Made by a program: the position numbers and the translations under genes. Under the pieces are notes generated by a model. That model worked only from the letters and a program-made list of their open reading frames with translations, was not told where the DNA came from and searched no databases. Shown one piece after another: positions 1 through 64,000 of a stretch of 64,000 nucleotides of DNA. Numbering within the stretch: the first letter of the stretch is position 1; every line of letters starts with the position of its first letter. Origin of the DNA: Candidatus Hodarchaeaceae archaeon (GTDB lineage: Archaea; Hadarchaeota; Hadarchaeia; Hadarchaeales; Hadarchaeaceae); contig JASEGJ010000003.1 of assembly GCA_030018135.1 (NCBI GenBank), positions 7,633 to 71,632 on the forward strand, given 5' to 3'.

Positions 1-185
1 TCCCCGAGTTCCTCGACCACACGATGGGTTATCAATACAAGCCCGATATCCCCGCGCGCGAAGAGTTCCCTAAGTTTGGCGAGCGTTTCTCCCTTTTCAA
101 CGTGGACGTGAGTGTAGGGCACGCTAGCTAGGGCAAAGCCAGTTACGGTATCCACATCGCCGACTGCAGCTATATTATAGCTCAA
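1..185 (-). CDS. atpF: A-type ATP synthase subunit F, partial (runs off window start)
   Basis: Minus-strand translation of 1-185 reads ..IAAVGDVDTVTGFALASVPYTHVHVEKGETLAKLRELFARGDIGLVLITHRVVEELG, the typical AtpF N-terminus. Candidate TTG start at 185-183 just past the atpC stop. Absent from the ORF track because truncated. Confidence 0.5.
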   Translation of the reverse strand, partial: MSYNIAAVGDVDTVTGFALASVPYTHVHVEKGETLAKLRELFARGDIGLVLITHRVVEELG

Positions 186-1314
186 TTTTAGGTACCCTCA
201 CTAACATCTCTTTGATTTTTTCTGGCTCGACCTTATCGACCTTAAGCCTCATAATCGTGCGCAAGTTCCTGATCTCCGCTTCCTTCGCGTAAACGTGGGC
301 GAGTACTGGGGCCAGGCTGAGCAATTTTACAATCGACATCCATTTACAGATTTTGAGTTGTCCCTCGTCGAGCGCCTTTTCCATCGCCAATAGCGAACCC
401 GTGGCCTCAAATTGGGGCAGGGCCCCCGACAGGATCGGCCCATATGAAGTGTGGGATATCACATCGATGGAGGAAGGGACATCGTCGGCAAGGATCATGG
501 ACCTCAACATCTCGTCCGATAGCTCACAGGATGGCCTAATTACATACTTATCGATTTCATCGGGCGGTATTCCTTCTTTTTTGAGTCGCAGGATCAACTT
601 TATGTTTACTGCATCTATCTCGTAACCGACCACCGCCCTCAAGACCGAGCGCTGGGCCTTCTTCCTCAATACCTCAGTCCATAGGCTCGAGTAATAATGC
701 TTGTCCAAAGCCGAGGTCAGAGCAATTAATCCCCTCTTTTTATAGTCTTCAAGGGCCGCGGAAATGACATCGAAGTATTCCGTCCCCTCTATGTACTTGA
801 GGAGTTCCTCGAAGCTTTCCGCCGCCGCCAATAGCTCAAGCCTGCTAGGGGGGGAGGTCGGGGAGGGGATCATCTCCCTCATCCTTTCTTCCTTGGGGAC
901 CTTGTTATGGATCGCGGCAAGCAACGTTTTAAGGTTCCAGAGGTCTATTCTTTGAATCAATCTCGCGATGGCCCCCCTTCCTTCCTTGGGTACCATTTGA
1001 AGGAGCTCTTGGTAGCGCACGCTGAGGCTTGCCTTTAGGGCCCGCTCGACTGCGACCACATCCACTTCTTCAACCCTTGGGACATCCACAAGGTGGGGGC
1101 CGTAATCTGTGTCGTCCAAGCCAGATAGGATGTTCACGACCCTTGCGGCATCCGCGAACTCGAGCAGGCGAGCCTCCGGGATGGACCTCGCCTCCCAAGC
1201 GCTGATCTTCGCGCTACAATAGACATAGGGTATCGTGCGCCTGGCGTGCGTGATGACAAAAACAAAAAAAATGGTTATGAGCGCGGACACGATCATTAAA
1301 GCTAAGGTGTTCAT
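175..1314 (-). CDS. atpC: A-type ATP synthase subunit C (V-type d-like)
   Basis: 379 aa. Position between atpE and atpF; size and helical character typical of archaeal AtpC. Confidence 0.8.
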   Translation of the reverse strand: MNTLALMIVSALITIFFVFVITHARRTIPYVYCSAKISAWEARSIPEARLLEFADAARVVNILSGLDDTDYGPHLVDVPRVEEVDVVAVERALKASLSVRYQELLQMVPKEGRGAIARLIQRIDLWNLKTLLAAIHNKVPKEERMREMIPSPTSPPSRLELLAAAESFEELLKYIEGTEYFDVISAALEDYKKRGLIALTSALDKHYYSSLWTEVLRKKAQRSVLRAVVGYEIDAVNIKLILRLKKEGIPPDEIDKYVIRPSCELSDEMLRSMILADDVPSSIDVISHTSYGPILSGALPQFEATGSLLAMEKALDEGQLKICKWMSIVKLLSLAPVLAHVYAKEAEIRNLRTIMRLKVDKVEPEKIKEMLVRVPKIEL

Positions 1315-1961
1315 GTAGACCCTTCGAAGAGAATCTTTGCTACCCTCACCCGCAGAGCCTCGAATTCCCTTTCCATTCTAGCCTCCAAAGTGTCGTCGAC
1401 CTCCATCTTCCGATCAGGCGTTCCAACCCTGACCCCACCGATGGTTTGAATTGGTTCACCGAAAGAGATACTTACTGGCCTATCTGCCGCCACCACGCGA
1501 GCGAGCTCGCCCTCATTTTTTTTGAGGAGCTTTAAGTCCCGTTTGTTGGCGTATATAACCGAGTTGTCCGAACCGAGTTTTTTGCACGCGCCTATGGCGA
1601 TGCGAATGAGGTCCCTCTCGTATTTTTCGGATGATGTATATTCCACAAGCCTCCCCTTCGCGCCTCTGAATACCTCATTTACGAGTTCTTCCCTCCTCCG
1701 GAGCACCTCCTTTTTTGCCCTCATCCGGCCCTCCGCGAGCATTGCCTCATATGTTTGCTTGCCCACCGCCTTCGCCTCCTCTACCTCACGCTCTCCTTCC
1801 TCCCTCGCGGTGAAGCGGGCGGCATCCAAGATGGTCTTTGCTTCCCTTCTTGCGGCTTCGATTATCCTAGCCGATTTTTCGCCCGCCTCTTTGAGTATCT
1901 CATCTACTATCAATTGTGCACCTTTGTCGGCCGGCAAGGTACAACCCCCTTTACCACACAC
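1311..1961 (-). CDS. atpE: A-type ATP synthase subunit E
   Basis: 216 aa, charged coiled-coil N-terminus. Operon position between atpK and atpC. Confidence 0.75.
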   Translation of the reverse strand: MCGKGGCTLPADKGAQLIVDEILKEAGEKSARIIEAARREAKTILDAARFTAREEGEREVEEAKAVGKQTYEAMLAEGRMRAKKEVLRRREELVNEVFRGAKGRLVEYTSSEKYERDLIRIAIGACKKLGSDNSVIYANKRDLKLLKKNEGELARVVAADRPVSISFGEPIQTIGGVRVGTPDRKMEVDDTLEARMEREFEALRVRVAKILFEGST

Positions 1962-2418
1962 CGAGGCTGACCAGCAACAGGAACGTCGCTAGAAAGCCCA
2001 AAATGGCGTAGGTTTCGACCATCACCGTGTACATGATGCACTTGCCGAATACCTCCGGCTTCTTAGCGATTGCAGATACCCCTGCCGTGGCCGTCAATCC
2101 CTGCGCATAAGCCGTGAATCCCTGGAAGATCGCTGGGATGGCTGCAGCAAGCACCGCCAAACCAGCTATGCCCGCCTTCAGTTCCCCTCCAAGCAAGCCG
2201 GTTCCGATGATTATTAACATGCCCGCGATGAAGCCATAGAACCCCTGTGTGCCGGGGAGTATCTCCAGCACGAACGCCTTTGAGAACTTCGTCGGATCCT
2301 CGCTCGTCACCCCTGCCGCCGCGACGCCCGTCATCCCGACGCCTATCGCCGAAAGGACCCCCGGAATTCCGACGGCTAGCCCTGCCGCCAACGCCACCCA
2401 AGTGATGTCGGTTACCAC
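1951..2418 (-). CDS. atpK: A-type ATP synthase proteolipid subunit c/K, duplicated 4-helix form
   Basis: 155 aa, Gly/Ala-rich transmembrane hairpins. Both hairpins keep a helix carboxylate (LEILPGTQG and MVETYAILG). Confidence 0.8.
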   Translation of the reverse strand: MVTDITWVALAAGLAVGIPGVLSAIGVGMTGVAAAGVTSEDPTKFSKAFVLEILPGTQGFYGFIAGMLIIIGTGLLGGELKAGIAGLAVLAAAIPAIFQGFTAYAQGLTATAGVSAIAKKPEVFGKCIMYTVMVETYAILGFLATFLLLVSLGVW

Positions 2419-4478
2419 CTACTCACCCCCTTTAATTTGGTGAACGTCCTTTTAGCTTTAAAGGGAGTGAACCCCAAGCCGCCAGCCTCATAGAACTTGC
2501 CGAAAAACTCCGCGAAATGAAGCCTCATCGTATGGATGAAGCCCCCCAAGCTGCTGATGAAGATGTTGAAGCCATGCCCGGCAACGAACAAAAGCCCAAG
2601 GACGATTAACAATGGGACAGCCAAAATCGCGGAGAGTACGGAAAGCTCGGATGGGAACATGCTACCGTACGCAAATTTGACGACATAATTTACCAAAAAT
2701 GCTATGACGCCCGTCGCGAGCCCTAGCGCCATGAGCCTTGCGTAGGAAACCACATCGGCCACCATACCCACTATGCCGTAAACGACGTTGACCGAGCCGC
2801 CGATTCTCTCCAAGCCGCCCTTTCTGGTCAACATAGCTCCAATCACCCCAATCACCAATCCAAGGTAGAGGAAAATTCGAAATGTTGAGACGATGGGCGC
2901 GGCTGGCGAGAACGGATTGAACGCATCGAATAAATCCATCTTCGGAAATGTGAAATCTATGCCGAACGAGGCCATGCTCATGCCAAGCACGCAAAAGCTC
3001 AGACCGAAGAACCCTATTATGATCAGCCCGCGCGAAACGCGGACGAACATCAAGCTCCTCCAGTCCCTCCTAAATACGTCCTTAAGGGCGCCTGCCACGC
3101 CGAATGCCAATAAGAGGTGGAGGATTCCTATGAATAACGCTAGCTTTAGCAGCGGTATCGGGTTCTCGATCGGGTTTGCCCAGCGGGCCTCGAAAAATGG
3201 ATGGATGCCTGCCAGGGCATCGCCAAACCATCCGCCCATCATAAGGCCAGCAAAAATGGTGAATATAGCGCATAGTACCATCATCCGCTTAAGTTCCCGT
3301 GGAAACACCTTGGCGAACCAAAAGTTTGATGCCATAAATAACCCTAAAATGATGCCGTAGCCAGCGTCAGACAAACAGATGGCGAAAAACATCGCAAAGG
3401 TGATCGTGAGTAGCGGTGTTGGATCAACCTCATCATATTTTGGCAGGCCATACATTTTAGTGACGTACTCAAAGTCTTTAATGCCCTGCGGGTTCTCGAG
3501 CTGGGTCGGGACTATTTCGACCTCCGCGGGTCGAGGTTCATAAGTCCTGACGACGTATTGTCCGTGCGTGGTCGCACCAAGTACCGTTTCAAGCTCTTTC
3601 ATCTTTTTTGCCGGAATCCATCCCTCAAGAACTATGGTGGCATCAGTATAACCAAAAATCCTGCCGCACTCGAGCCTCTCCTTTTGGATTTCAAGAAGTT
3701 CCACCAAACAGTTGATATCCGAAGCCTTGGCTCCCGCTAATTTCCTTATACTTTTTTTGAGTCCTGCCTCCCTTTTCTGTAGTTCAACCAATCGCTTTTC
3801 CAGCGACTTCAGCGCTTTTCGCGGAACCCCTACTACCGGCGGAAGCTCGATAAGTTCAACTTCATATTTATACAAAATCGGCAAAATTTTGGGTTGATCC
3901 CGTGCTCTACAAATTAGAACAACTATTCGCACTTTGCCCTTCCCGAACACTGCTACAAGAACCCTGCGCGATAAAGCATCCCTCGCCGACTTGCAAAGTT
4001 CCAATGCCTTTTCCTCCGCGGTGCGCCCAACTGCAACATAAAATTCCTCGGTTGAGCGAAGGTACTGCAGGAGGAGTTTTATCTCGCGGAGATCCTTGAG
4101 CGCGTCTATTTGGGCAAACAGCTTCTGTCTTTCGTCCTCTATATACTTGCTTTTCGCCTTTAGCGCGTTTAGCTTTGGCTCCAGTTTGCCGAGAGTTTTC
4201 CTCGCCAGTTCTAGGGTCTGCCCGTAGGTTAGCTCCTTGAGCTCGACGGGCCGGCCGTATTGGGGGGTCATTAAAAATTCTTGAATCTCTCTAGCCTTCG
4301 CAAGTAACGATGAAACTCCATAAAATTCATCACCCAATGCTCTACGCGAGAGCTCGATTTCTGAGATCTCTTTAAGCTGAACAACGCCCTCCTCATGCAA
4401 TCCCGACACGACATTATCGCGTGCGCGTTGTAGGACTATTGCACGGAATTTTTGCATTCGAGCCGTTCTAAACATCAT
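2412..4478 (-). CDS. atpI: A-type ATP synthase subunit I (stator a subunit)
   Basis: 688 aa. Soluble coiled-coil N-terminal half plus multi-TM C-terminal half. Operon context. Confidence 0.85.
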   Translation of the reverse strand: MMFRTARMQKFRAIVLQRARDNVVSGLHEEGVVQLKEISEIELSRRALGDEFYGVSSLLAKAREIQEFLMTPQYGRPVELKELTYGQTLELARKTLGKLEPKLNALKAKSKYIEDERQKLFAQIDALKDLREIKLLLQYLRSTEEFYVAVGRTAEEKALELCKSARDALSRRVLVAVFGKGKVRIVVLICRARDQPKILPILYKYEVELIELPPVVGVPRKALKSLEKRLVELQKREAGLKKSIRKLAGAKASDINCLVELLEIQKERLECGRIFGYTDATIVLEGWIPAKKMKELETVLGATTHGQYVVRTYEPRPAEVEIVPTQLENPQGIKDFEYVTKMYGLPKYDEVDPTPLLTITFAMFFAICLSDAGYGIILGLFMASNFWFAKVFPRELKRMMVLCAIFTIFAGLMMGGWFGDALAGIHPFFEARWANPIENPIPLLKLALFIGILHLLLAFGVAGALKDVFRRDWRSLMFVRVSRGLIIIGFFGLSFCVLGMSMASFGIDFTFPKMDLFDAFNPFSPAAPIVSTFRIFLYLGLVIGVIGAMLTRKGGLERIGGSVNVVYGIVGMVADVVSYARLMALGLATGVIAFLVNYVVKFAYGSMFPSELSVLSAILAVPLLIVLGLLFVAGHGFNIFISSLGGFIHTMRLHFAEFFGKFYEAGGLGFTPFKAKRTFTKLKGVSRW

Positions 4479-4479
4479 T

Positions 4480-4815
4480 TCACCGCATGATGGATTCCAA
4501 AATCAGTTTGACGGCGTTCTCATACCTAGCTCTGGCCTTCTTCTCTAGGGCTTGAAGTTGCGTTTGAGTCTTTTTAAGAAGTTCTTGAATGTCCGTCTCA
4601 GCCCTCGACTTAGAGCGCTTGATTACTTCCTCGGCCCTTGCCCTTGCTTCTCCCATGGCCTGTTCTTTTATTCGCTCTGCCTCCGCGCGGGCAGATTCAA
4701 CGATTTTCTTGGCTTCTCTTTGCGCGTCTTCGATTTTTTCCTTTGCTCTCTTCTCGGCCTCGAAAATCGCCTTGATGCTTTCTTCAACCACTGTATCACC
4801 CTCAAGCACGACCAA
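4480..4815 (-). CDS. atpH: A-type ATP synthase subunit H
   Basis: 111 aa, entirely charged coiled coil. First gene of the minus-strand atp unit. Confidence 0.65.
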   Translation of the reverse strand: MVVLEGDTVVEESIKAIFEAEKRAKEKIEDAQREAKKIVESARAEAERIKEQAMGEARARAEEVIKRSKSRAETDIQELLKKTQTQLQALEKKARARYENAVKLILESIMR

Positions 4816-4941
4816 ATCATTTAGGGTTTTTTACTATGGCGCTCATAAACATTCTGATTTAGACTGCTAGCGTTTTTATTCGAGGGCATATTCATAAAAG
4901 CTGGGTCACTAATCATAGCTAGATAAGCCCGGGGTGTAAAA
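4816..4941. promoter_or_regulatory. Divergent intergenic region between atpH (minus) and atpA (plus); AT-rich with TATA-like runs
   Basis: 126-bp non-coding gap containing ttttatt, ttcataaaag and ttttttac runs. RBS ggggtg precedes the atpA TTG start. Confidence 0.4.
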
Positions 4942-6729
4942 TTGGGCAAAATCGTTAGGATTACAGGTCCTGTGGTTATCGCAGACGACATGAAGGGCTC
5001 AGAGATGTATGAGCTCGTAAAGGTGGGCGAGGAGGGACTCATCGGCGAAATAATTGGATTAACTGGCGACAGAGCTACTATTCAGGTATATGAAGAAACA
5101 TCTGGCATAAAACCCGGCGAAAAAGTGGAGGGCACGGGGAAGCCATTATCAGTTGAACTCGGTCCTGGCTTGATCGGAGCCATTTACGATGGTACGCAGA
5201 GACCGCTCACAGTTATTCGAGCGAAGACCGGCGATTTGATAACGCGCGGTATTTCCGCATACGCCTTGCCCCGGGATAAAAAGTGGGGATTTGTGCCAAA
5301 AGTTAAAAAGGGCTCGAATGTCGTCGAGGGCGATGTGCTTGGCACCGTCAAGGAGGGTAAATTGGTCGAACACCGCATCTTGGTGCCTCCCGGGATAAGC
5401 GGCAAGGTGGCCGACATCTCGGAGGGAGCACACAAGGTCGAGGATGTTATAGCAGTGGTTGAGACGGCGAGTGGCGAAAAAAAGATAGCAATGATGCAAA
5501 CGTGGCCCGTGAGGAGGGCTAGGCCGTATAAGGAGAAGCTGGATCCGGTTGAGCCGCTTATATCTGGGCAGCGCGTCATCGATGCTTTTTTCCCGATCGC
5601 AAAAGGGGGAACGGCAGCTATACCCGGTGGATTTGGCACTGGCAAGACGGTCATGCTACATCAGTTCGCAAAGTGGGCCGACGCCGATATCATCGTCTAC
5701 GTCGGCTGTGGCGAGCGTGGTAACGAGATGTGCGATGTCCTCACGCATTTTCCTGAGCTTAAAGATCCCCGAACAGGCGAGTCGTTGATGGAGCGGGTAG
5801 TGCTTATTGCGAATACTTCAAACATGCCAGTCGCTGCAAGGGAGGCAAGCGTCTATACTGGTATCACGATCGCCGAGTACTTCAGGGATATGGGCTACGA
5901 TGTTGCCCTCATGGCCGACTCGACTTCGCGCTGGGCTGAGGCGATGCGTGAGATTTCAGGCAGGCTTGAGGAGATGCCCGGCGAGGAGGGCTTCCCCGCA
6001 TACTTGGCGTCTAGGCTTGCGGAGTTCTACGAGCGCGCCGGTCGCGTGCGGACCATCTGCAGCGGCGATAGAATTGGATCGATCACCGTTGTGGGGGCTG
6101 TTTCACCGCCCGGTGGCGATTTATCTGAACCAGTTTCCCAAAACACCTTGCGCATAGTTAAGGTCTTTTGGGCGCTCGACACCGCTCTAGCCGACCGCCG
6201 TCACTTCCCGGCGATTCATTGGCTGACGAGCTACTCGCTCTACGTTGACGCCATAAAGAATTGGTGGAAGCAAAAGTTTAGTAAGGACTGGAAATCTATG
6301 CGTGACGAGGCCATTGCGATGCTACAAGAGGAGGCCGAACTCGAGGAAATAGTTAAACTAGTCGGACCGGATGCGTTACCCGAGCGGGAGCGAGCGGTAT
6401 TGGAAGCAGCTCGAATAATGCGCGAGGATTTTCTCCAGCAATTTGCATTTCAAGAGGTCGATACTTATTGCCCCGTGGAAAAACAGCTCGGCATGCTCGA
6501 AGGAGTGCTTGAATTTTACCGCAATTGTGTCGAAGCGGCCAAACGCGGCGTCAGCGTAGATGAGATCAGGAAATTACCCATAAAGGATGCCATAGCTGGC
6601 ATGAAAAGGCTTCCGCCGGATAAATTCGAGAGGGAATTCAAATTGCTGAAAAAACAGCTCAAGGAGCAGTTCGCGGTGCTCATGCAAACTAAGAGGGCAC
6701 CCACCGGGGGTAGCGGGCATGACGAATGA
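4942..6729 (+). CDS. atpA: A-type ATP synthase catalytic subunit A (no intein)
   Basis: 595 aa. GPVV motif at N-terminus; Walker A GGFGTGKT; TTG start. Confidence 0.95.
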
Positions 6730-8113
6730 GGCGATAAAGGGTCGGGAATATCGGACCGTCGCGAAGGTTTCTGGTCCGCTGATGGTGGTCGAAGGCGTAA
6801 GCGGCGTCGCGTACGGCGAAGTTGTCGAAATTGTGACACCAACGGGTGAAACCAAAAGAGGACAGGTGCTCGACGCATATGAGGACCGTGCTGTGGTGCA
6901 GGTCTACGAGGGCACCGCGGGAATTGATACCCTCCAAACCCGGGTTAGGTTTACTGGGGGGACCGTTAAATTTGGTATTGGACTTGAGTTGCTTGGTAGG
7001 ATATTCAATGGCAGGGGCATGCCCATAGACGGCGGACCAAATCCCATATTCGAGGACAGGTGGGACGTGCATGGATCACCGATAAATCCGTCGGCGCGCG
7101 AGTATCCAAGCGAGTTTATCCAAACCGGCATTTCTGCCATCGACGGCATGAACACTTTAGTAAGGGGTCAGAAATTGCCGATATTCTCGGGCTCCGGTCT
7201 TCCTCACAATGAATTGGCCGCCCAAATAGCTAGACAATCCAAAGTTCTGGGTGAAGAGGAGCGGTTTGCGGTAGTATTTTGTGGTATGGGCATCACCCAC
7301 GAGGAGGCCGCTTTCTTCATGAAGGACTTCGAACGAACTGGGGCGCTCGAGCGCGCGACCTTATTTCTAAACTTGGCAAACGACCCCGCGATAGAGCGAA
7401 TATTGACGCCCCGGCTGGCGTTAACGACCGCTGAGTACCTCGCGTTCGTCCAAGGCATGCATGTTTTAGTCATCCTAACGGATATCACCAACTACGCGGA
7501 GGCCCTGCGCGAGGTTTCGGCGGCGAGGGGCGAGGTGCCAAGCAGGCGCGGCTATCCGGGCTACCTGTACACGGATTTTGCCACCATCTACGAGCGGGCG
7601 GGGAGGATCAGGGGAAAGAAGGGCTCGATCACGCAGATGCCGATCCTTACTATGCCGGGCGACGACATCACCCACCCAATACCAGACCTAACTGGCTACA
7701 TAACCGAGGGGCAGCTTGTTATGAATCGTGAGCTTCATCACAAGGGCATATACCCACCGATCGATGTTTTACCATCGTTATCCAGGCTCATGAAGGACGG
7801 CATAGGCACCGGTCACACGCGCGAGGACCATAGCGATGTCTCCAACCAACTTTACGCTGCATATGCAGAGGGCAAGGATCTGAGGGCGCTTGTTACGGTC
7901 GTGGGCGAAGAAGCTTTGATCGAACGCGATCGACGTTATTTGGATTTCGCCGAGAGATTTGAGCGAGAGTTCATCAATCAAGGCAGGGATGAGGATCGCC
8001 CAATTGAGGTCACGCTTGAGTTAGGCTGGGAGCTGTTGCGCACGCTGCCCGAAGCTGAACTTAAGCGTATCGATCCTAAATTCATAACTAAGTACTTGCA
8101 TCAGCGGGGTTAG
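6719..8113 (+). CDS. atpB: A-type ATP synthase regulatory subunit B
   Basis: 464 aa. Start overlaps the atpA end; typical AtpB length and conserved core. Confidence 0.95.
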
Positions 8114-8114
8114 C

Positions 8115-8531
8115 TTGATAGAAATTCGCAACTTTGAGAGCGACGATATCAATGACTTATTATCGCTTTTGCACACCTGCTTTGATCCGCGCGAGCTTGA
8201 GGGCATAACTTCATTTGACATGCTCGACTGGTACCGCCAGTTCCCGGGCGGTATGAAGGTGGCGGTTTCCGATGGGAATATCGCTGGTTTTGTGTTTGCG
8301 TTCACCTCACGTGGCATCGGCTGGATAACGTTGTTGTGTGTTAAGCCAGAGTTTCGCAGGCGGGAAATTGGCACCCGCTTACTTCAGGCCGCTCTTGCGT
8401 ACCTTTCCACACAGGGCGTTCGTGTGGTCAAGCTGGATGTTGAGCCCGAGAGCCCAGCGGCTGGGCTTTATAAAAAATTTGGCTTCGATGTCGAGCGGAC
8501 CCTGTTGCGCATGCGGAAAAAATTGCGGTGA
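8115..8531 (+). CDS. GNAT family N-acetyltransferase (RimI-like)
   Basis: 138 aa with the acetyl-CoA binding pattern (FRRREIGTRLL ... LYKKFGF). TTG start 2 nt after the atpB stop, so it is co-transcribed with atpAB where atpD would be expected. Confidence 0.65.
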   Translation: MIEIRNFESDDINDLLSLLHTCFDPRELEGITSFDMLDWYRQFPGGMKVAVSDGNIAGFVFAFTSRGIGWITLLCVKPEFRRREIGTRLLQAALAYLSTQGVRVVKLDVEPESPAAGLYKKFGFDVERTLLRMRKKLR

Positions 8532-8680
8532 ATTTTACAAATTTTGAGGGAATCTAAATCGACTCAGCGCGCTCGGGGACTCAAAATCTTCATCACTTGA
8601 ATCAGCTTAGCCAGGCTCGTCATCGCGCGTATCAAAATCTCGCCATAATGATTAAAGCCTTTCGCACAGTGGGCTGGCGC

Positions 8681-9796
8681 TCAGTAAACCTTTTCCACAA
8701 GTTTCTTTGCCTTAGCTTCGGTGCTCTTCCGCTTGGCCTGATGCGCCTTTAAGAACTTCGTCATAAGTTCGATCGCCCGCAACTTGCAATCGCCGCAAAT
8801 TATCGCCCCAGATTTGCATGCCTCCCGCAAATCCAAGAGTTTTTCGTCATTTGGCATGAGGTGATAAACGTAAAGTTTGTATACCGTGCATTTATCGGGG
8901 TCCCCTCCAAGGTTGCGTTGTTCATCGGCCGTCGGCTGTCCGCCCGTAAATGCATCCCTAATTTTTCTTTCCACTTGCTCGGGGCTATCAGTCAGAAATA
9001 TTGCCGTCTCCGGCTTGCTGCTCGACATTTTCTCGCCAGTCAGACCGGGCATGAGGCGGTGATAAGTTGAGGACGGCAGGATAAATCCGAATTCACGTTG
9101 GAACCTTGCTGCGACATCGCGAGCAAGCCTTATGTGTGGGTCTTGGTCGACCCCAACTGGCACAACGGTCGGACAAGGGCCCTCAAATTCGCGTAATTGT
9201 GGATGCAAGATATCTGCTACATCCACCATTGGATAAAATATGTGCGCAATGTTCGAGTTCCCGGCGAAGCCATAAATTGCGCGCGTTTCGCTGAAGTTCA
9301 CCTTTTTCGCCAGCATATACGCCAAGTGGCGCACGGCGTCGCTACGCGACTGAAAGTATACGTTGCACTTGTCGAGGTTTAGGCCAAGCGCCAGATAATT
9401 CGTGAGGTACTCATCAACAGCAAGCCGGCGGGCTTCTTCAAACGGCACATCGCGTGCAGAATATGCCTCGAGATCGGCGACACAAAGGTAAATATTTGCG
9501 CCCCGTTCCTGATACCAGATCAGCTGATCGATGACTAATTTGTGGCCGATATGCATTCGACCGCTGGGCATGAGGCCCGTCATCACGACGAACTTCTTGT
9601 GGGCAAACATCGCATCCAGTACGCGGCCAAAGTCGCGGTGACCAAAGATCACGCGGCGGCGCATAAGATGGTGTGGTTTGGGCATGCGATCGAGCAAACT
9701 CTCAAATGGCTCTATCCCGAACTCCTCCATCAATTTGGCGTAGTCCTTAGGTATGGCTGCACTCCAGGGGTCGATTCTGATTGGCATGCATTTCAC
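8681..9796 (-). CDS. trpS: Tryptophanyl-tRNA synthetase, archaeal type, with C-terminal 4-Cys cluster motif
   Basis: Class I motifs HIGH (GRMHIGH) and KMSSS. C-terminal C-x23-C-x6-C-x2-C. Overlaps the endA stop by 4 nt. Confidence 0.8.
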   Translation of the reverse strand: MKCMPIRIDPWSAAIPKDYAKLMEEFGIEPFESLLDRMPKPHHLMRRRVIFGHRDFGRVLDAMFAHKKFVVMTGLMPSGRMHIGHKLVIDQLIWYQERGANIYLCVADLEAYSARDVPFEEARRLAVDEYLTNYLALGLNLDKCNVYFQSRSDAVRHLAYMLAKKVNFSETRAIYGFAGNSNIAHIFYPMVDVADILHPQLREFEGPCPTVVPVGVDQDPHIRLARDVAARFQREFGFILPSSTYHRLMPGLTGEKMSSSKPETAIFLTDSPEQVERKIRDAFTGGQPTADEQRNLGGDPDKCTVYKLYVYHLMPNDEKLLDLREACKSGAIICGDCKLRAIELMTKFLKAHQAKRKSTEAKAKKLVEKVY

Positions 9797-10332
9797 GGCC
9801 TTTCGCGTTTTAGCGAATAGTAGGTAATATCTCCCTCGTCATCCACTATCGCAAATAACATGTCCTTGCGAACGCTGTGCGCCAATCGCACCGCGCGCGC
9901 GAGTTCGGTCGGCGTCAGTTTGGTGCCCTCCGGTACCGCATGGACTATATACTTTGAGTGCGTTTCGCCCGGCTTCTCACCGCGTTCGTAGACGCGAAAG
10001 TGTGCCCCAAACTTTAGCCCGGTCTTAACCACATAGCCGCGCGAGCGCATGTCCGCGTACACCAAGTACTTAAGCATCAAATCCGGATCGCGCTTTGTCA
10101 ACCTCGCTAGGAGCTCATCAAACCTGATTTGCTCGCCCATATCGTGGTCGATCACGTGGATTTTGCCACCCTCGAGGAGGTAGAGCGCCTCCAATGGTGC
10201 CAGCTGGAGCTTGCCGCCCGAAAGCGGCTTGCCAAAAGACCCCCGCTGGTAAAGTTGGTTTGCCTGAGCCTCGTCCCAAACCATTACCTTGTCCTTGTAC
10301 AGGTAAGCCTCGACAGGGATTTCGGCTTCCAT
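9793..10332 (-). CDS. endA: tRNA-splicing (tRNA-intron) endonuclease
   Basis: 179 aa. Catalytic region YLVYADMRSRGYVVKTGLKFGAHFRVYE and HSKYIVH (Tyr/His/Lys triad). Confidence 0.85.
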   Translation of the reverse strand: MEAEIPVEAYLYKDKVMVWDEAQANQLYQRGSFGKPLSGGKLQLAPLEALYLLEGGKIHVIDHDMGEQIRFDELLARLTKRDPDLMLKYLVYADMRSRGYVVKTGLKFGAHFRVYERGEKPGETHSKYIVHAVPEGTKLTPTELARAVRLAHSVRKDMLFAIVDDEGDITYYSLKRERP

Positions 10333-10413
10333 ACCGTCCCCTCTTACACTATCTAATGCATGTTAAGAAGTTTTTGATGCGAGACGCGGGTCAAGATTGG
10401 CCCCACTGTGCCC

Positions 10414-11871
10414 TCACTTGCTAGAGACCTGAGTTGGCGTCTCATTTTTTGTAGTTTTCTTCAACTCAAGCCAATACTTGAGATTGTGGATGCAGCCGGG
10501 GTCCGGAGCCTGTACATCGTCATAATACCCATATGCCCTCGCCCTGCAACCGCCGCAGGTGTAGCGATACTTGCATTCCCCGCAGCCCTTCAAAGCCTCC
10601 CTATCCCTAAGCTTCCATAGGAGCTCGGAGGAGTGCCAAACGTCCCGCAGGCGCACATCCCTTATGTTACCGAGCTTAATCGGCATGAACACGCAGGGGG
10701 TTATGTCTCCATTGGGCTCAAGTCCGCAGTAGAGCCTCCCGGCCCCACACCCGCCGAGGAAATCCGCGAGGCTCTTCGTTCGGCCCCGTAACGCCCTCAT
10801 CGCCCCCTCGCTCGTGAAATGAGTTGGAACTATGCTGCTCGCACCGTGTGCACCGTACGCGAACTCCAAGGAGATCATCGAATATTGCGGCGCAGTTGAA
10901 TAACAAATCATTTTGCAGTCACTGTCCACCATCTTGGTGTACAGGTAATTGAGCAGCTTGTGGCGCTCCTGCGGGCTTAGGTCTTGGTCGACGATGTCCT
11001 TGCCCCGCCCGACTGGCACGTAGTTGAACATGATAACGCGCTTCGCCCCAAGCTCTTGCTCGATGAAGTCGACAAGTTTTGGGATCTCTTGAAGGTTGGA
11101 GCGGGTTGCGGTCAGGGCGACACACGTGTCGATTCCCTCGCCGACGCTATTTTTGATCCCCTCGCACGTGAGCCTCCATGCCCCCGGGACCCCCCTGAAT
11201 CTATCGTGCACCTTCTCGAACCCGTCGAGGGATATCTCCACGTAATCGAAAACATTTTTCATCTTTTTTGCGACCTCCCTTGTGATCACCGTGCCGTTCG
11301 TAGCGACGGAGATGAAAAATCCCTTACTTTTAGCGTAACTCGCGATCTCGAAAATGTCATTCCTCAGCAACGGTTCGCCGCCGGAAAATGCTATCGCCAC
11401 AACGCCAGCGTCCTCGAACTCATCTATGACCCGCTTCGCCTCCTCGGTCGTGAGCTCATCCTTCATCGCCCCGGGTCCCGCGTTCTCATAGCAGTGCTCG
11501 CACCGCAGGTTGCAGTGCTTGGTGTAGTTCCAAACAACCAAGAAGGGGGCAATCGAGGTGAAAGGCCTGCGGGCGCCGTAATGGGCGACGCCTTCCAGCA
11601 CGTTTACCATGCCGCGCCGGATCACGGGGTCCTTCAAATTTTTCTTCAAGCTCTCGCCGGAGTAGCCGAGGGCGTTTGTTCCGCGATCGGCTATAAGCTT
11701 GACCACCAAAGCGGCGATTCTGTCCCGGAAGTCGCAGGGGATGTCCTCGCCCGCGTACCTTCTCAGGGCAACATCCAACCTGTTGCCGCCGTACTTGCTC
11801 CTCCCGCAGACAAACCTGAGCAGAGCCTTGGAGAAGGGGTTCCCCAGCCACCTCTGCACCGCCCCTGTCAC
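10414..11871 (-). CDS. Radical SAM enzyme with C-terminal SPASM-like Cys-rich domain and ~115-aa N-terminal extension
   Basis: CNLRCEHC (CxxxCxxC). C-terminal cysteine clusters (CGAGRLYCG ... CGECKYRYTCGGCRARA) typical of SPASM/twitch maturases. Confidence 0.75.
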   Translation of the reverse strand: MTGAVQRWLGNPFSKALLRFVCGRSKYGGNRLDVALRRYAGEDIPCDFRDRIAALVVKLIADRGTNALGYSGESLKKNLKDPVIRRGMVNVLEGVAHYGARRPFTSIAPFLVVWNYTKHCNLRCEHCYENAGPGAMKDELTTEEAKRVIDEFEDAGVVAIAFSGGEPLLRNDIFEIASYAKSKGFFISVATNGTVITREVAKKMKNVFDYVEISLDGFEKVHDRFRGVPGAWRLTCEGIKNSVGEGIDTCVALTATRSNLQEIPKLVDFIEQELGAKRVIMFNYVPVGRGKDIVDQDLSPQERHKLLNYLYTKMVDSDCKMICYSTAPQYSMISLEFAYGAHGASSIVPTHFTSEGAMRALRGRTKSLADFLGGCGAGRLYCGLEPNGDITPCVFMPIKLGNIRDVRLRDVWHSSELLWKLRDREALKGCGECKYRYTCGGCRARAYGYYDDVQAPDPGCIHNLKYWLELKKTTKNETPTQVSSK

Positions 11872-12113
11872 CGCTTCCTCCCTTCTAACCGTGATCCCAC
11901 CCCTTTCGCTCAGACGTTGGGGGCACCTCCGCTACCTGCGAAAATCCCCTTTTCAACCCCTTAATTGTAACGTTTAAATAATCGTCCAAATAATATATTA
12001 ACTCGAGGATAGCGTCGATAATCGCACTAATACCGGGCGGTCGGCCGAGACGATGACGAGAGCTTAAAGCTGAGGCAATAAGCTCTTTTTAGCCAATGAA
12101 GTGTCACCTCCAG

Positions 12114-13184
12114 CTAAGTCAGTGTGGCTGCCCGCCTGGGTATTATGACATCTCCGACTATTGGTATTCTATTCCCGCAGCTCGGGCATCTACAGTCATC
12201 TAGCCGGACCTCGACTAGTTTCAGTCCGTAGCGTTTGAGGAGCAACCTACCGCAACTCGGGCAATATGTGTTCTCGTAGCGATGTCCCGGCACATTACCT
12301 ACGTATACGTACACCAAGCCTTCTGACATGGCTATGTCATGGGCCAGCTCGAGGGTCGCGATCGGTGTAGGCGGGGCATTGAACTTGTAGGCGGGGGAAT
12401 AGGCGGTGAAGTGCAAGGGCGTCTCGCTGCCCGCCTCGCGCAGGTGGCGCCTCGCGAGCTCCCGCAACTGGTCCTCGCGGTCGTTGACGCCGGGGATGAC
12501 GAGGTTCACGACCTCGACGTGTAGCCCCAGCCACTTGGCCTCGCGCACGTTTCGCCAAACTAGCTCGACATCGGTGCCGCAGTACTTGCGCACGGCCTCC
12601 GCATTCCCCTTGACATCGATATTTATCGCATCTAAGCCAGCGTCGCGAAGCATCCGAAGCGCCTCGAGGGTCATAAAGCCATTTGTGACGAATGTATTGC
12701 GGTAGCCCGCTTTTTTAGCCAGCTTGAACATATCCAACGACCATTCGAATAGAAGAGTCGGCTCGTTAAACGAAACGCTCGTGGACTGACACCCGTACCC
12801 CTTAACCAGTTCCACGAATCTTTCTGGAGTAACGTATTCGCTTCTCGTGGGGTCGGGTGGAAATTTGCTGATGTGCCAATTTTGGCACCATTTGCATTCG
12901 AAATTGCAACTCCAGCTCCCAATCGTCAGTGAATCGCTTCCCGGCCAGAAGTGGTAAAATGGCTTCTTCTCGATGGGGTTTGCCGAAATCCCACTCGAGA
13001 GCCCATACTGCAGGGTGTAAAGTTCCCCTTCCTGATTCTGCCTTGTTTTACAAAAGCCTGATTTGCCCGGCGGGATAACGCAACGCCTTTCGCAGGTATT
13101 GCACTCCACCACATTTCCGCCCACCTTGTCGTAAAGCAAAGCTTTTCTGACCCACGGCTGCTTTAGATTCAAAGTTGCACCCAT
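12114..13184 (-). CDS. AmmeMemoRadiSam-system radical SAM enzyme (PflA-like activase family)
   Basis: N-terminal Cys cluster CNTCERRC...GFCKTR, IEKKPFYHFWPGS, and radical SAM motif CNFECKWCQNW. Matches the family signature. Confidence 0.75.
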   Translation of the reverse strand: MGATLNLKQPWVRKALLYDKVGGNVVECNTCERRCVIPPGKSGFCKTRQNQEGELYTLQYGLSSGISANPIEKKPFYHFWPGSDSLTIGSWSCNFECKWCQNWHISKFPPDPTRSEYVTPERFVELVKGYGCQSTSVSFNEPTLLFEWSLDMFKLAKKAGYRNTFVTNGFMTLEALRMLRDAGLDAINIDVKGNAEAVRKYCGTDVELVWRNVREAKWLGLHVEVVNLVIPGVNDREDQLRELARRHLREAGSETPLHFTAYSPAYKFNAPPTPIATLELAHDIAMSEGLVYVYVGNVPGHRYENTYCPSCGRLLLKRYGLKLVEVRLDDCRCPSCGNRIPIVGDVIIPRRAATLT

Positions 13185-13258
13185 CGTTATACATTAACGT
13201 TTTCGCACTTTTAGATGTGGGTTCCGAACTCGTGCAGTAAAGTGCTTCAAGTTTTGGG

Positions 13259-14215
13259 CTATCTAACTATTTCGGCGCCGGCCCTTCCTTCAATGGCATC
13301 CGTGGCGTGGTCCAGCGAGGCAATTATCGCCCGCTTGCCCCCCCACTCCATGAACCTGACTGCGGCCCTGACCTTGGGCTCCATGCTACCCACCGCGAAC
13401 TGGCCCTCCTGCAGGTAGCGCTTCGCATCCTCCACGGTAACCCTCCTGAGCCATCGCTCGCCGGGCTTCCCGTAATTTATCGCCACCCCGTCGACATCTG
13501 TTAGCATCATCAACACATCGGCGTCCACTGCCTCCGCCAGCTTCTCACCGGCCAGGTCCTTGTCTATGACGGCTTCCACGCCGACCAACTTTCCATCTTT
13601 CTCTATCACAGGTATTCCTCCCCCGCCGGAAGCTATGGGGACGACATGTGCCTCGAGGAGCTGCCTTATCGCCTCCTTCTCCGCTATGTCCTTGGGGTCG
13701 GGCGATGGGACGACACGCCTCCAGCCCCGCCCGGCGTCGTCGATCACGATCCACCCCCTCTCCTTCGCGAGCTTTTTTGCCTCCTCCTCGCTGTAGAAGG
13801 GTCCAACCGGCTTGGTAGGATTTTTAAATGCCGGGTCGTCCTTGCTCACGATGACCTGAGTAACGACCGTGGCTATGGGGATGTCTGGCCTTCCGCCTTC
13901 GACGAGGACCTCCCGCAGGCATTGCTGGATCATGTAGCCTATCAACCCTTGGCTCTCGGCGCCGCATACGTCCATGGGCATCGCCGGTATGCCGTACCTC
14001 TGCCCGGCGTCGTTCTGCAGGAGGATCGCTCCCACTTGGGGGCCGTTGCCGTGGGTTATTACCACCTGATATTTGCCGCTCAAGATCATCTTGCCCATGT
14101 GCTCCGCCGTCCTCCTGACGTTTGCCAGCTGCTCCTCGTACGTCCCCTTCTGCCCCTTCTGGAGGATGGCGTTCCCGCCCAAGGCCACGACGACCCTTGT
14201 CTTGGTTTTCGGCAA
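13259..14215 (-). CDS. arcC: Carbamate kinase
   Basis: 318 aa. N-terminus [17 protein letters not shown]; amino-acid kinase fold. Confidence 0.85.
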
Positions 14216-14265
14216 GGATATCCCTGCTGAACGCTATTATCAATAGCCACATGTTTTAAGTTTTT

Positions 14266-14640
14266 TCAAGCTACGCGGGTTGTCGAATAAATCCACACAA
14301 TAATTAAAATTTCCTTGTCTTTTTGCGCGCGGACTCGCGCCGAGGTTCGCAGGTTGTGGGCCACAGCCATGAGCATGATGTTAAAAATCTGTACATGGAG
14401 CAACTTGCACCTGATTCCACCGTCGTATCGGGTCTCGATGCCACCGAAAAATCCCTCGGCCACCTTGCGCAAGCGGTAGAGCTCTCGGTTTTCTTCGAAC
14501 TCTTTGAAAACTTCCCTCCGCACGAAAGCGTGGGGTCCCTCCATCCTTTTCTGCTGGCTTGATGATGGGGTTTGAATCCGTGTTGCCCCGCGAATTCTCT
14601 AACGAACTCGGCATCGTAAGCGGGATCCCCCAGCAAGGGC
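14266..14640 (-). mobile_element. Frameshifted 3' remnant of an IS5-family DDE transposase
   Basis: Two overlapping minus-strand frames encode LGDPAYDAEFVREF.. and ..FEENRELYRLRKVAEGFFGGIETRYDGGIRCKLLHVQIFNIMLMAVAHNL (transposase C-terminal signature). No intact transposase or terminal inverted repeats seen. Confidence 0.55.
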
Positions 14641-14703
14641 TCGCCTCTAACCCTATTGTCAAATGGTTCGCTGGGAAATCTTGATGCACGTGTATCAAAA
14701 AAT

Positions 14704-15645
14704 TCAGCTTAAGAGTATGAGCCCAGCGAGATAAAATGCGTAGAGCGTGAGCAGTGCCCAGCTCTCGCCCCGTGTCAGCCTTTGTCCGGTCCGCATGAAA
14801 ACCAGCAGTGACGCCATGATCAAAAACATCATCAAATTGCTGAACCATATCTTTTGAAGGCCGACGGACAGCGGCCTTATCACCGCGGAGAGTCCGAGAA
14901 CCCAAGTAAGGTCGAGGATGTTGGCGCCGACGATGTTCCCCAGCGAAAGTTCGGGCACCCCCTTGAAGGCGGACATGACGGCCGTGACCAACTCGGGAAG
15001 CGACGTACCGATGGCGACCATTGTAGAGCCTATTACGGCTTCCGATACCCCCAGGGATTCAACGATGCCCATTCCGGAATAGATGAGGAGCCTGCTGCCC
15101 ACCAGTATGCCTAGGGCCCCGAACGAAAACAGGAGAATGGGGCGCCCCAGTCTGAATGGGTACCCTGGCATCCGCGCTCGAGCTATCCGCGCGTTCCTCC
15201 GCTCCCTTCGCACGATAAATCTGAGGAACAGCACCAAGAGCAGCAGGAGCCCCACGCCCTCATAGCGGCTAAGCGTGCCGTCCCACGCGATAATTGTCAC
15301 GAGTGCCCCAAGCCCGACCATTACCGCCCCCTCGTTCAGCCTATCCCTCTCTACGTGGATTGCCACGGTTGCCGCCACTATCGCAAGGATCAAGGCGATG
15401 TTCGCGATGCACGTCCCCACGGCATTTCCGTACGCCAATCCGACATTTCCTATGCCAGCCGCCATGGTCGAAGCGACGAGTTCCGGGGCGACGGTGGCAA
15501 AGCTCACGAGCGTTAGGCCTATAACTGCCCGCGATAGGCCCAGCCTGCGGGCTATCGCACACGCCGAGTCGACGAATACATTGCCACCTATGGCGATCGA
15601 TGCAAGACCGGCCAAGAGGGCGAGGGTGTACAAGATCGCGGACAT
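14704..15645 (-). CDS. Ca2+/cation antiporter (CaCA family, YrbG-like)
   Basis: 313 aa. Two alpha-repeat motifs (GNVGLAYGNAVGTCIANIALI and GNIVGANILDLTWVLGLS). Confidence 0.8.
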   Translation of the reverse strand: MSAILYTLALLAGLASIAIGGNVFVDSACAIARRLGLSRAVIGLTLVSFATVAPELVASTMAAGIGNVGLAYGNAVGTCIANIALILAIVAATVAIHVERDRLNEGAVMVGLGALVTIIAWDGTLSRYEGVGLLLLLVLFLRFIVRRERRNARIARARMPGYPFRLGRPILLFSFGALGILVGSRLLIYSGMGIVESLGVSEAVIGSTMVAIGTSLPELVTAVMSAFKGVPELSLGNIVGANILDLTWVLGLSAVIRPLSVGLQKIWFSNLMMFLIMASLLVFMRTGQRLTRGESWALLTLYAFYLAGLILLS

Positions 15646-15658
15646 GGGCGCAGCTCCA

Positions 15659-16825
15659 CTACCTCGTGATTTGCCTGAACAGCACCGGAGCCAGAAGCGT
15701 GGTCGTCAACGTGGTCGCTATCATCACGGCAAATAGATCCGGCGGTACCACCCTGGCTTCAAGCCCAAAGAGCAGTACCGCAACCTCAAGCGACCCACGC
15801 GGGCACATGGCTGTGCCGATTGTCAGGCGGTCCCTCCCCCTATATCCAACTGCCGCGGCCCCGGCGCCGCCCCCTATGATCTTACCCGCAAATGCGGCAG
15901 CGATCAGCAATAAGAGCATCGCGACCTTGATTTGCCCCCAATCCGGCGCGAAGGTGAGCCCAACGTATACGAAAAACATGGGGGTGAGTATGGATTGAAA
16001 TGAGGTCGTGATGTCGTCCAAAATAGCATTCAACCTGATCCTGCTGAGCAGGAGGGCGTCGGGCCTCTCGCGTAGCCTGCTGATGAACAGGCCAGCCATA
16101 TATGCGCCGATTATCTCGTGGAGCCCGATTTTGCGGGCGATTACCGCGAGGACGAGCGCGAGGGATAGGGCAAAGGTAAGCGGAGCGCCCCCCCTCTCGA
16201 ACCTCCAAATCCTCCGCATGGTGTCCTTCTCTATTATGAGCTTGCGCGATAGGTAGACGACGACCAAGAAAAACACAACTATCAATATGGTCGCCCAAGC
16301 CAGCGCGTTTGGGTCCAGCCTCTTTTCCGGGCTCAGGGCTACCATGGAAAGGATGCCGATGATGTAAACGGCGAGAATATCGTCGATGAGTGCCACACCA
16401 ACCACTAGCTGACCAAGCGGGCGAGTTCCGACCATGCGAACGACGATCTCCGTGGCGGTGTTGCTCAGGGCCGCCCCGACGAAGAGGCAGGCGACCGTTG
16501 GGTAGTTCCATGCGTACGCGACGCCAAACCCGAGCGCAAAGGAAGCTGCCATGCCGCAAAGCGCGATGATCAACGCCTTAAATTTCACCCTCAGGAACAG
16601 GTCGAAGCGCGAGTTCATGCCGGCGACGAGCATGAGCACAACCAGCCCGAGCATGGCAATCGCCTTGATGAAGTCGGTCGGGTCCATCCACCCGAGCAGG
16701 GCCGGGCCGAGCACCACTCCGGTCGCGACCTCGCCGATTAGCGGCGAAAAGCCGTATTTGTGCAGCAACTCGCCGAACACCTTCGCGCAGAGCAACAGCA
16801 CTAGCAGCTCGAGCAGAAACTCCAT
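15659..16825 (-). CDS. Cation:proton antiporter (CPA family Na+/H+ exchanger)
   Basis: 388 aa polytopic membrane protein with a Kef/NhaP-like N-terminus. Confidence 0.75.
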   Translation of the reverse strand: MEFLLELLVLLLCAKVFGELLHKYGFSPLIGEVATGVVLGPALLGWMDPTDFIKAIAMLGLVVLMLVAGMNSRFDLFLRVKFKALIIALCGMAASFALGFGVAYAWNYPTVACLFVGAALSNTATEIVVRMVGTRPLGQLVVGVALIDDILAVYIIGILSMVALSPEKRLDPNALAWATILIVVFFLVVVYLSRKLIIEKDTMRRIWRFERGGAPLTFALSLALVLAVIARKIGLHEIIGAYMAGLFISRLRERPDALLLSRIRLNAILDDITTSFQSILTPMFFVYVGLTFAPDWGQIKVAMLLLLIAAAFAGKIIGGGAGAAAVGYRGRDRLTIGTAMCPRGSLEVAVLLFGLEARVVPPDLFAVMIATTLTTTLLAPVLFRQITR

Positions 16826-16828
16826 GTT

Positions 16829-17128
16829 TTAGAACCCCCGCTTCCGCCAGAGCGTTCGTCCCCGCGCCTCGATTCGAAGGATTCGGTGGTAGGGGATATC
16901 AACCTCCCCCTCCTGCGAAGCTACCCTCATGAAGGCCCGCCCGAGTTCCTTTATGTCGCTGCCCTCGACGACGCGAATGTTCCCCGGAGCGCCTCTGTGC
17001 ACTATCGCCACCCTAACGTCGAGTAGGCTGAGCCTCGGGTGCCACTTGAGCCTGTTTAATTCGTCGCGCGCCCCCATGTAAACCAAGAGCCCTATTTTTG
17101 ATTGTACATTTACCGTTATCGCCCCCAT
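16829..17128 (-). CDS. MJ1316/DUF504-family small protein (RNA cyclic-phosphate end recognition domain)
   Basis: 99 aa with LNRLKWHP ... IPYHRILRI, the family hallmark. Confidence 0.55.
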   Translation of the reverse strand: MGAITVNVQSKIGLLVYMGARDELNRLKWHPRLSLLDVRVAIVHRGAPGNIRVVEGSDIKELGRAFMRVASQEGEVDIPYHRILRIEARGRTLWRKRGF

Positions 17129-17293
17129 GCGAATTCTCCGCCATGCTACTTATGAATCAACCTAGCTGGTAGCGGGAGGAGTCCACGCTCGTGCAAGCAA
17201 TTCGGCAAATTTTTACATTTTAAGATGCGAGAGCCCGCCAGCTTGAGCTATTTATCCTCGCACACAAACCGAGGGCTTGAAGGCGGGATTGAA

Positions 17294-17920
17294 ATGTTTT
17301 CCTACGTATTCTTGCTCGGGCGCCCCGGCTCAGGCAAGTCGGCCGTCTATAAGATGTTTGTCGAGCGCATGCTTCGAGAGGGGCTGGCAAGCGAGGTGAT
17401 GCGCATCGACGACTTCCCGATCCTGAAGCAGATCCTCGACGAGGACGTTGAGTTCAAGCGCCACGTTAGGAAGGAGGGCGGGTTCGAGGTCACGGATTTC
17501 TCCATACTCGACGATGTGCTTAAGCGCATCAACGGCCAGCTCAAGGAATTGCAAAAGCCCGGCAGGGTGATATTTGTCGAGTTCTCGCGCGATAGCTACG
17601 CCAATGCGCTAGGAAATTTTGACGATGGGGTGCTTAGTCGCTCGCTCTTGGTTTACATCTACTGCCCATTCGAGGTCTGCTTGGAGAGGAACGCGAGAAG
17701 GTTCAAAGAAGGGCTCAAGGATGTTGATGATCACATCGTACCCCGCGACCTCATGGAAAAGTACTACCGCTATGACGACTACGAGGAGCTTTTTTTGAAA
17801 TCGGAGAATGAACTGAAAGCACGAGCCCCCGCCCCGATCGTGGTAGTCAAGAACAACGTTGAGGGGTTAGATCATCTCAAATTGGAAATCGAGAAGGTAG
17901 TAACTGCTTTGAAAATTTAG
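17294..17920 (+). CDS. P-loop kinase of unknown specificity (AAA_33/zeta-toxin-like)
   Basis: Walker A GRPGSGKS near the N-terminus. Start chosen at MFSYVFLLG rather than the ORF-track upstream Met. Confidence 0.5.
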   Translation: MFSYVFLLGRPGSGKSAVYKMFVERMLREGLASEVMRIDDFPILKQILDEDVEFKRHVRKEGGFEVTDFSILDDVLKRINGQLKELQKPGRVIFVEFSRDSYANALGNFDDGVLSRSLLVYIYCPFEVCLERNARRFKEGLKDVDDHIVPRDLMEKYYRYDDYEELFLKSENELKARAPAPIVVVKNNVEGLDHLKLEIEKVVTALKI

Positions 17921-17926
17921 CTCCCG

Positions 17927-18709
17927 TCAAGGATGGTCGTGCCCGTATGGACAGAAGTGCCTTAGATTCAGAATTTTTGCAGCCCCCTTGCTGGTGACTC
18001 CGTAAATCACAGGTTTAACCCCGTAAGTTTCGCACCATCCGATTAACTCGGGCAACGTCCCACTAGCTAAAGTACTGCCGGTTATACAGGCAACGTCGAC
18101 CTTTCTTATCACTTCTTCATTTGCTGATCCATCCAAAATCTTTCTCCCGAACTTCACTTCCCCAACGTTTTCAGAATCTAGGTCAGTAACATAACTCTCG
18201 AAATGTTTTGAACACGCCTCCACGTGGCTAGGCTGATAGCCGATGTGCGCAACCCGGACCTTACCGAAGTTCTCCAAGATATACGCGGCCAATCGCTCGC
18301 CGCACTTCCTCGGCTCATCACCCTTACAGTGAACCGTTCCCCGGATTAACCCAACGTAGCTGAGCGTCGCGTTTAACGTGGCAAAGAAAACGGCTTTGTC
18401 TCCCTTATCGCCAAATAATAGTTCACACACGTCCTCGATCCCCCCCCTGAAAGTTTTTGGTTCGTCGGTGAAGGCGTCCCCGTAGTGATCCTCAAGCTTG
18501 CATCGGACGAGAACTTCCTTTCCTTTTGCCAGCGCATACTCCCTTGAGGGTAACTTGAAATGTTGTTCGATGAAATTTTTGGGCGTAGAGGATAACCGTG
18601 GCCGACGATCACTGAATCCCTTTGCTATTATCCCACAGCTGACCTCCTTCTCCTGAAGCTTATGCTTTTCAACTATTTTTTTGAACTCCCCGTTTATCTT
18701 TTCATACAT
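17927..18709 (-). CDS. Conserved hypothetical, possibly DUF364-like Rossmann domain protein
   Basis: C-terminal pattern ACITGSTLASGTLPELIGW resembles the DUF364 core of the 31583 gene. Lower GC than its neighbours. Confidence 0.35.
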   Translation of the reverse strand: MYEKINGEFKKIVEKHKLQEKEVSCGIIAKGFSDRRPRLSSTPKNFIEQHFKLPSREYALAKGKEVLVRCKLEDHYGDAFTDEPKTFRGGIEDVCELLFGDKGDKAVFFATLNATLSYVGLIRGTVHCKGDEPRKCGERLAAYILENFGKVRVAHIGYQPSHVEACSKHFESYVTDLDSENVGEVKFGRKILDGSANEEVIRKVDVACITGSTLASGTLPELIGWCETYGVKPVIYGVTSKGAAKILNLRHFCPYGHDHP

Positions 18710-18741
18710 GTGGTGTCTCCCTGCTCACGCTTGGTGATCGG

Positions 18742-19164
18742 TCACAGAATCTCAACTTTCCCTTCTTTGCTAACCATAATGCCGAAGTCTGTGAGGGCCT
18801 TTCTACGTTTGAGATTCTTCCTTCCAAGCGTTTCCGTTATCAGCCTCGTAAGCTCTGAATAATTACGAGTTATTTTGATCCCCCTCTCATCGGCTTTCCT
18901 GAACACCTGTTCTGAGACGCTGTAAACGTTGGATCCCGCCCTCACATCTATTTTGATCGGCCACTCGATGGTCCCGATTAGCTTTAGAGTATTCCTAGCT
19001 CGTTCCACATTGCGTTCAGCGATTTTTATGATGCGGCTGACATTTGACCTGCTTGTTCCCAGCTCTTCCGCTATCTGCGTCAGACTCTTCCCTTCCCTCC
19101 TCCTTTTGAGCACCTCGAACTGCCTTCTTGTAAGATGGGTTTCCTTTATGTTAACCATTTTCAT
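18742..19164 (-). CDS. tfx: Tfx-family DNA-binding transcriptional regulator
   Basis: 140 aa. N-terminal HTH LTRRQFEVLKRRREGKSLTQIAEELGTSRSNVSRI (LuxR/sigma-70 region 4-like). Confidence 0.75.
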   Translation of the reverse strand: MKMVNIKETHLTRRQFEVLKRRREGKSLTQIAEELGTSRSNVSRIIKIAERNVERARNTLKLIGTIEWPIKIDVRAGSNVYSVSEQVFRKADERGIKITRNYSELTRLITETLGRKNLKRRKALTDFGIMVSKEGKVEIL

Positions 19165-19203
19165 TGCTCATTAGACTTATATTGACTGGTTTGGGTATAA
19201 AAA

Positions 19204-19728
19204 ATGGTGCCTATGAAGCTTGAAACAGCACTCGAGCTGTTCGGGAAAAATCCTTTCGTCCACGCTCTGATAATCGCGACCGTATTTGTCTATCTTATTT
19301 TGTTGATCGCCAAACCCACGGTCGCGAAAAAATCTGCAAAAGATTCGATCAGAACTTTGAAAAGTTTGATGATTCCAATAATTGCCGCCTTATTCATAGC
19401 TGGCGCAATCAAATTCCTCGTTCCCTCCAAAATGCTCGCTGGATTTCTTGGGGAACAGGCGGGGATTGCCGCCGTCTTCATCGGGGTCGCGATCGGAAGT
19501 TTGCTACCAGCTTGCCCTTTCATCTCCTTCCCGATAATCGCGGGTGTTTATGCTGCTGGTGCGAGTCTTGTCGGAGTGATGGCTATGCTTTTCGGGTCTG
19601 GGCTCGCCTTCGCGTGTCGGGTCACTTGCGATCTCATGTTTTTTAACCCAAAGGTTGCCGGAGCCCGGATGACGCTGTCGTTCTTCGTGGCCGTCGTTGC
19701 AGGGCTTCTGGTTTACTTCATCATCTGA
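19204..19728 (+). CDS. Membrane permease subunit (COG0701/DUF318-like half-permease), paralog 1
   Basis: 174 aa with GSLLPACPFISFPII Cys-Pro motif; paralogous to the next gene. Confidence 0.5.
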   Translation: MVPMKLETALELFGKNPFVHALIIATVFVYLILLIAKPTVAKKSAKDSIRTLKSLMIPIIAALFIAGAIKFLVPSKMLAGFLGEQAGIAAVFIGVAIGSLLPACPFISFPIIAGVYAAGASLVGVMAMLFGSGLAFACRVTCDLMFFNPKVAGARMTLSFFVAVVAGLLVYFII

Positions 19729-19737
19729 GGTGAAGCA

Positions 19738-20289
19738 ATGGAGACGAAGGAAAAGATCTACTTGAGCATAGTAATCGCGGCGGTTCTTCTCTACTTGGTG
19801 ACTTGGCTTTTGGACCCCACGCGAGTCAAAAAATGCGTTGCCGCGAGTTTTTCTGAAGTGAAGAAACTGTTCATCCCTATCTTGGCAGCGATCTTCGCCG
19901 GAAGTGTCGCAAAGAACCTTCTGCTGGGAAGCCGTTTCATGAAGATCTTGGGTGGTAAATCCAAGCTGAGGGGGGTAGTTGCGGGGGGGACGCTCGGCAG
20001 TCTGTTGCCGCCATGTCCTTACGCCTCCTATCCGTTGATAAAAGGCGTAAGCGACGGAGGAGCCAACTCCCTGAGCACGATGGCGATGCTCCTCGGCCTC
20101 ACGTCGGTGGCGGTGGGGCGAGTTTTCGCCGGGATCGCGATCTTGGGCCCGGAGATCGAAGGACTCAGAATACTTTTTTCATTTTTGGCAGTGATGCTCG
20201 TCGGCACCCTTTGCTTCTACTTTGACCGCGCCTTGGAGGTTAAGAGAAGGTTGCCGCGTGTTCTGAGCCGCGCGAGCGAACCCAAGTGA
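19738..20289 (+). CDS. Membrane permease subunit (COG0701/DUF318-like half-permease), paralog 2
   Basis: 183 aa with GSLLPPCPYASYPLI; tandem paralog. Confidence 0.5.
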   Translation: METKEKIYLSIVIAAVLLYLVTWLLDPTRVKKCVAASFSEVKKLFIPILAAIFAGSVAKNLLLGSRFMKILGGKSKLRGVVAGGTLGSLLPPCPYASYPLIKGVSDGGANSLSTMAMLLGLTSVAVGRVFAGIAILGPEIEGLRILFSFLAVMLVGTLCFYFDRALEVKRRLPRVLSRASEPK

Positions 20290-20479
20290 TCAAATTCGCT
20301 GCCTTAGCTCTACTGCGTGGGGACACTCGCGGTTTTGTTTTCTGGGAGCTAGCATAGTGGCCATCGCATCGGGACCTTAGAGTACTGACAAATTTCCCCC
20401 AACGCCGCTGCTATCCGAACCAACGAGAGATGAAGGTAATACTTTTATTCAAATAGGTAATATCAATTGAGGCGATGCG

Positions 20480-21754
20480 ATGCTCAATTATATGATCGAG
20501 AGAATGACTAGGAAAAAAATTGGAAATGTCAAATTTTCCAGAACCAAACCAGAAATCCCAAATGATAAGGATGAAATCGGTCTATACATCCACATACCAT
20601 TTTGTAAGGTCCCATGTCCGTTCTGCGCTTACATCCGCTATCCTTGGAACCCAAAGCTCGAGCGACCTTACGTGGAGGCCGTGAAGGAGGAGATAAACCT
20701 CTACCGGGAGAGGCTAAGCGACGTGAAAATAAACTCTATATACGTCGGCGGGGGCACCCCAACCATCATGCCTGAGGGCATTGCCGATATCCTCAGACAT
20801 GCCGAGGACACTTTCGACGTGAGCAGCGACATAGGAGTCGAATCAAACCCCGATGATTTGAATGAAAAAACCCTTGAGCTTCTGCTTGACGCCGGCGTGA
20901 GCAAGCTCAGCATGGGGGTACAGTCCTTCAACGACGAGATCTTAAAAGCGATAGGGAGACGAAGCCACGACGCAAAACAGGCGCTTGACGCAATAGAACT
21001 CGTCATGGACAACGGTGGATTTGACACTTTCAGCATCGATTTGATGTTTTCCCTGCCGACCCAGTCCCTCTCCAGTTTGAAGAGAGATCTCGAGATAGCC
21101 ATCGAAAAGGGCGTGCCGCAGGTCGCAACTTATCCCCTCCTCTTGTTCCCCTACTGCAAGATGTACCGCGATGAGAAAGAGGGAAAGGTGAAGCTGCAGA
21201 ACAAAAAAATCGAAAAGTGCATGTACGACACCATCGTGGATTCCTTCACGGATGCGGGCTATGAACCATGTTCGGTCTGGAGCTTCGTAAAGCAAGGGAT
21301 AGACAAGTACGGATCGGTCGAACGCGATGAGTACGTTGGGATAGGCGCGGGGGCGATGAGTTCTGTGAACCAATACTTTTACGCCAACACCGCTTCGATC
21401 GAGGAATACACCCGGACGGTAGGGGAGGGAGCTCTACCAATAACGATCGGGGCAGAGTTCCAGCCGGAGGGCGTCGCGGCGAGATGGCTGTCTATGTCAC
21501 TTTACGAAACGGGGTTCGACAAGCGCGAGTTCAAAAATCGCTTCAGCATGGGTGTCGACGAGAAATTTAAATCATTCCTGCGCTGGCTCAAACTCTTTGG
21601 GATCATAAAACTCGAAGGAGATCACGTCCAAGTTACAAGGAAAGGTATGTGCCCCATCCATCTGATGACAAAAACATTCTTGCTCACGTTCATAGCCAAA
21701 GCGTGCGTCGCGTGCATGGAAAACCCAAAGCCCCTAAACTTGCAGGTAGGCTAA
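20480..21754 (+). CDS. HemN/HemW-family radical SAM protein (coproporphyrinogen III oxidase-like / heme chaperone)
   Basis: 424 aa. HIPFCKVPCPFCAY CxxxCxxC motif; GGGTP motif. Confidence 0.8.
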   Translation: MLNYMIERMTRKKIGNVKFSRTKPEIPNDKDEIGLYIHIPFCKVPCPFCAYIRYPWNPKLERPYVEAVKEEINLYRERLSDVKINSIYVGGGTPTIMPEGIADILRHAEDTFDVSSDIGVESNPDDLNEKTLELLLDAGVSKLSMGVQSFNDEILKAIGRRSHDAKQALDAIELVMDNGGFDTFSIDLMFSLPTQSLSSLKRDLEIAIEKGVPQVATYPLLLFPYCKMYRDEKEGKVKLQNKKIEKCMYDTIVDSFTDAGYEPCSVWSFVKQGIDKYGSVERDEYVGIGAGAMSSVNQYFYANTASIEEYTRTVGEGALPITIGAEFQPEGVAARWLSMSLYETGFDKREFKNRFSMGVDEKFKSFLRWLKLFGIIKLEGDHVQVTRKGMCPIHLMTKTFLLTFIAKACVACMENPKPLNLQVG

Positions 21755-21834
21755 GCGTTGCTTCTCTTCAGTCTTCGGATGGATTTTATTGCAATTGCAT
21801 ATAACAACAACAGTTAAAAACACTTTCACGCTAA

Positions 21835-21854
21835 AAATTAGGCATGCCTAATTT
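21835..21854. promoter_or_regulatory. Perfect 20-bp palindrome AAATTAGGCATGCCTAATTT, candidate DtxR/MntR operator
   Basis: Exact self-complement, 15 nt upstream of the feoA TTG start, between a TATA-like ttaaaaa and the RBS aaggag. Confidence 0.5.
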
Positions 21855-21869
21855 CAAGGAGAGCCGTAT

Positions 21870-22103
21870 TTGAGAAAATTACTCGTTGAGCTAAGAGCGG
21901 GCGAGAGTGGCATCATTGCGGGCGTCACAGGCGGGTTTGGGTTGCAACGGCGTTTGGCAACTTTAGGGATAAAAATCAACAAAAAAGTCCGAATGATCAC
22001 TGCTCAACCGTTCAGGGGCCCTGTTGTCGTGGAAGTCGATGGGGCCCGTGTAGCAATCGGCATGGGAATAGCTTGGAAGGTCCTTGTGGAGGTAACAAAG
22101 TGA
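21870..22103 (+). CDS. feoA: Ferrous iron transport protein A
   Basis: 77 aa SH3-like FeoA. TTG start with AAGGAG RBS. Confidence 0.8.
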   Translation: MRKLLVELRAGESGIIAGVTGGFGLQRRLATLGIKINKKVRMITAQPFRGPVVVEVDGARVAIGMGIAWKVLVEVTK

Positions 22104-23806
22104 GAATACTCCTCATGGGAAATCCAAACGTCGGTAAAAGTGTCGTTTTTTCAAGGCTGACAGGTACCAGCGTGGTCGTGTCCAATTACCCCGGTACCAC
22201 AGTTGAGTTCACGAAAGGCACGATGAAGATTGGGGAAAAGAAAGCAGACGTAATCGACGTTCCGGGGACCTATACCTTGGAGCCAACCACAAGGGCAGAA
22301 GAAGTCGCAGTTGAGATGCTTAAAGAAGGCGATGTGGTCATCGATATCGTCGACGCCACAAACTTGGAGAGAAACCTTTACTTAACGCTTCAGCTATTGG
22401 AAAAGAAAGTGCCTGTGATCGTGGCCCTCAACTTGTCGGACGAGGCCAAGCACAAAGGTATAACTATCGATGTCAAGAAACTCGAGAAATTATTAGACGT
22501 CCCAGTCGTTCCCACCGTTGCCATCACTGGAGAGGGGCTCAAAAAACTCGTTTCTCGCCTGCCTGAAGCCAAAGCACATGCTTACAGACACACCGACGAA
22601 CAAAGATGGGAAAAAGTGGGCAAGATCGTTGAAGATGTCCAATCAGTAGCGCATCGACATCATACTTTGGCAGAAAGGCTAGGGGATGCAACCGTTAGGC
22701 CCTTAACTGGGATCCCAATTGCCATTGGAATAGTTACACTAATGTTCCTTGTGATACGATTCATCGGCGAGGGATTGATTGCCAATGTGTTTGATCCAGC
22801 GTTTGGGGCCTATGAACCCGTAGCGATGAGGATGAGCGAAGCATTAGGTTCTGGCGGCCTCCTCCATAATATCGTAATCGGAAACCTGATCGATGGCGGG
22901 ATAGACTTTACGCAGTCCATGGGCCTATTGACTACCGGGATTTTTGTCCCGTTCGCAATGGTTCTACCTTACGTGTTTGCGTTTTACTTGGTGCTGGGAT
23001 TTCTCGAGGATAGCGGCTACTTACCAAGGCTAGGTGTACTTGTCGATAGTGGAATGCACAGGGTAGGGATGCACGGCCTTGCGGTAGTGCCGATGTTGCT
23101 TGGCTTAGGGTGCAATGTCCCGGGAGCTCTTTCTTCCAGAATTCTCGAAACTCAAAGGCAAAGGTTCATTGCCCTCACGCTCATGGGGATAGCAGTCCCA
23201 TGCATGGCCCAGCTCGCCATAATCTTCGGGTTGGTAGGTCCCTATGGCATCGGAGCTCTGGCGATGGTCTTTGCAACACTTTTTGTGGTATGGGTGGTGA
23301 TTGGGCTCTTGCTCAACAAGGTTTTGGCGGGCGAAAGTCCGGAGATGTTCACAGAAATTCCGCCTTACCGCATGCCGTATTGGGGGGCAACATTGAAAAA
23401 GCTGTGGATGAGGATAAGGCACTTTTTGACCACGGCGATCCCCTTCGTGCTGCTGGGCGTACTTCTTGTGAATGTATTGTATACTTTGGGGATAATCGAC
23501 TTCATGGGTGATATCGCATCCCCAGTTGTTGTTGGGTTGCTTGGGTTACCGCCGGCTGCGGCCGGAGCATTGATAATAGGATTTCTGCGCAAAGATGTGG
23601 CTGTAGGGATGTTGCTGCCCCTCGGCCTGAGCATGCAACAGCTGGTAGTGGCCAGCGTGGTACTGGCGATGTACTTCCCCTGTGTCGCAACCTTCGCCAT
23701 CCTCTTCAAAGAGTTCGGGATAAAAGGCACGATAAAATCTACTTCAATTATGATCGGAATGGCGTTGCTAGTGGGGACTTTACTTAGACTTGTACTCGGT
23801 GTGTGA
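22100..23806 (+). CDS. feoB: Ferrous iron transport protein B (GTPase plus permease)
   Basis: G1 motif [11 protein letters not shown] start overlapping the feoA stop (GTGA), with GGAGGT RBS. Long polytopic C-terminal half. Confidence 0.9.
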
Positions 23807-23807
23807 G

Positions 23808-24236
23808 ATGCCATCGGTAAGTATCGACGAATATCTGGAAGTCCTGTGGACTCTACGGGTCGATAGAAATCAGCCCGGAAAGATAAGGGATGTCGCAAAG
23901 TTATTAAAAATCGCGCCGCCAAGTGTGTTCCAAATGTTCGAAAAAATGAGAATGCAGGGGCTGATTAAATATGACAAGCGCTCTGGGGCAGATTTCACAC
24001 GAAAGGGAAAGAGGAGGGCCAGACATATTGTGAGAAGTCACAAGCTTGTGGAAAAACTCCTCGTTGACATCGTGGGCGTTAAACTCGGTGAGGTGGAACG
24101 TCCCGCTTGCGGCGCCGAGCATTATCTGCCAGAAGAAGTGGCTGATGCGATATGTATTTATTTGAAACATCCGCGCGAGTGTCCACACGGAGATCCGATT
24201 CCGAAGGGAAAATGTTGTCCTCAGAGGAAAGTTTGA
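23808..24236 (+). CDS. DtxR/MntR-family metal-dependent transcriptional repressor
   Basis: HTH region SIDEYLEVLW..IRDVAKLLKIAPPSVFQMFEKM. ATG one nt after the feoB stop, in frame with the ORF-track 23790 start. Confidence 0.75.
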   Translation: MPSVSIDEYLEVLWTLRVDRNQPGKIRDVAKLLKIAPPSVFQMFEKMRMQGLIKYDKRSGADFTRKGKRRARHIVRSHKLVEKLLVDIVGVKLGEVERPACGAEHYLPEEVADAICIYLKHPRECPHGDPIPKGKCCPQRKV

Positions 24237-24350
24237 GGGCGCCGATATAGGACCATTGCACAAAAACCTATATTGGCACGAGTAATTCTCTTCTATGGGG
24301 TTAGCTTGTACCAATGGCGTCGCGGTCGGCGAGGGGGACCTGGAAGGCCG

Positions 24351-24653
24351 ATGAAACCCAGGTTCTTGAGCTTCAGGCCCGAAGCGATAACGTTTATGCC
24401 ATCCGCTCCAATAGGGCCACCAATCGCGGGCGAGCCGATCTACATGACTTATGACGAGTACGAGGCCTTTCGCCTGATTTATCACGAAGGGCTGAACCAG
24501 GAGGAGGCCGCCAAGCGGATGAAAATTTCGCGTGGGACGGTGTGGCGCTGCTTAGAGAGCGCGAGGAATAAGGTTGCCTGCATGCTCGTCGAACGCCGCC
24601 CGCTCGTGGTCACGTCTGCACCTCCTCGACCTCCAGAGGAGACAGGCACTTGA
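24351..24653 (+). CDS. DUF134 (UPF0251) family putative DNA-binding protein
   Basis: MKPRFLSFRPEAITFMP N-terminus and sigma-70 region-4-like HTH LNQEEAAKRMKISRGTVWRCLESARNKVA. GGAAGG RBS upstream. The ORF-track TTG start at 24273 was rejected. Confidence 0.65.
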   Translation: MKPRFLSFRPEAITFMPSAPIGPPIAGEPIYMTYDEYEAFRLIYHEGLNQEEAAKRMKISRGTVWRCLESARNKVACMLVERRPLVVTSAPPRPPEETGT

Positions 24654-25489
24654 GCCAAGTCGATAGAATACGGCTCACGGTTTTGGTTGACGATTCCAAG
24701 AACCCGATCAGACCCGAACTCACAGCCAAGCACGGGTTGTCCTTCTTCATCGAATTGAAAGCTGGCAGACACACAACTAGTCTGTTGCTGGATACCGGGC
24801 CGTCCGCCGATGTTGTCCTACAAAACGCTCGGAAGCTCGACATCGATTTGAGGAAGGTGGATTCTATTTTCCTGAGCCACGGACATTACGACCATACCGG
24901 TGGGCTCTTGGGCGTCCTAAAACACATCGGCAAAAAGGTACCTGTGATAGCCCACCCAGAGGCGCTTGAGCCAAAATTTGCGAGGAGGAAGAAGCGTCTC
25001 AAAAAGGCCGGCATCCCTTTTCAAGTTTCAGAGTTGCAGAGATCGAGCGGCATCTTAACTCTAAAACGGGGGTCGACTTCCGTAGCGCCCGGAGTTTGGG
25101 TGAGCGGGGAAATCAAAAGAGTCAGCCCATTTGAAGAGGTAAAGGGGTTCAAGGTTATGAGGCGGGGCAAACTCGTAGAGGATTACATGCCGGATGATCA
25201 GGCTCTTTTCGTGAGGGTCAAGGGCAGGGGGCTGGTGGTCATCACGGGTTGCGCTCACGCGGGGTTGATAAACACGATCAAGCAGGCGCAAAAGGTAACG
25301 GGTTCGAGCGGCGTGTATGCGGTCGTTGGTGGGTTTCACCTAGCTGGAGCAAGTGCGGGAAGGATAAATGCAACCATTGAGGAGCTCCAGAAAGCTGGCG
25401 TGAAAGCTGTCATGCCATGTCACTGCACGGGAAAGAAGGCAATCACAAAGTTCTCGAAGGTCTTTGGAAAAAAAGTGCAACCAGCTTAG
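24650..25489 (+). CDS. Metallo-beta-lactamase fold hydrolase
   Basis: HxHxDH motif (LSHGHYDHTGG). Overlaps the DUF134 stop by 4 nt. Confidence 0.7.
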   Translation: MSQVDRIRLTVLVDDSKNPIRPELTAKHGLSFFIELKAGRHTTSLLLDTGPSADVVLQNARKLDIDLRKVDSIFLSHGHYDHTGGLLGVLKHIGKKVPVIAHPEALEPKFARRKKRLKKAGIPFQVSELQRSSGILTLKRGSTSVAPGVWVSGEIKRVSPFEEVKGFKVMRRGKLVEDYMPDDQALFVRVKGRGLVVITGCAHAGLINTIKQAQKVTGSSGVYAVVGGFHLAGASAGRINATIEELQKAGVKAVMPCHCTGKKAITKFSKVFGKKVQPA

Positions 25490-25518
25490 AACAGGTAATG
25501 TAATCATTCTAAGCACCA

Positions 25519-25532
25519 AAAAGCTTTTATAG
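25519..25532 (+). promoter_or_regulatory. Candidate BRE/TATA (aaaagcTTTTATAG) for the downstream operon
   Basis: AT-rich 88-bp gap; TATA-like element ~45 nt upstream of the ATG at 25578. Confidence 0.3.
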
Positions 25533-25577
25533 AATTATGTGCAATAGCACAAATAGTACAAATAGAGGTGGTAACGA

Positions 25578-25841
25578 ATGTGGTGGCCGGGTTTCGGCTG
25601 GGGTCGAGGCTGGTTTGGACCTTGGCCAGGCAGAGGGCCTTTTAGCTATCTGCCCCCATGGCAGAGACCCGGGTGGTGGTTTGGTCGAGGAGCGTGCTGG
25701 TGGCTCTTCGGACCTTGGGCGTGGTCGATGTTCGGATACCCATGGAGTGGATACCTAGGAACCTACGGGTTTGCTCCGTACGCGATGCCACAGTACCCCT
25801 ACCAAAGATACGTACCATACCCTTATCCGGGATACTGGTAA
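25578..25841 (+). CDS. Trp/Gly/Pro/Tyr-rich small protein (87 aa, 14 Trp)
   Basis: Starts MWWPGFGWGRGWF; SD GAGGTGG 7 nt upstream. A paralogous MWWP start opens the next gene. Confidence 0.5.
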   Translation: MWWPGFGWGRGWFGPWPGRGPFSYLPPWQRPGWWFGRGACWWLFGPWAWSMFGYPWSGYLGTYGFAPYAMPQYPYQRYVPYPYPGYW

Positions 25842-25864
25842 ACAAACAAAAGGAGGTCAAAAGT

Positions 25865-26182
25865 ATGTGGTGGCCTAGAGGTTGGAGATGTTGGTGGTGG
25901 TATATGAATCCATACATGTACCCACCCTACCTACCATACGTGCAAGCGCCGCAGCAACCCTCGCAACCTGCGCCGCAACCCACGCAGCCCGCAACAGTAC
26001 CTTACTACCCGCTCCCACCGTTCATGCCTCCTCCACCGACGCCCGAGCAAGAGATCGAAGCGCTGGAGGCATACAAAAGCGAGCTCGAAGAGGAACTCAA
26101 GGGCATCGAGGCGAGGATAAAAGAGTTGAGGGAGTCCCTAGGCAAAGGATCCAGCGGTCAACCATCTGAAACCGGAAAGTGA
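25865..26182 (+). CDS. DUF5320-like small protein: Trp/Tyr/Pro-rich N-terminus plus C-terminal coiled coil
   Basis: ATG at 25865 with AAAGGAGGT SD, internal to the ORF-track 174-aa frame. MWWPRGWRCWWWYMNPYMYPPY..., then EQEIEALEAYKSELEEELKGIEARIKELRESLGK. Confidence 0.55.
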   Translation: MWWPRGWRCWWWYMNPYMYPPYLPYVQAPQQPSQPAPQPTQPATVPYYPLPPFMPPPPTPEQEIEALEAYKSELEEELKGIEARIKELRESLGKGSSGQPSETGK

Positions 26183-26186
26183 TAAA

Positions 26187-26552
26187 TTGGGGCTTAAAGT
26201 GGCAGTTGCCACGAAGGGGCTCAAAAGCCTAGAGGATGAAGTATCAGATGTCTTCGGCAGAGCTCGAGCCTTTGCAATAGTCGAGACCGAGGGAGGTCAG
26301 ATCAAGAACGCAAAAGCTGTGGAGAATCCCGCAGCTTCATACGAGTACGGAGCTGGACCGATAGTCACAAAAATGCTCGCCGACATGGGAGTCGAGGTCG
26401 TGATCGCTGGCGAGTTCGGTATGGGGGTGTCAGTTCTCCTCAAGGATAAGAATATCCGTGCAGTCAAAGTTAGAGCTGGAACAAATGTCTGCCGGGCCGT
26501 GGATAGTGAATTAAGTGAGAAACAAACTTCGGAGCGATTGTCATGCGGGTAG
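26187..26552 (+). CDS. NifX/NafY/NifB-C-like protein (dinitrogenase FeMo-cofactor-binding domain, PF02579-like), single domain
   Basis: KVAVATKG...FGRARAFAIVETEGG...MGVEVVIAGEFG fits the Nitro_FeMo-Co fold pattern. Confidence 0.7.
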   Translation: MGLKVAVATKGLKSLEDEVSDVFGRARAFAIVETEGGQIKNAKAVENPAASYEYGAGPIVTKMLADMGVEVVIAGEFGMGVSVLLKDKNIRAVKVRAGTNVCRAVDSELSEKQTSERLSCG

Positions 26553-27421
26553 CCATCCCATCAAATAAGCCTGGCGGACTGGATGCTGCGGTCTCCCCCC
26601 ATTTTGGTCGTTGTGATGTATTCACGATAGTTAAAATTGAAAATGGCAAGGTAGTGGATGTAAGCGTTGTTGAAAATCGAGGGACACATTTCGGCTTTGG
26701 AGCAACACCTGCGGAAATCTTGGTTTCGAACGGCGTAGATGCGGTATTAGCTCAGGGTATGGGACCTAAGGCCCTGCAGCTCTTGGCACAAAGCGGTATC
26801 ACAACGTACATGGCCTCGGCTCAAACGGTTGGAGAGGCTGTGCGCGAGCTGGTCGAGGATAAGGTCAGGCTGGCTACAATCGAGGAAGCGTGCAAAGAAG
26901 CAAGAGAACCTTGGTTGCCTCCGGCCCCTATCATGCCCGGTGTGGGGATGGGGATGGGCCGTGGAATGGGAAGGGGGGGGAGAATGATGGGTCCCTCTCC
27001 TTATGGTCCCGCTTACCCACCGATGATCCCCCCAACGCCGTATCCTCCACAAATGCCGAAACCTTCTCCCCCACCAACAGGCCGCTTTAAAGTGGGCGTC
27101 GCAAGCCAGGGGCCAGGGGGACTCGACGACATGGTATCGCCGATCTTTGGCAGGTGCCCGAGCTTTACCATCGTCGAGATCGAAGGGAGAGAAATTAAAA
27201 ATGTAAAGGTGATACCGAATCAATTCGTTTCTACGCCTCGCGGTGTGGGAATCGCTGTGGTCCAGATGCTAGCAAGCGAAGGGGTGAAATTTATTTTGGC
27301 CGGACGATTTGGCCCTTGGGCATCCTCAACTTCTAGTCAATTCGATATCCAAATGGTCATGGTCCCGCCCGGCGTGAGGATTAGGGACGCTATCAACCAA
27401 TACATCATCGGCTCACGCTAG
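26543..27421 (+). CDS. Tandem two-domain NifX-like protein joined by a Pro/Gly/Met-rich low-complexity linker
   Basis: Domain 1 MRVAIPS..HFGRCDVFTIVKIENGKV..; linker PGVGMGMGRGMGRGGRMMGPSPYGPAYPPMIPPTPYPPQMPKPSPPP; domain 2 FKVGVASQG..IFGRCPSFTIVEIEGREI... Confidence 0.7.
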   Translation: MRVAIPSNKPGGLDAAVSPHFGRCDVFTIVKIENGKVVDVSVVENRGTHFGFGATPAEILVSNGVDAVLAQGMGPKALQLLAQSGITTYMASAQTVGEAVRELVEDKVRLATIEEACKEAREPWLPPAPIMPGVGMGMGRGMGRGGRMMGPSPYGPAYPPMIPPTPYPPQMPKPSPPPTGRFKVGVASQGPGGLDDMVSPIFGRCPSFTIVEIEGREIKNVKVIPNQFVSTPRGVGIAVVQMLASEGVKFILAGRFGPWASSTSSQFDIQMVMVPPGVRIRDAINQYIIGSR

Positions 27422-27422
27422 G

Positions 27423-28328
27423 GTGCAGCGATTGAAGGAAATTGTGATCGCTAGTGGAAAGGGTGGAGTCGGTAAGACTACGGTCGCTGCATCGCTTGCA
27501 GTTTTTTTGGCCAAAGCCGGGACGAAAATCGTTGCAGCTGATGCAGATGTTGATGCACCGGATCTCTTGTTGGCGCTGGGTGGCGGAAAGACAATTTCCT
27601 CAACCGAGATCGAAGCTTCAGAAAAAGCGGTGGTCGACGGGTCGAAATGCACTGGATGTGGTAATTGCGTCAGCGCTTGCCCGTTCGGCGCGATTGTGGT
27701 GCAGAATCGTCGACCAACCGTTGTGCGGCTCATGTGTGAGGGTTGCGGCGTGTGCGAGGTTGTCTGCCCCGTCAACGCAGTTGAGGTGAAAAAGGCGGTG
27801 ACGGGCACCCTGAAAATCGAGGATACTAAGTACGGATTCCCGTTGGTGACTGGGTACCTGAGGCTGGGCGAACACAATTCGGGGCACCTCGTAGCGAGCG
27901 TAAAAAAATCCGGGCGGAAGACGGCTGAGGATTTGGGGGCAAGGGCGCTCGTGGTCGACGCAGCGCCGGGTATAGGTTGCCCAGTGATCGCTTCGATCTC
28001 GGGAGCCAGCTATGTTATTGCTGTTACCGAGCCGACGCCTGCCGCCAAGCGGGACCTAGAACGCTTGGTCAAAATCATAAAACACTTCGGGGTCTCGGCG
28101 GGAGTGGTGATAAACAAGGCGAACCTCTCGGACGACTTCAGGGATGCGCTTGAGGACTGGGTAAAGCATGTGCTAGGTTATCAAATTTTAGGCGAGATCC
28201 CCATCGACTACGAAGTTGTTAAAGCTCTGGTGAACATGGTGCCGGTCACTGAGTTTAATCCAAACGCTGAAGCATCGAAGATCTTGACTGCGATAGCCAA
28301 ACGCGTGCGAGATGAGGTTTTACTATGA
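27423..28328 (+). CDS. MinD/ParA-superfamily P-loop ATPase with inserted 2x[4Fe-4S] ferredoxin domain (COG1149-type)
   Basis: Walker A SGKGGVGKTT; CTGCGNCVSACPFGAI and CEGCGVCEVVCPVNAV inserts. GTG start 1 nt after the previous stop. Confidence 0.8.
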   Translation: MQRLKEIVIASGKGGVGKTTVAASLAVFLAKAGTKIVAADADVDAPDLLLALGGGKTISSTEIEASEKAVVDGSKCTGCGNCVSACPFGAIVVQNRRPTVVRLMCEGCGVCEVVCPVNAVEVKKAVTGTLKIEDTKYGFPLVTGYLRLGEHNSGHLVASVKKSGRKTAEDLGARALVVDAAPGIGCPVIASISGASYVIAVTEPTPAAKRDLERLVKIIKHFGVSAGVVINKANLSDDFRDALEDWVKHVLGYQILGEIPIDYEVVKALVNMVPVTEFNPNAEASKILTAIAKRVRDEVLL

Positions 28329-29278
28329 AACCCGGCGGGGAGGTGTCAGCGAAAGTGCTCAGGAAAAAGAGCGTGAGCGTGCCCATGATAGCAGTCACCG
28401 GCGGAAAGGGCGGCACGGGCAAAACCACGGTTGCGGTGAATTTGGCCGTGGGGTTGAGTTTGAAAGGCTCTAAGGTCATGCTGGTCGATGCCGACGTTGA
28501 CTGCCCCTGTTGCGCGATGTTGCTCGGAACCGAACTGAATGCTAGCGAGGAAGTCAGAGTATTTAAGCCAGTGATCGATGCGGCGAAGTGCACTGGATGT
28601 GGAAGGTGTGTGGAAGTCTGTCGGGAACATGCATTGGTAGGGCTTGAGGGGCAAGTCCCATCACTTTTCGAAGAACTTTGCTCCGGGTGTAAAGCGTGTC
28701 AGCTCGTTTGCGAAGCCGGCGCCATGAAGAGCGGTCAGAAAGTTCTCGGTACCATCTACGTCGCAGATTCAAATGGGATTAAACTGGTGGTGGGCGAACT
28801 CAAACCGACCGAGCCGAGGTCGCCGATCGTGGCGCGCGCGACCATGCTCAAAGCCGCTGAGGAGCTTAAGCTTGACAAACACGATATCGTAATCGTGGAC
28901 ACCGCTCCGGGGATTCATAACGTGGTGGCTCAAGCCCTTTGGGAAGCCGACCTAGCGCTGGCTGTGACTGAGCCGACCCCACTCGGAGCTCACGATCTGG
29001 GATTCATGTTAGACCTCACCGAGGAACTGGGGTTGCCGACCGAGGTCATCCTGAACAAGGCCGACATCCCAAGCGGTTTGAAGGATAAGGTGGTGAAGAC
29101 GAGCCGTGATCGGGGAGTTAAAATCGTTGCGGAGATACCGATGGACGAAGAGCTGTTGCGCTCCTACGTTTCGGGTGAGCCGCTCGTGAGAAAATCACCC
29201 AAGAGCCCAGCTGCAGCTGCAATGTTAACTCTGGTTCCGCACATTCGTGAAATGTTTGTAAAGGGAGGTGAAACCTGA
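28325..29278 (+). CDS. Second MinD-type ATPase with ferredoxin insert (paralog of the previous gene)
   Basis: TGGKGGTGKTT; CTGCGRCVEVCREHAL plus a second Cys cluster. Overlaps the previous gene by 4 nt. Confidence 0.8.
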   Translation: MKPGGEVSAKVLRKKSVSVPMIAVTGGKGGTGKTTVAVNLAVGLSLKGSKVMLVDADVDCPCCAMLLGTELNASEEVRVFKPVIDAAKCTGCGRCVEVCREHALVGLEGQVPSLFEELCSGCKACQLVCEAGAMKSGQKVLGTIYVADSNGIKLVVGELKPTEPRSPIVARATMLKAAEELKLDKHDIVIVDTAPGIHNVVAQALWEADLALAVTEPTPLGAHDLGFMLDLTEELGLPTEVILNKADIPSGLKDKVVKTSRDRGVKIVAEIPMDEELLRSYVSGEPLVRKSPKSPAAAAMLTLVPHIREMFVKGGET

Positions 29279-29487
29279 TGGCGCAACCACCCACCCCACC
29301 ACCGCTGCCAACTAAAAAGTTTCAATGTTTTGCCTGCGGGAACATCATAGAGGTGCCTCAGGGGATACCCAAGCCACCAGCGTGCTCTAGGTGCGGCGCT
29401 CCGGCGGTAATGATTCATCGTGTTGACAAGGGGCCGCCGGGTGGAAGACGCGGCGCTGCGGGCCCACCTTGGGCTCAGCAAGGCTGA
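29278..29487 (+). CDS. Small zinc-ribbon protein (CxxC...CxxC), Pro-rich termini
   Basis: 69 aa. CFACG...CSRCG. Start overlaps the upstream stop (ATGA) with AGGGAGGTG SD. Confidence 0.45.
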   Translation: MAQPPTPPPLPTKKFQCFACGNIIEVPQGIPKPPACSRCGAPAVMIHRVDKGPPGGRRGAAGPPWAQQG

Positions 29488-29572
29488 TTTAGTTGGGCCG
29501 TGGAACCAAAATCACTGAAAGAAGGGATAGATGTTTACGGCAAGGAGAAACTACAAAAATTGGTGAATAAGA

Positions 29573-30421
29573 GTGAGGATCTATTTAGATTGCATCCCGT
29601 GCTTCGTGAGGCAGGCTTTGGAAGCGAGCAAGATGGCTACGAGGAACAAAAACAAACAAGAAAAAGTCTTGAAGAAAGTTTTATCTGAGATTGGGAAAAC
29701 TTCGTTAAAAAACAAGATACCATCTGATATTGCTCATAAAGTTCACCGCATAATCAGAAAAATGACAGGGAATAACGATCCTTACAAGAAATTGAAAGAC
29801 CAGTGCAACAGAAAAGCGCTGAGGATGTACCCGGACCTTAAACAAAAGGTCGCTGGGTCTAAAGATAGATTGCTGACGGCGACAAAACTCGCCATAGCTG
29901 GAAACATTATCGATTTTGGGCCCGGTTCTGAGTTCAATCTGGAGAAAACAATAGAGGAAGTTCTAGTTCAGGATTTCGCTATAAATCATTTTAATCGGCT
30001 TAGGGAAGCGTTGCAAAAATCTGAAAAGATTGTATATTTAGGAGACAATGCAGGTGAGATAGTTTTCGATCGGATTCTCTTGGAAGAATTGAAGGATAAA
30101 GAGATCACATTTGTGGTCAAAGGAGGGCCCATCATAAATGATGCAACGGTCGAAGATGCAAAATTCGCTGGCATAGACAAAATTGCTGAGATTAAAACAA
30201 TAAGCAATGGGGAGCCTGGCACGGGGCCGAAGAGAAATTCAAAGGAATTTACAAATTTCTTAAAAAGCGCCGATGTCGTGATTAGCAAAGGGCAGGGAAA
30301 CTATGAAGCCTTAAGCGAAGTGAACGCGAACATATTCTTCTTGCTCAAGGTGAAGTGCCCAACGATTGCTGGGGATATCGGAGTTAAAATTGGTGGTATC
30401 GTCGTAAAACAATCGTGTTAG
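29573..30421 (+). CDS. DUF89 family protein (ARMT1-like damage-control phosphatase / methyltransferase)
   Basis: N-terminal CIPCFVRQ and C-terminal ISKGQGNYE motifs. GTG start. Gene is markedly AT-rich. Confidence 0.65.
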   Translation: MRIYLDCIPCFVRQALEASKMATRNKNKQEKVLKKVLSEIGKTSLKNKIPSDIAHKVHRIIRKMTGNNDPYKKLKDQCNRKALRMYPDLKQKVAGSKDRLLTATKLAIAGNIIDFGPGSEFNLEKTIEEVLVQDFAINHFNRLREALQKSEKIVYLGDNAGEIVFDRILLEELKDKEITFVVKGGPIINDATVEDAKFAGIDKIAEIKTISNGEPGTGPKRNSKEFTNFLKSADVVISKGQGNYEALSEVNANIFFLLKVKCPTIAGDIGVKIGGIVVKQSC

Positions 30422-30728
30422 TTGGTTGAGGCGATCCCAAGATGTCGGAGACCAAGCTCGTGAGCGCCTGCCTTTTTGGGGTCAACTGTAGTACGACGGT
30501 CAAAACAACTTTAACGAGAAAGACAAATGCTTGAAGGTCAGGCGGCAGCGCTCCGGCAGCAATTGGATCAATCAAGAAGAGGCTTGAAGAGCTCAGCAAA
30601 ATGTAGGGCCCAATCGTCTTATCAATGAGTCCGACAACAGGGGTGAAAAAGTGCTACGATAAGTGTGTAGCCTCATCTTGAATCAGCTGGATACACATTT
30701 ATTTTGTGCAATCGCCAGAAAAAAATGA

Positions 30729-31586
30729 ATGGTGGGGCAAGTAGAAGAAAGGATGAAAGAAATACAGGAACAGGAAAGGCGCCTCAAAATACGGATGGCC
30801 AAAATCAAGTATAAACTGGCGATACTGAGTGGAAAGGGCGGGGTCGGCAAGAGTACCATCACCGCTAATTTAGCCATTGCTTTTGCACGCAAGGGTCACA
30901 AGGTGGGTGTTTTGGATGTTGATATTCACGGCCCGAGTATTCCCAAAATACTCGGCATGAGGGGGCAGGAGTTGACTGCAGGGCGGCTTGAAGGTGTGGG
31001 CATCTTTCCGGCCAAAGGTCCGCTCGACATCAAAGTCATCTCCATGGATTTCCTCCTCCCAGATGACGAAACCCCGGTTATTTGGCGCGGTCCGATGAAG
31101 ATGGGTGCGATCAGGCAATTTTTGGCGGATGTGGCGTGGGGTGACTTGGATTTTCTGTTTATTGATGTCCCGCCAGGAACTGGGGACGAGCCGCTCAGCT
31201 TGATGCAATTGTTGCCAGACATCACGGGTGTCATCGTAGTAACTGCACCATCCGAGGTTTCTCAGATCGTCGTCAAGAGAGCAGTAGGATTTACAAGGGA
31301 GCTGCACGTGCCGGTGGTTGGCATCGTAGAGAACATGAGTGGGTTCGTTTGTCCAAAATGTGGTGCAGAATTCGACATTTTAGGAACTAGTGGTGGGCAA
31401 AAAATATCAGAGCAACTTGGCATCCCATTTTTGGGCAAGATTCCAATCGATCAAAAGATATGTGAGGATTCAGACAGGGGAACGCCTTTCGTCATCGAGC
31501 GTGCTGAAACTCCGGCGGCTAAGGCCTTCATGCGAGTGGTTGATAAAGTGGAGGGGTATTTAAAACAACTGGGAGTGCGGGCTTGA
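30729..31586 (+). CDS. apbC: Mrp/NBP35/ApbC-family Fe-S cluster carrier ATPase
   Basis: ILSGKGGVGKST; CPKCG CxxC near C-terminus; WGDLDFLFIDVPPGTGDE. Confidence 0.85.
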   Translation: MVGQVEERMKEIQEQERRLKIRMAKIKYKLAILSGKGGVGKSTITANLAIAFARKGHKVGVLDVDIHGPSIPKILGMRGQELTAGRLEGVGIFPAKGPLDIKVISMDFLLPDDETPVIWRGPMKMGAIRQFLADVAWGDLDFLFIDVPPGTGDEPLSLMQLLPDITGVIVVTAPSEVSQIVVKRAVGFTRELHVPVVGIVENMSGFVCPKCGAEFDILGTSGGQKISEQLGIPFLGKIPIDQKICEDSDRGTPFVIERAETPAAKAFMRVVDKVEGYLKQLGVRA

Positions 31587-32341
31587 TCGTCGACGAGTTA
31601 TTGGGTCTGGTCGGGGAGCGGAGAAGCCAGCTAGAAGACCTGACGCTCTCGAGGGTATGCGTGAGCCTCTGCTATACCGCGGTGATGCTCGATAACGGCT
31701 ACGTTGGGCTCTGCCACACGCCTACCGAGGACATTGCACACACTCATTGGGGCCGCAGGCGGGACTTCCACGGCTTCAAGGCCTTGGAAATCACGCGCCT
31801 GGCGAATTCGCTTGACATGATTGAGAGGACCGTTGGCATAGCGGCATTGAACGCCCTCTCACAGTACCTGATGGACTCTGAAGGTTATGAGCGGCAGTTT
31901 GGAATGGACGCCTTTAATGCGATAGATGTAAAGGAGGAAGACAGCGCCGCGGTGGTTGGGTACATGAGGCCCCTAGTCGGGAAGCTGAGGGCAAAGGCCC
32001 GCGAAGTCCACGTTTTCGAACGCAACCCCCAATTGAGGGGGGATGCCCTGCCTGATACTTTTGTCGACTCGATATTGCCGAAAGCGGATATCGTGGTTAT
32101 AAGCGGGTCGAGTTTAGTCAATGGAACCCTTGATAGGTTGCTGGAGCTATCCAAAAGAACTAGATTCGTGATTTTTGCAGGGCCAACGGCCAGCACTTTA
32201 CCAGAGCCTCTTTTCAAGCGGGGTGTAAGCGTCGTGGCGGGCGTTCGCGCGAAAGGTCCTAAGGTGATGGGTGCAGTAGCCGAGGCCAAACCATTCGTGG
32301 CATTCAAACAGCTTGTGGAGAAGTATATTTTAAGGAGATGA
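31583..32341 (+). CDS. DUF4213/DUF364 protein (putative metal-chelating Rossmann-like domain)
   Basis: N-terminal VGLCHTPTED; C-terminal DIVVISGSSLVNGTLDRLLEL. Overlaps the apbC stop. Confidence 0.6.
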   Translation: MIVDELLGLVGERRSQLEDLTLSRVCVSLCYTAVMLDNGYVGLCHTPTEDIAHTHWGRRRDFHGFKALEITRLANSLDMIERTVGIAALNALSQYLMDSEGYERQFGMDAFNAIDVKEEDSAAVVGYMRPLVGKLRAKAREVHVFERNPQLRGDALPDTFVDSILPKADIVVISGSSLVNGTLDRLLELSKRTRFVIFAGPTASTLPEPLFKRGVSVVAGVRAKGPKVMGAVAEAKPFVAFKQLVEKYILRR

Positions 32342-32361
32342 AAACAGCCTAAGGGGTAAGA

Positions 32362-32970
32362 GTGAATCGGCTTAAGCACATCGCTGCAGAGCTCAAAGAG
32401 CATGCACCTTTCACCGCTTTTGGAGCGGGCGTAGGGATGGTTGTAATGGCTGTTGTGTGTCTAACCAAACCCGACCCAGAGGTCTCTCACCACACCTTCC
32501 ACGTCCTGCATCCCGCCCACATGCTACTGAGCTCGATCGTGACCGCCGCGATGTTCAGGCTGCATAGGAGGGGTGTCAGATCCTCGATAGTCGTCGGACT
32601 CGTGGGAGCAGCGGGAATATGCGCGATAAGTGACATATTGTTCCCCTACGTGGGAGGTACTTTGCTCGGGGCTAGGATGACTTTGCACGTGTGCCTCTTA
32701 AAGCACCCGTGGCTCGTGCTTATACCAGGAGTCGTTGGCGCGACAATTGGTGCCCTTACACGCCGCCCTACCAAGTGCCCGCACGCGGCGCACGTGCTAA
32801 TAAGCACCCTCGCATCGCTCTTCTACCTCATGGCGTTTGGGGTGGTGGATTGGCTCCCGGTGTTTCCGCTCGTATTCGTGGTACTGTTCATAGCGGTATG
32901 GATCCCATGTTGCACCAGTGATATCGTGTTTCCCCTCTTGTTCGTGAGGGAAGGGAGGCATCGGAGGTGA
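32362..32970 (+). CDS. His/Cys-containing polytopic membrane protein, unknown function
   Basis: 202 aa, ~6 predicted TM segments, several His residues (HHTFHVLHPAH). Confidence 0.4.
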   Translation: MNRLKHIAAELKEHAPFTAFGAGVGMVVMAVVCLTKPDPEVSHHTFHVLHPAHMLLSSIVTAAMFRLHRRGVRSSIVVGLVGAAGICAISDILFPYVGGTLLGARMTLHVCLLKHPWLVLIPGVVGATIGALTRRPTKCPHAAHVLISTLASLFYLMAFGVVDWLPVFPLVFVVLFIAVWIPCCTSDIVFPLLFVREGRHRR

Positions 32971-32974
32971 CCTC

Positions 32975-33370
32975 GTGGACGAATTGGATGAAATACGCAA
33001 GAGGGGGATGAAAGAGCTGATGCGGAAATATTTGGGGAAAAAGGAAGCGTTTGGCAAACCCATTCAGGTCACGGACGAAACATTCGACCGAGTCATCAAG
33101 GCCCATCCCGTAGTCGTGGTGGACTTCTGGGGTGAGTGGTGCCCGCCATGTCGCTTAATCGCGCCAATCATCGAGGAGCTCGCAAGGGATTACGCAGGAA
33201 AGGTGATATTCGGGAAGCTGAACGTCGATGAGAACAAAGCTACCGCGGTGAGGTATGGTATAACGGCGATCCCGACCTTACTGATTTTTAAGAACGGTAA
33301 GCTGGTCGACCAAGTGCTCGGCGCTGTGTCGAAGCGGCACTTGGAGGAAAAAATTAGAAAAACGATTTAA
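32975..33370 (+). CDS. Thioredoxin
   Basis: WCPPC active site (WGEWCPPCRLIAP). Confidence 0.85.
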   Translation: MDELDEIRKRGMKELMRKYLGKKEAFGKPIQVTDETFDRVIKAHPVVVVDFWGEWCPPCRLIAPIIEELARDYAGKVIFGKLNVDENKATAVRYGITAIPTLLIFKNGKLVDQVLGAVSKRHLEEKIRKTI

Positions 33371-33374
33371 AGCT

Positions 33375-33737
33375 CTAACTGAGTCCCTTCATCGCATCCA
33401 TCGCCACCTTCGTGTAGGCCAGCGCAGGACCACCGCCCATCACTATCGCCATGAAGCAAGCCTCGATTATTTCGTCCTTCGTCGCCCCCGCCTCTATCGC
33501 CTTCTTCACGTGGGTCGCTATGCACCAGTCGCATCCCCTGACGATCCCCGCGGCCAGCGCTATCAGCCGCTTCACCTTGGCGGAAAGGGCTCCCTCTTCA
33601 AAGGCGTGCCTCAGGAACACGTTGAACTGTCCTCCGACTTTCGGGGATATCCTCCCTAGCTCTTCGGCTGTTTCCGCCAGTTCCTTTACCAGCCTAACGG
33701 CTTCTCCTCCTTCCATCTCGATCACCCCCTTTAACAC
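33375..33737 (-). CDS. Carboxymuconolactone decarboxylase / AhpD-like family protein
   Basis: 120 aa. CDWCIATH CxxC...H motif of the AhpD-like fold. Confidence 0.7.
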   Translation of the reverse strand: MLKGVIEMEGGEAVRLVKELAETAEELGRISPKVGGQFNVFLRHAFEEGALSAKVKRLIALAAGIVRGCDWCIATHVKKAIEAGATKDEIIEACFMAIVMGGGPALAYTKVAMDAMKGLS

Positions 33738-33808
33738 CTATAGGCTACTGTTAAATCGTCAAATGAGTTCTTATTAACCTTTGAGAACGTCGGCGAAAAG
33801 GGGAAAAC

Positions 33809-34387
33809 ATGGTAAATTGTGTATCTTGCGTGGAAAAAGCGTGTTCAAGAGGGAACCCATGCCCAGTCGGCGAACCTTTGAAAAAATTTGCATTCAAATT
33901 CAAGGAATACCGCAAAGCGGGCAACTTGAAGCTCTATCAAAAATCCAGCTCGCTAGAAGTCGAAGGGTACATGAGATACCCCCGGGTGAAAGAACCCATC
34001 CGGCTGGCAGAGGGGATGGGCTGGAATAAACTGGGGATGGCCTTTTGCATAGGTCTTTCGGAGGAGGCGAAGAAGCTGCAGGAGGTACTGAAGTGCACGG
34101 TTTTGAAGTTCATTCGGTTGTGTGTAAAGTTGGTGGCGTTGAGAAGGAAAAATTCTCTTCCCGAAAGGAAAAGATCACGCATGCAATCCAATTCTCCAAG
34201 CGATGGTCCTCAACGAGGTTGGAACGGATTTGAACGTCATCGTGGGTCTTTGCATCGGCCACGACACCTGTTCCAGCGGTATTCGAAGGCTCCGACGACG
34301 ACGCTCATAGTCAAGGATCGAGTACTGGCTCACAATCCGGTCGGGGCCCTCTACTCGAGATACCACTTCAAAAAGTTGTTGCGGTAG
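33809..34387 (+). pseudogene. DUF1847-like Cys-rich protein gene apparently disrupted by three single-nucleotide frameshifts
   Basis: Cys-rich N-terminus MVNCVSCVEKACSRGNPC.. in frame A. Protein-like continuation [18 protein letters not shown] in frame B (about 34093-34180). [29 protein letters not shown] in frame C (about 34182-34265). Return to frame A for [29 protein letters not shown]. Frame A is junk-like between 34100 and 34265. Confidence 0.5.
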
Positions 34388-34393
34388 GAGAGG

Positions 34394-35182
34394 TTGAGCG
34401 ATAATTTCAGAGAGGTAATCTACGGCCCGGTTTTCTCTTGGCGGCTTGGCAGATCTCTGGGAGTAGACCCGATTTGCGCCGAGGGGAAAATCTGTTCATT
34501 CGATTGTGTGTATTGCTCTCTCGGTCGGACCGCGATGAAAACCGTCGACCGCAGAACCTTTGTCCCGGCGAAAACTGTGGAGCGAGCCCTTGGAGAAGCG
34601 CTGAAAAGTGTCAAGGCGGATGTCATAACTTTTTCTGGAACGGGTGAGCCGACACTCGCCAAAAACTTGGGTGAACTCATAGAGGTCGCTAAAGAATCCT
34701 CCGATCTCCCGGTCGCGGTTTTAACGAATTCCTCCCTCCAATTCAGGAAGGATGCGAGAAAAGAACTCGCAAAGGCGGACATCGTGAAAGGCAAACTGGA
34801 TGCTCAAAACGATGAACTTCTCAAACGGATAAATCGTCCGCACGAGAAAATTTCGTTCTCTGAAATCATAGCGGGTTTGAAAAAATTCCGAAAGGAGTTC
34901 ACCGGAAGGTTCGCGATAGAGGTGATGTTCGTCCCGGAAAACAAGGATTTTTCGGGCGAGATCGCGGAAATTGTGGAAACAATAGAGCCGGATGAGGTCC
35001 AGATTAACACCCCTCTCAGACCGAGTCCCGCAACACCGCTTACCCGAGAGGAGTTGGAGAAAGTCGAGAAAAGCTTTCGGGGTTTGAATTGCAGGTCCGT
35101 TTACAAAGCTAGAATCCCGGCAAGACGCTACCTAAAAGTCTTGGGAGCGGAAAAAATAAGACGGCTCAAACGAGTCGATTGA
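34394..35182 (+). CDS. Radical SAM protein (small, PflA/QueE-like core)
   Basis: CSFDCVYC CxxxCxxC motif; 262 aa. Confidence 0.7.
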   Translation: MSDNFREVIYGPVFSWRLGRSLGVDPICAEGKICSFDCVYCSLGRTAMKTVDRRTFVPAKTVERALGEALKSVKADVITFSGTGEPTLAKNLGELIEVAKESSDLPVAVLTNSSLQFRKDARKELAKADIVKGKLDAQNDELLKRINRPHEKISFSEIIAGLKKFRKEFTGRFAIEVMFVPENKDFSGEIAEIVETIEPDEVQINTPLRPSPATPLTREELEKVEKSFRGLNCRSVYKARIPARRYLKVLGAEKIRRLKRVD

Positions 35183-35489
35183 TTACTTGGGTTCGTTGGT
35201 GCCAAGAATAAAATCCGAGCCCCGCCTTTCTCTCCTCTTCCCGTCTCCCACTAGCAAAGAGTCGAACACCACTGATCGACAATTTTCTCCAAGCCTTCCC
35301 TTTCGTCGATATCAATGCCGCCACACGAGCCGCCTGGGCTTTACTCTGCACGAGGATCACGCCTGCCCTTTCGAGTTTTCTTCGTTGCACCGATAGGTTT
35401 TGCGGATCGCGGGGTGTGTCAAATCGAGGCGACAATGCTCAAGTGCCCCTTCTCTGCCCCCACGGCATGCTTTGCTTCACCGATCGCTT

Positions 35490-35802
35490 TTGCGAGTTCA
35501 TCCGCTGGGTTTTAAAGGCCTCTCGGATGGAGTGGCATGTGCTTTTGCTCGGGCCAAAACCTTCACGATCCTCGATGTAGGGGGCAGAAAGGTTCAGGTG
35601 AAAGTCATCGCCAACCGGCAATTTCTGCGAGCGCGGCCGCGGACGGGCGGTAGTTCAAATGCTTTCGGAGGAGGGCGTGGATGTTGCGATCGCGGGCGAG
35701 TTCGGCCCGGGGGCGGCGGCATTTCTCCAAAAGAATAGAATCGACACGGTCGTGGAAAAAGCCGGCACTAAGGTTGTCGACTTGCTGAGGGGCAAATATT
35801 GA
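35490..35802 (+). pseudogene. NifX-like (Nitro_FeMo-Co domain) gene with a +1 frameshift
   Basis: TTG start. Frame 0 reads MRVHPLGFKGLSDGVACAFARAKTFTILDVGGRKVQVKVIAN. Frame +1 reads ..GRAVVQMLSEEGVDVAIAGEFGPGAAAFLQKNRIDTVVEKAGTKVVDLLRGKY. Shift near 35620-35645; total length 313 nt. Confidence 0.45.
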
Positions 35803-35886
35803 AATACGATATCGCATAGTGCATTCCTCACGAGTTGGCTCTGAGGAGCTGGGCCTTCCATCAAACCTAGGTCTTAGGAGCACGGC

Positions 35887-36552
35887 CTACCATCGACTTT
35901 CTTTAACGAGTCGGTGGGCCATCCTCACGTGCATGTCCGCAGACTCCTCGACGACCGGCCCGTGGCCGGGAAGCAGCTTCTGCACCTCCAGTCTAGCCAA
36001 CCTCCGCAGCGATTTCAGCATTGCCGCCGCGTCGCCCGTCGGCAAATCAACGCGCCCGATGCCTTCACAGAAAACAGTGTCCCCCGAGAAGAGGAGCCGC
36101 TGCTTTGGCTCGTACAGGCATATGCTACCCAGCGTGTGGCCAGGAGTATGCAACACCTCGAGCTTGAGTTTACCGAGCTTAATGCGGTCGCCCTCGCGTA
36201 ACTCCCGCGCAACCTCCATTGGCCCCAACCTTCCACCGAAGCCTCCTGCTAGCGTGATAGTTTGATCCCCCTTCCGAAGCAGCTCCGCCTCGAGCTCATG
36301 GATCGACACCTCGCAGCCCGCAGCGACGAAATCCCGGTCGCCGCCAGCGTGATCGAAGTGGCAGTGGGTGTTGATGATGAGTTCGATGTCGCCCGGCTTC
36401 AGGTTAAAATCGGCCAGATTTCGTTTGACCGACTCGAAGTTCATGCCCGTGCCCGCGTCGATGAGCGCTACGGTCTCGTCGATGATCAAGTAGATATTCG
36501 AGTCGAATCCAAAACCACCTATACTGTGCACCTCTGCCAATTTCACCGCCAA
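35887..36552 (-). CDS. MBL-fold hydrolase (glyoxalase II / hydroxyacylglutathione hydrolase-like)
   Basis: INTHCHFDHAGG motif; 221 aa. Confidence 0.75.
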   Translation of the reverse strand: MAVKLAEVHSIGGFGFDSNIYLIIDETVALIDAGTGMNFESVKRNLADFNLKPGDIELIINTHCHFDHAGGDRDFVAAGCEVSIHELEAELLRKGDQTITLAGGFGGRLGPMEVARELREGDRIKLGKLKLEVLHTPGHTLGSICLYEPKQRLLFSGDTVFCEGIGRVDLPTGDAAAMLKSLRRLARLEVQKLLPGHGPVVEESADMHVRMAHRLVKESRW

Positions 36553-36567
36553 AATACGGATGGTGGG

Positions 36568-37659
36568 CTAAGTTATGACATTTTCTAGTCCAACCTCGCG
36601 AGCTATTTCGAGCGCCCTACCAAATTCATCGCTCGTCAGTCGCCTGTTCAGTTCCTCGAACTCATGGGCCCGATATTCTGGCCTGTACTGGTCCATCAAA
36701 TTCACACGAACCATTGAGCCCAAGTTCTCGGCTATCCATTCGAGCACCGGGCGGGTGCAGCATTCGATGTGGTTGGGAAGGACTAGATGGCGGACGATGA
36801 GCTCTGAGTCAGCAAAAGCGAGCCTATGATTGCGTGCAACGATTTTGAAAAAATTTGGCACCTTTGAATACTTGAGTGCACACTTATCGTCTGCATACTT
36901 AAAATCGGTTAAATAGACATCCTGCGTCCCGAAAAGCAGTTTCATTGCCTCGAGCGACATGTAGAAGTTAGAGTTCCAAACACTCGGTACGCTTACTTCA
37001 CACAGGTTAAGCGTCTCCAGGATCGTATGAAGGTGAGGAGTAGGGGAACCACCGACCCAGTTGACGTTTCTAGCCCCATCATGACGTTGGGCTTCGACGA
37101 GTCTGGCAAGCGTCCGAGGCGAGACTTCGACTCCCCCTCTTGGATCTTGGGAGATGTCATAGTTCTGGCAGAAGCAGCACTTGAAGGTGCAGCCGTTAAA
37201 AAAGATCGTGTAACTCGGCACAAGCTCCGGCTCTTCGCCCATGTGGATGAACTCCGATGCTATTCGCGACCGTTCACTCACCCCACAGACCCCAACTTTC
37301 CCCGCAGTTCGGTCGACCACACACCTGCGCTCGCAGAAGTGGCAAGATTTCAGGATTCGCCGGGCGAGTTCCACCTTTAAGTCGAGCAGCGAGGGCTCTG
37401 GTCGCTCGAGGTCCTCAAGCCTCGCCTTGCCCCCGTCGATGTGCGCGAGCAGCTTGCGGAACTCCCTCAGGCCGCGATCGTGCGCGCGCCACAGCTCCTC
37501 ATCGCCCGCCGAAAGGTCGACCTTGACCTCCGCACGCTTGCACACCAAGAAGCGCGCCGGGAGCTCGCCCCCCATGACCGCGAAGTAGCGGCCGAGCGAT
37601 TTCCGCGCCCGCTCGTCCTTGAGCACCGCCACCGCGTCCGGCCTCAAAACCCGCCACAT
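36568..37659 (-). CDS. Radical SAM protein, PflX/COG1313-like putative activase
   Basis: CTFKCCFCQN radical SAM motif plus an upstream Cys pair (CHFCERRC). Confidence 0.7.
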   Translation of the reverse strand: MWRVLRPDAVAVLKDERARKSLGRYFAVMGGELPARFLVCKRAEVKVDLSAGDEELWRAHDRGLREFRKLLAHIDGGKARLEDLERPEPSLLDLKVELARRILKSCHFCERRCVVDRTAGKVGVCGVSERSRIASEFIHMGEEPELVPSYTIFFNGCTFKCCFCQNYDISQDPRGGVEVSPRTLARLVEAQRHDGARNVNWVGGSPTPHLHTILETLNLCEVSVPSVWNSNFYMSLEAMKLLFGTQDVYLTDFKYADDKCALKYSKVPNFFKIVARNHRLAFADSELIVRHLVLPNHIECCTRPVLEWIAENLGSMVRVNLMDQYRPEYRAHEFEELNRRLTSDEFGRALEIAREVGLENVIT

Positions 37660-37712
37660 TTGCCAGCCCCATATATGTTTTTAAATCAGCCCCACAAAAG
37701 GGTTGTCGCATC

Positions 37713-38589
37713 AGGTGTCATCATGATAGTGGTTGCTGGCCCAGCTTCAGGTGAATTAGCCGCGCGGGTCGCCAAGGCCTTGAAGTGTTCGCTCATCGAG
37801 CCAGAACTCAAACGCTTCCCGGATGGCGAGAGCTACGTGCGCATCGACCACAAGTTCGAGGGCGAACACGCCGTGGTCGTGCAATCCACCTGCCATCCGG
37901 TGAACGACAATTTCATGGAGCTATTTCTGCTCTTGGATACCACCAAGGACTTGGGCGCCAAGCGCGTGACGGCGGCAGTGCCCTATTTTGGCTACGCCCG
38001 GCAGGATAAGCGCTTCAAGCCCGGCGAGGCCATCAGCGTTCGGACCATGTGCAAGCTGATCGAGCGCGCTGGCGCGGATGATCTGCTGACGATCGATATC
38101 CATGAGGATGAAATAATGGCGAACTTCGCGATCCCCGCATACAACCTCACCGCAATGCCGCTGATCGGCCGCTACCTCGCAAACCTCGACCTTCGAGATC
38201 CGGTCGTTCTGGCGCCGGACCCCGGGGCGTTGCGCCACGCCCGTCGCGCCGCGGCCGAGTTCATGGCGGACTACGATTACCTCGAAAAGACCAGGCTGAC
38301 CTCAACCAAGGTCGCGATGCGCCCCAAGCGACTCAGCGTGTCCGGGAGGGACGTCGCGATAGTCGACGACATAATCAGCACGGGCGGCACGGTAATCGAG
38401 GCCACCAAGGTACTCAAAAAGCAGGGAGCCCGCAAGATCTACGCAGCTTGCACTCATCCGGTGCTCGTGGGCAAGGCCGCGCAAAAGATCCTGGCAGCCG
38501 GCGTGCGAGAAATCATCTCGACCGATACCATCAAGCATAAGACAAATATGATATCCGTAGCGCCAGTCATAGCAGAATCGATCCATTAG
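37713..38589 (+). CDS. prs: Ribose-phosphate pyrophosphokinase (PRPP synthetase)
   Basis: ATG at 37713 (MIVVAGPASGELA). PRPP-binding loop VAIVDDIISTGGT. The ORF-track 37441 start was rejected because it runs antisense into the neighbouring gene. Confidence 0.9.
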
Positions 38590-38597
38590 GGTTTCCC

Positions 38598-39623
38598 ATG
38601 AGGCAACTCATGTTCCTGCTCTCAGGCGAGCACCCAACTCTGCCGGTGGCGGAGGCAGCGGCTGCCATCAAGGCGGAACACCGCGCCTACAAGGTGATCG
38701 AACAGTTCGACCAAGTTTTGGTGGTGGAAACCAAGGCCAAGCCGGAAGTCCTCGCCTCGAGGCTCGCCATGTGTCGTGAGATATGTTGGCACCTCTGTAC
38801 CTCCGGCGTTGACGAGGTCTTGGAAGCGGTGGGCAGCTCCGACATCGTCGACCTCATCCCCCACGGCCGGACCTTCGCGGTGCACATAAAACGCGTGAAG
38901 CGCCACTCCTCTGAAGTCGATGTGCCCAAGCTGACCAGAGATATTGCGGAGTTGATAGCCAGCGAGGTGGAGTTCAAGGTCGACCTTGTGCAACCCGAAG
39001 TTGAGGTGTTGGGTGTACTCACGGATGGCAAGTGCATAATCGGTCTAAAGGCCACGCACGTCGACCGCACCCAGTTTACAAAGCGCCGGCCGACGATGAG
39101 GCCAGCGTTTCACCCCGGCACGCTTACGCCCCTTTTGGCGCGCTGCATGGTGAACTTGGCGCGGACCCCCAGGGGCGGTACCATGCTCGATCCGTTTTGC
39201 GGTGTCGGGGGTATCCTGATCGAAGCGGGCCTGATGGGCGCGAAGCCAATCGGCATGGATATCGACGCGGAGATGATAGAGGGCGCTCGGCGCAACCTCG
39301 AAGCCGCTGGTATAAAAGATTACCAGTTGCTCGTTGGAGATGCGCGGCATCTCCCAGTGGCGGAGGTCGACGCAGTTGCCACTGACCCGCCGTACGGACG
39401 ACAGGCCACCACCGCAGGCCTGCGGCTCGAGGAGCTTTATGGGCAGGCGTTACCTTCGATCGCAGGCGTGCTCAAACGCAGGGGGTACGTGTGCATCACC
39501 TCGCCGGCGGATCTTGAGCTCAAGGAGCTAGCCAAGGGAGCGGGCCTGAGGCTCATCGAAAGGCATGAGCAACGCGTGCATAAGAGCTTGACCCGCCGCA
39601 TCTATGTATTCAGGGGAAAGTAG
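38598..39623 (+). CDS. tRNA (guanine10-N2)-methyltransferase, THUMP + Rossmann MTase (Trm-G10/Trm11-like)
   Basis: DPPYG motif (VATDPPYGR); N-terminal THUMP-like region; 341 aa. Confidence 0.75.
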   Translation: MRQLMFLLSGEHPTLPVAEAAAAIKAEHRAYKVIEQFDQVLVVETKAKPEVLASRLAMCREICWHLCTSGVDEVLEAVGSSDIVDLIPHGRTFAVHIKRVKRHSSEVDVPKLTRDIAELIASEVEFKVDLVQPEVEVLGVLTDGKCIIGLKATHVDRTQFTKRRPTMRPAFHPGTLTPLLARCMVNLARTPRGGTMLDPFCGVGGILIEAGLMGAKPIGMDIDAEMIEGARRNLEAAGIKDYQLLVGDARHLPVAEVDAVATDPPYGRQATTAGLRLEELYGQALPSIAGVLKRRGYVCITSPADLELKELAKGAGLRLIERHEQRVHKSLTRRIYVFRGK

Positions 39624-39624
39624 G

Positions 39625-40536
39625 ATGAGGCTAATATTTTTGGGCACCGGTGGGAGCATCCCGACGCCATCACGCAGCCTGCCTGCGATCGCAGTCAAGA
39701 GAGCGAGGGAACTTTTACTTTTCGATTGTGGGGAGGGCACGCAATCTCAAATGGCCCGCGCTGGAGTGAGCCCGATGAAGGTGAAGGCCGTTTTCCTGAC
39801 CCATTTCCACGGCGACCATTTTCTCGGCTTGCCCGGCCTGGTGCAGACGATGGCATTGATGAACCGCGACGAGGAACTCGAGATTTATGGTCCGCGAGGC
39901 GCCGCCGGGCTCGTCGAGAAGTTGCTCGATCTGGGCTACTACACCCTAACGTTTCAAGTGCGGGCGCGGGATGTCAAACCGGGCGAGGAGCTGCGGCGTC
40001 AGGGCTACCGCGTTCAAACATGCGAGGTTGAGCACACGGTCGAGAGCTTGGCATACGCGATTGTCGAGGACCTCCGCCCGGGCAAATTTTACCTCGAGAA
40101 GGCCCTCGAGTTCGGAGTCAAGCCTGGGCCGGACTTCTCGCGCCTGCAAGCTGGGCAAACCGTTGAGCTGCCTGGCGGGCGAGTGATAAAACCGGAGCAG
40201 GTGATGGGACCGGCTAGGCCTGGGCGAAAGGTGGTTTACGCCGGAGATACGAGGCCCTGCGAGCGCCTAATAGAGCTTGCTCGCGACGCCGATGTGTTGA
40301 TTCACGATTGCACGCTGGCTAACGAACTCGCCGACAAGGCGGCGGAGAGCGGCCACTCGACGCCCGCCGAAGCCGCGGAGGTCGCAAGGAGGGCAGGCGT
40401 CAAGCAACTGGTGCTCGTCCACATAAGCCCGCGCTACACCGACGATGCGGAGTTGCTCAGGGAGGCGCAGCAAATATTTCCAAACGTCATCGTCGCCCGC
40501 GATCTGATGGAGTTGAATGTACAGCTGAGAGAATGA
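39625..40536 (+). CDS. rnz: Ribonuclease Z (tRNA 3' endonuclease)
   Basis: MRLIFLGTGGSIP..; HFHGDH zinc motif; 304 aa. Confidence 0.85.
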   Translation: MRLIFLGTGGSIPTPSRSLPAIAVKRARELLLFDCGEGTQSQMARAGVSPMKVKAVFLTHFHGDHFLGLPGLVQTMALMNRDEELEIYGPRGAAGLVEKLLDLGYYTLTFQVRARDVKPGEELRRQGYRVQTCEVEHTVESLAYAIVEDLRPGKFYLEKALEFGVKPGPDFSRLQAGQTVELPGGRVIKPEQVMGPARPGRKVVYAGDTRPCERLIELARDADVLIHDCTLANELADKAAESGHSTPAEAAEVARRAGVKQLVLVHISPRYTDDAELLREAQQIFPNVIVARDLMELNVQLRE

Positions 40537-40552
40537 GGGGTTAAAAAGTTTG

Positions 40553-41203
40553 TTACAGCCCCTCAAAGCGGATGCCGACGCCAGCTGTCTTGTAGCGTCG
40601 GGTGAGTTCGACGAGCAGCGCCACCATTGGTTCAACAAATCTGCTGTTGCACAGGGGCCCGCCGTCTATCGCCCGCACGCTTGGCATTTTTTCCGCCAGC
40701 TTCATGACTACCTGTTTGGCCTCTAGGTCGTCGCCGCACACGACGACATCGCAGTCGAGCGGCGTCGAGATATCCTGTATTCTTTTTGCACCTATGGTCT
40801 GAAATCCCGACACCACCCTCACACCCTTCGGTACCAGCCTCGCCAGCTCCTCGGTGGCGGAACCCGCCCTTGGCTGCTCAACCACGATCACGCCCCGCCG
40901 AAGCTCGATGGGGACGACGACGTTGACGAGGATCTTGCCCGGGCTCAAAGCCGGCTTTATATCCTCGATGATCCTCTTCATTGCTTTAAACGGCACGCTT
41001 AAAACCACGATGTCAGCAGCGCGCGCGGCCTCGAGATTTGTCGCCCCGCGTACCGATTTGCCGGTACGCTCGCTCACTTGGCTTGCTACGAGTTCGGCCT
41101 TCTCACGCTGGCGGGAGCCTATGATAACGTTCTCGCCGGCCAACGCCAGACGCGCCACCAATCCGCGGCCTTGTGCGCCAGTTCCACCTATGACCGCTAT
41201 CAC
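40553..41203 (-). CDS. NADPH-dependent F420 reductase-like oxidoreductase (NpdG/Fno family Rossmann protein)
   Basis: MIAVIGGTGAQGRGLVARL dinucleotide fold; ~216 aa family size. Confidence 0.6.
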   Translation of the reverse strand: MIAVIGGTGAQGRGLVARLALAGENVIIGSRQREKAELVASQVSERTGKSVRGATNLEAARAADIVVLSVPFKAMKRIIEDIKPALSPGKILVNVVVPIELRRGVIVVEQPRAGSATEELARLVPKGVRVVSGFQTIGAKRIQDISTPLDCDVVVCGDDLEAKQVVMKLAEKMPSVRAIDGGPLCNSRFVEPMVALLVELTRRYKTAGVGIRFEGL

Positions 41204-41212
41204 GCCATCGCC

Positions 41213-41625
41213 TCAGTATTTGATCTCCTCGATCGGCTTACCGTTTACGGTGCGTGGGGCGAGGTAGTCTATCAGATGCTCCGCATCGGGAGCTTCGAGC
41301 GTAACCATGATAGGGCCGAGCGGCGACTCCCCGTTTGTGAAGCTTACCCTCCCAACCGCGGCAACTTGTTTATTCAGCATGAATCGCACGATGTTTTCCC
41401 GCATGCCGCCGCGCATGACCCTTCGCGCGGAGTCGAGGATGGCCTGCAACCTCAACAGCTGATGCAGCCTATCCAGGGCTTCTACCTGCGTTGACTCGCC
41501 CATGAGCAGGTTTCCCGCGAGGTTCAGCCGGAGCGTTGGGAAGATGTTTTTTACGGCCGCCTCCACCTTTTTAGGATCCTCGGTCGGTTTAACTTCGGCC
41601 TCGACGCGCAGCCTTAACAAGCTTT
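41213..41625 (-). CDS. UPF0201 (DUF54) family protein
   Basis: LRVEAEVKPTEDPKKVEAAVKNIFP N-terminal signature. Start uncertain (GTG/TTG); the ORF-track Met overlaps the upstream kinase. Confidence 0.45.
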
Positions 41626-42188
41626 TCACCAGCCACGATCTTTTTAAGGATTTTATCCGCCTTTTCGTGGAGTTCGGCAAGCGTGCCCTCGTTGACGATG
41701 ATTGAATCGGCCAGCGCGAACGCATCGCCCAGCCCCCAGCTGAGTTCGCGCGCGTCCTTTTGGCGAAAAGTTTTCATGCCGGCGATGTCATCCGCCCTAC
41801 CTCGGGCCACGACCCTCGAGTAGCGCGTGGGCTCGCTCGCCCAAATCGCTAGGAGATGAAAACGGTCGCCGAAGGCGCGGCGGAACTCCTCGACCTCGGC
41901 AATGCCCCTGATGCCATCGACTATTACGGCCTGCTTGCCCCTGCCCCTCCGCTCGATCAGTGGCACGCAGCGATTGGCGATCGTCCCGAGCCCCTCCCGC
42001 TGCCTGAGCTCGTTCGCCACAGCTCCGACGTTCGCCTCGTTCAGCTCCAGCCCGCGGCGCTTGACCTCCGCCCAAACGACATCGCCCATCCGTACGTAGG
42101 GCATATCCAGCTTCATGGCCACCCCAGCGACCTCGGTCTTGCCGGATCCCTGCAGGCCGACGATGCCTATGACCTTAAAATCGCTCAT
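41589..42188 (-). CDS. UPF0200-like P-loop kinase (dephospho-CoA kinase / adenylate kinase-like)
   Basis: Walker A GLQGSGKT; 199 aa. Confidence 0.5.
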   Translation of the reverse strand: MSDFKVIGIVGLQGSGKTEVAGVAMKLDMPYVRMGDVVWAEVKRRGLELNEANVGAVANELRQREGLGTIANRCVPLIERRGRGKQAVIVDGIRGIAEVEEFRRAFGDRFHLLAIWASEPTRYSRVVARGRADDIAGMKTFRQKDARELSWGLGDAFALADSIIVNEGTLAELHEKADKILKKIVAGEKLVKAARRGRS

Positions 42189-42439
42189 AACTCGACCACG
42201 ATCAGCGTCGTGGTGTTCGTGACGCCGGGTATGCCTCGGATATCACCAAAAACAGCTTTCGTCAACTTCTCAAGGGAGTCCACTTCTATGCGGGCGACGA
42301 TCTCATACGGACCAGCGACGCATTCAGCCTTCTTGACGCCTTCGATGGTTTTCACCTTGCGAAAAACATCTGCGGTTTTACCCGACTCCGCGGAAATTAG
42401 GCTATAGGCATTTACCATATACCCACCTCTTTTTACCAC
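42185..42439 (-). CDS. Stand-alone Lrp/AsnC ligand-binding (RAM) domain protein
   Basis: 84 aa, ferredoxin-like fold pattern ..GPYEIVARIEV.. Confidence 0.6.
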   Translation of the reverse strand: MVKRGGYMVNAYSLISAESGKTADVFRKVKTIEGVKKAECVAGPYEIVARIEVDSLEKLTKAVFGDIRGIPGVTNTTTLIVVEL

Positions 42440-42483
42440 TATGTTGAACTGCTTTAAAACTTCAGCGTCAAGGATATCGATGG

Positions 42484-42906
42484 GTGCGCTGGGTGAAGCT
42501 CAGGACATCGCGCGAGCACCTCAGGCAAATCGGGGCGGATGCTAAGGCTAGAGCGCCGATCGAGGCATGTGGCGTTTTGGTGGGCGTCCGCAGAAAGGGG
42601 GGATTCGAGGTTTTGGAAGTCCTTCCCGCCCCCAACGAGTTGAGTTCGCCGACCCGCTTCGAGATAAATCCCGAGCGCCTCTACGAGTTCATCAAGGGCG
42701 CTGAGGGCAAAGGCTTGGAGGTCATAGGGTTTTATCATTCCCACCTAGGTTATGGCGCAGGGCCGTCAGCAACAGATCTTGAGCACTTGAAATTTCTTCC
42801 GAACTTGGTGTGGTTGATATGTGATGTTTCCACAGCTGGCGCTGAGTTCAGAGCTTTTGTCATGCGATCAGGTGCGTTGGTGGAGCTTGAGGTCGTGGTG
42901 GCTTGA
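42484..42906 (+). CDS. JAMM/MPN+ metalloprotease (deubiquitinase/desampylase-like)
   Basis: E..HSHLGYGAGPSATD JAMM motif; 140 aa. Confidence 0.75.
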   Translation: MRWVKLRTSREHLRQIGADAKARAPIEACGVLVGVRRKGGFEVLEVLPAPNELSSPTRFEINPERLYEFIKGAEGKGLEVIGFYHSHLGYGAGPSATDLEHLKFLPNLVWLICDVSTAGAEFRAFVMRSGALVELEVVVA

Positions 42907-43505
42907 CTCTAGTTTATTACAGGGGAAAAGGCTTCGAGGTCAGGCCAAGCGTTTACGAGCCCGCCGAGGACACATTTCTCCTCGCGGATAACCTCGATGT
43001 GTATCCGGGTGAAAAAGTTTTAGAGCTCGGGACTGGTTGTGGCTTGTTGGCAATTCTAGCGGCGGAAGCCGGGGGCCGCGTGGTTGCGACAGATATAAAC
43101 CCAATCGCGCTTGAGTGCGCCCGCACAAACGCGGTAGCGCACGAGGTCCTCGACCTCGTAGATTTTCGATTTGGCGACCTCTTCGAGCCGGTCGTCGATG
43201 AACGCTTTGATTTAGTGATCTTTAATCCGCCATATTTACCCGTTCAGCCTGAGGAAGTGCTTGGTACCATGCTCGATCGCGCGTGGGGGGCGGGACCAGA
43301 AGGTAGAGAGGTTATCGATCGGTTTTTGAGCAGGTTGCCAAACCATTTGGTAAGCAAAGGCCGGGCGTTATTTGTGCAGTCGTCTTTGTCAAATGCTGCC
43401 AAAACGCTCCGCGCCCTCCAAGCTCGCGGTTTTCAGGTCGATGTCATTGGCAAGAAGTTGCCATTTGAGGAGCTGTTCTTGTTTAAGGCAAAGCTCATGT
43501 TTTAG
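42903..43505 (+). CDS. HemK/PrmC-like protein N5-glutamine methyltransferase (MTQ2-like)
   Basis: NPPY motif (VIFNPPYLP); SAM-binding LELGTGCG. Confidence 0.75.
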   Translation: MTLVYYRGKGFEVRPSVYEPAEDTFLLADNLDVYPGEKVLELGTGCGLLAILAAEAGGRVVATDINPIALECARTNAVAHEVLDLVDFRFGDLFEPVVDERFDLVIFNPPYLPVQPEEVLGTMLDRAWGAGPEGREVIDRFLSRLPNHLVSKGRALFVQSSLSNAAKTLRALQARGFQVDVIGKKLPFEELFLFKAKLMF

Positions 43506-43596
43506 GCTGGGGACAAACAAGCAAAATATCATGCGAAACTTGGATTAGGTAAGATTTTTAGCCTCGCAGTAGCAAGTCGAGCAAGCTGGTGCTAAC

Positions 43597-43704
43597 ATGG
43601 GGAAAAGGCCTCGCAAGTGGAAGAAGAAGGGAAGGATGCGTTGGAAGTGGGTCAAGAAGCGCATGCGCAGGAAAAAGCGCAGACTGAAGCAGAGAAAGGC
43701 TTAG
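43597..43704 (+). CDS. rpl41e: 50S ribosomal protein L41e (eL41), 35 aa; absent from the ORF track
   Basis: [35 protein letters not shown], the canonical archaeal/eukaryotic L41e pattern ([18 protein letters not shown]). TATA-like gattttta about 30 nt upstream. Confidence 0.7.
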
Positions 43705-43838
43705 TTTCTTTAGATTTAAAAGGTCAAAATCGAGCGGTGCCCATTCAAGGCAAAGATTTTTATATTGGATGGATAATCCATCCAAGAGGAGGTTATAGCA
43801 TATTCGCAAAGTTATTCCGCGGCGGTGTCCCAGAAGAG

Positions 43839-44450
43839 GTGCTATCCAAAAGGATCAAGATATTCGTCCTTCTTGGGTTCACATTTATAGCGATAAACAA
43901 ATTCACGTTAAGCCGATTTAGCCCCCTCCCAAATCTTGAGATGATAATTCCGACCATCTGCGTCATGGGCTGCTTTCCGCTCTATTGCGGCGGGGGCAAG
44001 TTCTGGGGTCTTTTGATGAGATATTTTGGGGTAGTGGCATTGGTCAGCGTGTTCTTGGCGGATTTGTGGGTCTGGGGTTTCCGCTCGATATATGCCTTTA
44101 CCTGGTCGGGGTTCGTAATTTGCTGGTTTTTCGCCGCGCGCAGGAAGCTCTTCATGTTCGGTAGATTCAAACACCTGCTCTGGCACTCGATGCTGACAAC
44201 CGCGGTCGCCATCATAATGTTTGATATCTACACCTGTTTTGGTTGGGCATTTCTGACGGGGGCTAGGACCCTTGCAGGGCTAACGGCAGTTTTCCTCGCC
44301 CAAATACCCTTCACTCTGTACCATCTCTCCTCCCTGACGTTCGTTCCGCCTTTAGTCGGGTTGGCTAAGTTGTTGATCAGGGTTAGAGTTCCAGTTCCAG
44401 CGGCAGTTCCCATGGCGATGAAAATTCGGACCGCTCAGGGAAGGGGGTGA
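43839..44450 (+). CDS. Polytopic membrane protein of unknown function (start uncertain)
   Basis: The ORF-track frame 43617-44450 overlaps rpl41e in another frame; start tentatively placed at the in-frame GTG 43839 just before the first TM helix. Confidence 0.35.
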   Translation: MLSKRIKIFVLLGFTFIAINKFTLSRFSPLPNLEMIIPTICVMGCFPLYCGGGKFWGLLMRYFGVVALVSVFLADLWVWGFRSIYAFTWSGFVICWFFAARRKLFMFGRFKHLLWHSMLTTAVAIIMFDIYTCFGWAFLTGARTLAGLTAVFLAQIPFTLYHLSSLTFVPPLVGLAKLLIRVRVPVPAAVPMAMKIRTAQGRG

Positions 44451-44456
44451 ATTGAA

Positions 44457-44870
44457 TTGGGCATCAAAGTCTTAGCCTTTGGCATCCTATCGGCGGCGAT
44501 ATTGGCAGGGGCGATGTTCCAAATTGGCAGCATGTATGGCTCTAAGGGAACGGAAACGGTTGGCAGCGTGTCCATCCGCGTCATCGTGGTGCAACCAGGA
44601 GAGAACCAATTGTTAAAAAATGAAAACGTGAGGATCTCGACAGGAACCACGGTTTTCGAGGTGCTGGACCGAGTTGCGGATGTGGGTTATAAAAAATACC
44701 CAGGGGTGGGCAAATTTGTGATCTCCATCGACAACGTGGAGCAAACCCCCGACAAATGGTGGCTCTACCAGGTGAACGGGGTCTACCCAAATATCGCGTC
44801 GGATAGGTATGCCGTGATGGACGGGGACAACATCCTCTGGGAGTTCACCTCGGAATGGCCCACCTTCTGA
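44457..44870 (+). CDS. Secreted DUF4430-like (ubiquitin-like beta-grasp) protein
   Basis: N-terminal signal/TM region; TTVFEVLDRV...WLYQVNG...MDGDNILWEF pattern. Confidence 0.5.
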   Translation: MGIKVLAFGILSAAILAGAMFQIGSMYGSKGTETVGSVSIRVIVVQPGENQLLKNENVRISTGTTVFEVLDRVADVGYKKYPGVGKFVISIDNVEQTPDKWWLYQVNGVYPNIASDRYAVMDGDNILWEFTSEWPTF

Positions 44871-44890
44871 CGATTTTCAGACGGGCCCCG

Positions 44891-45451
44891 TTACGAAAGC
44901 CTTCTTGCCGCGGCCCTCGCCCCAGCCTCGGCTTTTGCTACATCTCCCCCTGTCCCGATTATGATGACGTCTCCTTCGCGAGGCTTAAAAATCTTCTTCA
45001 ACTCGGAGCTGATTTCCTTGTTGACTTCTAGAAAGCCGTCCGGGAACTGAAGTTTGCCCGCCCTGAAGACGAGCACGGTAGCTCCATCGGCACCAGCTTT
45101 AATCGCCTCATCGCGTTGCTCCACGCCCCGCCTAACCTTTGCTGCAGCATTTCTGACGATTATCGCGACATCGACCTCGCCGACCGTTAAATCTCCAGCA
45201 TCGATTTGCGCGCATTTGAACGCCTTTCCGAGTTCGCGCCTGCCCTTCTCAGTTATCGAGTGACCGCCCCTGCCCGAAGTTATTAGCCCACGTTTTTTCA
45301 GGCGGTTTAGGATCGTGCGCATACTGCCCTCGCCTATGCCAAGTTTCCCCGCCAATCTCTTGCGCCCCAGCGCCTTTTGCTCGGCGATGAGTTCTAGCGC
45401 CATGCGAACTTGGACCTCGGCGAAGTGCGGCATTGGCCCTGTGGCGGGCAA
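44891..45451 (-). CDS. Winged-HTH transcriptional regulator with C-terminal ligand-binding-like domain (DUF4443-like), last gene of the arg operon
   Basis: HTH LAGKLGIGEGSMRTILNRLKKRGLI; starts 2 nt after the argF stop. Confidence 0.5.
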   Translation of the reverse strand: MPATGPMPHFAEVQVRMALELIAEQKALGRKRLAGKLGIGEGSMRTILNRLKKRGLITSGRGGHSITEKGRRELGKAFKCAQIDAGDLTVGEVDVAIIVRNAAAKVRRGVEQRDEAIKAGADGATVLVFRAGKLQFPDGFLEVNKEISSELKKIFKPREGDVIIIGTGGDVAKAEAGARAAARRLS

Positions 45452-45452
45452 G

Positions 45453-46376
45453 CTACATCACCACGCAGAGGATTGCTTTCTGGGAATGCAGCCTGTTCTC
45501 AGCTTGGTCGAAGACGACCGAGTGAGGCCCGTCTATTACCTCAGCGGTAACCTCTTCTCCGCGATGGGCGGGTAGGCAATGCATGAAGATTACGTCCTCC
45601 TTCGCATGTTTCAGAAGGCCGGCGTTAACTTGGTAGCCCTTGAAGTCCTTCATCCTCCTCTCTCGCTCCGCCTCGTGGCCCATCGAGACGAACACATCGG
45701 TGTAAATTACATCCGCCCCCTTGACCGCTTTTTTTGGGTCGTTGAGGATTTCGAGCTTAACCCCGCTGCGCTTGGCATTCTTCTGCGCCTGTTCCACTAT
45801 TTCGGCGTTCGGTTCATATCCCTTCGGGCACGCGACTGAAATGTTCATGCCGACGAGCGTACACGCGAGCAGCAGCGAGTTGCACACGTTGTTGCCGTCT
45901 CCGACCCAAGCTAGCTTCAGGCCCTCCAGCCCGCCCTTCTTTTCCCTGATCGTCTGGAGGTCCGCGAGCGTCTGGCAGGGGTGGAGCAGCTCGGTGAGGC
46001 CATTTATCACCGGCACGCTCGAATTTCGCGCCAGCTCGACAACATCCTCATGCTTGAATAACCTAGCCATCACCGCATCGACGTAGCGTGAAAGCGTTCT
46101 GGCCGTGTCGGCGATGGTTTCTCCTCGCCCAAGTTGAAGGTCGCCGGTGCCCAAGTAAATCGCGTGCCCACCCAGCTGGGTCATCGCGGCCTCGAAGCTG
46201 ACACGTGTCCTCGTTGATGGCTTGGCGAATATCATACCAAGCGTCTTGCCGTGGAGCACCTCATGGGGTTCGCCCCTGCGCAGCTTCTGCTTGAGTTCGT
46301 CCGCCTTGTCGAGCAGAGCAATGATCTCCTCAGGGCTTAAATCCTGAGGCGACAGGAGATGTCTTCCCTTCAGCAT
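45453..46376 (-). CDS. argF: Ornithine carbamoyltransferase
   Basis: STRTR and HCLP motifs. Confidence 0.9.
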
Positions 46377-47560
46377 TTCCCCACCTCCGTCAGGATTTGG
46401 TCGAGCTCCTTAATTAGGCGATCTACGTGTTTGCGTTCGACTATGAGGGGCGGCACGAACCTTAGAACTTTGTCAGCCGTGCAGTTTATCAATAAACCCC
46501 TCTCCCTTGCCTTTGCCACCGCCGCATCTGCGATCTGCTTACTTGAAAGTTCCATCCCGAGCATGAGCCCAAGCCCTCGAACGTCGAGCACGCAGTCATG
46601 TTTGTCCTTTAACTCGAGCAAGCGCTTCTTGAAATATTTGCCGATCCTCGCGACGCGCTTGGGGAGCTTCAGCCGCAGCATGGTCTTGATCACCGCCTTC
46701 GAAGCCTCGCATGCGAGGGGGTTGCCGCCAAAGGTTGAGGCGTGATCGCCCGGGGAGAATGAAGCCATAACGTCGCCCTTGGCGCCGAAGCAACCTATCG
46801 GGAAGCCCCCTCCGAGAGCCTTTGCCATCGTTACAATATCGGGAGTTACCCCCCAATTCTGGCAGGCGAACCATCGCCCTGTTCGTCCCATGCCCGTCTG
46901 GATCTCGTCGCAGATCAGGAGGATGCCCCGCTCATCACAGAGCTTTCTGAGCCCGGGCAGGAAATCGTCGGAGGCAACGTTTATCCCCCCTTCCCCTTGG
47001 ACGGGCTCGACGATCACCGCGGCGGTTTGATCGGTCGTCGCCTTCTCCACGGCCGCAAGGTCGTTGAACGGCACGAAATCGAAGACCTTGGGGATCAGCG
47101 CCGCATAGGGCTCACGATAGGAGGCGTGCCAAGTTGCCCCTACTGTAGATGCCGTCCTGCCGTGGAACGAGCCTTCCATGGCTATGATGCGTTGGCGCTT
47201 CGTGTGTTTGACCGCGAGCTTGAAGGAGCCCTCGACGGCCTCAGCGCCGGAATTGCAGAAGAAGAACTTGTCTATACCCTGAGGAGCGACTTGAGCGAGC
47301 AGTCCAGCTAGTTCAGCCTGCGGTTGGATGTAGTAGAGGTTTGAAACGTGCATCAGTTTCTTAGCCTGCGTAGAAATCGCTTTTATGATTGCCGGATGGC
47401 AATGACCCAGAGCACAAACCGCTATTCCACCGACGAAGTCGAGGTATTTCTTTCCCTCGATGTCGCGGACGAACATTCCCTTGCCTTCGACGAGGCAAAG
47501 GGGCTGGCGTCTGTAGGTCTGGGCGACGTAGCGCCCGTCTAACTCTTGAATGCGATGCAT
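46370..47560 (-). CDS. argD: Acetylornithine aminotransferase (class III PLP)
   Basis: 396 aa class-III aminotransferase in arg operon context. Confidence 0.9.
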
Positions 47561-48457
47561 TCATTGCCCTCGTTCGATCATCGTACCTATACCGCTCTCA
47601 GTCAAGATCTCGAGCAAGAGGACATGAGGCATGGTGCCTTTGAGAATGTGGCACCGCTCGACGCCGCTCTGTATGGCCTTCAGACAAGCATCGACCTTGG
47701 GTATCATACCCTTCTTGATCACCCCATCCTGTATGAGCTTCCGCGCCTCGTCAACTGTCAACACCGAAATTAAGGTTTTTTCATCGTTTGGGTCTCGCAT
47801 AACCCCAACGACATCCGTGAGCAGGATGAGCTTTTTTGCATGCATGGCCCCGGCGAGTTCGGCGGCGGTGATGTCGGCGTTTATGTTTAAACTGTGACCT
47901 TCGGCATCCACACCGATTGGCGTGATCACCGGGATGCAGCCCCCTTTGATCAAGTTATGGATGATGGTCGGGTCGATCTTTTCCACCTCTCCGACGAGCC
48001 CGAGGTCGACTTCAACTTCCTTTCCCTTGCTTGTGGTCATCTTGTGGATGAGCTTGCGCGCGCGGATGAGGTTCCCATCCATCCCGGAGATCCCGAAGGC
48101 TTTTCCCCCGTGGTGGTTGATCCCGAGGACTATCTGCTTGTTGATCTTCCCGGCGAGCTGTTCGTGCAGGATCTCCATCGTCCTCTCATCGGTGACGCGA
48201 AGCCCCTCGATGAACTTAGGCTTGATCCCCAGCTTGCGCATTTCCTCGCTTATCTCCGGGCCGCCTCCGTGGACCACCACTATCTTCATCCCAAAGAGGT
48301 TGAGGAGGACTACATCTTGGAGGAGGGTATCGAGCATCTTTTCGCCCCCTAGCACGCTGCCGCCGATTTTGATGACGATGATTTTGCCGTGAAAGCGCTG
48401 AATGTAGGGTAGTGCCTCGAGCAATACCGACGCGCGATCTTGCATCTTTATCTCCAC
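47561..48457 (-). CDS. argB: Acetylglutamate kinase
   Basis: KIGGSVL amino-acid kinase motif; 298 aa. Confidence 0.9.
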   Translation of the reverse strand: MEIKMQDRASVLLEALPYIQRFHGKIIVIKIGGSVLGGEKMLDTLLQDVVLLNLFGMKIVVVHGGGPEISEEMRKLGIKPKFIEGLRVTDERTMEILHEQLAGKINKQIVLGINHHGGKAFGISGMDGNLIRARKLIHKMTTSKGKEVEVDLGLVGEVEKIDPTIIHNLIKGGCIPVITPIGVDAEGHSLNINADITAAELAGAMHAKKLILLTDVVGVMRDPNDEKTLISVLTVDEARKLIQDGVIKKGMIPKVDACLKAIQSGVERCHILKGTMPHVLLLEILTESGIGTMIERGQ

Positions 48458-48623
48458 AATTTCACTTCATTGTTATGTATCTTCTTAAAAACATTTGTAA
48501 ACGACGTAAGCGTCAAAGTAAAAATCTTGATCGCTGGATCGATGTTTTTCTAGGCACGCACAGCTGTGAAGTTAGGGGAAATTGGTTATTTTTTAGATTC
48601 TCAAGCAATCTTGGTGAACCTCA
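48458..48623 (-). promoter_or_regulatory. AT-rich 166-bp gap inside the arg operon (argJ-argB); possible internal promoter or regulatory site
   Basis: Only sizeable non-coding gap in the argGHCJBDF run; T/A-rich runs. Confidence 0.3.
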
Positions 48624-49856
48624 TCAGGTGGTGTACCTCGAGTTTATCCTCACGTAGTCATAGGTCAGGTCGCATCCCCACGCGACTGCCTCGGCCTTCC
48701 CCGCGGCCAAGTCCACATGGACCTCGATCTCCCGACAGCGCATTATGTCGCGCGCTCGCTCGAGGGCTCGCCTTGGCTTGGGCTTGCCCCGTTCGACTAG
48801 GTTGACCCGCCCACGATCGCTCACAAACTCCAGGCTGATCTTGGACGGATCGAAGGAAGCTCCGGAGTACCCGAGCGCGGCGATCACGCGGCCCCAATTT
48901 GGATCTCGGCCAAAGACGGCGGCCTTAACGAGGTTCGAGCCAGCCACAGCGAGGGCCGCTCGACGTGCGTCCCCCTCGTTGCGCGCGTTTTTTACCCGTA
49001 CCTCGATTAGGTGGGCCGCGCCTTCCCCATCCCTCACGATCATGCGCGCGAGTTCGATGAGCACATAGTCCAAACCGGATTGGAACATTTTGTCGATGTG
49101 TTTGATGGTTATCGGGCGATTTTTCGCGCGCCCATTTGCCATGATCAATACCATATCATTTGTGCTTGTATCGTCATCGACGGTGATCATGTTAAAGCTC
49201 CGCTCAACGGAGTTTTGGAGCGCAGCTCTCAAGGCAGCCGGGGTCACCGTGGCATCGGTCACGATCAATGCCAACATGGTTGCAACCCTCATCCGCGGTC
49301 GGATCATGCCTGCGCCCTTGGCTACCCCAGCGATGTTGATCGTCGTGCCGTCCTCCAGGTTAACTCTGATCGCGATTTCCTTTGGAAATGTATCGGTCGT
49401 CATGATGGCCCTTGCGGCGTTCAAGCTCGCCTCGCGTGAGCTGGAGAGCTCCTCGACTGCTGCCCTGATACCTGCCTCTATTCGACGCATGGGGAGACGC
49501 ATTCCTATGAGGCCAGTCGACGCAACGGCGAGGTCATTCGAGCGCAGCTTGAGAAGCTTGGCAGCGAGCCGTGCCATCTGGCGCGCGTCCCGTATCCCCT
49601 GCTTGCCGGTGTATGCATTCGCGTTGCCGCTGTTAGCGACCACCGCCGCGAGCTTGCCGTCCTTGAGGTGCTCCATTGTAACCAAAAGCGGCGCACCCCT
49701 GACTAGGTTGGTTGTAAAGGAGCCAGCAGCCGGCACCGGGCCATCCTCGCTCACCAGCATCATGATGTCCAAGCCGCGCCGCTTGACGTTTGCCCTAACC
49801 CCCGCCGCCAAAAAGCCAGGCACTGCGGTTAAGCCGCCCTCCAGCACGGTGATCAT
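48624..49856 (-). CDS. argJ: Bifunctional glutamate N-acetyltransferase / ornithine acetyltransferase
   Basis: ATML autoproteolysis site (VATMLALIVTDA); 410 aa. Confidence 0.9.
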   Translation of the reverse strand: MITVLEGGLTAVPGFLAAGVRANVKRRGLDIMMLVSEDGPVPAAGSFTTNLVRGAPLLVTMEHLKDGKLAAVVANSGNANAYTGKQGIRDARQMARLAAKLLKLRSNDLAVASTGLIGMRLPMRRIEAGIRAAVEELSSSREASLNAARAIMTTDTFPKEIAIRVNLEDGTTINIAGVAKGAGMIRPRMRVATMLALIVTDATVTPAALRAALQNSVERSFNMITVDDDTSTNDMVLIMANGRAKNRPITIKHIDKMFQSGLDYVLIELARMIVRDGEGAAHLIEVRVKNARNEGDARRAALAVAGSNLVKAAVFGRDPNWGRVIAALGYSGASFDPSKISLEFVSDRGRVNLVERGKPKPRRALERARDIMRCREIEVHVDLAAGKAEAVAWGCDLTYDYVRINSRYTT

Positions 49857-49864
49857 GGCTTCAC

Positions 49865-50893
49865 CTATGGGCGTAGCGGCGGGGTTTCCAAGCCCCTCGC
49901 CTCATCGATGCCGAACATCAGATTCATGTTTTGGATCGCCTGACCGGATGCGCCCTTGATGAGGTTATCGATCGTAGATACCACCACAAGCCTTTTCCCC
50001 TCGGCGTCGCATTCGACCCCGACATCGCAGTAATTCGACCCCGCGACGAAGTTGACCTGCGGCAGATCTTCCAGCACGCGCACAAAGCGCTCGCCGCGGT
50101 AAAACTCTTGATAGAGCTTGAGCACCCTCTCCTTAAACATTGGCTCACGAGCGAACACGTGCATGGTAGATAGGATGCCTCGCACGATCGGTATGAGGTG
50201 CGGGGTGAAGAATGCCTTGATTTCCCGTCCGGCGAGTTTACTCAGCTCCTGATCTATTTCGGGGCCGTGGCGATGGGTCGTCACTGCATAGGCGCGGACA
50301 TTTGAGCCGCAGGTGGGGTGATGGGTAATTTCGCCGGGTGCGGCCCCGGCTCCAGAGGTGCCGCTCTTGGCATCGATCACTATATGTCCAAGATCGACGA
50401 GATGTCCCTTGACGAGCGGCGCTAAACCCAGGACGGCGGCAGTTGGATAGCAGCCGGGGTTGGCGACGAGTTCGGCCCCCTTTATTTCATCGCGGTAGAG
50501 CTCCGGCAATCCGTAGACCGCTTTAAGGTGCGGGCTCTCGTGTTTGACGTAGTGCCGTTCAAACACCTTGGGGTCGTCGAACCTATAGTCGGCACTAAGG
50601 TCGACCACTTTCGCACCGCCCTCTAAAAGCTTTGGGACAAACTTCATAGCAATCCCATGTGGCGTGGCGGTGAACACGACATCAGCTGCTTTACCTATCT
50701 TTGCATAGTCTGGCTCAGCTATGGTTAAATCAACCAATCCCCGCAAGTTTGGGTGTACCCTGTGTAATGGCTGACCGGCGTTTTTAATGTCATACGCACC
50801 GACGAGATTTACATCCGGATGGTTCGCCAGAAGCCTGAACAGCTCGCCCCCAGCATATCCAGATGCCCCGATGACGGCAGCGGTTATCGTCAA
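49865..50893 (-). CDS. argC: N-acetyl-gamma-glutamyl-phosphate reductase
   Basis: N-terminus AAVIGASGYAGGEL; catalytic Cys region GCYPT. Confidence 0.9.
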   Translation of the reverse strand: MTITAAVIGASGYAGGELFRLLANHPDVNLVGAYDIKNAGQPLHRVHPNLRGLVDLTIAEPDYAKIGKAADVVFTATPHGIAMKFVPKLLEGGAKVVDLSADYRFDDPKVFERHYVKHESPHLKAVYGLPELYRDEIKGAELVANPGCYPTAAVLGLAPLVKGHLVDLGHIVIDAKSGTSGAGAAPGEITHHPTCGSNVRAYAVTTHRHGPEIDQELSKLAGREIKAFFTPHLIPIVRGILSTMHVFAREPMFKERVLKLYQEFYRGERFVRVLEDLPQVNFVAGSNYCDVGVECDAEGKRLVVVSTIDNLIKGASGQAIQNMNLMFGIDEARGLETPPLRP

Positions 50894-52371
50894 CGCACCC
50901 TTCTCCTCACGTCTTTCAACAGTTTTGTCTCCGCCTTTGCAATCGCCCTCGCTCGTGCGCGCACCAGCTTTTCCCTGTTTTTAACGGCTCTCCTTAGTTG
51001 ATTTATTTGCCCTTTTATCACCTTCGGCGCAGGTCCACCGAGCGTGCCTCGAGCCTCCACGCATTTTTCGGCATCCCAAGCTTCTTTAAACTCCTTTTCT
51101 GTGAGCGAGATTCCCTTGCCGAGGATCTCGCGGCATGCCGCCTGCAAATCCTCGATGCTTAATGCCCGCGGGGATTTGTGCTCTTTCACGGCCCGAGCGA
51201 CCATTCGGCCAACTACCGCGTGCGCGTCCCTGAACGCCAACCCAGCTCTGCGCACGAGCGTGTCGGCGAGTTCCGTTGCGGTGGCAAAGCTCATCTCTGC
51301 GCGCTCGCGCATGACCTCCGGCTTAGGCTCGATTGCACCCATGAGTTTTGACATCGCCTTCAAGCTATCCCTTGTCTGGTCGATGGCGTCCCAAAGCAGG
51401 GGAGTGAGATCCTGGAGGTCCAAGTTATATGACTGCGGCAGGGCTTTCATTACGGCCAATGCACCGACTAGGTTGCCGGTCAAGCGTCCTGCCTTCGCGC
51501 GGGCTATTTCTGCAACCACCGGGTTTTTCTTCTGAGGCATTATGCTGCTGGTCGCTGCAAACTCGTCGGGCATCTCGATCATGTCAAACTCGGCCGAACC
51601 CCAAAGCACGAGCTCATCAGCTAACCTGCTCACATTCACCATTGAAATGGCCAGAGCTGATATTGTCTGAAGGGCAAAGTCCCGACCACCGACGGCGTCG
51701 ATGGTGTTCTCCAGGATGTGCTTAAAACCGAGCAACCGAGCGACACGCATCCGATCGATGGGAAAGCTCGTTCCAGCCAAAGCGCAGGCGCCCATTGGAC
51801 AGGAGCTGGCCTGTTCTAGCGCGTGCGAGAGGCGGTCCGCATCCCGGAGGAAAGCCGATGCATGGGCGACAAGGTAGTGGGCGAAGGTTGTTGGCTCCGC
51901 AACTTGGAGGTGGGTATAGCCGGGCATTATTGTCCTAGTGTTTTTTTCGGCGAGGGCTATCAAATTGCCTATCAGCTCGAGGAGCGCGGCCTGAACTTCC
52001 AAAAGGTCCTTTCGAAGGGTCATGCGAATGGCGGCGGCGACTTGGTCGTTACGGCTCTTCGCCGTGTGAAGTTTACCTCCGACCTCCTCGTCGGTGGCCG
52101 CAATGACGAACTTCTCAACGGCCATGTGGATGTCCTCGAGCTCCGGCCGTAGCTCGAGGGCTTCCACGCCCCGCTCATGGAGTTCATGAAGCGCACGAAG
52201 TATTGCGGCGGCATCTTCCTCAGGGATTATACGGCGTTCAGCCAGCATGATGATGTGCGCCATGTTGATCTGGACAACTGGCTTAAAAATCCGGACATCG
52301 GCCCGCATTGAGGAGGTGTACTCGCTGATCATCTCATCCGTCGGCGGCTTGAGGCGTCCTCTGCGCAACAT
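50890..52371 (-). CDS. argH: Argininosuccinate lyase
   Basis: 493 aa fumarase/aspartase family with HMPQKKNP-like signature (IMPQKKNPVVAE). Confidence 0.9.
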   Translation of the reverse strand: MLRRGRLKPPTDEMISEYTSSMRADVRIFKPVVQINMAHIIMLAERRIIPEEDAAAILRALHELHERGVEALELRPELEDIHMAVEKFVIAATDEEVGGKLHTAKSRNDQVAAAIRMTLRKDLLEVQAALLELIGNLIALAEKNTRTIMPGYTHLQVAEPTTFAHYLVAHASAFLRDADRLSHALEQASSCPMGACALAGTSFPIDRMRVARLLGFKHILENTIDAVGGRDFALQTISALAISMVNVSRLADELVLWGSAEFDMIEMPDEFAATSSIMPQKKNPVVAEIARAKAGRLTGNLVGALAVMKALPQSYNLDLQDLTPLLWDAIDQTRDSLKAMSKLMGAIEPKPEVMRERAEMSFATATELADTLVRRAGLAFRDAHAVVGRMVARAVKEHKSPRALSIEDLQAACREILGKGISLTEKEFKEAWDAEKCVEARGTLGGPAPKVIKGQINQLRRAVKNREKLVRARARAIAKAETKLLKDVRRRVR

Positions 52372-52410
52372 CCTATCTCCCTCACTCTACTTTTACCACA
52401 ACTTGTTTGA

Positions 52411-53592
52411 TCATCTACCCTTCTTTCTGGCACATGCAATTTTTTGTTGCAACCCATACAATTTTATGAACGCTTCCGCGTCGGCGCCTTTCCAACTTGC
52501 CATCTGTGCGTACCGTGCGACATCTTCGCGCACGAGGGAGTATGGGGATGAAACGCTTACCTGAATTGCACTCATGTGATCCAGTTTCATCACCGTTTCC
52601 CCCGTCACAACCTTTTGAGTTGAATCCATGAAGGCTTCTATGTCTCGCACCAGTGGCTCATAAAACAAACCACGGTAAGACATGTCCGCATAGGTACTCT
52701 CTAGAGGGGTTTTGGTGGCAAGCTGGTGTCGCGTGAGCACAAGCCTTTCAAGCGCCCTGTGCGCCTCGATCAGCAGGAGCAAGCCCGGTGCTTCAAATGC
52801 CTGAAAACCTTTTATCCCAACCGTTTCGTCCTCCACGTAAAGTCCCCTTCCGTACCCGTGCGCCCCGGCCACCTCGTTCAACTTCTGGAGGATCTCTATT
52901 CCATGCATTTTCTTTCCGTCCAACGCGACGGGAACCCCTTTCTCGAAGGAAATTTTAACATATTCGGGTTCTCTTTTCCTTACTTTAGTTAACACCCATA
53001 CTTCCTCACTTGGCTCCTTGTTTTCGTCTATTTCTGAGCCTGAAATAGTTCGCCCGAAAACATTTTCGTTGATGGTGTATTTTTTCGTCGCATTTTTCAC
53101 GCTGAATCCTTTTTTCTCCAAATACTCTATTTCCTGCGGCCTTCTTATCCCGAGCTCTCGTATGGGCGCGATTATTTTAAGATCCGGAGCCAAGCACATC
53201 GTAGTTATGTCGATTCGCACTTGGTCATTTCCCGCCCCGGTGCATCCGTGCGCAACCGCGCTAGCTTTTTCCTCAGCCGCGATCTCGATTAGATGTTTTG
53301 CGATGGTATAGCGGTCGGAGCACATGAGGGGGTACACTCCCTCATACAACGCGTTTGCCTTGATGATGTAAGAGATTATCTCGTCGAAGATTTCTTTTTT
53401 CGCATCGACAAAATAATGTTTTATTGCGCCCAACTTCTTTGAACGATTTTCGATGTACTTCAATTCTTCTTTACTCAGTCCACCAGTATCTACCGTTGCG
53501 GTAATCACGTCAAACTTTTTTTCTTTTAAGTAGAGCAAACAAAAACTCGTGTCTAAGCCACCAGAAAAAGCCAATACAACTTTTTCGGTCAT
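52411..53592 (-). CDS. argG: Argininosuccinate synthase (AT-rich relative to its neighbours)
   Basis: AFSGGLDTS PP-loop motif; 393 aa. Confidence 0.9.
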   Translation of the reverse strand: MTEKVVLAFSGGLDTSFCLLYLKEKKFDVITATVDTGGLSKEELKYIENRSKKLGAIKHYFVDAKKEIFDEIISYIIKANALYEGVYPLMCSDRYTIAKHLIEIAAEEKASAVAHGCTGAGNDQVRIDITTMCLAPDLKIIAPIRELGIRRPQEIEYLEKKGFSVKNATKKYTINENVFGRTISGSEIDENKEPSEEVWVLTKVRKREPEYVKISFEKGVPVALDGKKMHGIEILQKLNEVAGAHGYGRGLYVEDETVGIKGFQAFEAPGLLLLIEAHRALERLVLTRHQLATKTPLESTYADMSYRGLFYEPLVRDIEAFMDSTQKVVTGETVMKLDHMSAIQVSVSSPYSLVREDVARYAQMASWKGADAEAFIKLYGLQQKIACARKKGR

Positions 53593-53729
53593 TTACTCCA
53601 CCCACCTACAATAGCGTCTCAGTTTTTATCACTATTTAGTTCGGGTATATCAATAAATCTTTAATCATCCCGAAAGCTTTTTAGCAGCCGTTCTCCAATC
53701 GCTACGGTTGAAGTTCCACGGGTGCCTAG
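53593..53729. promoter_or_regulatory. Divergent promoter region between argG (minus) and fdx-aor (plus)
   Basis: 137-bp AT-rich gap with ttttatcactatttag TATA-like runs. Confidence 0.35.
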
Positions 53730-54164
53730 ATGGGAAGGATCGCGTACGTGGGTGAAGGCTGTACCGGATGCAAAATCTGCTCTGTTGCCTGTGCTTATGC
53801 GCACGATCGGACATTTGGCGTCAAGGCGGGCCGCATTTGGGTCGTCAAGGAGGAGCCACTTACAGATTATCCCGTTGTTTGCGTCCAGTGCGCTAAGCCC
53901 CGGTGCCAAGAAGTTTGTCCGGTGGCGGCCATCAGCCGCGTTAACGATTTGGTGCTTGTCGACGAAAATGCTTGCATAGGCTGTGGCGCGTGCGTCGAGG
54001 CCTGTCCGTTTGGTGCGATAATTTTGCATCCCGCGAAGCGCATCGCGATTAAATGCGACCTCTGCGGCGGCAATGAGCCACAATGCGTAAAGTTTTGCCC
54101 AGCGGACGTATTGAAACTCAAAGAGCTCGCAGCCGTGGCGCAGGAGAAGCGGACTAAGGGGTGA
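53730..54164 (+). CDS. Four-cluster [4Fe-4S] ferredoxin-like electron-transfer subunit of AOR
   Basis: Four CxxCxxCxxxCP-type motifs in 144 aa; immediately upstream of aor. Confidence 0.8.
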   Translation: MGRIAYVGEGCTGCKICSVACAYAHDRTFGVKAGRIWVVKEEPLTDYPVVCVQCAKPRCQEVCPVAAISRVNDLVLVDENACIGCGACVEACPFGAIILHPAKRIAIKCDLCGGNEPQCVKFCPADVLKLKELAAVAQEKRTKG

Positions 54165-54168
54165 TATC

Positions 54169-56079
54169 TTGCCATATCCGTTCGGCGGCTACATGGGACA
54201 AATCCTGCGCGTGGATTTGACGAGACAAAAGTCCGCCGTGGAGCAACTGCCGAGCAGGCTTGTGCGCGACTATATCGGCGGCACAGGCTTTGCAGCTCGC
54301 ATTTTGTTCGATGAGCTCAAGTCCGGGATGGACGCCCTCGATCCGGAAAACAGGCTAATCTTCGCGACCGGTCCGCTGGTGGGCACGCTCTGGCCAACGT
54401 CTGGCAGGTGGGCGGTTTACGCGAAATCTCCTCTGACAGATATTTGGGGGGAGTCGCACTGCGGAGGGTTCTTCGGCGCGGAGCTGAAGTTCGCTGGCTA
54501 CGATATGATCATAGTGAATGGGCGAGCGAACAAACCCGTTTATTTGTGGATCGACGACGGAAGGATCGAGATCCTGTCCGCCAAAAACCTCTGGAACAGA
54601 AACACGGCCGAAACCACGGACGCGATTCGAGAGCAACACGGCGATCGGGAGATCGAGGTGGCTTGCATCGGTCCAGCGGGTGAGAACCTCGTGCGCTTCG
54701 CTTGCATAATGAACAATTATCAAGACGCGGCTGGCAGGGCAGGCTTGGGGGCGGTGATGGGCTCGAAGCGCCTAAAGGCGGTTGCCGTGAGGGGTTCGCA
54801 AAGCGTCAGGGTGGCGGATGATGATAAGTTTATGGAGCTGGTTGAGGATGCCCACGAGCGCGTGCTCAAGCAACCTCAAGCTCGGGAGATGACCAAGTAT
54901 GGCACGCCGTTGCTTGTCGCATACAAATCAGAAATTGGGGAACTCCCCACGCGAAACCATCAAACGGGCATATTTGCGGGCGCCGGTAAACTTAAGGCAG
55001 ACACGATCCGCGCGCAGTACTTCGCCAAAACGCGGTCATGCTTTGGCTGCCGCATAATGTGCAAAAAGGTAAACCGCATCCCCGAGGGCCCGTATAAGGG
55101 GACGATATCCGGCGGGCCGGAATATGAGTCAATTTTTTCGCTCGGCACCAATTGCGGCATAGATGATTTTGGCGCGATACATAAGGCGAACCAGCTTTGC
55201 AACCTGTACGGTCTCGACGCCATCTCAGCGGGCTGCGTCGTAGCATGGCTGATGGAGTGCTATGAACGTGGGCTGATCAACCGTGGGCAGTGCGATGGCC
55301 TCGACCCGACGTGGGGCAACCATGGGGCGATGGTGACGCTAATCGAGAAAATTGCAAAACGCGAGGGGATCGGCGATACCCTCGCGGAGGGCAGCTATCG
55401 CGCGGCGAAGAAGCTGGGCAAGGGCGCCGAATACGTCATGCACGTCAAAAAACTGGAAATATCGGGTCAGGATGGCCGCACCCATCGAAGCGTCGCGCTT
55501 ACGCACGCCATATCCGTGCGCGGCGCCGACCATCTGCGCTCGCTCGTCACCGTGGATCAGCTCGGCTACGAGGAGACGGCGGCGAAGCGCTACGGCAAGG
55601 ACAAGTTACCGGAGATATGCGATCCCTACGTGGAGAAATACAAGGCCGCGGCGGTCAAGGACACCGAGGACGCGTTCGCGATACGCGATAGCTTGATCGT
55701 CTGTTGGTACTCCTGCGGTTGGCCGCCCATCTTCTGGATGCCTGACTTTGCGGCGGTTGCGGCGGCGGCAACTGGCATAAAGGAGTTCGGCAGGCTCGAG
55801 GAGCTTTACCGCATAGCGCAGCGCATATGCAATCTGCGGCGGGCCTTCAACGTGCGCGAGGGGCTGGATCGAAGGCACGACGCGCTGCCCAAGCGTTTCA
55901 CCCACGAACCCATGCCCGAAGGGCCTGGCAAGGGGCAGGTGGCGAACCTTGAAATAATGTTGCGCGAATATTACAAATTGAGGGGCTGGGGCGAAAATGG
56001 CATACCTACGAGGCGGACGTTGGGTGAGCTTGGGTTGAGCGATGTGGCGGCCGAGCTGGAGCGCTTGGGGAGGTTGTGA
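54169..56079 (+). CDS. aor: Tungsten-containing aldehyde:ferredoxin oxidoreductase (AOR family)
   Basis: 636 aa. AOR N-terminal domain pattern; conserved AOR-family Cys/Asp motifs. Confidence 0.9.
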   Translation: MPYPFGGYMGQILRVDLTRQKSAVEQLPSRLVRDYIGGTGFAARILFDELKSGMDALDPENRLIFATGPLVGTLWPTSGRWAVYAKSPLTDIWGESHCGGFFGAELKFAGYDMIIVNGRANKPVYLWIDDGRIEILSAKNLWNRNTAETTDAIREQHGDREIEVACIGPAGENLVRFACIMNNYQDAAGRAGLGAVMGSKRLKAVAVRGSQSVRVADDDKFMELVEDAHERVLKQPQAREMTKYGTPLLVAYKSEIGELPTRNHQTGIFAGAGKLKADTIRAQYFAKTRSCFGCRIMCKKVNRIPEGPYKGTISGGPEYESIFSLGTNCGIDDFGAIHKANQLCNLYGLDAISAGCVVAWLMECYERGLINRGQCDGLDPTWGNHGAMVTLIEKIAKREGIGDTLAEGSYRAAKKLGKGAEYVMHVKKLEISGQDGRTHRSVALTHAISVRGADHLRSLVTVDQLGYEETAAKRYGKDKLPEICDPYVEKYKAAAVKDTEDAFAIRDSLIVCWYSCGWPPIFWMPDFAAVAAAATGIKEFGRLEELYRIAQRICNLRRAFNVREGLDRRHDALPKRFTHEPMPEGPGKGQVANLEIMLREYYKLRGWGENGIPTRRTLGELGLSDVAAELERLGRL

Positions 56080-56369
56080 CGGCTGTGGAAGTCGTGATCA
56101 AACTTCACGGCGATTTATGCGAGAAGGCGGGCACCGACACGATAAAGCTGCCGATCGACGAAGACGAGACGATCGACACGCTGCTGATGAAGCTCGGCAG
56201 GCGCCACTCGGACCTGCTGGAGGCCATCCTCGATCCGCAGACGGGCGAACTCAAGTCCTACTACAATATTTTGCTCAATGGTAGGAGGGTACAGCAGCTT
56301 CGCGGCATCCATACCAAGCTGAAGCACAAGGACGAGCTCGCGATCTTTCCGCCCGTGGCGGGGGGTTAG
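56076..56369 (+). CDS. MoaD/ThiS-like ubiquitin-fold sulfur carrier (C-terminal GG), AOR-associated
   Basis: 97 aa ending ..FPPVAGG. GTG start overlaps the aor stop (GTGA). Confidence 0.75.
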   Translation: MTAVEVVIKLHGDLCEKAGTDTIKLPIDEDETIDTLLMKLGRRHSDLLEAILDPQTGELKSYYNILLNGRRVQQLRGIHTKLKHKDELAIFPPVAGG

Positions 56370-56697
56370 CAAGCATCCGGAGATTTTGCTCGACGTTTTG
56401 CCCGACCCCGAGTACCATGGAGTTTGTCGGACACCTCTCCAACTTTGCTAGCAACTCAGCGATGCTCAGGTCAGCCAGCTTGTATCTGATCAATTTTCCT
56501 TGGCGCACACTTTTTACCAGCCCGCACCTTCTGGCAACTTGCAGGTGGTGCGAAATCAAGGATTGCTCCTTACCCAGCCCCCTAAAGATCTCGCACACGC
56601 AGCGCTCGCCGTCCTTCGGCATCAACAGAATTTTAAACTGCGTTTCGTCCGCTATGCGCTTGAGCAGGGCGAGCTGGTTGTCGATGGGCTGAGGCAT
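56275..56697 (-). CDS. ArsR/SmtB-family metalloregulator
   Basis: CVCEI metal site plus HTH QSLISHHLQVARRCGLV. The 45-aa C-terminal tail is low-complexity and lies antisense to the moaD-like gene. Confidence 0.65.
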   Translation of the reverse strand: MPQPIDNQLALLKRIADETQFKILLMPKDGERCVCEIFRGLGKEQSLISHHLQVARRCGLVKSVRQGKLIRYKLADLSIAELLAKLERCPTNSMVLGVGQNVEQNLRMLANPPPRAERSRARPCASAWYGCREAAVPSYH

Positions 56698-56886
56698 GCG
56701 CTCATCCCGGAATGTCGCGCCTTATGACCAAGACTGGCCTCCGAGTCGTTTTTCAGCCACTTTTGCCACCTAAGATTCTTGAGCGTCTTCTTGGTAAATG
56801 AATGATGGTTCAAATAAGGTTTTCTTAGCGCGAAACTTTCGCCAACGACAAAGGACAAGAAATGTATCCTCTTTCGTTTTTAAACT

Positions 56887-58122
56887 CTACAGGATCCTTT
56901 TCGCTGTTATGTCGATTATTTTCTTGATTTCGCTCTCCAGCGCATCAGGGAGCCCGAGGATGCTGGCATCCATGAACCCCCTTACTATCAGCGATTGGGC
57001 CTCCTCTTCGGAGAACCCCCTCGCCATTAGATATCGTATCTGGTCCCCGGCTATCTTGCCGACCGCCGCCTCGTGCGAGAGCTCGGTTCCCTTGACCCTC
57101 GCGACGAGCTCAGGGATCGCATGGATGGACGCGTCGTCGGAGAGCAGGAGGCCCCTGCATTCGAGGTGTGCTTTGCTATCTTCATGTTCCCCCACCAAAA
57201 GGCCTCGGGCGTAGATTTGCGCGCTGTCAGATGCTAAAGCGCGGGCGATGACCTCTCCCCTGCTACCCGCGCCCTGGAGGATCACCTTGGACCCGATATC
57301 CAAATAGGAATTTCCAGCTCCGTAAAAAATCGCGTTAAATCTAGCCCTTGAGTTATCTCCTTTGCAATACGCAACTGGGTACATCTGGAGGCTCTTGACT
57401 GGCTTCAGGCAAACGTAGTTGTTCACGAACGTGGCGTTGTCCTCCAGCAGCGCCGCGGTTCTAGGGCGGACGTCAAAATCTTGGGCCCAGTTGTGGACCA
57501 TGGTGAAGGTGAGCTTCGCCCCCTCCTTCACGAAGAACTCGGTAATTCCGACGTGCAACCCCCGCTTGACGTCTGGATGGATGGTGCAGCCAGTTATTAT
57601 CTGAACCTCCGAGTTGGGCTCCGCTACTATGAGGTTGTGAACGTTCTGGTTCAGATTGTCCTTGGAGATGAAGAGGCACGCCTGCAGGGGGAGGTCGACC
57701 TTCTGGCCTTCAAATATCCTGATGAAGTAGCCCTGGTCCCACTTTAACTCGGCCAAGGTAGTGTACTTGTCCTGGTTCACATCGATGATTTTCCACCAAT
57801 AGTCCCCTACCCAGCCGTATTTTTGAAGGGCCTCTTGGGTACTCATTATTTCTGTCTTTCCTTCCAACGCCCTTTGAACTCCTTGAAAGACCACCGAGTG
57901 ATCCATCTGAAAATATGTGCCTGCCCTCTTCCCTTCATCGACCCTAACCCCAACGCTTAGGGCTTGCCGCAGGATATCCTCCGGCAGACCTGAAATTGGG
58001 CAGGGGGCCCACGGCCTCGCATCCCTTGAGAAGCTTTCGACATCTAGGTCAGGGCCAAGCTTGGATGACCTTTCTTTGGCCCTCAGCGCGGCTTCCTTGC
58101 TTCGGGGCATCTCTCGCACCAC
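56887..58122 (-). CDS. sufB: Fe-S cluster assembly scaffold SufB/SufD family protein
   Basis: 411 aa with the beta-helix region of SufBD; downstream of sufC. Confidence 0.8.
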   Translation of the reverse strand: MVREMPRSKEAALRAKERSSKLGPDLDVESFSRDARPWAPCPISGLPEDILRQALSVGVRVDEGKRAGTYFQMDHSVVFQGVQRALEGKTEIMSTQEALQKYGWVGDYWWKIIDVNQDKYTTLAELKWDQGYFIRIFEGQKVDLPLQACLFISKDNLNQNVHNLIVAEPNSEVQIITGCTIHPDVKRGLHVGITEFFVKEGAKLTFTMVHNWAQDFDVRPRTAALLEDNATFVNNYVCLKPVKSLQMYPVAYCKGDNSRARFNAIFYGAGNSYLDIGSKVILQGAGSRGEVIARALASDSAQIYARGLLVGEHEDSKAHLECRGLLLSDDASIHAIPELVARVKGTELSHEAAVGKIAGDQIRYLMARGFSEEEAQSLIVRGFMDASILGLPDALESEIKKIIDITAKRIL

Positions 58123-58802
58123 CTATAACCTTCCTTCATGATCTGACTGAGGATTTTGATCGGCTTTCCGGAGCAGGCGATGCTGCCGTTTATCAACACG
58201 TGCGCTTCATCCGCCTCTATGTAACGAAGGATGTGGCCCAGGTGGGTTATCAAAAGCCCAGATCTACCATCGAGGAAGCTGTTGATGGCCTTGCCGACTA
58301 TCTCTAGGTTTTCGACATCCACTCCCGAGTCGGGCTCGTCGAATATCGCGAGACCCGGTTCTTGTGCGAGCACCTGCAAGATCTCAGAGCGTTTTAGCTC
58401 CCCGCCGGAAAATCCAAGATTTAAATCCCTCCTCAAGAACTCCGTAGGGAGGTTTACGGATTCAGCTAGCTTCCAAGCGTCGACTTCGCCTTCGGTGAGT
58501 CGATTCAAGATATCGCCTAATTTTACACCCCTTATAGCGGGGGGATTTTGGAAGGCCACGCCGATCCCGAGCTCCACGCGCTCGTCGATGGGCATGCTCG
58601 TGATATTCACCCCTTTAAACAAGATCTCGCCTGAAACGACGCGGTAATTCGGAAAACCTAGGATCGACATTATTAACGATGTCTTTCCGGAGCCATTTGG
58701 GCCGAATAGGACATGGACCTCCCCTTCAGGTATCTCCAAATCGACATTTTCAAGTACCTTCTTTCCCGCGGTTTCGACTGTTAGGCCTTTTATCTTTAAC
58801 AA
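58083..58802 (-). CDS. sufC: Fe-S cluster assembly ATPase SufC
   Basis: Walker A GPNGSGKTSL; ABC signature LNLGFSGGELKRSE; Walker B AIFDEPDSG. Confidence 0.9.
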   Translation of the reverse strand: MLKIKGLTVETAGKKVLENVDLEIPEGEVHVLFGPNGSGKTSLIMSILGFPNYRVVSGEILFKGVNITSMPIDERVELGIGVAFQNPPAIRGVKLGDILNRLTEGEVDAWKLAESVNLPTEFLRRDLNLGFSGGELKRSEILQVLAQEPGLAIFDEPDSGVDVENLEIVGKAINSFLDGRSGLLITHLGHILRYIEADEAHVLINGSIACSGKPIKILSQIMKEGYRWCERCPEARKPR

Positions 58803-59037
58803 GGTGCACGACCTCGCGAATTAGCCCCTATCGCTAACATCAATGTGGGTTTTAAACTTAAGATTACCGCCTAACCCTGCACGCAGCAGCTATAGAACCG
58901 TCGGGGATGTGGCGCTCTTTCTCCCGCAACAGGCGCGCTGCATTCACGGGAGGGCATAAAAAATCTCAACTCAAGGGCGCTTACGGAATGGCATATGTGT
59001 TAGGGGAACCGCTAGAAAATGGTGAGCGGGACAATTC

Positions 59038-59388
59038 GTGAAGGGAGGAAAATTGAGGGTTCTGTTCGTTTGCGTGGAGAACGCCTGCTGGAGCCAGATG
59101 GCGGAGGCATTTTTCAACAAGATGTCAAGGGCGGCTAAGGCAAGCAACGCTGGCACCAAGCCAGCAATGGTGGTGAATCCTATAGCCGTTGAGGTGATGA
59201 AGGAGGTCGGGGTCGACATGAGCGATGCGAGGTCCAAATTGCTGACCCTCGAAATGCTCGAGGAAGCAGACAAGGTGATAACGATGGGCTGCTCCGTGGG
59301 GAGGTCTGCCCCGGGGCCACCGTTGAGGCCGAGGATTGGGCGTCGAGGACCAAGCTGGGAAATCGATCGAAAAATTCCGAGAAGTTAG
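59038..59388 (+). CDS. LMW-PTP/ArsC-fold protein, probably degenerate (P-loop Arg to Trp; C-terminus frameshifted)
   Basis: LFVCVENACWSQMAEA where the family has CxGNxCRS. The expected C-terminal helix (..KFREVRDLVEGKVKELPKKLEG) continues in the +1 frame to 59440. Confidence 0.45.
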   Translation: MKGGKLRVLFVCVENACWSQMAEAFFNKMSRAAKASNAGTKPAMVVNPIAVEVMKEVGVDMSDARSKLLTLEMLEEADKVITMGCSVGRSAPGPPLRPRIGRRGPSWEIDRKIPRS

Positions 59389-59448
59389 GGATCTGGTGGA
59401 GGGGAAAGTTAAGGAGTTGCCGAAAAAATTGGAAGGTTGATGTCTGAA

Positions 59449-60048
59449 TTACTTCTCCCGAACGGCGCTGAATCCCAGCTCGAATGCGCGCAGGTTAACC
59501 TCTTCGGTGCCCTTCGGCACGTTTTCCCGGATGACGCGCTTCAGGGATTCCGGTGATGTCGGTAGCTTGTCGACGCCCGCGAGCGCCCCGAGCATGACGA
59601 CGTTCATCGTCCGCACATTTCCCGCCTGCTGGGCGAGCGAGGTCGCGTCTATCGCGATGACCCTCCCGCCGAGCTTTTCCACGGCGCCCCTGATGGTCTC
59701 CATACTCGGGTACTCAGCCCTGCCCGTGTTGACGTCCACCGGCGTCCACGCTCGAGTATTCGTCAGCAATATACCACCCCCGGCGAGGTACTTTACAGCA
59801 TTCCTGAGCCCTTCGAGCGGCTCAAGCGCGAGCACGATTTCGGCGCCGCCCTCCGGCACAAGCGGGGTAGGGGCATCTTCGCCTATGCGCACATGGCTTG
59901 CAACCGCGCCGCCTCGCATCGCCGCGCCGAAGGTTTCGCCGACGCGAGCGCGCAACCCATCTCGGATCGCCGCCATTGCGACGAGGTGCGACGCCAGCAC
60001 GCTGCCTTGGCCGCCGACGCCGGCGATTATCAGGTTGAGCTCGGTCAT
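59449..60048 (-). CDS. iorB: Indolepyruvate:ferredoxin oxidoreductase subunit beta
   Basis: IIAGVGGQGSVLAS N-terminus; 199 aa. Confidence 0.85.
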   Translation of the reverse strand: MTELNLIIAGVGGQGSVLASHLVAMAAIRDGLRARVGETFGAAMRGGAVASHVRIGEDAPTPLVPEGGAEIVLALEPLEGLRNAVKYLAGGGILLTNTRAWTPVDVNTGRAEYPSMETIRGAVEKLGGRVIAIDATSLAQQAGNVRTMNVVMLGALAGVDKLPTSPESLKRVIRENVPKGTEEVNLRAFELGFSAVREK

Positions 60049-62016
60049 CTACTCAACCACGCTCAGGGCCCCGGTCGGGCAGACTTGGGCGCACATCCCG
60101 CAGCCGTTGCAGAGAAGAAAATCTATGCCCCCTTTGTTGTCCTTGTAGGTTATGGCGGGGCAGCCGAAGCTGACGCAAAGTCTGCAGCTAGTGCATTTTT
60201 CAGGGCTCACTACCATTTTTTTGCCAACGAATTTCTTCTCCCGCTGCGCCTGAAGCGTGCAGACCCGTCTAGCGACGACTACGGCGAAGCCCTCGTGCTT
60301 TAGCGCCTCCTCGATCGCAGCTTGAGTGGCTCCCAGGTCGAATGGGTCGGCGGTCCTGATGAAGTCCACGCCGCAGGCTTTAGCTACGTCCTCGATGCGG
60401 AGGGCCCTAACCCGCTCGCCGGTGGCCGTGATACCAGTGGCGGGATTTGGCTGGTGGCCCGTCATCGCCGTCCAGGAGTTGTCCATCACCAGGAAGACGC
60501 CCTTCGCTAGGTTGCAGACGGCATTTATCACCGCGGGTATGCAGGCGTGGAAGAAGGTGGAGTCGCCAGCCACCGCGACGATGGCGCCGTCTCTATAGCC
60601 TGCGTGAAACTCTCCCTGCATCAGCCCAACGCCTCCTCCCATGATATAGTTGGTATCAAGCGCCTCGTATGGCGACTCGATGGGATAGCGGACGGATTCG
60701 GTCGAGAAGCTTGGTTTTATCGCCTTCGCGAAAATCCCGTAGCCCCCCTGCTCGTAACAACCAATGTCGCCGTTGACTATGGGCACCCGACCGCCGAGCT
60801 TGCGAAGGGCCTGTTTGAGGGCCCAGTAGCTTCCTAGGTGCTGGCAGCCAGCGCACAGCGTCGATGAGCGGGGTGAGACGAGTTCGCCCACCTCGGCCTT
60901 GATGAACTCCCTCGCCCTATCCCTTCGCCGCCTAATACCTGCCAACTTTGCGAGGGCATTTGCGACGATGTCGGAGTTTATCTCCCCGACCGGAGGCAGC
61001 TCGCCCGTCAACTTGCCAGCAATTTTGACCCTTGGGTTCAGGTCCTTAGCGAGGGCTTTTACCTGAAATTCCACGAGGGGGTCGCCCTCCTCCACTACGA
61101 AGACGGTTTTGACGGCTTTCAGCAGGCGGCCCACCATCCGCTCTGGTAAGGGCGTCGGGGTTCCCACCTTGAGGAACGCCACCTTGCCCTCGAGCCCGAG
61201 TCTTCGAACGGCATCCCGAGCGTAGCTGGCGCCGAGCCCAGGAGCTATGATGCCGAGTTTGGGCTTTCCCTTCAGCTCAAGCTTGTTCCACGGCAACTTT
61301 TCAACTGCCCTTTTGGCGAGCGGCATGCGGGAGTGTAGCCACCGATGTTTCTCCACCGGACCTGGAGGCCCGTATACGTTCCAGCGGTAGGCCAGCTCGT
61401 AATGCTTGTCGAAGGCCGGCTTTCGGTCGAGCTTTTGAATCTTGCCGAGCTCGACATCGCCTGAGGCATGACTTAGTCGCGTTGCTGATCGGACCATCAC
61501 GGGTAGCTTGAGCTGTTCCGAGAGTTCGAAGGCGTAGCGGGTCATGTCCTTAGCTTCTTGCTGGTCAGCTGGCTCAAGGCAGGGGATCTCGCCGTAGAAT
61601 GCGGCGAAGCGCGTGTCCTGCTCGTTTGAGGAATAGTGGGCGTCAGGGTCATCCGCGACGGCGACGACGAAGCCGCCACGCACGCCCCCGTAGACGAGCG
61701 TCATGAACATGTCCATGACCCAATTCAAGCCCGCGTTTTTCATGGAGGTCAACGCTCGAATGCCGGTTATGGCTGCGCCCGCGGCGACCTCGAAGGCCAC
61801 CTTCTCATTGGTCGACCATTCGGCATGAAAGCCGAGCCTCGGCGCGGCGAGCGCGAGCGCCTCCATGATTTCCGACGCCGGTGTGCCGGGGTAGGAAGCC
61901 GCGACCCCTATGCCGGCTTCAATTGCCCCTCGAGCGATTGCCTCGTTGCCCATCAGCAGGACGCGTTTTCCCGGCGAGTCTTCAGCGATGGTTTCGGCAA
62001 TTCCCAAATCGATCAC
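60049..62016 (-). CDS. iorA: Indolepyruvate:ferredoxin oxidoreductase subunit alpha (TPP plus 2x[4Fe-4S])
   Basis: 655 aa. TPP-binding region; C-terminal CTSCRLCVSFGCP / CNGCGMCAQVCP. Confidence 0.85.
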   Translation of the reverse strand: MIDLGIAETIAEDSPGKRVLLMGNEAIARGAIEAGIGVAASYPGTPASEIMEALALAAPRLGFHAEWSTNEKVAFEVAAGAAITGIRALTSMKNAGLNWVMDMFMTLVYGGVRGGFVVAVADDPDAHYSSNEQDTRFAAFYGEIPCLEPADQQEAKDMTRYAFELSEQLKLPVMVRSATRLSHASGDVELGKIQKLDRKPAFDKHYELAYRWNVYGPPGPVEKHRWLHSRMPLAKRAVEKLPWNKLELKGKPKLGIIAPGLGASYARDAVRRLGLEGKVAFLKVGTPTPLPERMVGRLLKAVKTVFVVEEGDPLVEFQVKALAKDLNPRVKIAGKLTGELPPVGEINSDIVANALAKLAGIRRRRDRAREFIKAEVGELVSPRSSTLCAGCQHLGSYWALKQALRKLGGRVPIVNGDIGCYEQGGYGIFAKAIKPSFSTESVRYPIESPYEALDTNYIMGGGVGLMQGEFHAGYRDGAIVAVAGDSTFFHACIPAVINAVCNLAKGVFLVMDNSWTAMTGHQPNPATGITATGERVRALRIEDVAKACGVDFIRTADPFDLGATQAAIEEALKHEGFAVVVARRVCTLQAQREKKFVGKKMVVSPEKCTSCRLCVSFGCPAITYKDNKGGIDFLLCNGCGMCAQVCPTGALSVVE

Positions 62017-62049
62017 CTCGATCGTCGATTTCGTGAGGGGGCTGCTCGC

Positions 62050-63432
62050 TTAAAGGTTTTGCCCGCGAGTTTGGGACTTCCTCGACCTCGCATATTTGAC
62101 CAACGCTGCCAGCGTGCGCGCTGCGCGCACGGGGCTTGAATACACTGGCACCCGCATTTTTTGGAGCTTCGCCCGCTCCTCGATCTCCGCCCGTCCGCCG
62201 CCCAGCATCACCGGTATAAGCGTCCTGCCGCCGCCGAAATGCTTCGCGATGACATCCGCGATTCCGGGCATCGGGTCGCCGACTATCGCAATGACGGAGT
62301 GCACACCCGCGGCCGCCGACAATGCCGTGAGCACTTCATCGTACATCTGCGAGGTCGCGCTCCCGGTTAGGTCTAGTGGGTTGCGCAATATGCACTCGGG
62401 CGGTAGCTTGTCCTCGAGCGAGTGGCGAACGTTCGCCGGTAGCTCGACGACGTTCAAACCCAGCTCCTCGCAGGCATCAGTAGCCAAGATGCCCGAGCCA
62501 CCGGAGCTCGTCACGATGACGACGTCGTCTCCCTCGGGCAGGGGCAGGTGCGCGAATCCCTTGCAAACATCGTATAGCTCTTCAACGTCGAGAACGCGGA
62601 TCACGCCAGCCTGCTTGAATGCAACGTCGAAAATCACGTCCGAACCAGCCAGCGAGCGGGTGTGGGACAGGACGGCTTCCGCACCCTTGGCAGTCCGCCC
62701 GCCCTTGAGCACCACGACTGGCTTCCTGCGCGCGGCGGCACGCGAGGTCTCCATGAACCTCCTGCCATCGCGCACCCCCTCCATGTACAACGCGACCACC
62801 TTCGTCCGGGGGTCTTCGGCTAGGTACTCGAGCAGCTCGGTTTCATCCACATCGCACTTGTTTCCTAGCGCCACGAGCTTGCATATCCCAATCCCTTCGT
62901 CGGCGGCCCAGCACCCGAGCGCCGCGCCGATCGTGCCGCTCTGTGAGACTATGGAGATCGGCCCTTGAACCTTGACCAACGGCCAGCTCGCGCATAGTCC
63001 AACGAAGGTGCTGTTGACGCCTTGGCAGTTTGGCCCGATGATGCGGATGCCCGCTCGTTTTGCGATTTCGAGCGTTTGGCGCTCGAGTTCCTCGCCTGGT
63101 GCGCCAGACTCCCTGAAGCCGCCCGAGATGATAGCCGCGGCGGGCACGCCCTTGGCGGCGCAGTCGGTCATGACCGATGGCACGAAGCGCGCGGGCACGA
63201 TGATGACCGCAAGCTCGATGTCATCTTGCACATCCTTCACGGAAGGGTAGCACTTGAGCCCCAGGATCTCGTCGGCTTTGGGGTTGATCGGGTAAAGCTT
63301 ACCCTTAAAGCCGGCCTCGATGATATTGCGCAGGATTTCATACCCGAGCTTGCCCGGCTCCCGTGACGCCCCCACGACCGCGACGCTCGATGGCTCGAAA
63401 AAGCTGCTCAGCGCCATCAGACCACCGGCCAT
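62050..63432 (-). CDS. ADP-forming acetyl-CoA (acyl-CoA) synthetase alpha subunit
   Basis: CoA-binding N-terminus SVAVVGAS...; succinyl-CoA-synthetase-like alpha domain; 460 aa. Confidence 0.85.
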   Translation of the reverse strand: MAGGLMALSSFFEPSSVAVVGASREPGKLGYEILRNIIEAGFKGKLYPINPKADEILGLKCYPSVKDVQDDIELAVIIVPARFVPSVMTDCAAKGVPAAAIISGGFRESGAPGEELERQTLEIAKRAGIRIIGPNCQGVNSTFVGLCASWPLVKVQGPISIVSQSGTIGAALGCWAADEGIGICKLVALGNKCDVDETELLEYLAEDPRTKVVALYMEGVRDGRRFMETSRAAARRKPVVVLKGGRTAKGAEAVLSHTRSLAGSDVIFDVAFKQAGVIRVLDVEELYDVCKGFAHLPLPEGDDVVIVTSSGGSGILATDACEELGLNVVELPANVRHSLEDKLPPECILRNPLDLTGSATSQMYDEVLTALSAAAGVHSVIAIVGDPMPGIADVIAKHFGGGRTLIPVMLGGGRAEIEERAKLQKMRVPVYSSPVRAARTLAALVKYARSRKSQTRGQNL

Positions 63433-64000
63433 CTAGGTCCGATGTTCAACCCCAGTCGCTCGTCGACCTTGAGGCCGAGTTCCTGCGCGAGTGCTACGAC
63501 CTCCGCTTCATCGATGGTCTTGACCTCGCGCTCCCGCATGACGATCTCGCCATCGACGATGACGGTGTCGACATCGCCGCCGTTTGCGGCGTAGACCAAG
63601 TTTGAGACCGGATTGCGCACTGGCACGAGGTGGGGTTTTCGCCGATCTAGGACGATCACATCCGCCAGCTTGCCCGGTTCGAGCGAGCCCAACCGGTCGC
63701 CCCAGAGCGTCGCACGGGCGCCATTTACGGTGGCCATCTCCAGGACCGCTTCGGCGGGCAGGACCTCCGGGTCCAGCAGCCAGCCCTTGTGGACGATCGC
63801 GGCGAGCTTCATCTCCCGCATCATGTCGTAGCAGTTGTTGCTCGGTCCGCCGTCGCAACCGAGCGCCACGTTGACGCGCGATTTGAGCATCTCCGGCACC
63901 GGCGCGATGCCGGATGCCAGCTTTAAGTTGCTCGCCGGGCAGTGGCAAACGGTTCCGCCAGTCTCGCGCAGCCTCGCGAAGTCCTCCTCCGGGAGCCAGA
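63417..64000 (-). CDS. Amidohydrolase-superfamily deaminase (MtaD/SAH-deaminase-like), C-terminal part; gene continues past window end
   Basis: In-frame continuation upstream reads ..VCHCPASNLKLASGIAPVPEMLKSRVNVALGCDGG (HxPxSN and D-G motifs of TIM-barrel amidohydrolases). Confidence 0.7.
   Translation of the reverse strand, partial: WLPEEDFARLRETGGTVCHCPASNLKLASGIAPVPEMLKSRVNVALGCDGGPSNNCYDMMREMKLAAIVHKGWLLDPEVLPAEAVLEMATVNGARATLWGDRLGSLEPGKLADVIVLDRRKPHLVPVRNPVSNLVYAANGGDVDTVIVDGEIVMREREVKTIDEAEVVALAQELGLKVDERLGLNIGPRWPVV

Follow-up and report, generated by a model that had tools for sequence, protein, structure and literature searches.

The window analysed here, a stretch of DNA 64 kb long, contains on its minus strand the gene endA (9793–10332) directly upstream of trpS (8681–9787 or 9796, according to the ORFs of the window). 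The earlier note had described the two genes as neighbours, and this is borne out, with both reading frames on the minus strand and with matching coordinates. The host of the window is a Hadarchaeota archaeon of the deep subsurface, and an identical contig occurs in sample SRR23186779. The genes and associated features are as follows.

12027–12146, minus strand: conserved ~120-nt non-coding element (comparison of more than 30 loci)
10333–10375, minus strand: conserved region upstream of endA (comparison of Hadarchaeota loci)
9793–10332, minus strand: endA, tRNA splicing endonuclease, alpha-type subunit, 179 aa (Pfam, NCBIfam, alignment with 1A79)
9785–9798, minus strand: endA/trpS junction, CCGTGAAATGCATG (junction comparison)
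8681–9787, minus strand: trpS, archaeal-type tryptophanyl-tRNA synthetase, 368 aa, or 371 aa from the GTG at 9796 (NF008925, 3A04)
9542–9553, minus strand: HIGH signature of class I synthetases, residues 82–85 (translation)
9017–9031, minus strand: KMSSS, a variant of KMSKS, residues 256–260 (translation; aligned to the KMSSS of 3A04)
8786–8890, minus strand: four-cysteine motif in the anticodon-binding domain, predicted [4Fe-4S] ligands (translation, alignments)

The EndA protein matches the Pfam families tRNA_int_endo_N (PF02778, residues 7–75, E 2e-19) and tRNA_int_endo (PF01974, residues 86–171, E 3.5e-35), scores 134 bits against the NCBIfam model endA (TIGR00324, cut-off 59.6) and aligns over its full length with the EndA of M. 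jannaschii (1A79, E 8e-36). The catalytic triad Y115, H125 and K156 is kept and aligns with the segments FRLY-E, EHS and SVRK of 1A79 and 5X89. These residues presumably play the parts that the literature on 1A79 gives to its Tyr, His and Lys. The roles of the EndA catalytic residues are also described in a study according to which the Hadesarchaea have an alpha4 EndA with an additional L3 loop, along with many disrupted tRNA genes (PMC5829648). The window protein resembles the M. jannaschii enzyme, an alpha4 homotetramer, in its length class and in the identical positions of the triad, and its best PDB score is obtained with the alpha unit of the (alpha-beta)2 enzyme of M. kandleri (5X89). 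No second endA-like gene was found in the 64-kb window.

The product of trpS is assigned to the tryptophanyl-tRNA synthetases by the NCBIfam equivalog NF008925 (546 bits, cut-off 451) and matches the Pfam family tRNA-synt_1b (PF00579, E 1.6e-53), while its scores against the NCBIfam TyrRS models are far under their cut-offs. The best named matches and all loci with at least 64% identity belong to Hadarchaeota/Hadesarchaea.

The junction of the two genes includes the endA stop codon TGA (9793–9795), an in-frame GTG overlapping this stop, an out-of-frame ATG and an in-frame ATG at 9787, and it carries a tandem ATGC duplication. The genes abut whichever trpS start is taken, with a 5-nt spacer for the ATG or a 4-nt overlap for the GTG. 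The overlap (GTGA), which the earlier note had given as a property of the pair, arises only with the GTG start at 9796, that is, with the longest ORF, and is probably an artefact of ORF calling. The N-terminus MPxxIDPW is found in all 120 of the 120 best TrpRS homologues, the public gene call on contig L001, which is identical to the window's, places the trpS start 6 nt past the end of endA, and in 12 related loci only −1 to +1 nt separate the endA stop from the trpS ATG, the relatives' junctions reading TGA-N-ATG, TAAATG or, with overlap, TGATG or TAATG. Consequently, the start of trpS is likely the ATG at 9787, which would yield 368 residues and the 5-nt spacer, the same N-termini and the aligned junctions speaking against the GTG.

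Among the Hadarchaeota loci with enough flanking sequence, every one has endA immediately 5' of trpS, and the −1 to +5 nt that separate the two genes are too few to accommodate a promoter. Two conserved segments precede endA: the box AAAAACTTCTTAACAT at 10360–10375 (minus strand) and the purine-rich GAGGGGACGGT at 10333–10343 (minus strand), immediately 5' of the endA ATG. In general form, an (A)GCAAnCTTCTTAA(C/T) box and GGGGACGG(C/T)ATG precede endA in more than 20 Hadarchaeota loci, and we infer from this conservation that the region is promoter-like and contains a Shine-Dalgarno-like segment. With so short a spacer (5 nt) and a conserved box preceding endA, it is most likely that both genes are transcribed from the promoter-like box as a single transcript.

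A comparable gene pair has been studied experimentally in Haloferax volcanii, where endA likewise precedes a co-directional trpS. The H. volcanii pair endA-trpS1 (HVO_2952-HVO_2951), for which a 4-nt overlap is reported, produces a bicistronic mRNA detectable by RT-PCR, further promoters belonging to trpS1 lie within endA, and knock-down of endA leaves the trpS1 level unchanged (PMC7714728). By analogy with these internal promoters, the operon in the window may be leaky or dual. The two systems differ in that the Haloferax EndA is of the fused alpha'2 type, whereas that of the window is a single 179-aa alpha subunit, and in the large distance of the Haloferax tRNA-Trp from endA.

The same observations allow a reading in which the adjacency is an inherited gene order without function, with independent expression of endA and trpS and a coincidental link to the tRNA-Trp intron. 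The promoters inside endA and the indifference of trpS1 to the endA knock-down in H. volcanii would fit independent expression (PMC7714728), and the gaps of 16–389 nt in Methanobacteriales, where endA precedes trpS in all loci whose upstream flank exceeds 100 nt, point in the same direction. The pairing was not found in the Methanococcales, Sulfolobales, Bathyarchaeia, Altiarchaeota, TACK or DPANN loci examined, the Methanothermococcus locus L030 being one example, and hence is not universal among archaea. Furthermore, the substrates of EndA comprise several tRNAs and rRNA (PMC7714728), and since the enzyme serves all intron-containing tRNAs, a functional link specific to tRNA-Trp is not required. 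However, the pair is retained in at least three distant orders, the close spacing in Hadarchaeota leaves no space for an intervening promoter, and 25 loci have the tRNA-Trp gene itself in this neighbourhood. In four contigs (L098, L103, L107 and L119), moreover, trpS is replaced by a convergent Pyrococcus-type TrpRS paralogue of the P. horikoshii 3JXE subtype, which still adjoins endA. Weighing these points, we consider an adjacency without function unlikely, although it retains an appreciable share of the probability, and we prefer the reading of endA and trpS as a functional two-gene unit. The linkage itself is an old, conserved arrangement. The suggestion that the pairing recurs in archaea where tRNA-Trp carries an intron is supported by homology: the pair is present in Hadarchaeota, Methanobacteriales and Haloferax volcanii, and an intron-containing tRNA-Trp lies near it in the closest relatives, but the pairing is not a general archaeal feature.

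A search of the 64-kb window for tRNA-Trp with ARAGORN (with and without the intron mode), an Rfam scan at gathering thresholds, BLAST with the tRNA-Trp of relatives and three mismatch-tolerant pattern searches returned nothing credible; five low-threshold ARAGORN calls were rejected on account of their odd introns and lack of Rfam support. Among relatives, 6 genome loci and 19 metagenome contigs have an intron-containing tRNA-Trp(CCA) gene 5' of endA and in the same orientation, the intron being 57–59 nt long and located at position 37/38. The relatives' pre-tRNA-Trp comes with either one or two introns, including one in the T arm. By extrapolation from relatives at ~80% TrpRS identity, the window organism's own tRNA-Trp would also carry an intron. 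The tRNA-Trp intron of H. volcanii is a box C/D guide (PMC7714728). The introns of the relatives yield weak, sub-threshold matches to Rfam sR3/sR40 and a D' guide that fits position 39, but no C box can be recognised in them, and either the D box is mutated or the D guide is displaced by 3 nt, so that a canonical box C/D role for the intron is only partly supported.

In the relatives, a conserved element of ~120 nt stands between the intron-containing tRNA-Trp gene, ~35 nt away on its upstream side, and endA; the window retains the element alone, the tRNA-Trp gene being gone from just upstream of endA. Identity of the element is 75–85% in more than 30 loci, compared to ~72% for the flanking coding DNA. 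Its alignment (A2) can be folded into a long terminal stem and an inner stem, with 93% of cells paired versus 28–60% in slid controls, and the covariation test gave few compensatory changes, the sequences being too alike. The element has no Rfam match. Some loci have an open frame of 23 codons that ends in TATTAG, but the interpretation as a small ORF was rejected because indels of 1–2 nt in the central hairpin break the frame in the window and in two other loci (L009 and L005). Assignments to box C/D or H/ACA RNAs (no C box or ACA box, CUGA not conserved) and to 5S rRNA or a T-box-like RNA (no Rfam match, UGGN bulge not conserved) were likewise rejected or found unsupported. We treat the element as locus context; it may lie outside the endA-trpS operon.

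An extended form of the hypothesis would treat the intron-containing tRNA-Trp, the ~120-nt element, EndA and an Fe-S TrpRS as a four-part Hadarchaeota neighbourhood for maturation and charging of tRNA-Trp, in which the element is a new structured RNA and the cluster of TrpRS reads base C34 of the anticodon. If this were true, the element would act on the processing or modification of pre-tRNA-Trp or on the expression of endA-trpS, the cluster would read the very base whose 2'-O-methylation is guided by the tRNA-Trp intron in other archaea, and splicing, modification and charging would be genetically coupled for a single tRNA. We regard this extended scheme as improbable.

The cysteines of the window TrpRS are spaced as C303-x23-C327-x6-C334-x2-C337 (translation, numbered from the GTG), and the peptide quoted in the earlier note is present with exactly this spacing. 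Its resemblance to the motif of Thermotoga maritima also stands, as x23 falls inside the family C-x(21-24)-C-x6-C-x2-C, which was defined by Han et al. 2010, who noted archaeal TrpRS members (PMC2954223). The T. maritima enzyme TM0492 (2G36) was the first reported Fe-S synthetase, with the ligands Cys236-x22-Cys259-x6-Cys266-x2-Cys269 in the anticodon-binding domain (PMC2954223). The motif of the window protein lies in the same domain, but T. maritima TrpRS is of the bacterial type, is a distant match (E 3e-20) and has x22 rather than x23; its cluster is flanked by Arg224 and His242, where the archaeal enzymes have Gln293 (PMC4027196).

A much closer counterpart is the TrpRS of Aeropyrum pernix K1 (3A04/3A05), an archaeal-type enzyme of crenarchaeal origin with the same length and cysteine spacing, whose structure 3A04 contains a cubane [4Fe-4S] cluster (PMC4027196). 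The window protein matches 3A04 with E 1.4e-101 and ~47% identity over 359 residues, a match that settles the fold, and in the HMMER alignment, which has no gaps, its cysteines fall residue for residue on the ligands C303, C327, C334 and C337. In 3A04, C337 is a cluster ligand, Q293 and D309 are its neighbours, and Q293 has been proposed to read the base (PMC4027196). Gln293 is matched at the same residue number in the window protein, whereas Asp309 is replaced by Tyr.

Conservation of the motif is extensive. It occurs in all 120 of the best homologues (with the x23 spacing in 119), which argues against a chance occurrence, and the four cysteines are invariant in alignment A1, so that the conservation in orthologues on which the Fe-S proposal depended is confirmed. 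Across archaeal species genomes the motif is present in 62 of 77 complete TrpRS genes, including all Hadarchaeota, Methanobacteriales and Methanococcales loci examined; the four motif columns of the alignment are devoid of cysteine in human and yeast TrpRS. These comparisons support assignment of the window TrpRS to the described [4Fe-4S] subgroup, with a cluster predicted on C303, C327, C334 and C337.

Many class I synthetases carry Cys4 zinc sites, and the four cysteines might alternatively bind zinc or make a purely structural or disulfide site, the likeness to T. maritima being one of spacing only. The spacing, C-x6-C-x2-C with one distant Cys, is unlike the paired CxxC knuckles typical for zinc. 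Replacement of Cys by Asp or His is known from other Fe-S proteins, and in some Bathyarchaeia orthologues Asp or His stands in place of the fourth Cys, although this alone does not exclude zinc. The four cysteines of the Pyrococcus horikoshii TrpRS 3JXE, which belongs to another TrpRS subfamily, also align without gaps with those of the window protein (E 1.3e-69), and that enzyme crystallised without a cluster (PMC4027196). However, its authors attribute the empty site to expression in E. coli BL21, possibly without the proper P. horikoshii machinery for cluster maturation and insertion (PMC4027196), and the closest solved homologue, 3A04, holds its cubane on exactly these residues. A zinc or purely structural site is improbable, and we prefer the predicted [4Fe-4S] cluster.

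Taken as a whole, the explanation that we consider very likely is a two-gene endA-trpS unit encoding a TrpRS of the [4Fe-4S] subgroup and formerly linked to an intron-containing tRNA-Trp. The two genes would be transcribed together from the box just upstream of endA. EndA would cut bulge-helix-bulge motifs and thereby remove introns from pre-tRNAs; in other archaea the enzyme also acts on rRNA precursors. In solved homologues the cluster adjoins the pocket for the anticodon base C34, and on the basis of published structures and theory it may, in concert with the conserved Gln293, make this pocket more rigid, contribute to its shape, or do both. The ancestral arrangement of the lineage would have had the substrate, the splicing enzyme and the charging enzyme as neighbours (intron-containing tRNA-Trp, endA and trpS), and the tRNA-Trp gene would have been lost from its position near endA in the lineage of the window.

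Both the Fe-S TrpRS and the endA-trpS pair have been described previously in other archaea, and the window is an ordinary further example, which adds a Hadarchaeota member to the [4Fe-4S] TrpRS family and to the known gene pair; the role of the cluster is no more testable from the window sequence than from the structures already solved. The added value is modest and comparative, in that tRNA-Trp and its splicing and charging enzymes are adjacent in this phylum with an unannotated RNA-like element between them, and this picture could guide metatranscriptomics of tRNA-Trp maturation in uncultured archaea.

We also considered whether the Fe-S motif is tied to the adjacency with endA. This was rejected: endA is absent upstream in 5 of 5 examined Sulfolobales, Desulfurococcales and Bathyarchaeia-like loci with the A. 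pernix-type motif, and loci of Methanococcales, Sulfolobales and Altiarchaeota that have no endA carry the motif, as does the convergent paralogue. The four-cysteine motif and the adjacency to endA are independent of each other.

The minus strand of the window carries two ORFs in head-to-tail order, endA (tRNA splicing endonuclease) and trpS (tryptophanyl-tRNA synthetase, TrpRS).

9793-10332, minus strand: endA ORF, 179 aa, domains PF02778 and PF01974
8681-9796, minus strand: trpS ORF, 371 aa counted from GTG, domain PF00579

The window EndA has the two domains expected of an archaeal tRNA intron endonuclease, scores above the NCBIfam endA cut-off and aligns over its full length with M. jannaschii EndA (1A79; E 8e-36), with the catalytic residues Y115, H125 and K156 kept; all the sequence features that define the alpha type are present. 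The trpS product is identified from its sequence as an archaeal-type tryptophanyl-tRNA synthetase (546 bits against NCBIfam equivalog NF008925, cut-off 451) with HIGH and KMSSS signatures at residues 82 and 256. TrpRS matches that carry organism names (62-81% identity) are Hadarchaeota (Hadesarchaea), as are, without exception, the genome loci with at least 64% TrpRS identity, followed by MSBL1 and Methanobacteriales.

The 4-nt overlap (GTGA) claimed for the two genes in the earlier note holds for the longest ORF, which starts at GTG, but not for the likely ATG start; the genes abut either way. The N-terminus MPxxIDPW is present in 120 of the 120 best TrpRS homologues, the trpS gene call in a public contig identical to the window begins 6 nt past the end of endA, and at 12 related loci the trpS ATG lies at most 1 base from the endA stop (TGA-N-ATG, TAAATG, or overlapping TGATG/TAATG). 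Compared with all relatives, ATGC is tandemly duplicated in the window at 9785-9798 (minus strand; TGAAATGCATGCC against TGAAATGCC), which places an out-of-frame ATG 1 nt past the endA stop and shifts the in-frame ATG, at 9787, by 4 nt downstream. Together these observations indicate that the trpS product is likely 368 aa long and separated from endA by a 5-nt spacer.

The four cysteines to which the earlier note drew attention are C303, C327, C334 and C337 (C-x23-C-x6-C-x2-C). Such a motif was first recognized as an Fe-S site in T. maritima TrpRS (Cys236-x22-Cys259-x6-Cys266-x2-Cys269), and C-x(21-24)-C-x6-C-x2-C was reported in archaeal and bacterial homologues, chiefly from thermophiles and other extremophiles (Han et al., PMC2954223); the same prediction was made for other archaeal-type TrpRS (PMC5370408). 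Among solved structures the closest is that of A. pernix TrpRS (3A04; E 1.4e-101, ~47% identity), the sole archaeal TrpRS structure with a cubane cluster (PMC4027196). In a gap-free alignment the window cysteines fall on its C303, C327, C334 and C337, and Gln293 on its Gln293; C337 coordinates the cluster, and Q293, at the surface, has been proposed to read the 5' base of the anticodon (PMC4027196). The cysteines are conserved among orthologues, the motif being present in 120 of the 120 best homologues (119 with x23 spacing) and invariant in a ten-sequence alignment with a lowest identity of 56%, and the window protein has every sequence feature that defines the Fe-S TrpRS subgroup. The same cysteines occur in P. 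horikoshii TrpRS (3JXE), yet its crystal contains no cluster, which the authors ascribed to heterologous expression (PMC4027196). Assignment of the window cysteines to a [4Fe-4S] site is therefore a strong inference from homology and not a demonstration. Eukaryotic TrpRS have no cysteines at the four aligned columns. Among other archaea, Bathyarchaeia/Nitrososphaerota TrpRS (L070, L071, L073, L075, L076, L078) keep cysteines 1-3 and have Asp or His as the fourth (…LCGEDK / …LCGEHK), and DPANN TrpRS (L060, L063, L065, L068, L069, L072, L074, L079, L080) have none of the four, as in eukaryotes.

To survey the gene pair, we used a TrpRS alignment to scan a single genome from each GTDB species and retained the best 80 loci. 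In all Hadarchaeota loci with enough flank, endA immediately precedes a co-oriented trpS, with spacing of -1 to +5 nt. The same order occurs in every Methanobacteriales locus (Methanobacterium, Methanobrevibacter and others) whose upstream flank exceeds 100 nt, with gaps of 16-389 nt. No endA was found upstream of trpS in the surveyed Methanothermococcus locus (5 kb upstream flank) or in the surveyed loci of Sulfolobales, Desulfurococcales, Bathyarchaeia, Altiarchaeota, Aenigmatarchaeota, Woesearchaeota and Nanoarchaeota. Presence of the cysteine motif does not depend on the pairing: Methanococcales, Sulfolobales and Altiarchaeota TrpRS have it without a neighbouring endA. In four contigs (L098 3380-4462, L103 6265-7335, L107 2162-3244, L119 4150-5220) a convergent Pyrococcus-type trpS follows tRNA-Trp and endA in place of the co-oriented gene; its product is 37-38% identical to the window TrpRS and also has C-x23-C-x6-C-x2-C. 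The arrangement resembles an in-place gene displacement that left the linkage intact. The pair has been described before in Haloferax volcanii, where endA overlaps trpS1 by four nucleotides, the two genes were shown to share a bicistronic RNA, and additional trpS1 promoters lie within endA (PMC7714728).

The earlier note had linked the pairing to an intron-containing tRNA-Trp. Such genes are found in relatives, upstream of endA; in the window, no tRNA gene was found by any method across the whole 64 kb.

L002 3594-3728, L005 4769-4903, L007 932-1066, same strand as endA: tRNA-Trp(CCA) with an intron at 37/38 (ARAGORN, Rfam)
L003 1546-1716, L006 2548-2716, L008 3560-3730, L108 about 626-795: tRNA-Trp with a second insertion of ~31 nt

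The first three genes, detected by ARAGORN and by the Rfam tRNA model (44-48 bits), have a 58-nt intron and lie 0.3-1.7 kb upstream of endA; across relatives the intron is 57-59 nt long, at position 37/38. A pattern derived from the intron matched 44 metagenome contigs, 19 of which have a co-oriented endA downstream (e.g. L086, L087, L107, L117). The location of tRNA-Trp in these genomes and contigs indicates that the ancestral Hadarchaeota order was tRNA-Trp, zero to two other genes, endA, trpS. For the canonical intron a bulge-helix-bulge (BHB) can be drawn by hand (not a minimum-energy fold): the anticodon stem of 5 bp is followed by an AGA bulge, a helix of 3 bp plus one C-A mismatch, a second bulge, AGU, and the helix GGCA/UGCU. 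The second insertion is at a non-canonical position in the T-arm, between T-stem and T-loop, where no BHB was identified; genes with both insertions, missed by ARAGORN and the Rfam gathering thresholds, occur although EndA is a single short alpha subunit. They fit the many disrupted tRNA genes reported in Hadesarchaea (PMC5829648).

The region upstream of endA contains three further features.

10414-11871, minus strand: radical SAM/SPASM gene, 485 aa, AhbD/NirJ-like, below all NCBIfam cut-offs
12027-12146, minus strand: conserved ~120-nt non-coding element
12114-13112, minus strand: radical-SAM gene, 332 aa

The 485-aa protein is common to several relatives (47-73% identity). The 332-aa gene, which has no counterpart in any related locus fetched, occupies in the window lineage the position of the relatives' tRNA-Trp, and its last ~10 codons extend into the ~120-nt element. 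At more than 30 related loci a counterpart of this element (75-85% identity to the window; ~72% for the coding DNA beside it) lies about 35 nt past tRNA-Trp, giving the order tRNA-Trp, element, endA. RNAalifold predicts a 12-bp terminal stem (UAAUACC-GGCGG with CCGCC-GGUAUUA) and a 10-bp inner stem in which a Shine-Dalgarno-like GGAGGUG is sequestered by CAUCGUCUC. The modelled stems are plausible: 93% of cells are paired, compared to 28-60% with slid partners, and the G-U pairs are consistent with the minus strand only; compensatory changes are few, shuffle controls are not exceeded, and there is no Rfam match. Closer to endA, two sequences are kept at more than 20 loci: the box (A)GCAAnCTTCTTAA(C/T), at 10360-10375 in the window, and GGGGACGG(C/T)ATG, which is purine-rich, at 10333-10343. 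Their conservation suggests that endA-trpS may have its own promoter, separate from the SPASM gene. A short AACACCCC(T) motif occurs in several copies between the element and the promoter-like box in L108 (about 1150-1290), L005, L007, L084 and L125; no copy was seen in the window, which has the SPASM gene between the two.

In the arrangement we propose, EndA, with its observed fold and catalytic triad, would remove BHB introns from pre-tRNAs including pre-tRNA-Trp, and TrpRS would then charge the spliced tRNA, its anticodon-binding domain presumably holding a [4Fe-4S] cluster beside the C34 pocket, as judged from 3A04, T. maritima TrpRS (2G36) and published modelling (PMC4027196, PMC2954223). 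Across the family, the cluster may be structural, take part in base recognition or act as a redox sensor. The tight endA/trpS spacing may couple their expression. Both the archaeal TrpRS motif and the endA-trpS operon are already in the literature; our small additions are the tRNA-Trp/endA/trpS neighbourhood and the ~120-nt element, for neither of which a non-exhaustive literature search found a published description.

The tRNA-Trp intron itself (L002 3631-3690; likewise L003 and L108) gives weak, sub-threshold matches to Rfam sR3/sR40 and resembles archaeal box C/D guides, with CUGA (D'), 7 nt and AUGAUGA (C'); no recognisable C box was found in these three introns. The guide preceding D' base-pairs with tRNA positions 35-43, its fifth base with position 39. 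The second intron guide, UUGGAGC, is complementary to bases 31-36; in some loci it is 3 nt too distant from CUGA, and in others CUAG comes next.

Follow-up and report, generated by a model that had tools for sequence, protein, structure and literature searches.

A perfect palindrome upstream of feoA as the probable operator of a DtxR-family repressor in an uncultivated hadarchaeal lineage

In a 64-kb stretch of DNA from an uncultivated archaeal lineage (hereafter the window, meaning the whole stretch that was analysed), the genes feoA, feoB and dtxR are preceded by a perfect 20-bp palindrome, AAATTAGGCATGCCTAATTT. We propose that this palindrome is the operator of the operon's own DtxR-family repressor, a reading to which we assign, on comparative sequence evidence, a probability of about 0.8. 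The features concerned are collected in Table 1.

The three genes look like one translationally coupled operon. The GTG start codon of feoB is likely the one at 22100, which gives a protein as long as its orthologues, has GGAGGT in front of it and overlaps the end of feoA by 4 nt within GTGA; the ATG of dtxR follows 1 nt past the feoB stop codon, and the genes are presumably co-transcribed. FeoB scores 364 bits against NCBIfam TIGR00437, above the equivalog cut-off, and Pfam bears out that the last gene encodes a DtxR-family repressor, as had been read from the sequence alone. The same arrangement is kept at four related loci (L002-L004 and L008). Downstream of dtxR, a gene for a DUF134 DNA-binding protein follows after a gap of about 114 bp and apparently has its own promoter. 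This gene and one for a metallo-beta-lactamase-fold protein (24351-25489 in the window) stand beside feoAB-dtxR in most relatives (L001-L004, L008), and at L001 they adjoin Nitro_FeMo-Co and ParA/4Fe-4S genes, a hint that the operon belongs to a wider metal-cofactor neighbourhood.

The short feoA gene, with its TTG start codon, was not called by gene finders at L006 and L007. It is probably absent from the NCBI annotation of the source MAG too, since the accessions there run consecutively from the radical SAM gene upstream of feoA (MDI6819607) to DtxR (MDI6819609).

Table 1. Positions of the features discussed; those without a locus name refer to the window.
Feature	Position	Strand	Basis or remark
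Upstream block TTGCAATTGCAYATAACAACAACAG, includes 10-bp palindrome TGCAATTGCA (21790-21799)	21788-21812	+	79% mean column identity
TATA-box-like TTAAAAAC, with the preceding purine-rich stretch the presumed core promoter	21814-21821	+	GTTAAAWA in 8/8 loci
Perfect 20-bp palindrome AAATTAGGCATGCCTAATTT, proposed DtxR-family repressor operator	21835-21854		Sequence, conservation
14-bp core TTAGG-CATG-CCTAA (TTAGGCATGCCTAA), two inverted CCTAA half-sites, one dimer	21838-21851		Matches TTAGGNNNNCCTAA
Shine-Dalgarno AAGGAG, 8 nt before the feoA TTG	21856-21861	+	Read directly; similar purine-rich elements in orthologous loci
feoA, 77 aa, TTG start	21870-22103	+	Pfam FeoA, E=1.5e-18
feoB, 568 aa, GTG 22100	22100-23806	+	Pfam FeoB_N, Gate, FeoB_C
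Two-domain DtxR-family metalloregulator, 142 aa	23808-24236	+	Pfam Fe_dep_repress and Fe_dep_repr_C
38-aa Cys-rich ORF	L001 3885-3998; L009 472-585; L010 229-342		No Pfam or NCBIfam match
Double-box loci	L046 ~2990-3043; L069 ~2610-2665; L108 ~5850-5900; L047 ~1770-1812		

The palindrome lies within the 115 bp that separate a HemN/HemW-like radical SAM gene (20480-21754) from feoA, 14 nt downstream of the TATA-like TTAAAAAC, and it directly abuts the feoA Shine-Dalgarno sequence (21831-21861 read gctaAAATTAGGCATGCCTAATTTcaaggag). The sequence-only reading had described it as exactly self-complementary and as placed between a TATA-like TTAAAAA (21814-21820) and the feoA ribosome-binding site; both statements hold, with the same coordinates. 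It cannot be extended past 20 bp because position 21834 is A and position 21855 is C. At a G+C content of 54.6%, the window contains no longer perfect palindrome, and the runners-up are five of 14 bp. Perfect palindromes of at least 20 bp appeared in 20 of 300 64-kb windows simulated with a first-order Markov model (~7%); the length by itself is only mildly surprising. That such a palindrome would land by chance in the 115 bp between these two genes has, as a rough estimate, a probability of about 1e-4. Chance is ruled out as an explanation by the conservation of the palindrome at related loci, described below.

The core of the palindrome has a precedent in IdeR, each monomer of which reads one CCTAA: the 19-bp sequence TTAGGTTAGSCTAACCTAA binds two dimers and the 14-bp sequence TTAGGNNNNCCTAA binds one (PMC8464063). 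On either side of the core in the window, the flanks CTAAAAA and TTTCAAGG hold no second, overlapping TTAGG or CCTAA, which makes this a one-dimer site, and inspection of these flanks revealed no full 19-bp two-dimer box with four CCTAA elements at the palindrome. The earlier suggestion that the site has the form expected of a DtxR operator holds, with the refinement that the core agrees with the one-dimer consensus TTAGGNNNNCCTAA and not with the classical overlapping 19-bp two-dimer box.

Homologues of the regulator (66-85% identical) led to the contigs that encode them. The window was aligned with seven other loci that carry feoA-feoB-dtxR orthologues, giving 8 loci whose regulators are 66-100% identical. 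Wherever a locus extends upstream of feoA, it contains AATTAGG[C/T]AT[G/A]CCTAA[T/C]T, 15-30 nt before the feoA start codon. Mean column identity across the 8 loci is 96% in the palindrome, 81% in the TATA-like element and 79% in the upstream block, falling to 53% between the TATA-like element and the palindrome and to 60% between the palindrome and the start codon. The site upstream of feoA is conserved at all orthologous loci examined, while its flanks drift. The only variable positions in the palindrome are the third from the centre (C/T on the left, G/A on the right) and one outer position per arm. The site stays with feoA even where the upstream gene is a different one (L003, L004, L006) or the neighbour lies on the opposite strand (L007).

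Three further relatives came from a genome scan (L096, on the same contig as L007, L098 and L101). These closest loci are all labelled Hadarchaeota or Hadesarchaea, with FeoB 88-94% and DtxR 70-87% identical to the proteins of the window; FeoB of L036 is 69% identical, and the Asgard locus L087 is only about 41% identical. The NCBI protein name, "Candidatus Hodarchaeaceae archaeon", denotes an Asgard group and may reflect a mix-up of Hod- and Had- in the record.

At three loci dtxR is separated from feoB (L001, L009, L010), and no operator was found in front of dtxR there. Directly upstream of the separated dtxR stands a conserved Cys-rich peptide of 38 aa (MNFKTKIS...C..C....SC...), which has no counterpart in the window.

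Upstream of the palindrome, the TATA-like TTAAAAAC is the putative promoter element. To judge from its conservation, the block that precedes it may bind a second factor or act as an extended BRE. The 10-bp AT-rich palindrome within this block, reported earlier at 21791-21800, is present one position further upstream, at 21790-21799. Its palindromy is lost in L003, L004 and L006 (GCAATAACAC or GCAATAGCAC), and palindromes of this length are common, the window having 49. In L001, TGCAATTG is retained at a distance similar to that of the block.

Archaeal TATA boxes are centred near -26/-27. On this assumption, and as a prediction only, transcription would start inside the palindrome at all 8 loci. 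The distance from GTTAAAWA to TTAGG varies from 19 to 32 nt among the orthologues, which leaves the exact overlap of operator and start site uncertain; transcription is unlikely to begin further downstream, since the Shine-Dalgarno sequence and TTG codon of feoA require a leader. Among the matches listed from other archaea, clear BRE/TATA elements precede the same operator by 2-24 nt, as in a Thermococci example (...gaaaccTTTATAAAgaAATTAGG...).

We infer from this arrangement the binding of the palindrome by this protein, the position of the start site and the identity of the metal, and with them the following mechanism. When the cytoplasm holds sufficient metal, most likely Fe2+, a metal-loaded dimer would sit on the palindrome, each of its winged-helix domains contacting one CCTAA half-site of TTAGG-N4-CCTAA. 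The bound dimer would span the predicted start, about 14 nt past the TATA-like box, and because this start lies inside the palindrome, the region contacted by RNA polymerase would be occupied. Recruitment of the polymerase to the TBP/TFB complex would be blocked and feoAB repressed, a mode of action described for other archaeal repressors with binding sites so placed. Since the regulator is the last gene of the repressed operon, its own synthesis would be lowered as well, amounting to negative autoregulation. When the metal falls, the apo-protein would leave the site and Fe(II) uptake would be switched on. Repression need not be the sign of the regulation in all archaea: the DtxR of P. furiosus may act positively at feoAB under low iron, according to a secondary report (PMC9431491).

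An exact scan for the 18-bp core AATTAGGYATRCCTAATT, with one genome each for 185,579 species, returned at least 119 stretches. Among the matches listed, 34 stretches are from Alteromonadales and 85 from other organisms (34 archaeal, 51 bacterial), the archaeal ones including Hadarchaeota, Methanoperedens, Thermococci, Thermoplasmata, Methanocella, Promethearchaeota and Nitrososphaera, and others. No more than 400 bp separate the motif from a DtxR, FeoA or FeoB gene at 16 of the 34 archaeal loci listed and at 15 bacterial ones. If FTR1, ABC-transporter, MgtE and Nramp neighbours are counted together with DtxR/Feo, the numbers in this set rise to 24 of 34 archaeal and at least 19 of 51 bacterial loci. 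In the same matches, 103 ORFs begin no more than 250 bp from the motif and are directed away from it. Pfam hits among them comprise 19 Fe_dep_repress, 17 FeoA-domain (some being the third domains of bacterial DtxR proteins), 8 FeoB_N, 8 TonB-dependent receptor, 6 FTR1 and 5 Nramp. By a rough estimate, well under 1% of random positions would lie so near to such genes. In the listed matches, the same 18-mer precedes feoA in Thermococci MAGs and FTR1 in Methanoperedens. It also lies between DtxR-family and Nramp genes in Acidobacteria and Verrucomicrobia, and before Nramp in Bacteroidia. The expectation that a search for the motif would lead to other metal-uptake genes is thus borne out across many archaea and bacteria, among the matches listed. 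Within the window there is no second site. Searches of the 64 kb for the 20-mer with up to 3 mismatches, for TTAGGCNNGCCTAA with up to 3 and for TTAGGNNNNCCTAA with up to 2 found nothing beyond chance; the last gave 10 matches against 18.6 expected, and only the one at 21838-21851 stands out. With a single site in the window, a wider regulon cannot be demonstrated locally.

A second, imperfect TTAGG-N4-CCTAA stands in tandem with the exact box, or overlaps it, in Methanocella, a Methanobacteriota MAG, Hydrothermarchaeota and another Hadarchaeota MAG; the lineage of the window has a single box. A 24-bp palindrome, AGTAATTAGGCATGCCTAATTACT, occurs on four contigs of one Blastochloridaceae MAG (L050 at 5045, L052 at 6637, L061 at 1657 and L063 at 3017), where some of the adjacent ORFs have no Pfam hit.

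The regulator itself combines an N-terminal winged-helix domain (PF01325, E=1.3e-11, 45 bits against a cut-off of 26) with a dimerisation and metal-binding domain (PF02742, E=2e-25), and its best matches among solved structures are IdeR, DtxR, ScaR, SloR and MntR. Five of the seven metal ligands of M. tuberculosis IdeR are identical: His79, Glu83, Cys102, Glu105 and His106 correspond to His78, Glu82, Cys101, Glu104 and His105. The other two are replaced, Met10 by Glu8 and His98 by Glu97, and none of the seven positions varies in 14 orthologues. In the recognition helix, APPSVFQM corresponds to SGPTVSQT of IdeR, and Pro39 and Gln43, which are kept, are likewise invariant in these orthologues.

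By these features the protein falls outside both well-known classes. It differs from DtxR and IdeR proper in its length of 142 aa, in having no C-terminal SH3-like domain and in the loss of the Met10 ligand, with Cys102 kept, and it scores 75 bits against the NCBIfam DtxR equivalog, for which the cut-off is 290. It resembles MntR in the acidic residue at the Met10 position, but has Cys and not Glu at the Cys102 position, and it scores 51-75 bits against MntR equivalogs with cut-offs of 138-350. NCBIfam assigns it to neither the iron nor the manganese equivalog, the DtxR and MntR models tying at 75 bits. The ligand set is thus mixed, since the Cys is kept and the Met is lost. A sulfur ligand raises selectivity for Fe2+ (PMC10317159). 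Among the matches listed, archaeal regulators whose neighbours are the same motif and feoAB or FTR1 carry Cys102, whereas the bacterial ones linked to Nramp or TonB-dependent genes have Glu. Judged from these sequences, the Cys102 pattern favours Fe2+ sensing by this regulator.

The same architecture might nevertheless serve an MntR-like sensor of manganese or a broad sensor of divalent metals, with feoAB controlled by Mn2+ or even importing it. Glu in place of the IdeR Met10, where MntR proteins have Asp or Asn, would fit such a sensor, as would the equal NCBIfam scores, the identical 18-mer before Nramp in Acidobacteria, Verrucomicrobia and Bacteroidia (among the matches listed) and the activation of IdeR by several metals in vitro (PMC10317159). 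Against it stand the invariance of Cys102 in the orthologues, its presence in the archaeal regulators linked to feoAB or FTR1 where the listed Nramp- and TonB-linked bacterial ones have Glu, and a target that passes the feoB equivalog cut-off; the reported targets of the Thermococcales DtxR are also iron transporters (PMC12827226). We regard this alternative as unlikely, if the most serious of those considered. The term iron box, used in the sequence-only reading, is therefore supported as regards a DtxR-family operator; iron itself is no more than probable, as the same 18-mer is found before Nramp and Glu occupies the Met10 position.

The C-terminus of the regulator carries an additional motif, C116-x4-H121-x3-C125-x-H127-x8-C136-C137 (24153-24218), which does not vary among 14 orthologues. 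Regulators associated with the same operator in Methanobacteriota (L069) and Methanocella (L046) share it, and it is absent from IdeR, DtxR and MntR. From its residues, the motif may be an additional metal or Fe-S site. If it binds a metal or an Fe-S cluster, the switch would report Fe-S or redox status and not free Fe2+ alone. This motif is the sole feature here that might hide something new. That it defines an archaeal subgroup with a third site of Cys and His residues, and that one 18-mer serves both iron sensors with Cys102 in archaea and manganese sensors with Glu102 in bacteria, is a broader and quite doubtful proposition.

The palindrome could also be bound by some other factor, such as the nearby DUF134 or TFX proteins or an unlinked regulator, in which case the presence of the DtxR gene would be coincidental. 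DUF134 genes are indeed often near the operon, and proteins outside the DtxR family evidently can make use of the sequence. Among the matches listed, a palindrome of the form AAAATTAGGCATGCCTAATTTT occurs in Pseudoalteromonas, Alteromonas, Neptunicella and Catenovulum; its flanks there are unrelated, and it often immediately precedes a Shine-Dalgarno sequence and ATG (loci including L014, L016, L020, L029, L040, L067, L073, L088, L090, L121 and L127). One 93-kb Pseudoalteromonas contig holds 13 copies of this 18-22-bp palindrome. The neighbours are DUF927 primase-like genes, DNA methyltransferases and small unknown ORFs, with no DtxR gene nearby. A metal regulon was considered for these Alteromonadales copies and rejected in view of their link to mobile-element genes; here the palindrome appears to be an operator for some mobile-element regulator with no connection to metals. 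Because these elements use the same palindrome, its sequence alone is not diagnostic. For the site before feoA, a different binding factor is very improbable nonetheless: 31 of the 85 listed non-Alteromonadales loci, spread over many phyla, have a DtxR or Feo gene no further than 400 bp away, DUF134 is absent or distant at several loci that bear the operator (L007, L036, L047), and the half-site is one known to be read by IdeR.

A role as RNA, either as a hairpin in the 5'-UTR or as a terminator of the upstream gene, is brought to mind by a perfect inverted repeat that abuts the Shine-Dalgarno sequence and is followed by TTT, and can be set aside: the fold of 21828-21885 is unremarkable (z=-1.1) with no palindrome hairpin in the minimum-energy structure, the variants are one-sided (C to T; G to A, giving C-A; T to C, giving A-C) and never compensated, the site travels with feoA in L003, L004, L006 and L007, and in Thermococci and others the motif comes directly after the TATA box, so that most of it would be untranscribed.

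An operator for the operon's own DtxR-family protein accordingly remains our preferred reading, and it can be placed among known systems. The core and spacing are identical to the one-dimer site TTAGGNNNNCCTAA of Saccharopolyspora IdeR (PMC8464063). As with IdeR, a metal-activated repressor of iron uptake is predicted here, and Pro39, Gln43, His79, Glu83, Cys102, Glu105 and His106 are kept. In contrast to IdeR and DtxR, whose TTAGGTTAGSCTAACCTAA box takes two overlapping dimers, the site accommodates a single dimer; the protein has no SH3-like third domain, has Glu in place of Met10 and His98 and bears the extra invariant C-terminal Cys/His motif, and the promoter is of the archaeal TATA/TFB type and not a sigma-70 promoter.

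The operators of MDR1, an archaeal DtxR homologue of Archaeoglobus fulgidus, reportedly overlap the start site and block recruitment of RNA polymerase, not binding of TBP/TFB, as Bell et al. are said to have found in 1999. MDR1 represses its own operon in a metal-dependent manner and recognises the motif GTT-N8,9-AAC (PMC3074139). It reportedly acts at several operators and is encoded by the first gene of an ABC-transporter operon. The palindrome in the window does not conform to that motif, having TTAGG-N4-CCTAA, and the regulator gene comes last. What is shared with MDR1 is a regulator gene inside the operon, presumably co-transcribed, whose promoter bears the operator.

Closer in their targets are the archaeal FetR regulons of the DtxR family that Leyn and Rodionov reportedly predicted in 2015 with feoAB, and the DtxR of Thermococcales, which Zhu et al. 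are said to have shown in 2013 to control feoAB and ftr1. The lineage of the window reportedly lies outside the genome sets of both studies. These systems too reportedly join a DtxR-family regulator and a palindromic box to FeoAB (and Ftr1) targets. FeoAB and Ftr1 are given as targets of the Thermococcales DtxR in secondary citations (PMC12827226, PMC9431491).

A further parallel is the bacterial control of mntH (Nramp) by MntR: among the matches listed, the identical 18-mer separates DtxR-family from Nramp genes in Acidobacteria and Verrucomicrobia. Unlike the regulator described here, those proteins consist of three domains, carry Glu at the Cys102 position and have manganese or TonB-dependent transporters as targets. 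In Haloferax volcanii, iron uptake is repressed under iron-replete conditions by TroR, an archaeal member of the DtxR family. Its ChIP-seq motif, TTTAGGC-N3-CCTAAA, agrees with the site described here in the TTAGGC half-site and in the TTAGG-N4-CCTAA spacing (PMC10783522). TroR sites differ in lying about 100 nt upstream of start codons, often in tandem, and the regulon consists of siderophore and ABC uptake genes, with troR itself constitutive and outside the regulated operon (PMC10783522).

The instance described here is new, and a DtxR-family operator before feoAB is of a known kind, predicted across Archaea by comparative genomics and examined by experiment in Thermococcales, Archaeoglobus and haloarchaea. 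Finding it leaves the understanding of metal-dependent repression unchanged. For an uncultivated archaeal lineage, it provides a concrete and easily testable candidate pair of regulator and operator controlling iron uptake, of use when such genomes are annotated and when metatranscriptomes are taken as indicators of iron status. It also shows a one-dimer TTAGG-N4-CCTAA box to be common to archaeal and bacterial regulators of the DtxR family, almost letter for letter.

Follow-up and report, generated by a model that had tools for sequence, protein, structure and literature searches.

An archaeal operon encoding NifX-like proteins and a pair of ferredoxin-inserted ATPases, related to the orange protein gene cluster of strict anaerobes

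Introduction

The closest described system is the orange protein (ORP) complex of strict anaerobes, encoded in Desulfovibrio by orp3-orp4-orp5 / orp7-orp8-orp9 (DVU2103-DVU2109). Orp3 co-purifies with Orp4 and Orp8, and the Mrp-type carrier MrpORP loads Fe-S clusters onto Orp3-Orp4-Orp8 in vitro. MrpORP carries an Fe-S cluster, and not Mo, on its C-terminal domain. As isolated, D. gigas ORP contains a Mo-Cu-S cluster, [S2MoS2CuS2MoS2]3-, and not Fe-S. The role of the complex is described as "still unclear" in the papers, which favour a link to cell division.

A second relevant system is IssA of Pyrococcus furiosus, an iron-sulfur storage protein associated with thioferrate nanoparticles. In the IssA/MTH1175 clade, in which MTH1175 was placed by the IssA authors, Fe and S are stored in thioferrate form, aided by a cationic tail that is Pro-rich, then Trp/Gly/Arg-rich. 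In M. voltae the IssA-like Mvol_0689 and Mvol_0693 and the CbiA-type Fe-S proteins Mvol_0691 and Mvol_0692 were all 2.3-5.0 fold up on pyrite, and FeoAB and DtxR rose together with them. Mvol_0691 and Mvol_0692 are probably COG1149 homologues, judging from annotation and locus numbers alone.

Results

Operon layout

The stretch of DNA analysed (the window) is 64,000 nt long. Nine ORFs, all on the plus strand, were found at 24351-29487. The DUF134 gene (24351-24653) and the MBL gene (24650-25489) overlap by 4 nt and are followed by an 88-nt AT-rich gap. W1 (25578-25841) is separated from W2 (25865-26182) by 23 nt and W2 from NifX1 (26187-26552) by 4 nt. NifX1 overlaps the tandem gene NifX2 (26543-27421) by 10 nt. 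ATP1 (27423-28328) begins after a 1-nt gap and overlaps ATP2 (28325-29278) by 4 nt, and ATP2 overlaps the zinc-ribbon gene (29278-29487) by 1 nt. The compact nine-gene operon described in the initial annotation was thereby confirmed gene by gene in coordinates and spacing, and its family calls were each supported by profile HMMs (Pfam, NCBIfam). The operon was compared with 77 loci, a capped, non-random sample of very diverse anaerobic bacteria and archaea. It is real and tightly conserved.

Regulator, hydrolase and candidate operator

The first gene encodes a DUF134/UPF0251 protein with a sigma-70 region-4-like HTH (PF02001 2.5e-16, Sigma70_r4 1.1e-6), a candidate regulator. In 32 of the 77 loci a DUF134 gene lay within 5 kb and in the same orientation. 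The second product is an MBL-fold metallo-hydrolase of the TM1679 type (PF00753 2.7e-13; PDB 3H3E/TM1679 6.8e-34), the gene for which was near the cluster in 15/77 loci.

The promoter region on the plus strand (25523-25551) consists of a TATA-like GCTTTTATAGAA followed by the 14-bp palindrome TGTGCAATAGCACA (25538-25551), the sole TGTG-N6-CACA palindrome in the 64-kb window. The same form was present 5' of the W1 homologue in the related loci L001, L003 (twice) and L023; a palindrome ahead of the operon is conserved in four archaeal lineages. The candidate half-site TGTGCAAT lies 5' of the DUF134 gene on the minus strand (24255-24262). L001 has this half-site 5' of DUF134 as well (4928), and L003 has a full palindrome 19 nt upstream of DUF134. 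On the plus strand the half-site also follows a TATA-like ATTTATTT 5' of the downstream Mrp gene (30705-30712), and an equal arrangement was found upstream of Mrp in L001 at 11055. With half-sites ahead of both the DUF134 gene and Mrp, the unit probably reaches as far as approximately 32.3 kb. The 8-mer was not over-represented in the whole window (4 found, 1.9 expected); position and conservation across genomes make it a candidate operator.

Trp-rich proteins

W1 is a small cationic protein of 87 aa rich in Trp, Gly, Pro and Tyr (W14, G16, P15, Y11, R5), with zero acidic residues and a pI of 9.6. It had no Pfam match of its own. Its 285 homologues, of which every named one was archaeal, included many with PF17253, and it represents an N-terminal motif type of the archaeal DUF5320 family. 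The motif PWPGRGPFSYLPPWQRPGW was kept in L001 and L003. W2 is W-rich at its N-terminus and Pro-rich in the middle, with a coiled coil at its C-terminus. Its C-terminal part matched PF17253 (DUF5320) at 5.4e-5 and 24.7 bits, slightly under the 27-bit cut-off, and homologues occupied the equivalent position in L001 and L003. By sequence, both W1 and W2 are assigned to the DUF5320 family, a gene of which was present in 33/77 loci.

NifX-like proteins

NifX1 has a single Nitro_FeMo-Co domain (PF02579 2.1e-15), placed by a subtype census in the Cys-free 'FGRA' type, which is MTH1175/ORP-like (PDB MTH1175 1.9e-12, D. gigas ORP 0.008). NifX2 has two such domains (PF02579 x2, 1.9e-38) joined by a Gly/Arg/Met/Pro-rich cationic linker with a pI of 10.2. 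Its N domain belongs to the 'HFGRC' type, resembling the C-terminal domain of MrpORP, and was 41% identical (4e-28) to the product of the NifX gene that lies 3' of the ATPases in ORP loci of bacteria. Its C domain, of the 'FGRC' type, matched D. gigas ORP (PDB 2WFB) at 6e-9. In L003 each domain has a gene of its own. The operon encodes three kinds of NifX-like domain beside the ATPase pair. A fourth NifX-like gene (35490-35802, plus strand) is frameshifted, as had been noted earlier; its C half (35602-35802) is in a different frame from the N half and was matched by a NifX HMM made for this analysis.

W1 and the NifX2 linker share the composition described for the IssA tail. For W1, W2 and the linker this is a likeness of composition and not a demonstrated homology, the tail having been compared by its description.

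ATPase pair and zinc ribbon

ATP1 and ATP2 are paralogous deviant-Walker-A ATPases of the MinD/NifH fold, into each of which a 2x[4Fe-4S] ferredoxin domain is inserted (CbiA/ParA plus Fer4 matches in Pfam). They represent types 1 and 2 of an Orp3/Orp4-type pair. They matched one to one the ATPase pair adjoining the orange protein gene in Desulfovibrio sp. X2. ATP2 was 32-33% identical to the first ATPase of the bacterial ORP loci (134-140 bits, compared to 112-116 bits for the second). Adjacent ATPase pairs were found in at least 55 loci. One ATPase of each type was present in 45/57 adjacent pairs, and the type 1 to type 2 gene order of the window was in the minority (4/57). Many library representatives of approximately 600 aa matched the ATPase query twice, indicating natural fusions. 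The ATPases are an anciently duplicated pair, often fused to one ~600-aa protein in other genomes.

The pair might instead be an ATP-driven low-potential reductase acting like NifH, BchL or CfbC, feeding electrons to a catalytic partner with the NifX-like proteins as accessories. This is quite improbable. NCBIfam nifH gave 38 bits (cut-off 394 bits). The switch-II Cys, present in 52 of 56 type-2 members, is missing from ATP2. No NifDK, BchNB or CfbD-like partner (PF00148) was found in the window and none was recurrent in the loci.

The cell-division reading proposed for the Desulfovibrio ORP complex would make the MinD-like ATPases a redox-sensitive spatial regulator and the NifX-like proteins cofactor-bearing sensors. 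It is rather improbable here, as the archaeal MinD model gave 83 bits against a 201.75-bit cut-off and no cell-division neighbours were recurrent in the 77 loci. The recurrent partners were related to Fe-S or metals (Mrp, NifU_N, Fur/DtxR, FeoB, radical SAM), and the DvH phenotype behind the proposal may be indirect according to its authors.

The last gene encodes a CxxC...CxxC zinc-ribbon mini-protein with a weak Zn_ribbon_8 match (22 bits). It was 80% identical over 51 aa to the product of 11892-12122 in the related locus L086, which is in the equivalent position and recorded as PF27353 'MJ0401'. Zinc-ribbon genes flanked the cluster in 15-19 of the 77 loci.

Flanking genes and iron uptake

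Three plus-strand genes follow the operon. The DUF89/ARMT1-like gene (29573-30421; PF01937 6.8e-73) is a probable accessory member, being near the cluster on the same strand in 15/77 loci and also near it in L086. The second encodes an Mrp/NBP35/ApbC-type Fe-S cluster carrier ATPase with a CxxC motif, CPKC (30729-31586; PF10609 2.8e-96), and an Mrp/MinD-type gene was present in 28/77 loci. The third overlaps it by 4 nt and encodes a DUF4213-DUF364 'putative heavy-metal chelation' protein (31583-32341); L001 has the same Mrp-DUF364 pair. The wider context given in the initial annotation was also correct, as in addition to Mrp the window contains SufBC (56887-58802), DUF364 twice and five radical SAM genes.

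Upstream, on the plus strand, is an iron-uptake unit which is context and not part of the core. FeoA (21870-22103) matched the FeoA part of DtxR-FeoA seeds, and PF04023 is at the equivalent place in L086. It is followed by the ferrous iron transporter FeoB (22073-23806) and a DtxR/MntR-family metal-dependent repressor (23790-24236; NCBIfam DtxR 6.3e-21, MntR 7.5e-21, both under the equivalog cut-offs). The palindrome TTAGGCATGCCTAA 5' of feoA (21838-21851) is probably a DtxR site, going by the known shape of DtxR boxes; the corresponding sequence in L001 is TTAGGTATACCTAA. FeoAB/DtxR genes are next to the cluster in the window and in L001, L003 and L086, with FeoB directly upstream in each. 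Among the 77 sampled loci no more than a few had FeoB or DtxR close by, and the coupling to iron uptake is therefore confined to some lineages.

Molybdenum- or tungsten-sulfide (thiometalate) handling was also considered, with the NifX-like proteins carrying Mo/W-(Cu)-S clusters for storage, detoxification or supply of Mo/W enzymes. The Mo-Cu-S cluster of D. gigas ORP, the binding of FeMo-co and its precursors by the domain family, a tungsten-type aldehyde:ferredoxin oxidoreductase encoded in the window and the Mo-cofactor role suggested for AF2378-2380 by the A. fulgidus authors favour this. It is unlikely, however, as no Mo/W transporter or molybdopterin biosynthesis genes were recurrent beside the cluster in the 77 loci, Fe and S are the theme of the recurrent partners and of the proteomic response, and Fe-S occupies the MrpORP C-terminal domain.

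Conservation and the nitrogenase question

A NifX-like gene was on the same strand within 5 kb of the ferredoxin-inserted ATPase in 71 of the 77 loci, and a NifU_N gene was present in 11. The set of NifX and ferredoxin-insert ATPase genes is conserved across anaerobic bacteria and archaea. The NCBIfam MrpORP model matched the NifX domains and both ATPases. ORP homologues head the gene order ORP, ATPase, ATPase, NifX in Desulfovibrio sp. X2 and on a metagenome contig, and in one of these two loci a Zn_ribbon_8 gene follows NifX.

The genes could be ordinary nitrogenase accessory genes (NifX/NafY/NifB-C plus NifH-like) split from a nif cluster in another part of the genome. The Pfam family name points this way, as does ATP1, which passes the PF00142 gathering score (39 bits, cut-off 25). 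This is highly improbable and largely refuted. No nif genes were found in the 64 kb, in agreement with the initial annotation, which had listed no nifHDK or nifB; every window ORF of at least 300 aa was scanned against Pfam and PF00148 was absent. The NifH signature DPKADS was absent from 8128 ORFs of the window and 85 related loci. NCBIfam nifB gave 15 bits against a 344-bit cut-off, and many lineages bearing the cluster are not known to fix nitrogen.

Discussion

The best reading, with a probability of roughly 0.6, is that the operon corresponds in archaea to the previously described ORP complex gene cluster and encodes an ATP-dependent module for storage and hand-over of Fe-S (or metal-sulfide) clusters, tied to FeoAB/DtxR iron uptake. 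The earlier suggestion of a nitrogenase-independent metallocluster module is in part upheld, but the ensemble is not without precedent, its core being the known ORP cluster.

In such a module the NifX-like domains would hold inorganic Fe-S (or metal-sulfide) clusters and the Fe-S ATPase pair would move them. The adjoining DtxR/FeoAB unit would supply and sense Fe(II). The downstream Mrp protein may hand clusters to ATP1 and ATP2, which would form an ATP-gated heterodimer. With ATP, and perhaps also low-potential electrons, the heterodimer may build up Fe-S material on NifX1 and NifX2, keep it there or let it go. By analogy with the IssA tail, anionic Fe-S species may be neutralised and wrapped by the two DUF5320-family proteins together with the cationic linker of NifX2. 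The DUF134 HTH protein is predicted to bind the TGTG-N6-CACA operator and could co-regulate its own gene, the W1-to-zinc-ribbon operon and the Mrp-DUF364 operon.

Comparison with known systems

NifX, NafY and the NifB C-terminal domain share a Pfam domain with the window proteins, and non-covalent carriage of complex metal-sulfur clusters would be the common function. The window has no nifHDKENB context, its proteins are far under the NCBIfam nifB cut-off and its domains group with MTH1175/ORP and not with the nif clades. The ATPases belong to the same deviant-Walker-A class as the SIMIBI ATPases (NifH, Mrp/NBP35/ApbC, CooC, HypB-associated Mrp) and MinD. They differ in carrying a complete 2x[4Fe-4S] ferredoxin domain inserted after switch I, which is found in no solved structure, and in coming as an obligate pair of paralogues, often fused.

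IssA has the IPR003731/PF02579 globular domain in common with the window proteins, the best solved relative of which is MTH1175 of the IssA clade. Both systems include Pro-rich, then Trp/Gly/Arg-rich cationic low-complexity sequence and a link to iron supply. In IssA this sequence is a C-terminal tail, whereas in the window it is the NifX2 inter-domain linker and two free-standing DUF5320 proteins. IssA, as far as described, has no dedicated ATPase pair.

The Desulfovibrio ORP cluster and the window both have at least one single-domain Nitro_FeMo-Co protein, and D. gigas ORP is matched by the NifX domains of the window. They also share a pair of paralogous MinD-like ATPases with two [4Fe-4S] motifs each, the pairs corresponding one to one, a Cys/His-type NifX domain like that of MrpORP, an Mrp/NBP35 carrier and a small Cys-rich protein, and both are confined to anaerobes. 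MrpORP is a fusion, whereas the window encodes Mrp and the Cys/His NifX domain in different genes. The sigma-54/OrpR regulator of Desulfovibrio is absent from the window, which has the DUF134 HTH protein and the TGTG-N6-CACA element. The window operon further differs in being headed by two Trp-rich DUF5320 proteins, in its tandem fusion of two NifX domains, in its type 1 then type 2 ATPase order and in the attached MBL, DUF89, DUF364 and FeoAB/DtxR genes.

Gene content and surroundings of the operon

Nine ORFs on the + strand make up the operon, and all were present with the tight coupling claimed in the initial annotation. The first, a DUF134 gene (24351-24653; PF02001, 2.5e-16), overlaps the following MBL gene (24650-25489; Pfam Lactamase_B) by 4 nt. 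An AT-rich gap of 88 nt separates the MBL gene from W1 (25578-25841), which encodes the first of two Trp-rich small proteins. The second, W2 (25865-26182), is followed by two Nitro_FeMo-Co (PF02579) genes, the single-domain NifX1 (26187-26552; 2.1e-15) and the tandem NifX2 (26543-27421; 1.9e-38, two domains). The paralogous ATPases ATP1 (27423-28328) and ATP2 (28325-29278) both matched CbiA/ParA and Fer4. The last gene (29278-29487) encodes a 69-aa CxxC...CxxC peptide with a weak zinc-ribbon Pfam score. It has 80% identity to its positional counterpart in a 90% relative (L086), recorded there as PF27353 'MJ0401'. The unit should extend to about 24.25-32.34 kb.

Profile searches against Pfam backed the calls made for DUF134, Lactamase_B, Nitro_FeMo-Co and CbiA/ParA with Fer4. 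The DUF134 protein scored 60.5 bits against a Pfam gathering score of 27, and 91.5 bits against NCBIfam PRK04217, below the 115-bit cut-off. A PDB sequence search with this protein returned no informative structure. Literature searches for DUF134, DUF5320 and COG1149 found no relevant paper; the two apparent DUF134 matches came from the prefix shared with DUF1345 and DUF1349 and were discarded.

The wider context described for the window was also borne out, with a frameshifted fourth NifX-like gene, Mrp, two DUF364 genes, SufBC and five radical SAM genes. The fourth NifX-like gene (35490-35802) has its N and C halves in different frames and is a pseudogene or a MAG assembly error. DUF1847 and radical SAM genes (33809-35182) lie 3' of the Mrp-DUF364-thioredoxin genes. 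The region just 5' of feoAB (17927-21754) contains the second DUF364, a TFX-family HTH gene, two half-size ArsP_1 permeases and a radical SAM gene. The TFX-family HTH is sigma-70 region-4-like, the same as DUF134. A similar half-permease pair adjoins the ATPase cluster in Clostridia loci L064 and L065 and could represent one more accessory transporter. Repeat scans of 21.7-32 kb returned paralogue-derived similarity and short chance matches and nothing else. No tRNA genes were found in the window.

The window encodes an A-type ATP synthase, AOR, 2-oxoacid:ferredoxin oxidoreductases and an ADP-forming acyl-CoA synthetase, pointing to an anaerobic archaeon. ATP1 matched NCBI MDI6819615.1 at 100% identity; that record carries the label 'Candidatus Hodarchaeaceae archaeon', a family placed by NCBI in Asgard. 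The Hodarchaeaceae label appears doubtful because the closest named homologues were from Hadesarchaea (71% for ATP1, 88% for W1) and Hodarchaeota-labelled proteins reached only 47%; a Hod-/Had- mix-up may be responsible.

Absence of nitrogenase genes

The claim that the window has no nifHDK or nifB agreed with a Pfam scan of all window ORFs of at least 300 aa, in which no nitrogenase component was found. No nifHDK or nifENB genes were present in the window or in 85 related loci, and a NifH signature was found in 0 of 8128 ORFs. In NCBIfam the nifB model TIGR01290 reached 15.4 bits against a 343.65-bit cut-off, and no NifX or NafY model match was listed. NifX, NafY and NifB-C carriers are associated in genomes with nifHDK/nifENB, whereas the window cluster has no such association within the window. 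The Nitro_FeMo-Co matches could be read as stray nif accessory genes; this reading was rejected since no nif genes were found in the window or related loci, and it is essentially excluded.

Conservation of the gene neighborhood

The arrangement was nearly whole in Hadesarchaea (L001), Bathyarchaeota (L003) and the 90% relative, in the order FeoA/FeoB/DtxR, DUF134, MBL, W1, W2, NifX, NifX, ATPase, ATPase, Mrp-DUF364. A census by ATPase alignment scan, with one genome per species, gave a non-random sample of at least 80 loci, which were scored with HMMs built from loci obtained earlier. These span Bathyarchaeia, Thorarchaeota, Thermoplasmatota, methanogens, Aminicenantes, Dehalococcoidia and Clostridia, as well as Bacteroidales, Desulfobacterota, Campylobacterota, Spirochaetes, PVC phyla and others.

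A ferredoxin-inserted ATPase was present in 77 of 80 listed loci. Of these 77, 71 carry a NifX-like gene in the same orientation no more than 5 kb away, a neighborhood thus conserved in archaea and bacteria, and an adjacent ATPase pair was found in at least 55. DUF5320 (representative 2.4e-28 in Pfam) was found in 33 of the 77, DUF134 in 32 and a Mrp/MinD-type gene in 28. MBL, DUF89 and zinc ribbon genes were each found in 15, with 4 more zinc ribbons among unassigned ORFs, followed by NifU_N (11), radical SAM (7), TrmO (7) and Fur-like genes (3). The NifX domains fell into three motif classes: Cys-free FGRA (46, mostly upstream), HFGHC/HFGRC (49, mostly 3' of the ATPases) and FGRC (30). Each class is represented by one domain in the window. 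In the census ORP, IssA-like proteins, DUF134, DUF5320, DUF89 and Mrp come together in a single recurring neighborhood.

Radical SAM, TrmO and CGGC-domain genes recurred near the cluster in other loci. A larger metal/sulfur island lies 3' of the cluster in the 90% relative (L086 13328-20367), made up of a Zip transporter, DUF89, a YjeF_N/2-thiouracil desulfurase-like gene, a pyridine nucleotide-disulfide oxidoreductase, a second DtxR-FeoA/FeoB set and FeS_assembly_P. An MBL-rhodanese fusion (L004 11106-12491) lies 3' of the ORP cluster of Desulfovibrio sp. X2, a hint that MBL genes near the clusters act on sulfur (persulfide) compounds.

Relationship to the orange protein cluster

The NCBIfam model 'MrpORP' matched the NifX domains and both ATPases, a link to the orange protein (ORP) system. 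The ORP literature describes Orp3 and Orp4 of D. vulgaris as paralogous ATPases with two [4Fe-4S] ferredoxin motifs each. Orp8 is the orange protein, with a Nitro_FeMo-Co domain, and its D. gigas form carries a Mo-Cu-S cluster. Orp9 (MrpORP) is a Mrp/NBP35 domain fused to a Nitro_FeMo-Co domain, and Orp5 is a small Cys-rich protein (Dde_3197, [2Fe-2S]). The D. vulgaris genes form two sigma-54 operons under the redox-sensing PAS-[4Fe-4S] activator OrpR. In Desulfovibrio, Orp3 co-purifies with Orp4 and Orp8, and MrpORP passes Fe-S clusters to that complex in vitro. The same literature terms the system anaerobe-specific, holds an archaeal origin possible and notes homologues in Archaeoglobus fulgidus (AF2378-AF2380).

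The comparison was made through D. gigas ORP (PDB 2WFB) and the locus of Desulfovibrio sp. X2. The D. gigas protein matched NifX2 at 1.7e-8 and 6e-9 and NifX1 at 0.008. Identity between the window NifX domains and bacterial ORP was only 27-32%, so any of them may be the strict orthologue. A rival account of the cluster is handling of Mo/W-Cu-S, the kind of cluster found in D. gigas ORP as isolated. The N domain of NifX2 had 41% identity (BLASTP, 4e-28) to the Cys/His-type NifX gene 3' of the bacterial ATPases. Gene order in Desulfovibrio sp. X2 was two PAS-Sigma54_activat genes, two Gly/Arg-rich small ORFs, ORP, ATPase, ATPase, NifX. A metagenome contig (L005) had the order ORP, ATPase, ATPase, NifX, Zn_ribbon_8, and a Zn_ribbon_8 gene was also found 3' of the cluster in other loci. 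The 69-aa peptide of the window, a candidate for the small Cys-rich protein, had no BLASTP similarity to the Zn_ribbon_8 protein.

The window cluster very probably belongs to the ORP kind, which is already known. The interpretation as a metallocluster module without nitrogenase was supported in part: the lack of nitrogenase in the window stood, and the ensemble is best described as an archaeal variation on ORP.

The ATPase pair

ATP1 and ATP2 each contain two CxxCxxCxxxC ferredoxin motifs and the deviant Walker A SIMIBI fold of the NifH/BchL/CfbC family. In BLASTP ATP1 scored 182-189 bits to the second bacterial ORP-locus ATPase compared to 127-130 to the first, and ATP2 scored 134-140 bits to the first compared to 112-116 to the second. 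The window pair and the ORP-flanking pairs of Desulfovibrio sp. X2 and the metagenome contig were one-to-one best matches. With ATP1 as type 1 and ATP2 as type 2, 45 of 57 adjacent ATPase pairs held one of each type. Type 2 came before type 1 in 41 of these mixed pairs, and the order of the window was found in 4.

ATP1 had 575 matches at 1e-30 or better among 1.84 billion representative proteins. Many of the best (P0375-P0404 and others) were about 600 aa and matched the query twice; on this evidence they are natural fusions of two ATPase paralogues. The ATP1-type half is at the C-terminus, corresponding to the dominant gene order. The fusions support pairing of the ATPases only; a complex with the NifX-like protein, and its Mo-Cu-S or Fe-S cofactor content, are known from Desulfovibrio alone.

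A role in cell division, as proposed in Desulfovibrio, is a rival reading; the MinD model TIGR01969 gave 83 and 75 bits, below its 201.75-bit cut-off. Another rival makes the pair a NifH-like reductase of some partner protein. In 133 of 140 family members, across both ATPase types, a Cys follows the Walker B Asp by seven residues (D..PG..C); it is Cys186 in ATP1 (window about 27978-27980) and is replaced by Asn in ATP2. The spacing is that of NifH Asp125-Cys132, and this Cys may serve as a nucleotide-switched metal/cluster ligand at the dimer interface. Unlike NifH/BchL/CfbC, in which two Cys per subunit hold an inter-subunit [4Fe-4S], ATP1 has one candidate Cys and ATP2 none. The window ATPases scored 38 bits against the nifH model TIGR01287 (cut-off 394.35) and 28.8 bits against the CfbC model (cut-off 402) in NCBIfam.

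Candidate operators

The 88-nt gap contains the TATA-like GCTTTTATAGAA, followed by TGTGCAATAGCACA (25538-25551), the sole TGTG-N6-CACA palindrome in the window. This palindrome was also found just 5' of the W1 homologue in the Hadesarchaea, Bathyarchaeota (two copies) and Thermoprotei (L023) loci, and 19 nt 5' of the Bathyarchaeota DUF134. In the window and in L001 the half-site TGTGCAAT lies 5' of the DUF134 and Mrp genes, and again 150 nt inside DUF364 (window 24255-24262, 30705-30712 and 31733-31740). Elements in the relatives were located at 4928, 6015, 11055 and 12084 (L001), 4673, 6293 and 6337 (L003) and 6808 (L023). The elements lie directly 3' of TATA-like boxes in several archaeal lineages, and the DUF364-internal copy is conserved in position.

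The 8-mer TGTGCAAT was not over-represented in the window (4 compared to 1.9 expected, with 9 of 100 shuffles reaching 4). TGTG-N6-CACA was not enriched over 1.07 Mb of loci (12 compared to about 16 expected) and was not seen 5' of cluster genes in the bacterial loci. As the counts show no enrichment, the operator claim is limited to position and conservation in archaeal loci, by which TGTG-N6-CACA is a putative operator for a regulon not yet studied.

A second palindrome, TTAGG-N4-CCTAA, lies 5' of feoA in the window as TTAGGCATGCCTAA (21838-21851) and 5' of the DtxR-FeoA gene in L001 as TTAGGTATACCTAA (about 2350). It looks like a DtxR box, and a separate palindrome at feoA suggests two distinct regulators for the neighboring units. 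DtxR is predicted to act on the feo unit. The DUF134 HTH protein most plausibly acts on its own gene, the operon from W1 to the zinc-ribbon gene and the Mrp-DUF364 operon.

Trp-rich proteins and IssA

W1 is an 87-aa protein with 14 Trp, 16 Gly, 15 Pro, 11 Tyr, 5 Arg and no acidic residues, and a pI of 9.6. W2 scored 24.7 bits against DUF5320 (PF17253), just under the gathering score of 27, its match being to the C-terminal coiled coil of the family. W1 had no Pfam match of its own, and many of its 285 homologues, the named ones all archaeal, carry PF17253, some being named DUF5320 proteins. From these matches both are probably members of the DUF5320 family. Bacterial versions are Gly/Arg-rich and not Trp-rich, and those encoded near the bacterial clusters match PF17253 at 2.4e-28.

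The linker of NifX2 (pI 10.2) consists of GMGMGRGMGRGGRMMG and then a Pro-rich stretch. In P. furiosus the thioferrate Fe-S storage protein IssA has a tail that is Pro-rich and then cationic, aromatic and Gly-rich, with Trp, Gly and Arg as key residues. Its authors proposed that the tail wraps anionic thioferrate, and placed MTH1175 in the IssA clade. Among solved structures MTH1175 (1EO1) came closest to NifX1 and to each half of NifX2. The likeness of W1 and the linker to the IssA tail is one of composition only.

Proposed function

Few gene sets of strict anaerobes are conserved as widely as the ORP-type cluster. In M. voltae grown on pyrite the IssA-like Mvol_0689 and Mvol_0693 and the CbiA-type Fe-S proteins Mvol_0691 and Mvol_0692 were up 2.3-5.0 fold, FeoAB and DtxR rose too and a thioferrate-like EPR signal was reported. 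From annotation and position, Mvol_0691 and Mvol_0692 would be homologues of ATP1 and ATP2. The best reading of the window cluster is an ATP-dependent module for storage and hand-over of Fe-S (or metal-sulfide) clusters, with a probability of about 0.5. If true, it would account for a large body of 'dinitrogenase iron-molybdenum cofactor' annotations in non-diazotrophs.

A more specific proposal, an ATP-driven iron-sulfide mineral store, is speculative and rather unlikely to hold in all its parts. Fe-S polymers would nucleate on the three NifX-like domains, and the Trp/Gly/Arg-rich DUF5320 proteins would serve in trans as IssA-like tails around these anionic polymers. The Orp3/Orp4-type heterodimer would load or mobilize the store with ATP and ferredoxin-level electrons. 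DUF134 would be a previously uncharacterized archaeal/bacterial regulator on the TGTG-N6-CACA operator. If so, ORP and IssA, studied apart, would be one widespread anaerobe-specific pathway of Fe-S storage and delivery.

Comparison with known systems

The locus is no new kind of system. It is a compact archaeal example, with three NifX subtypes, both ATPases, DUF5320, Mrp, a candidate regulator and operator and iron-uptake genes in about 10 kb. IssA has its C-terminal tail on the same polypeptide, whereas NifX1 is tail-less, the NifX2 segment is an internal linker and W1 and W2 are separate genes. NifX2 is itself a fusion, the two halves of which are separate genes in the Bathyarchaeota locus. 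The ORP cluster includes the MrpORP fusion (Orp9), whereas in the window Mrp is stand-alone (30729-31586) and the HFGRC-type NifX domain is the N half of NifX2. Sigma-54 and OrpR give way here to a DUF134 gene and to an archaeal TATA element with the palindrome; no sigma-54 activator gene was found among the window ORFs scanned. The traits that set the window lineage apart from Desulfovibrio ORP are DUF134, Trp-rich DUF5320 proteins, tandem NifX, split Mrp and adjacency to feo/DtxR.
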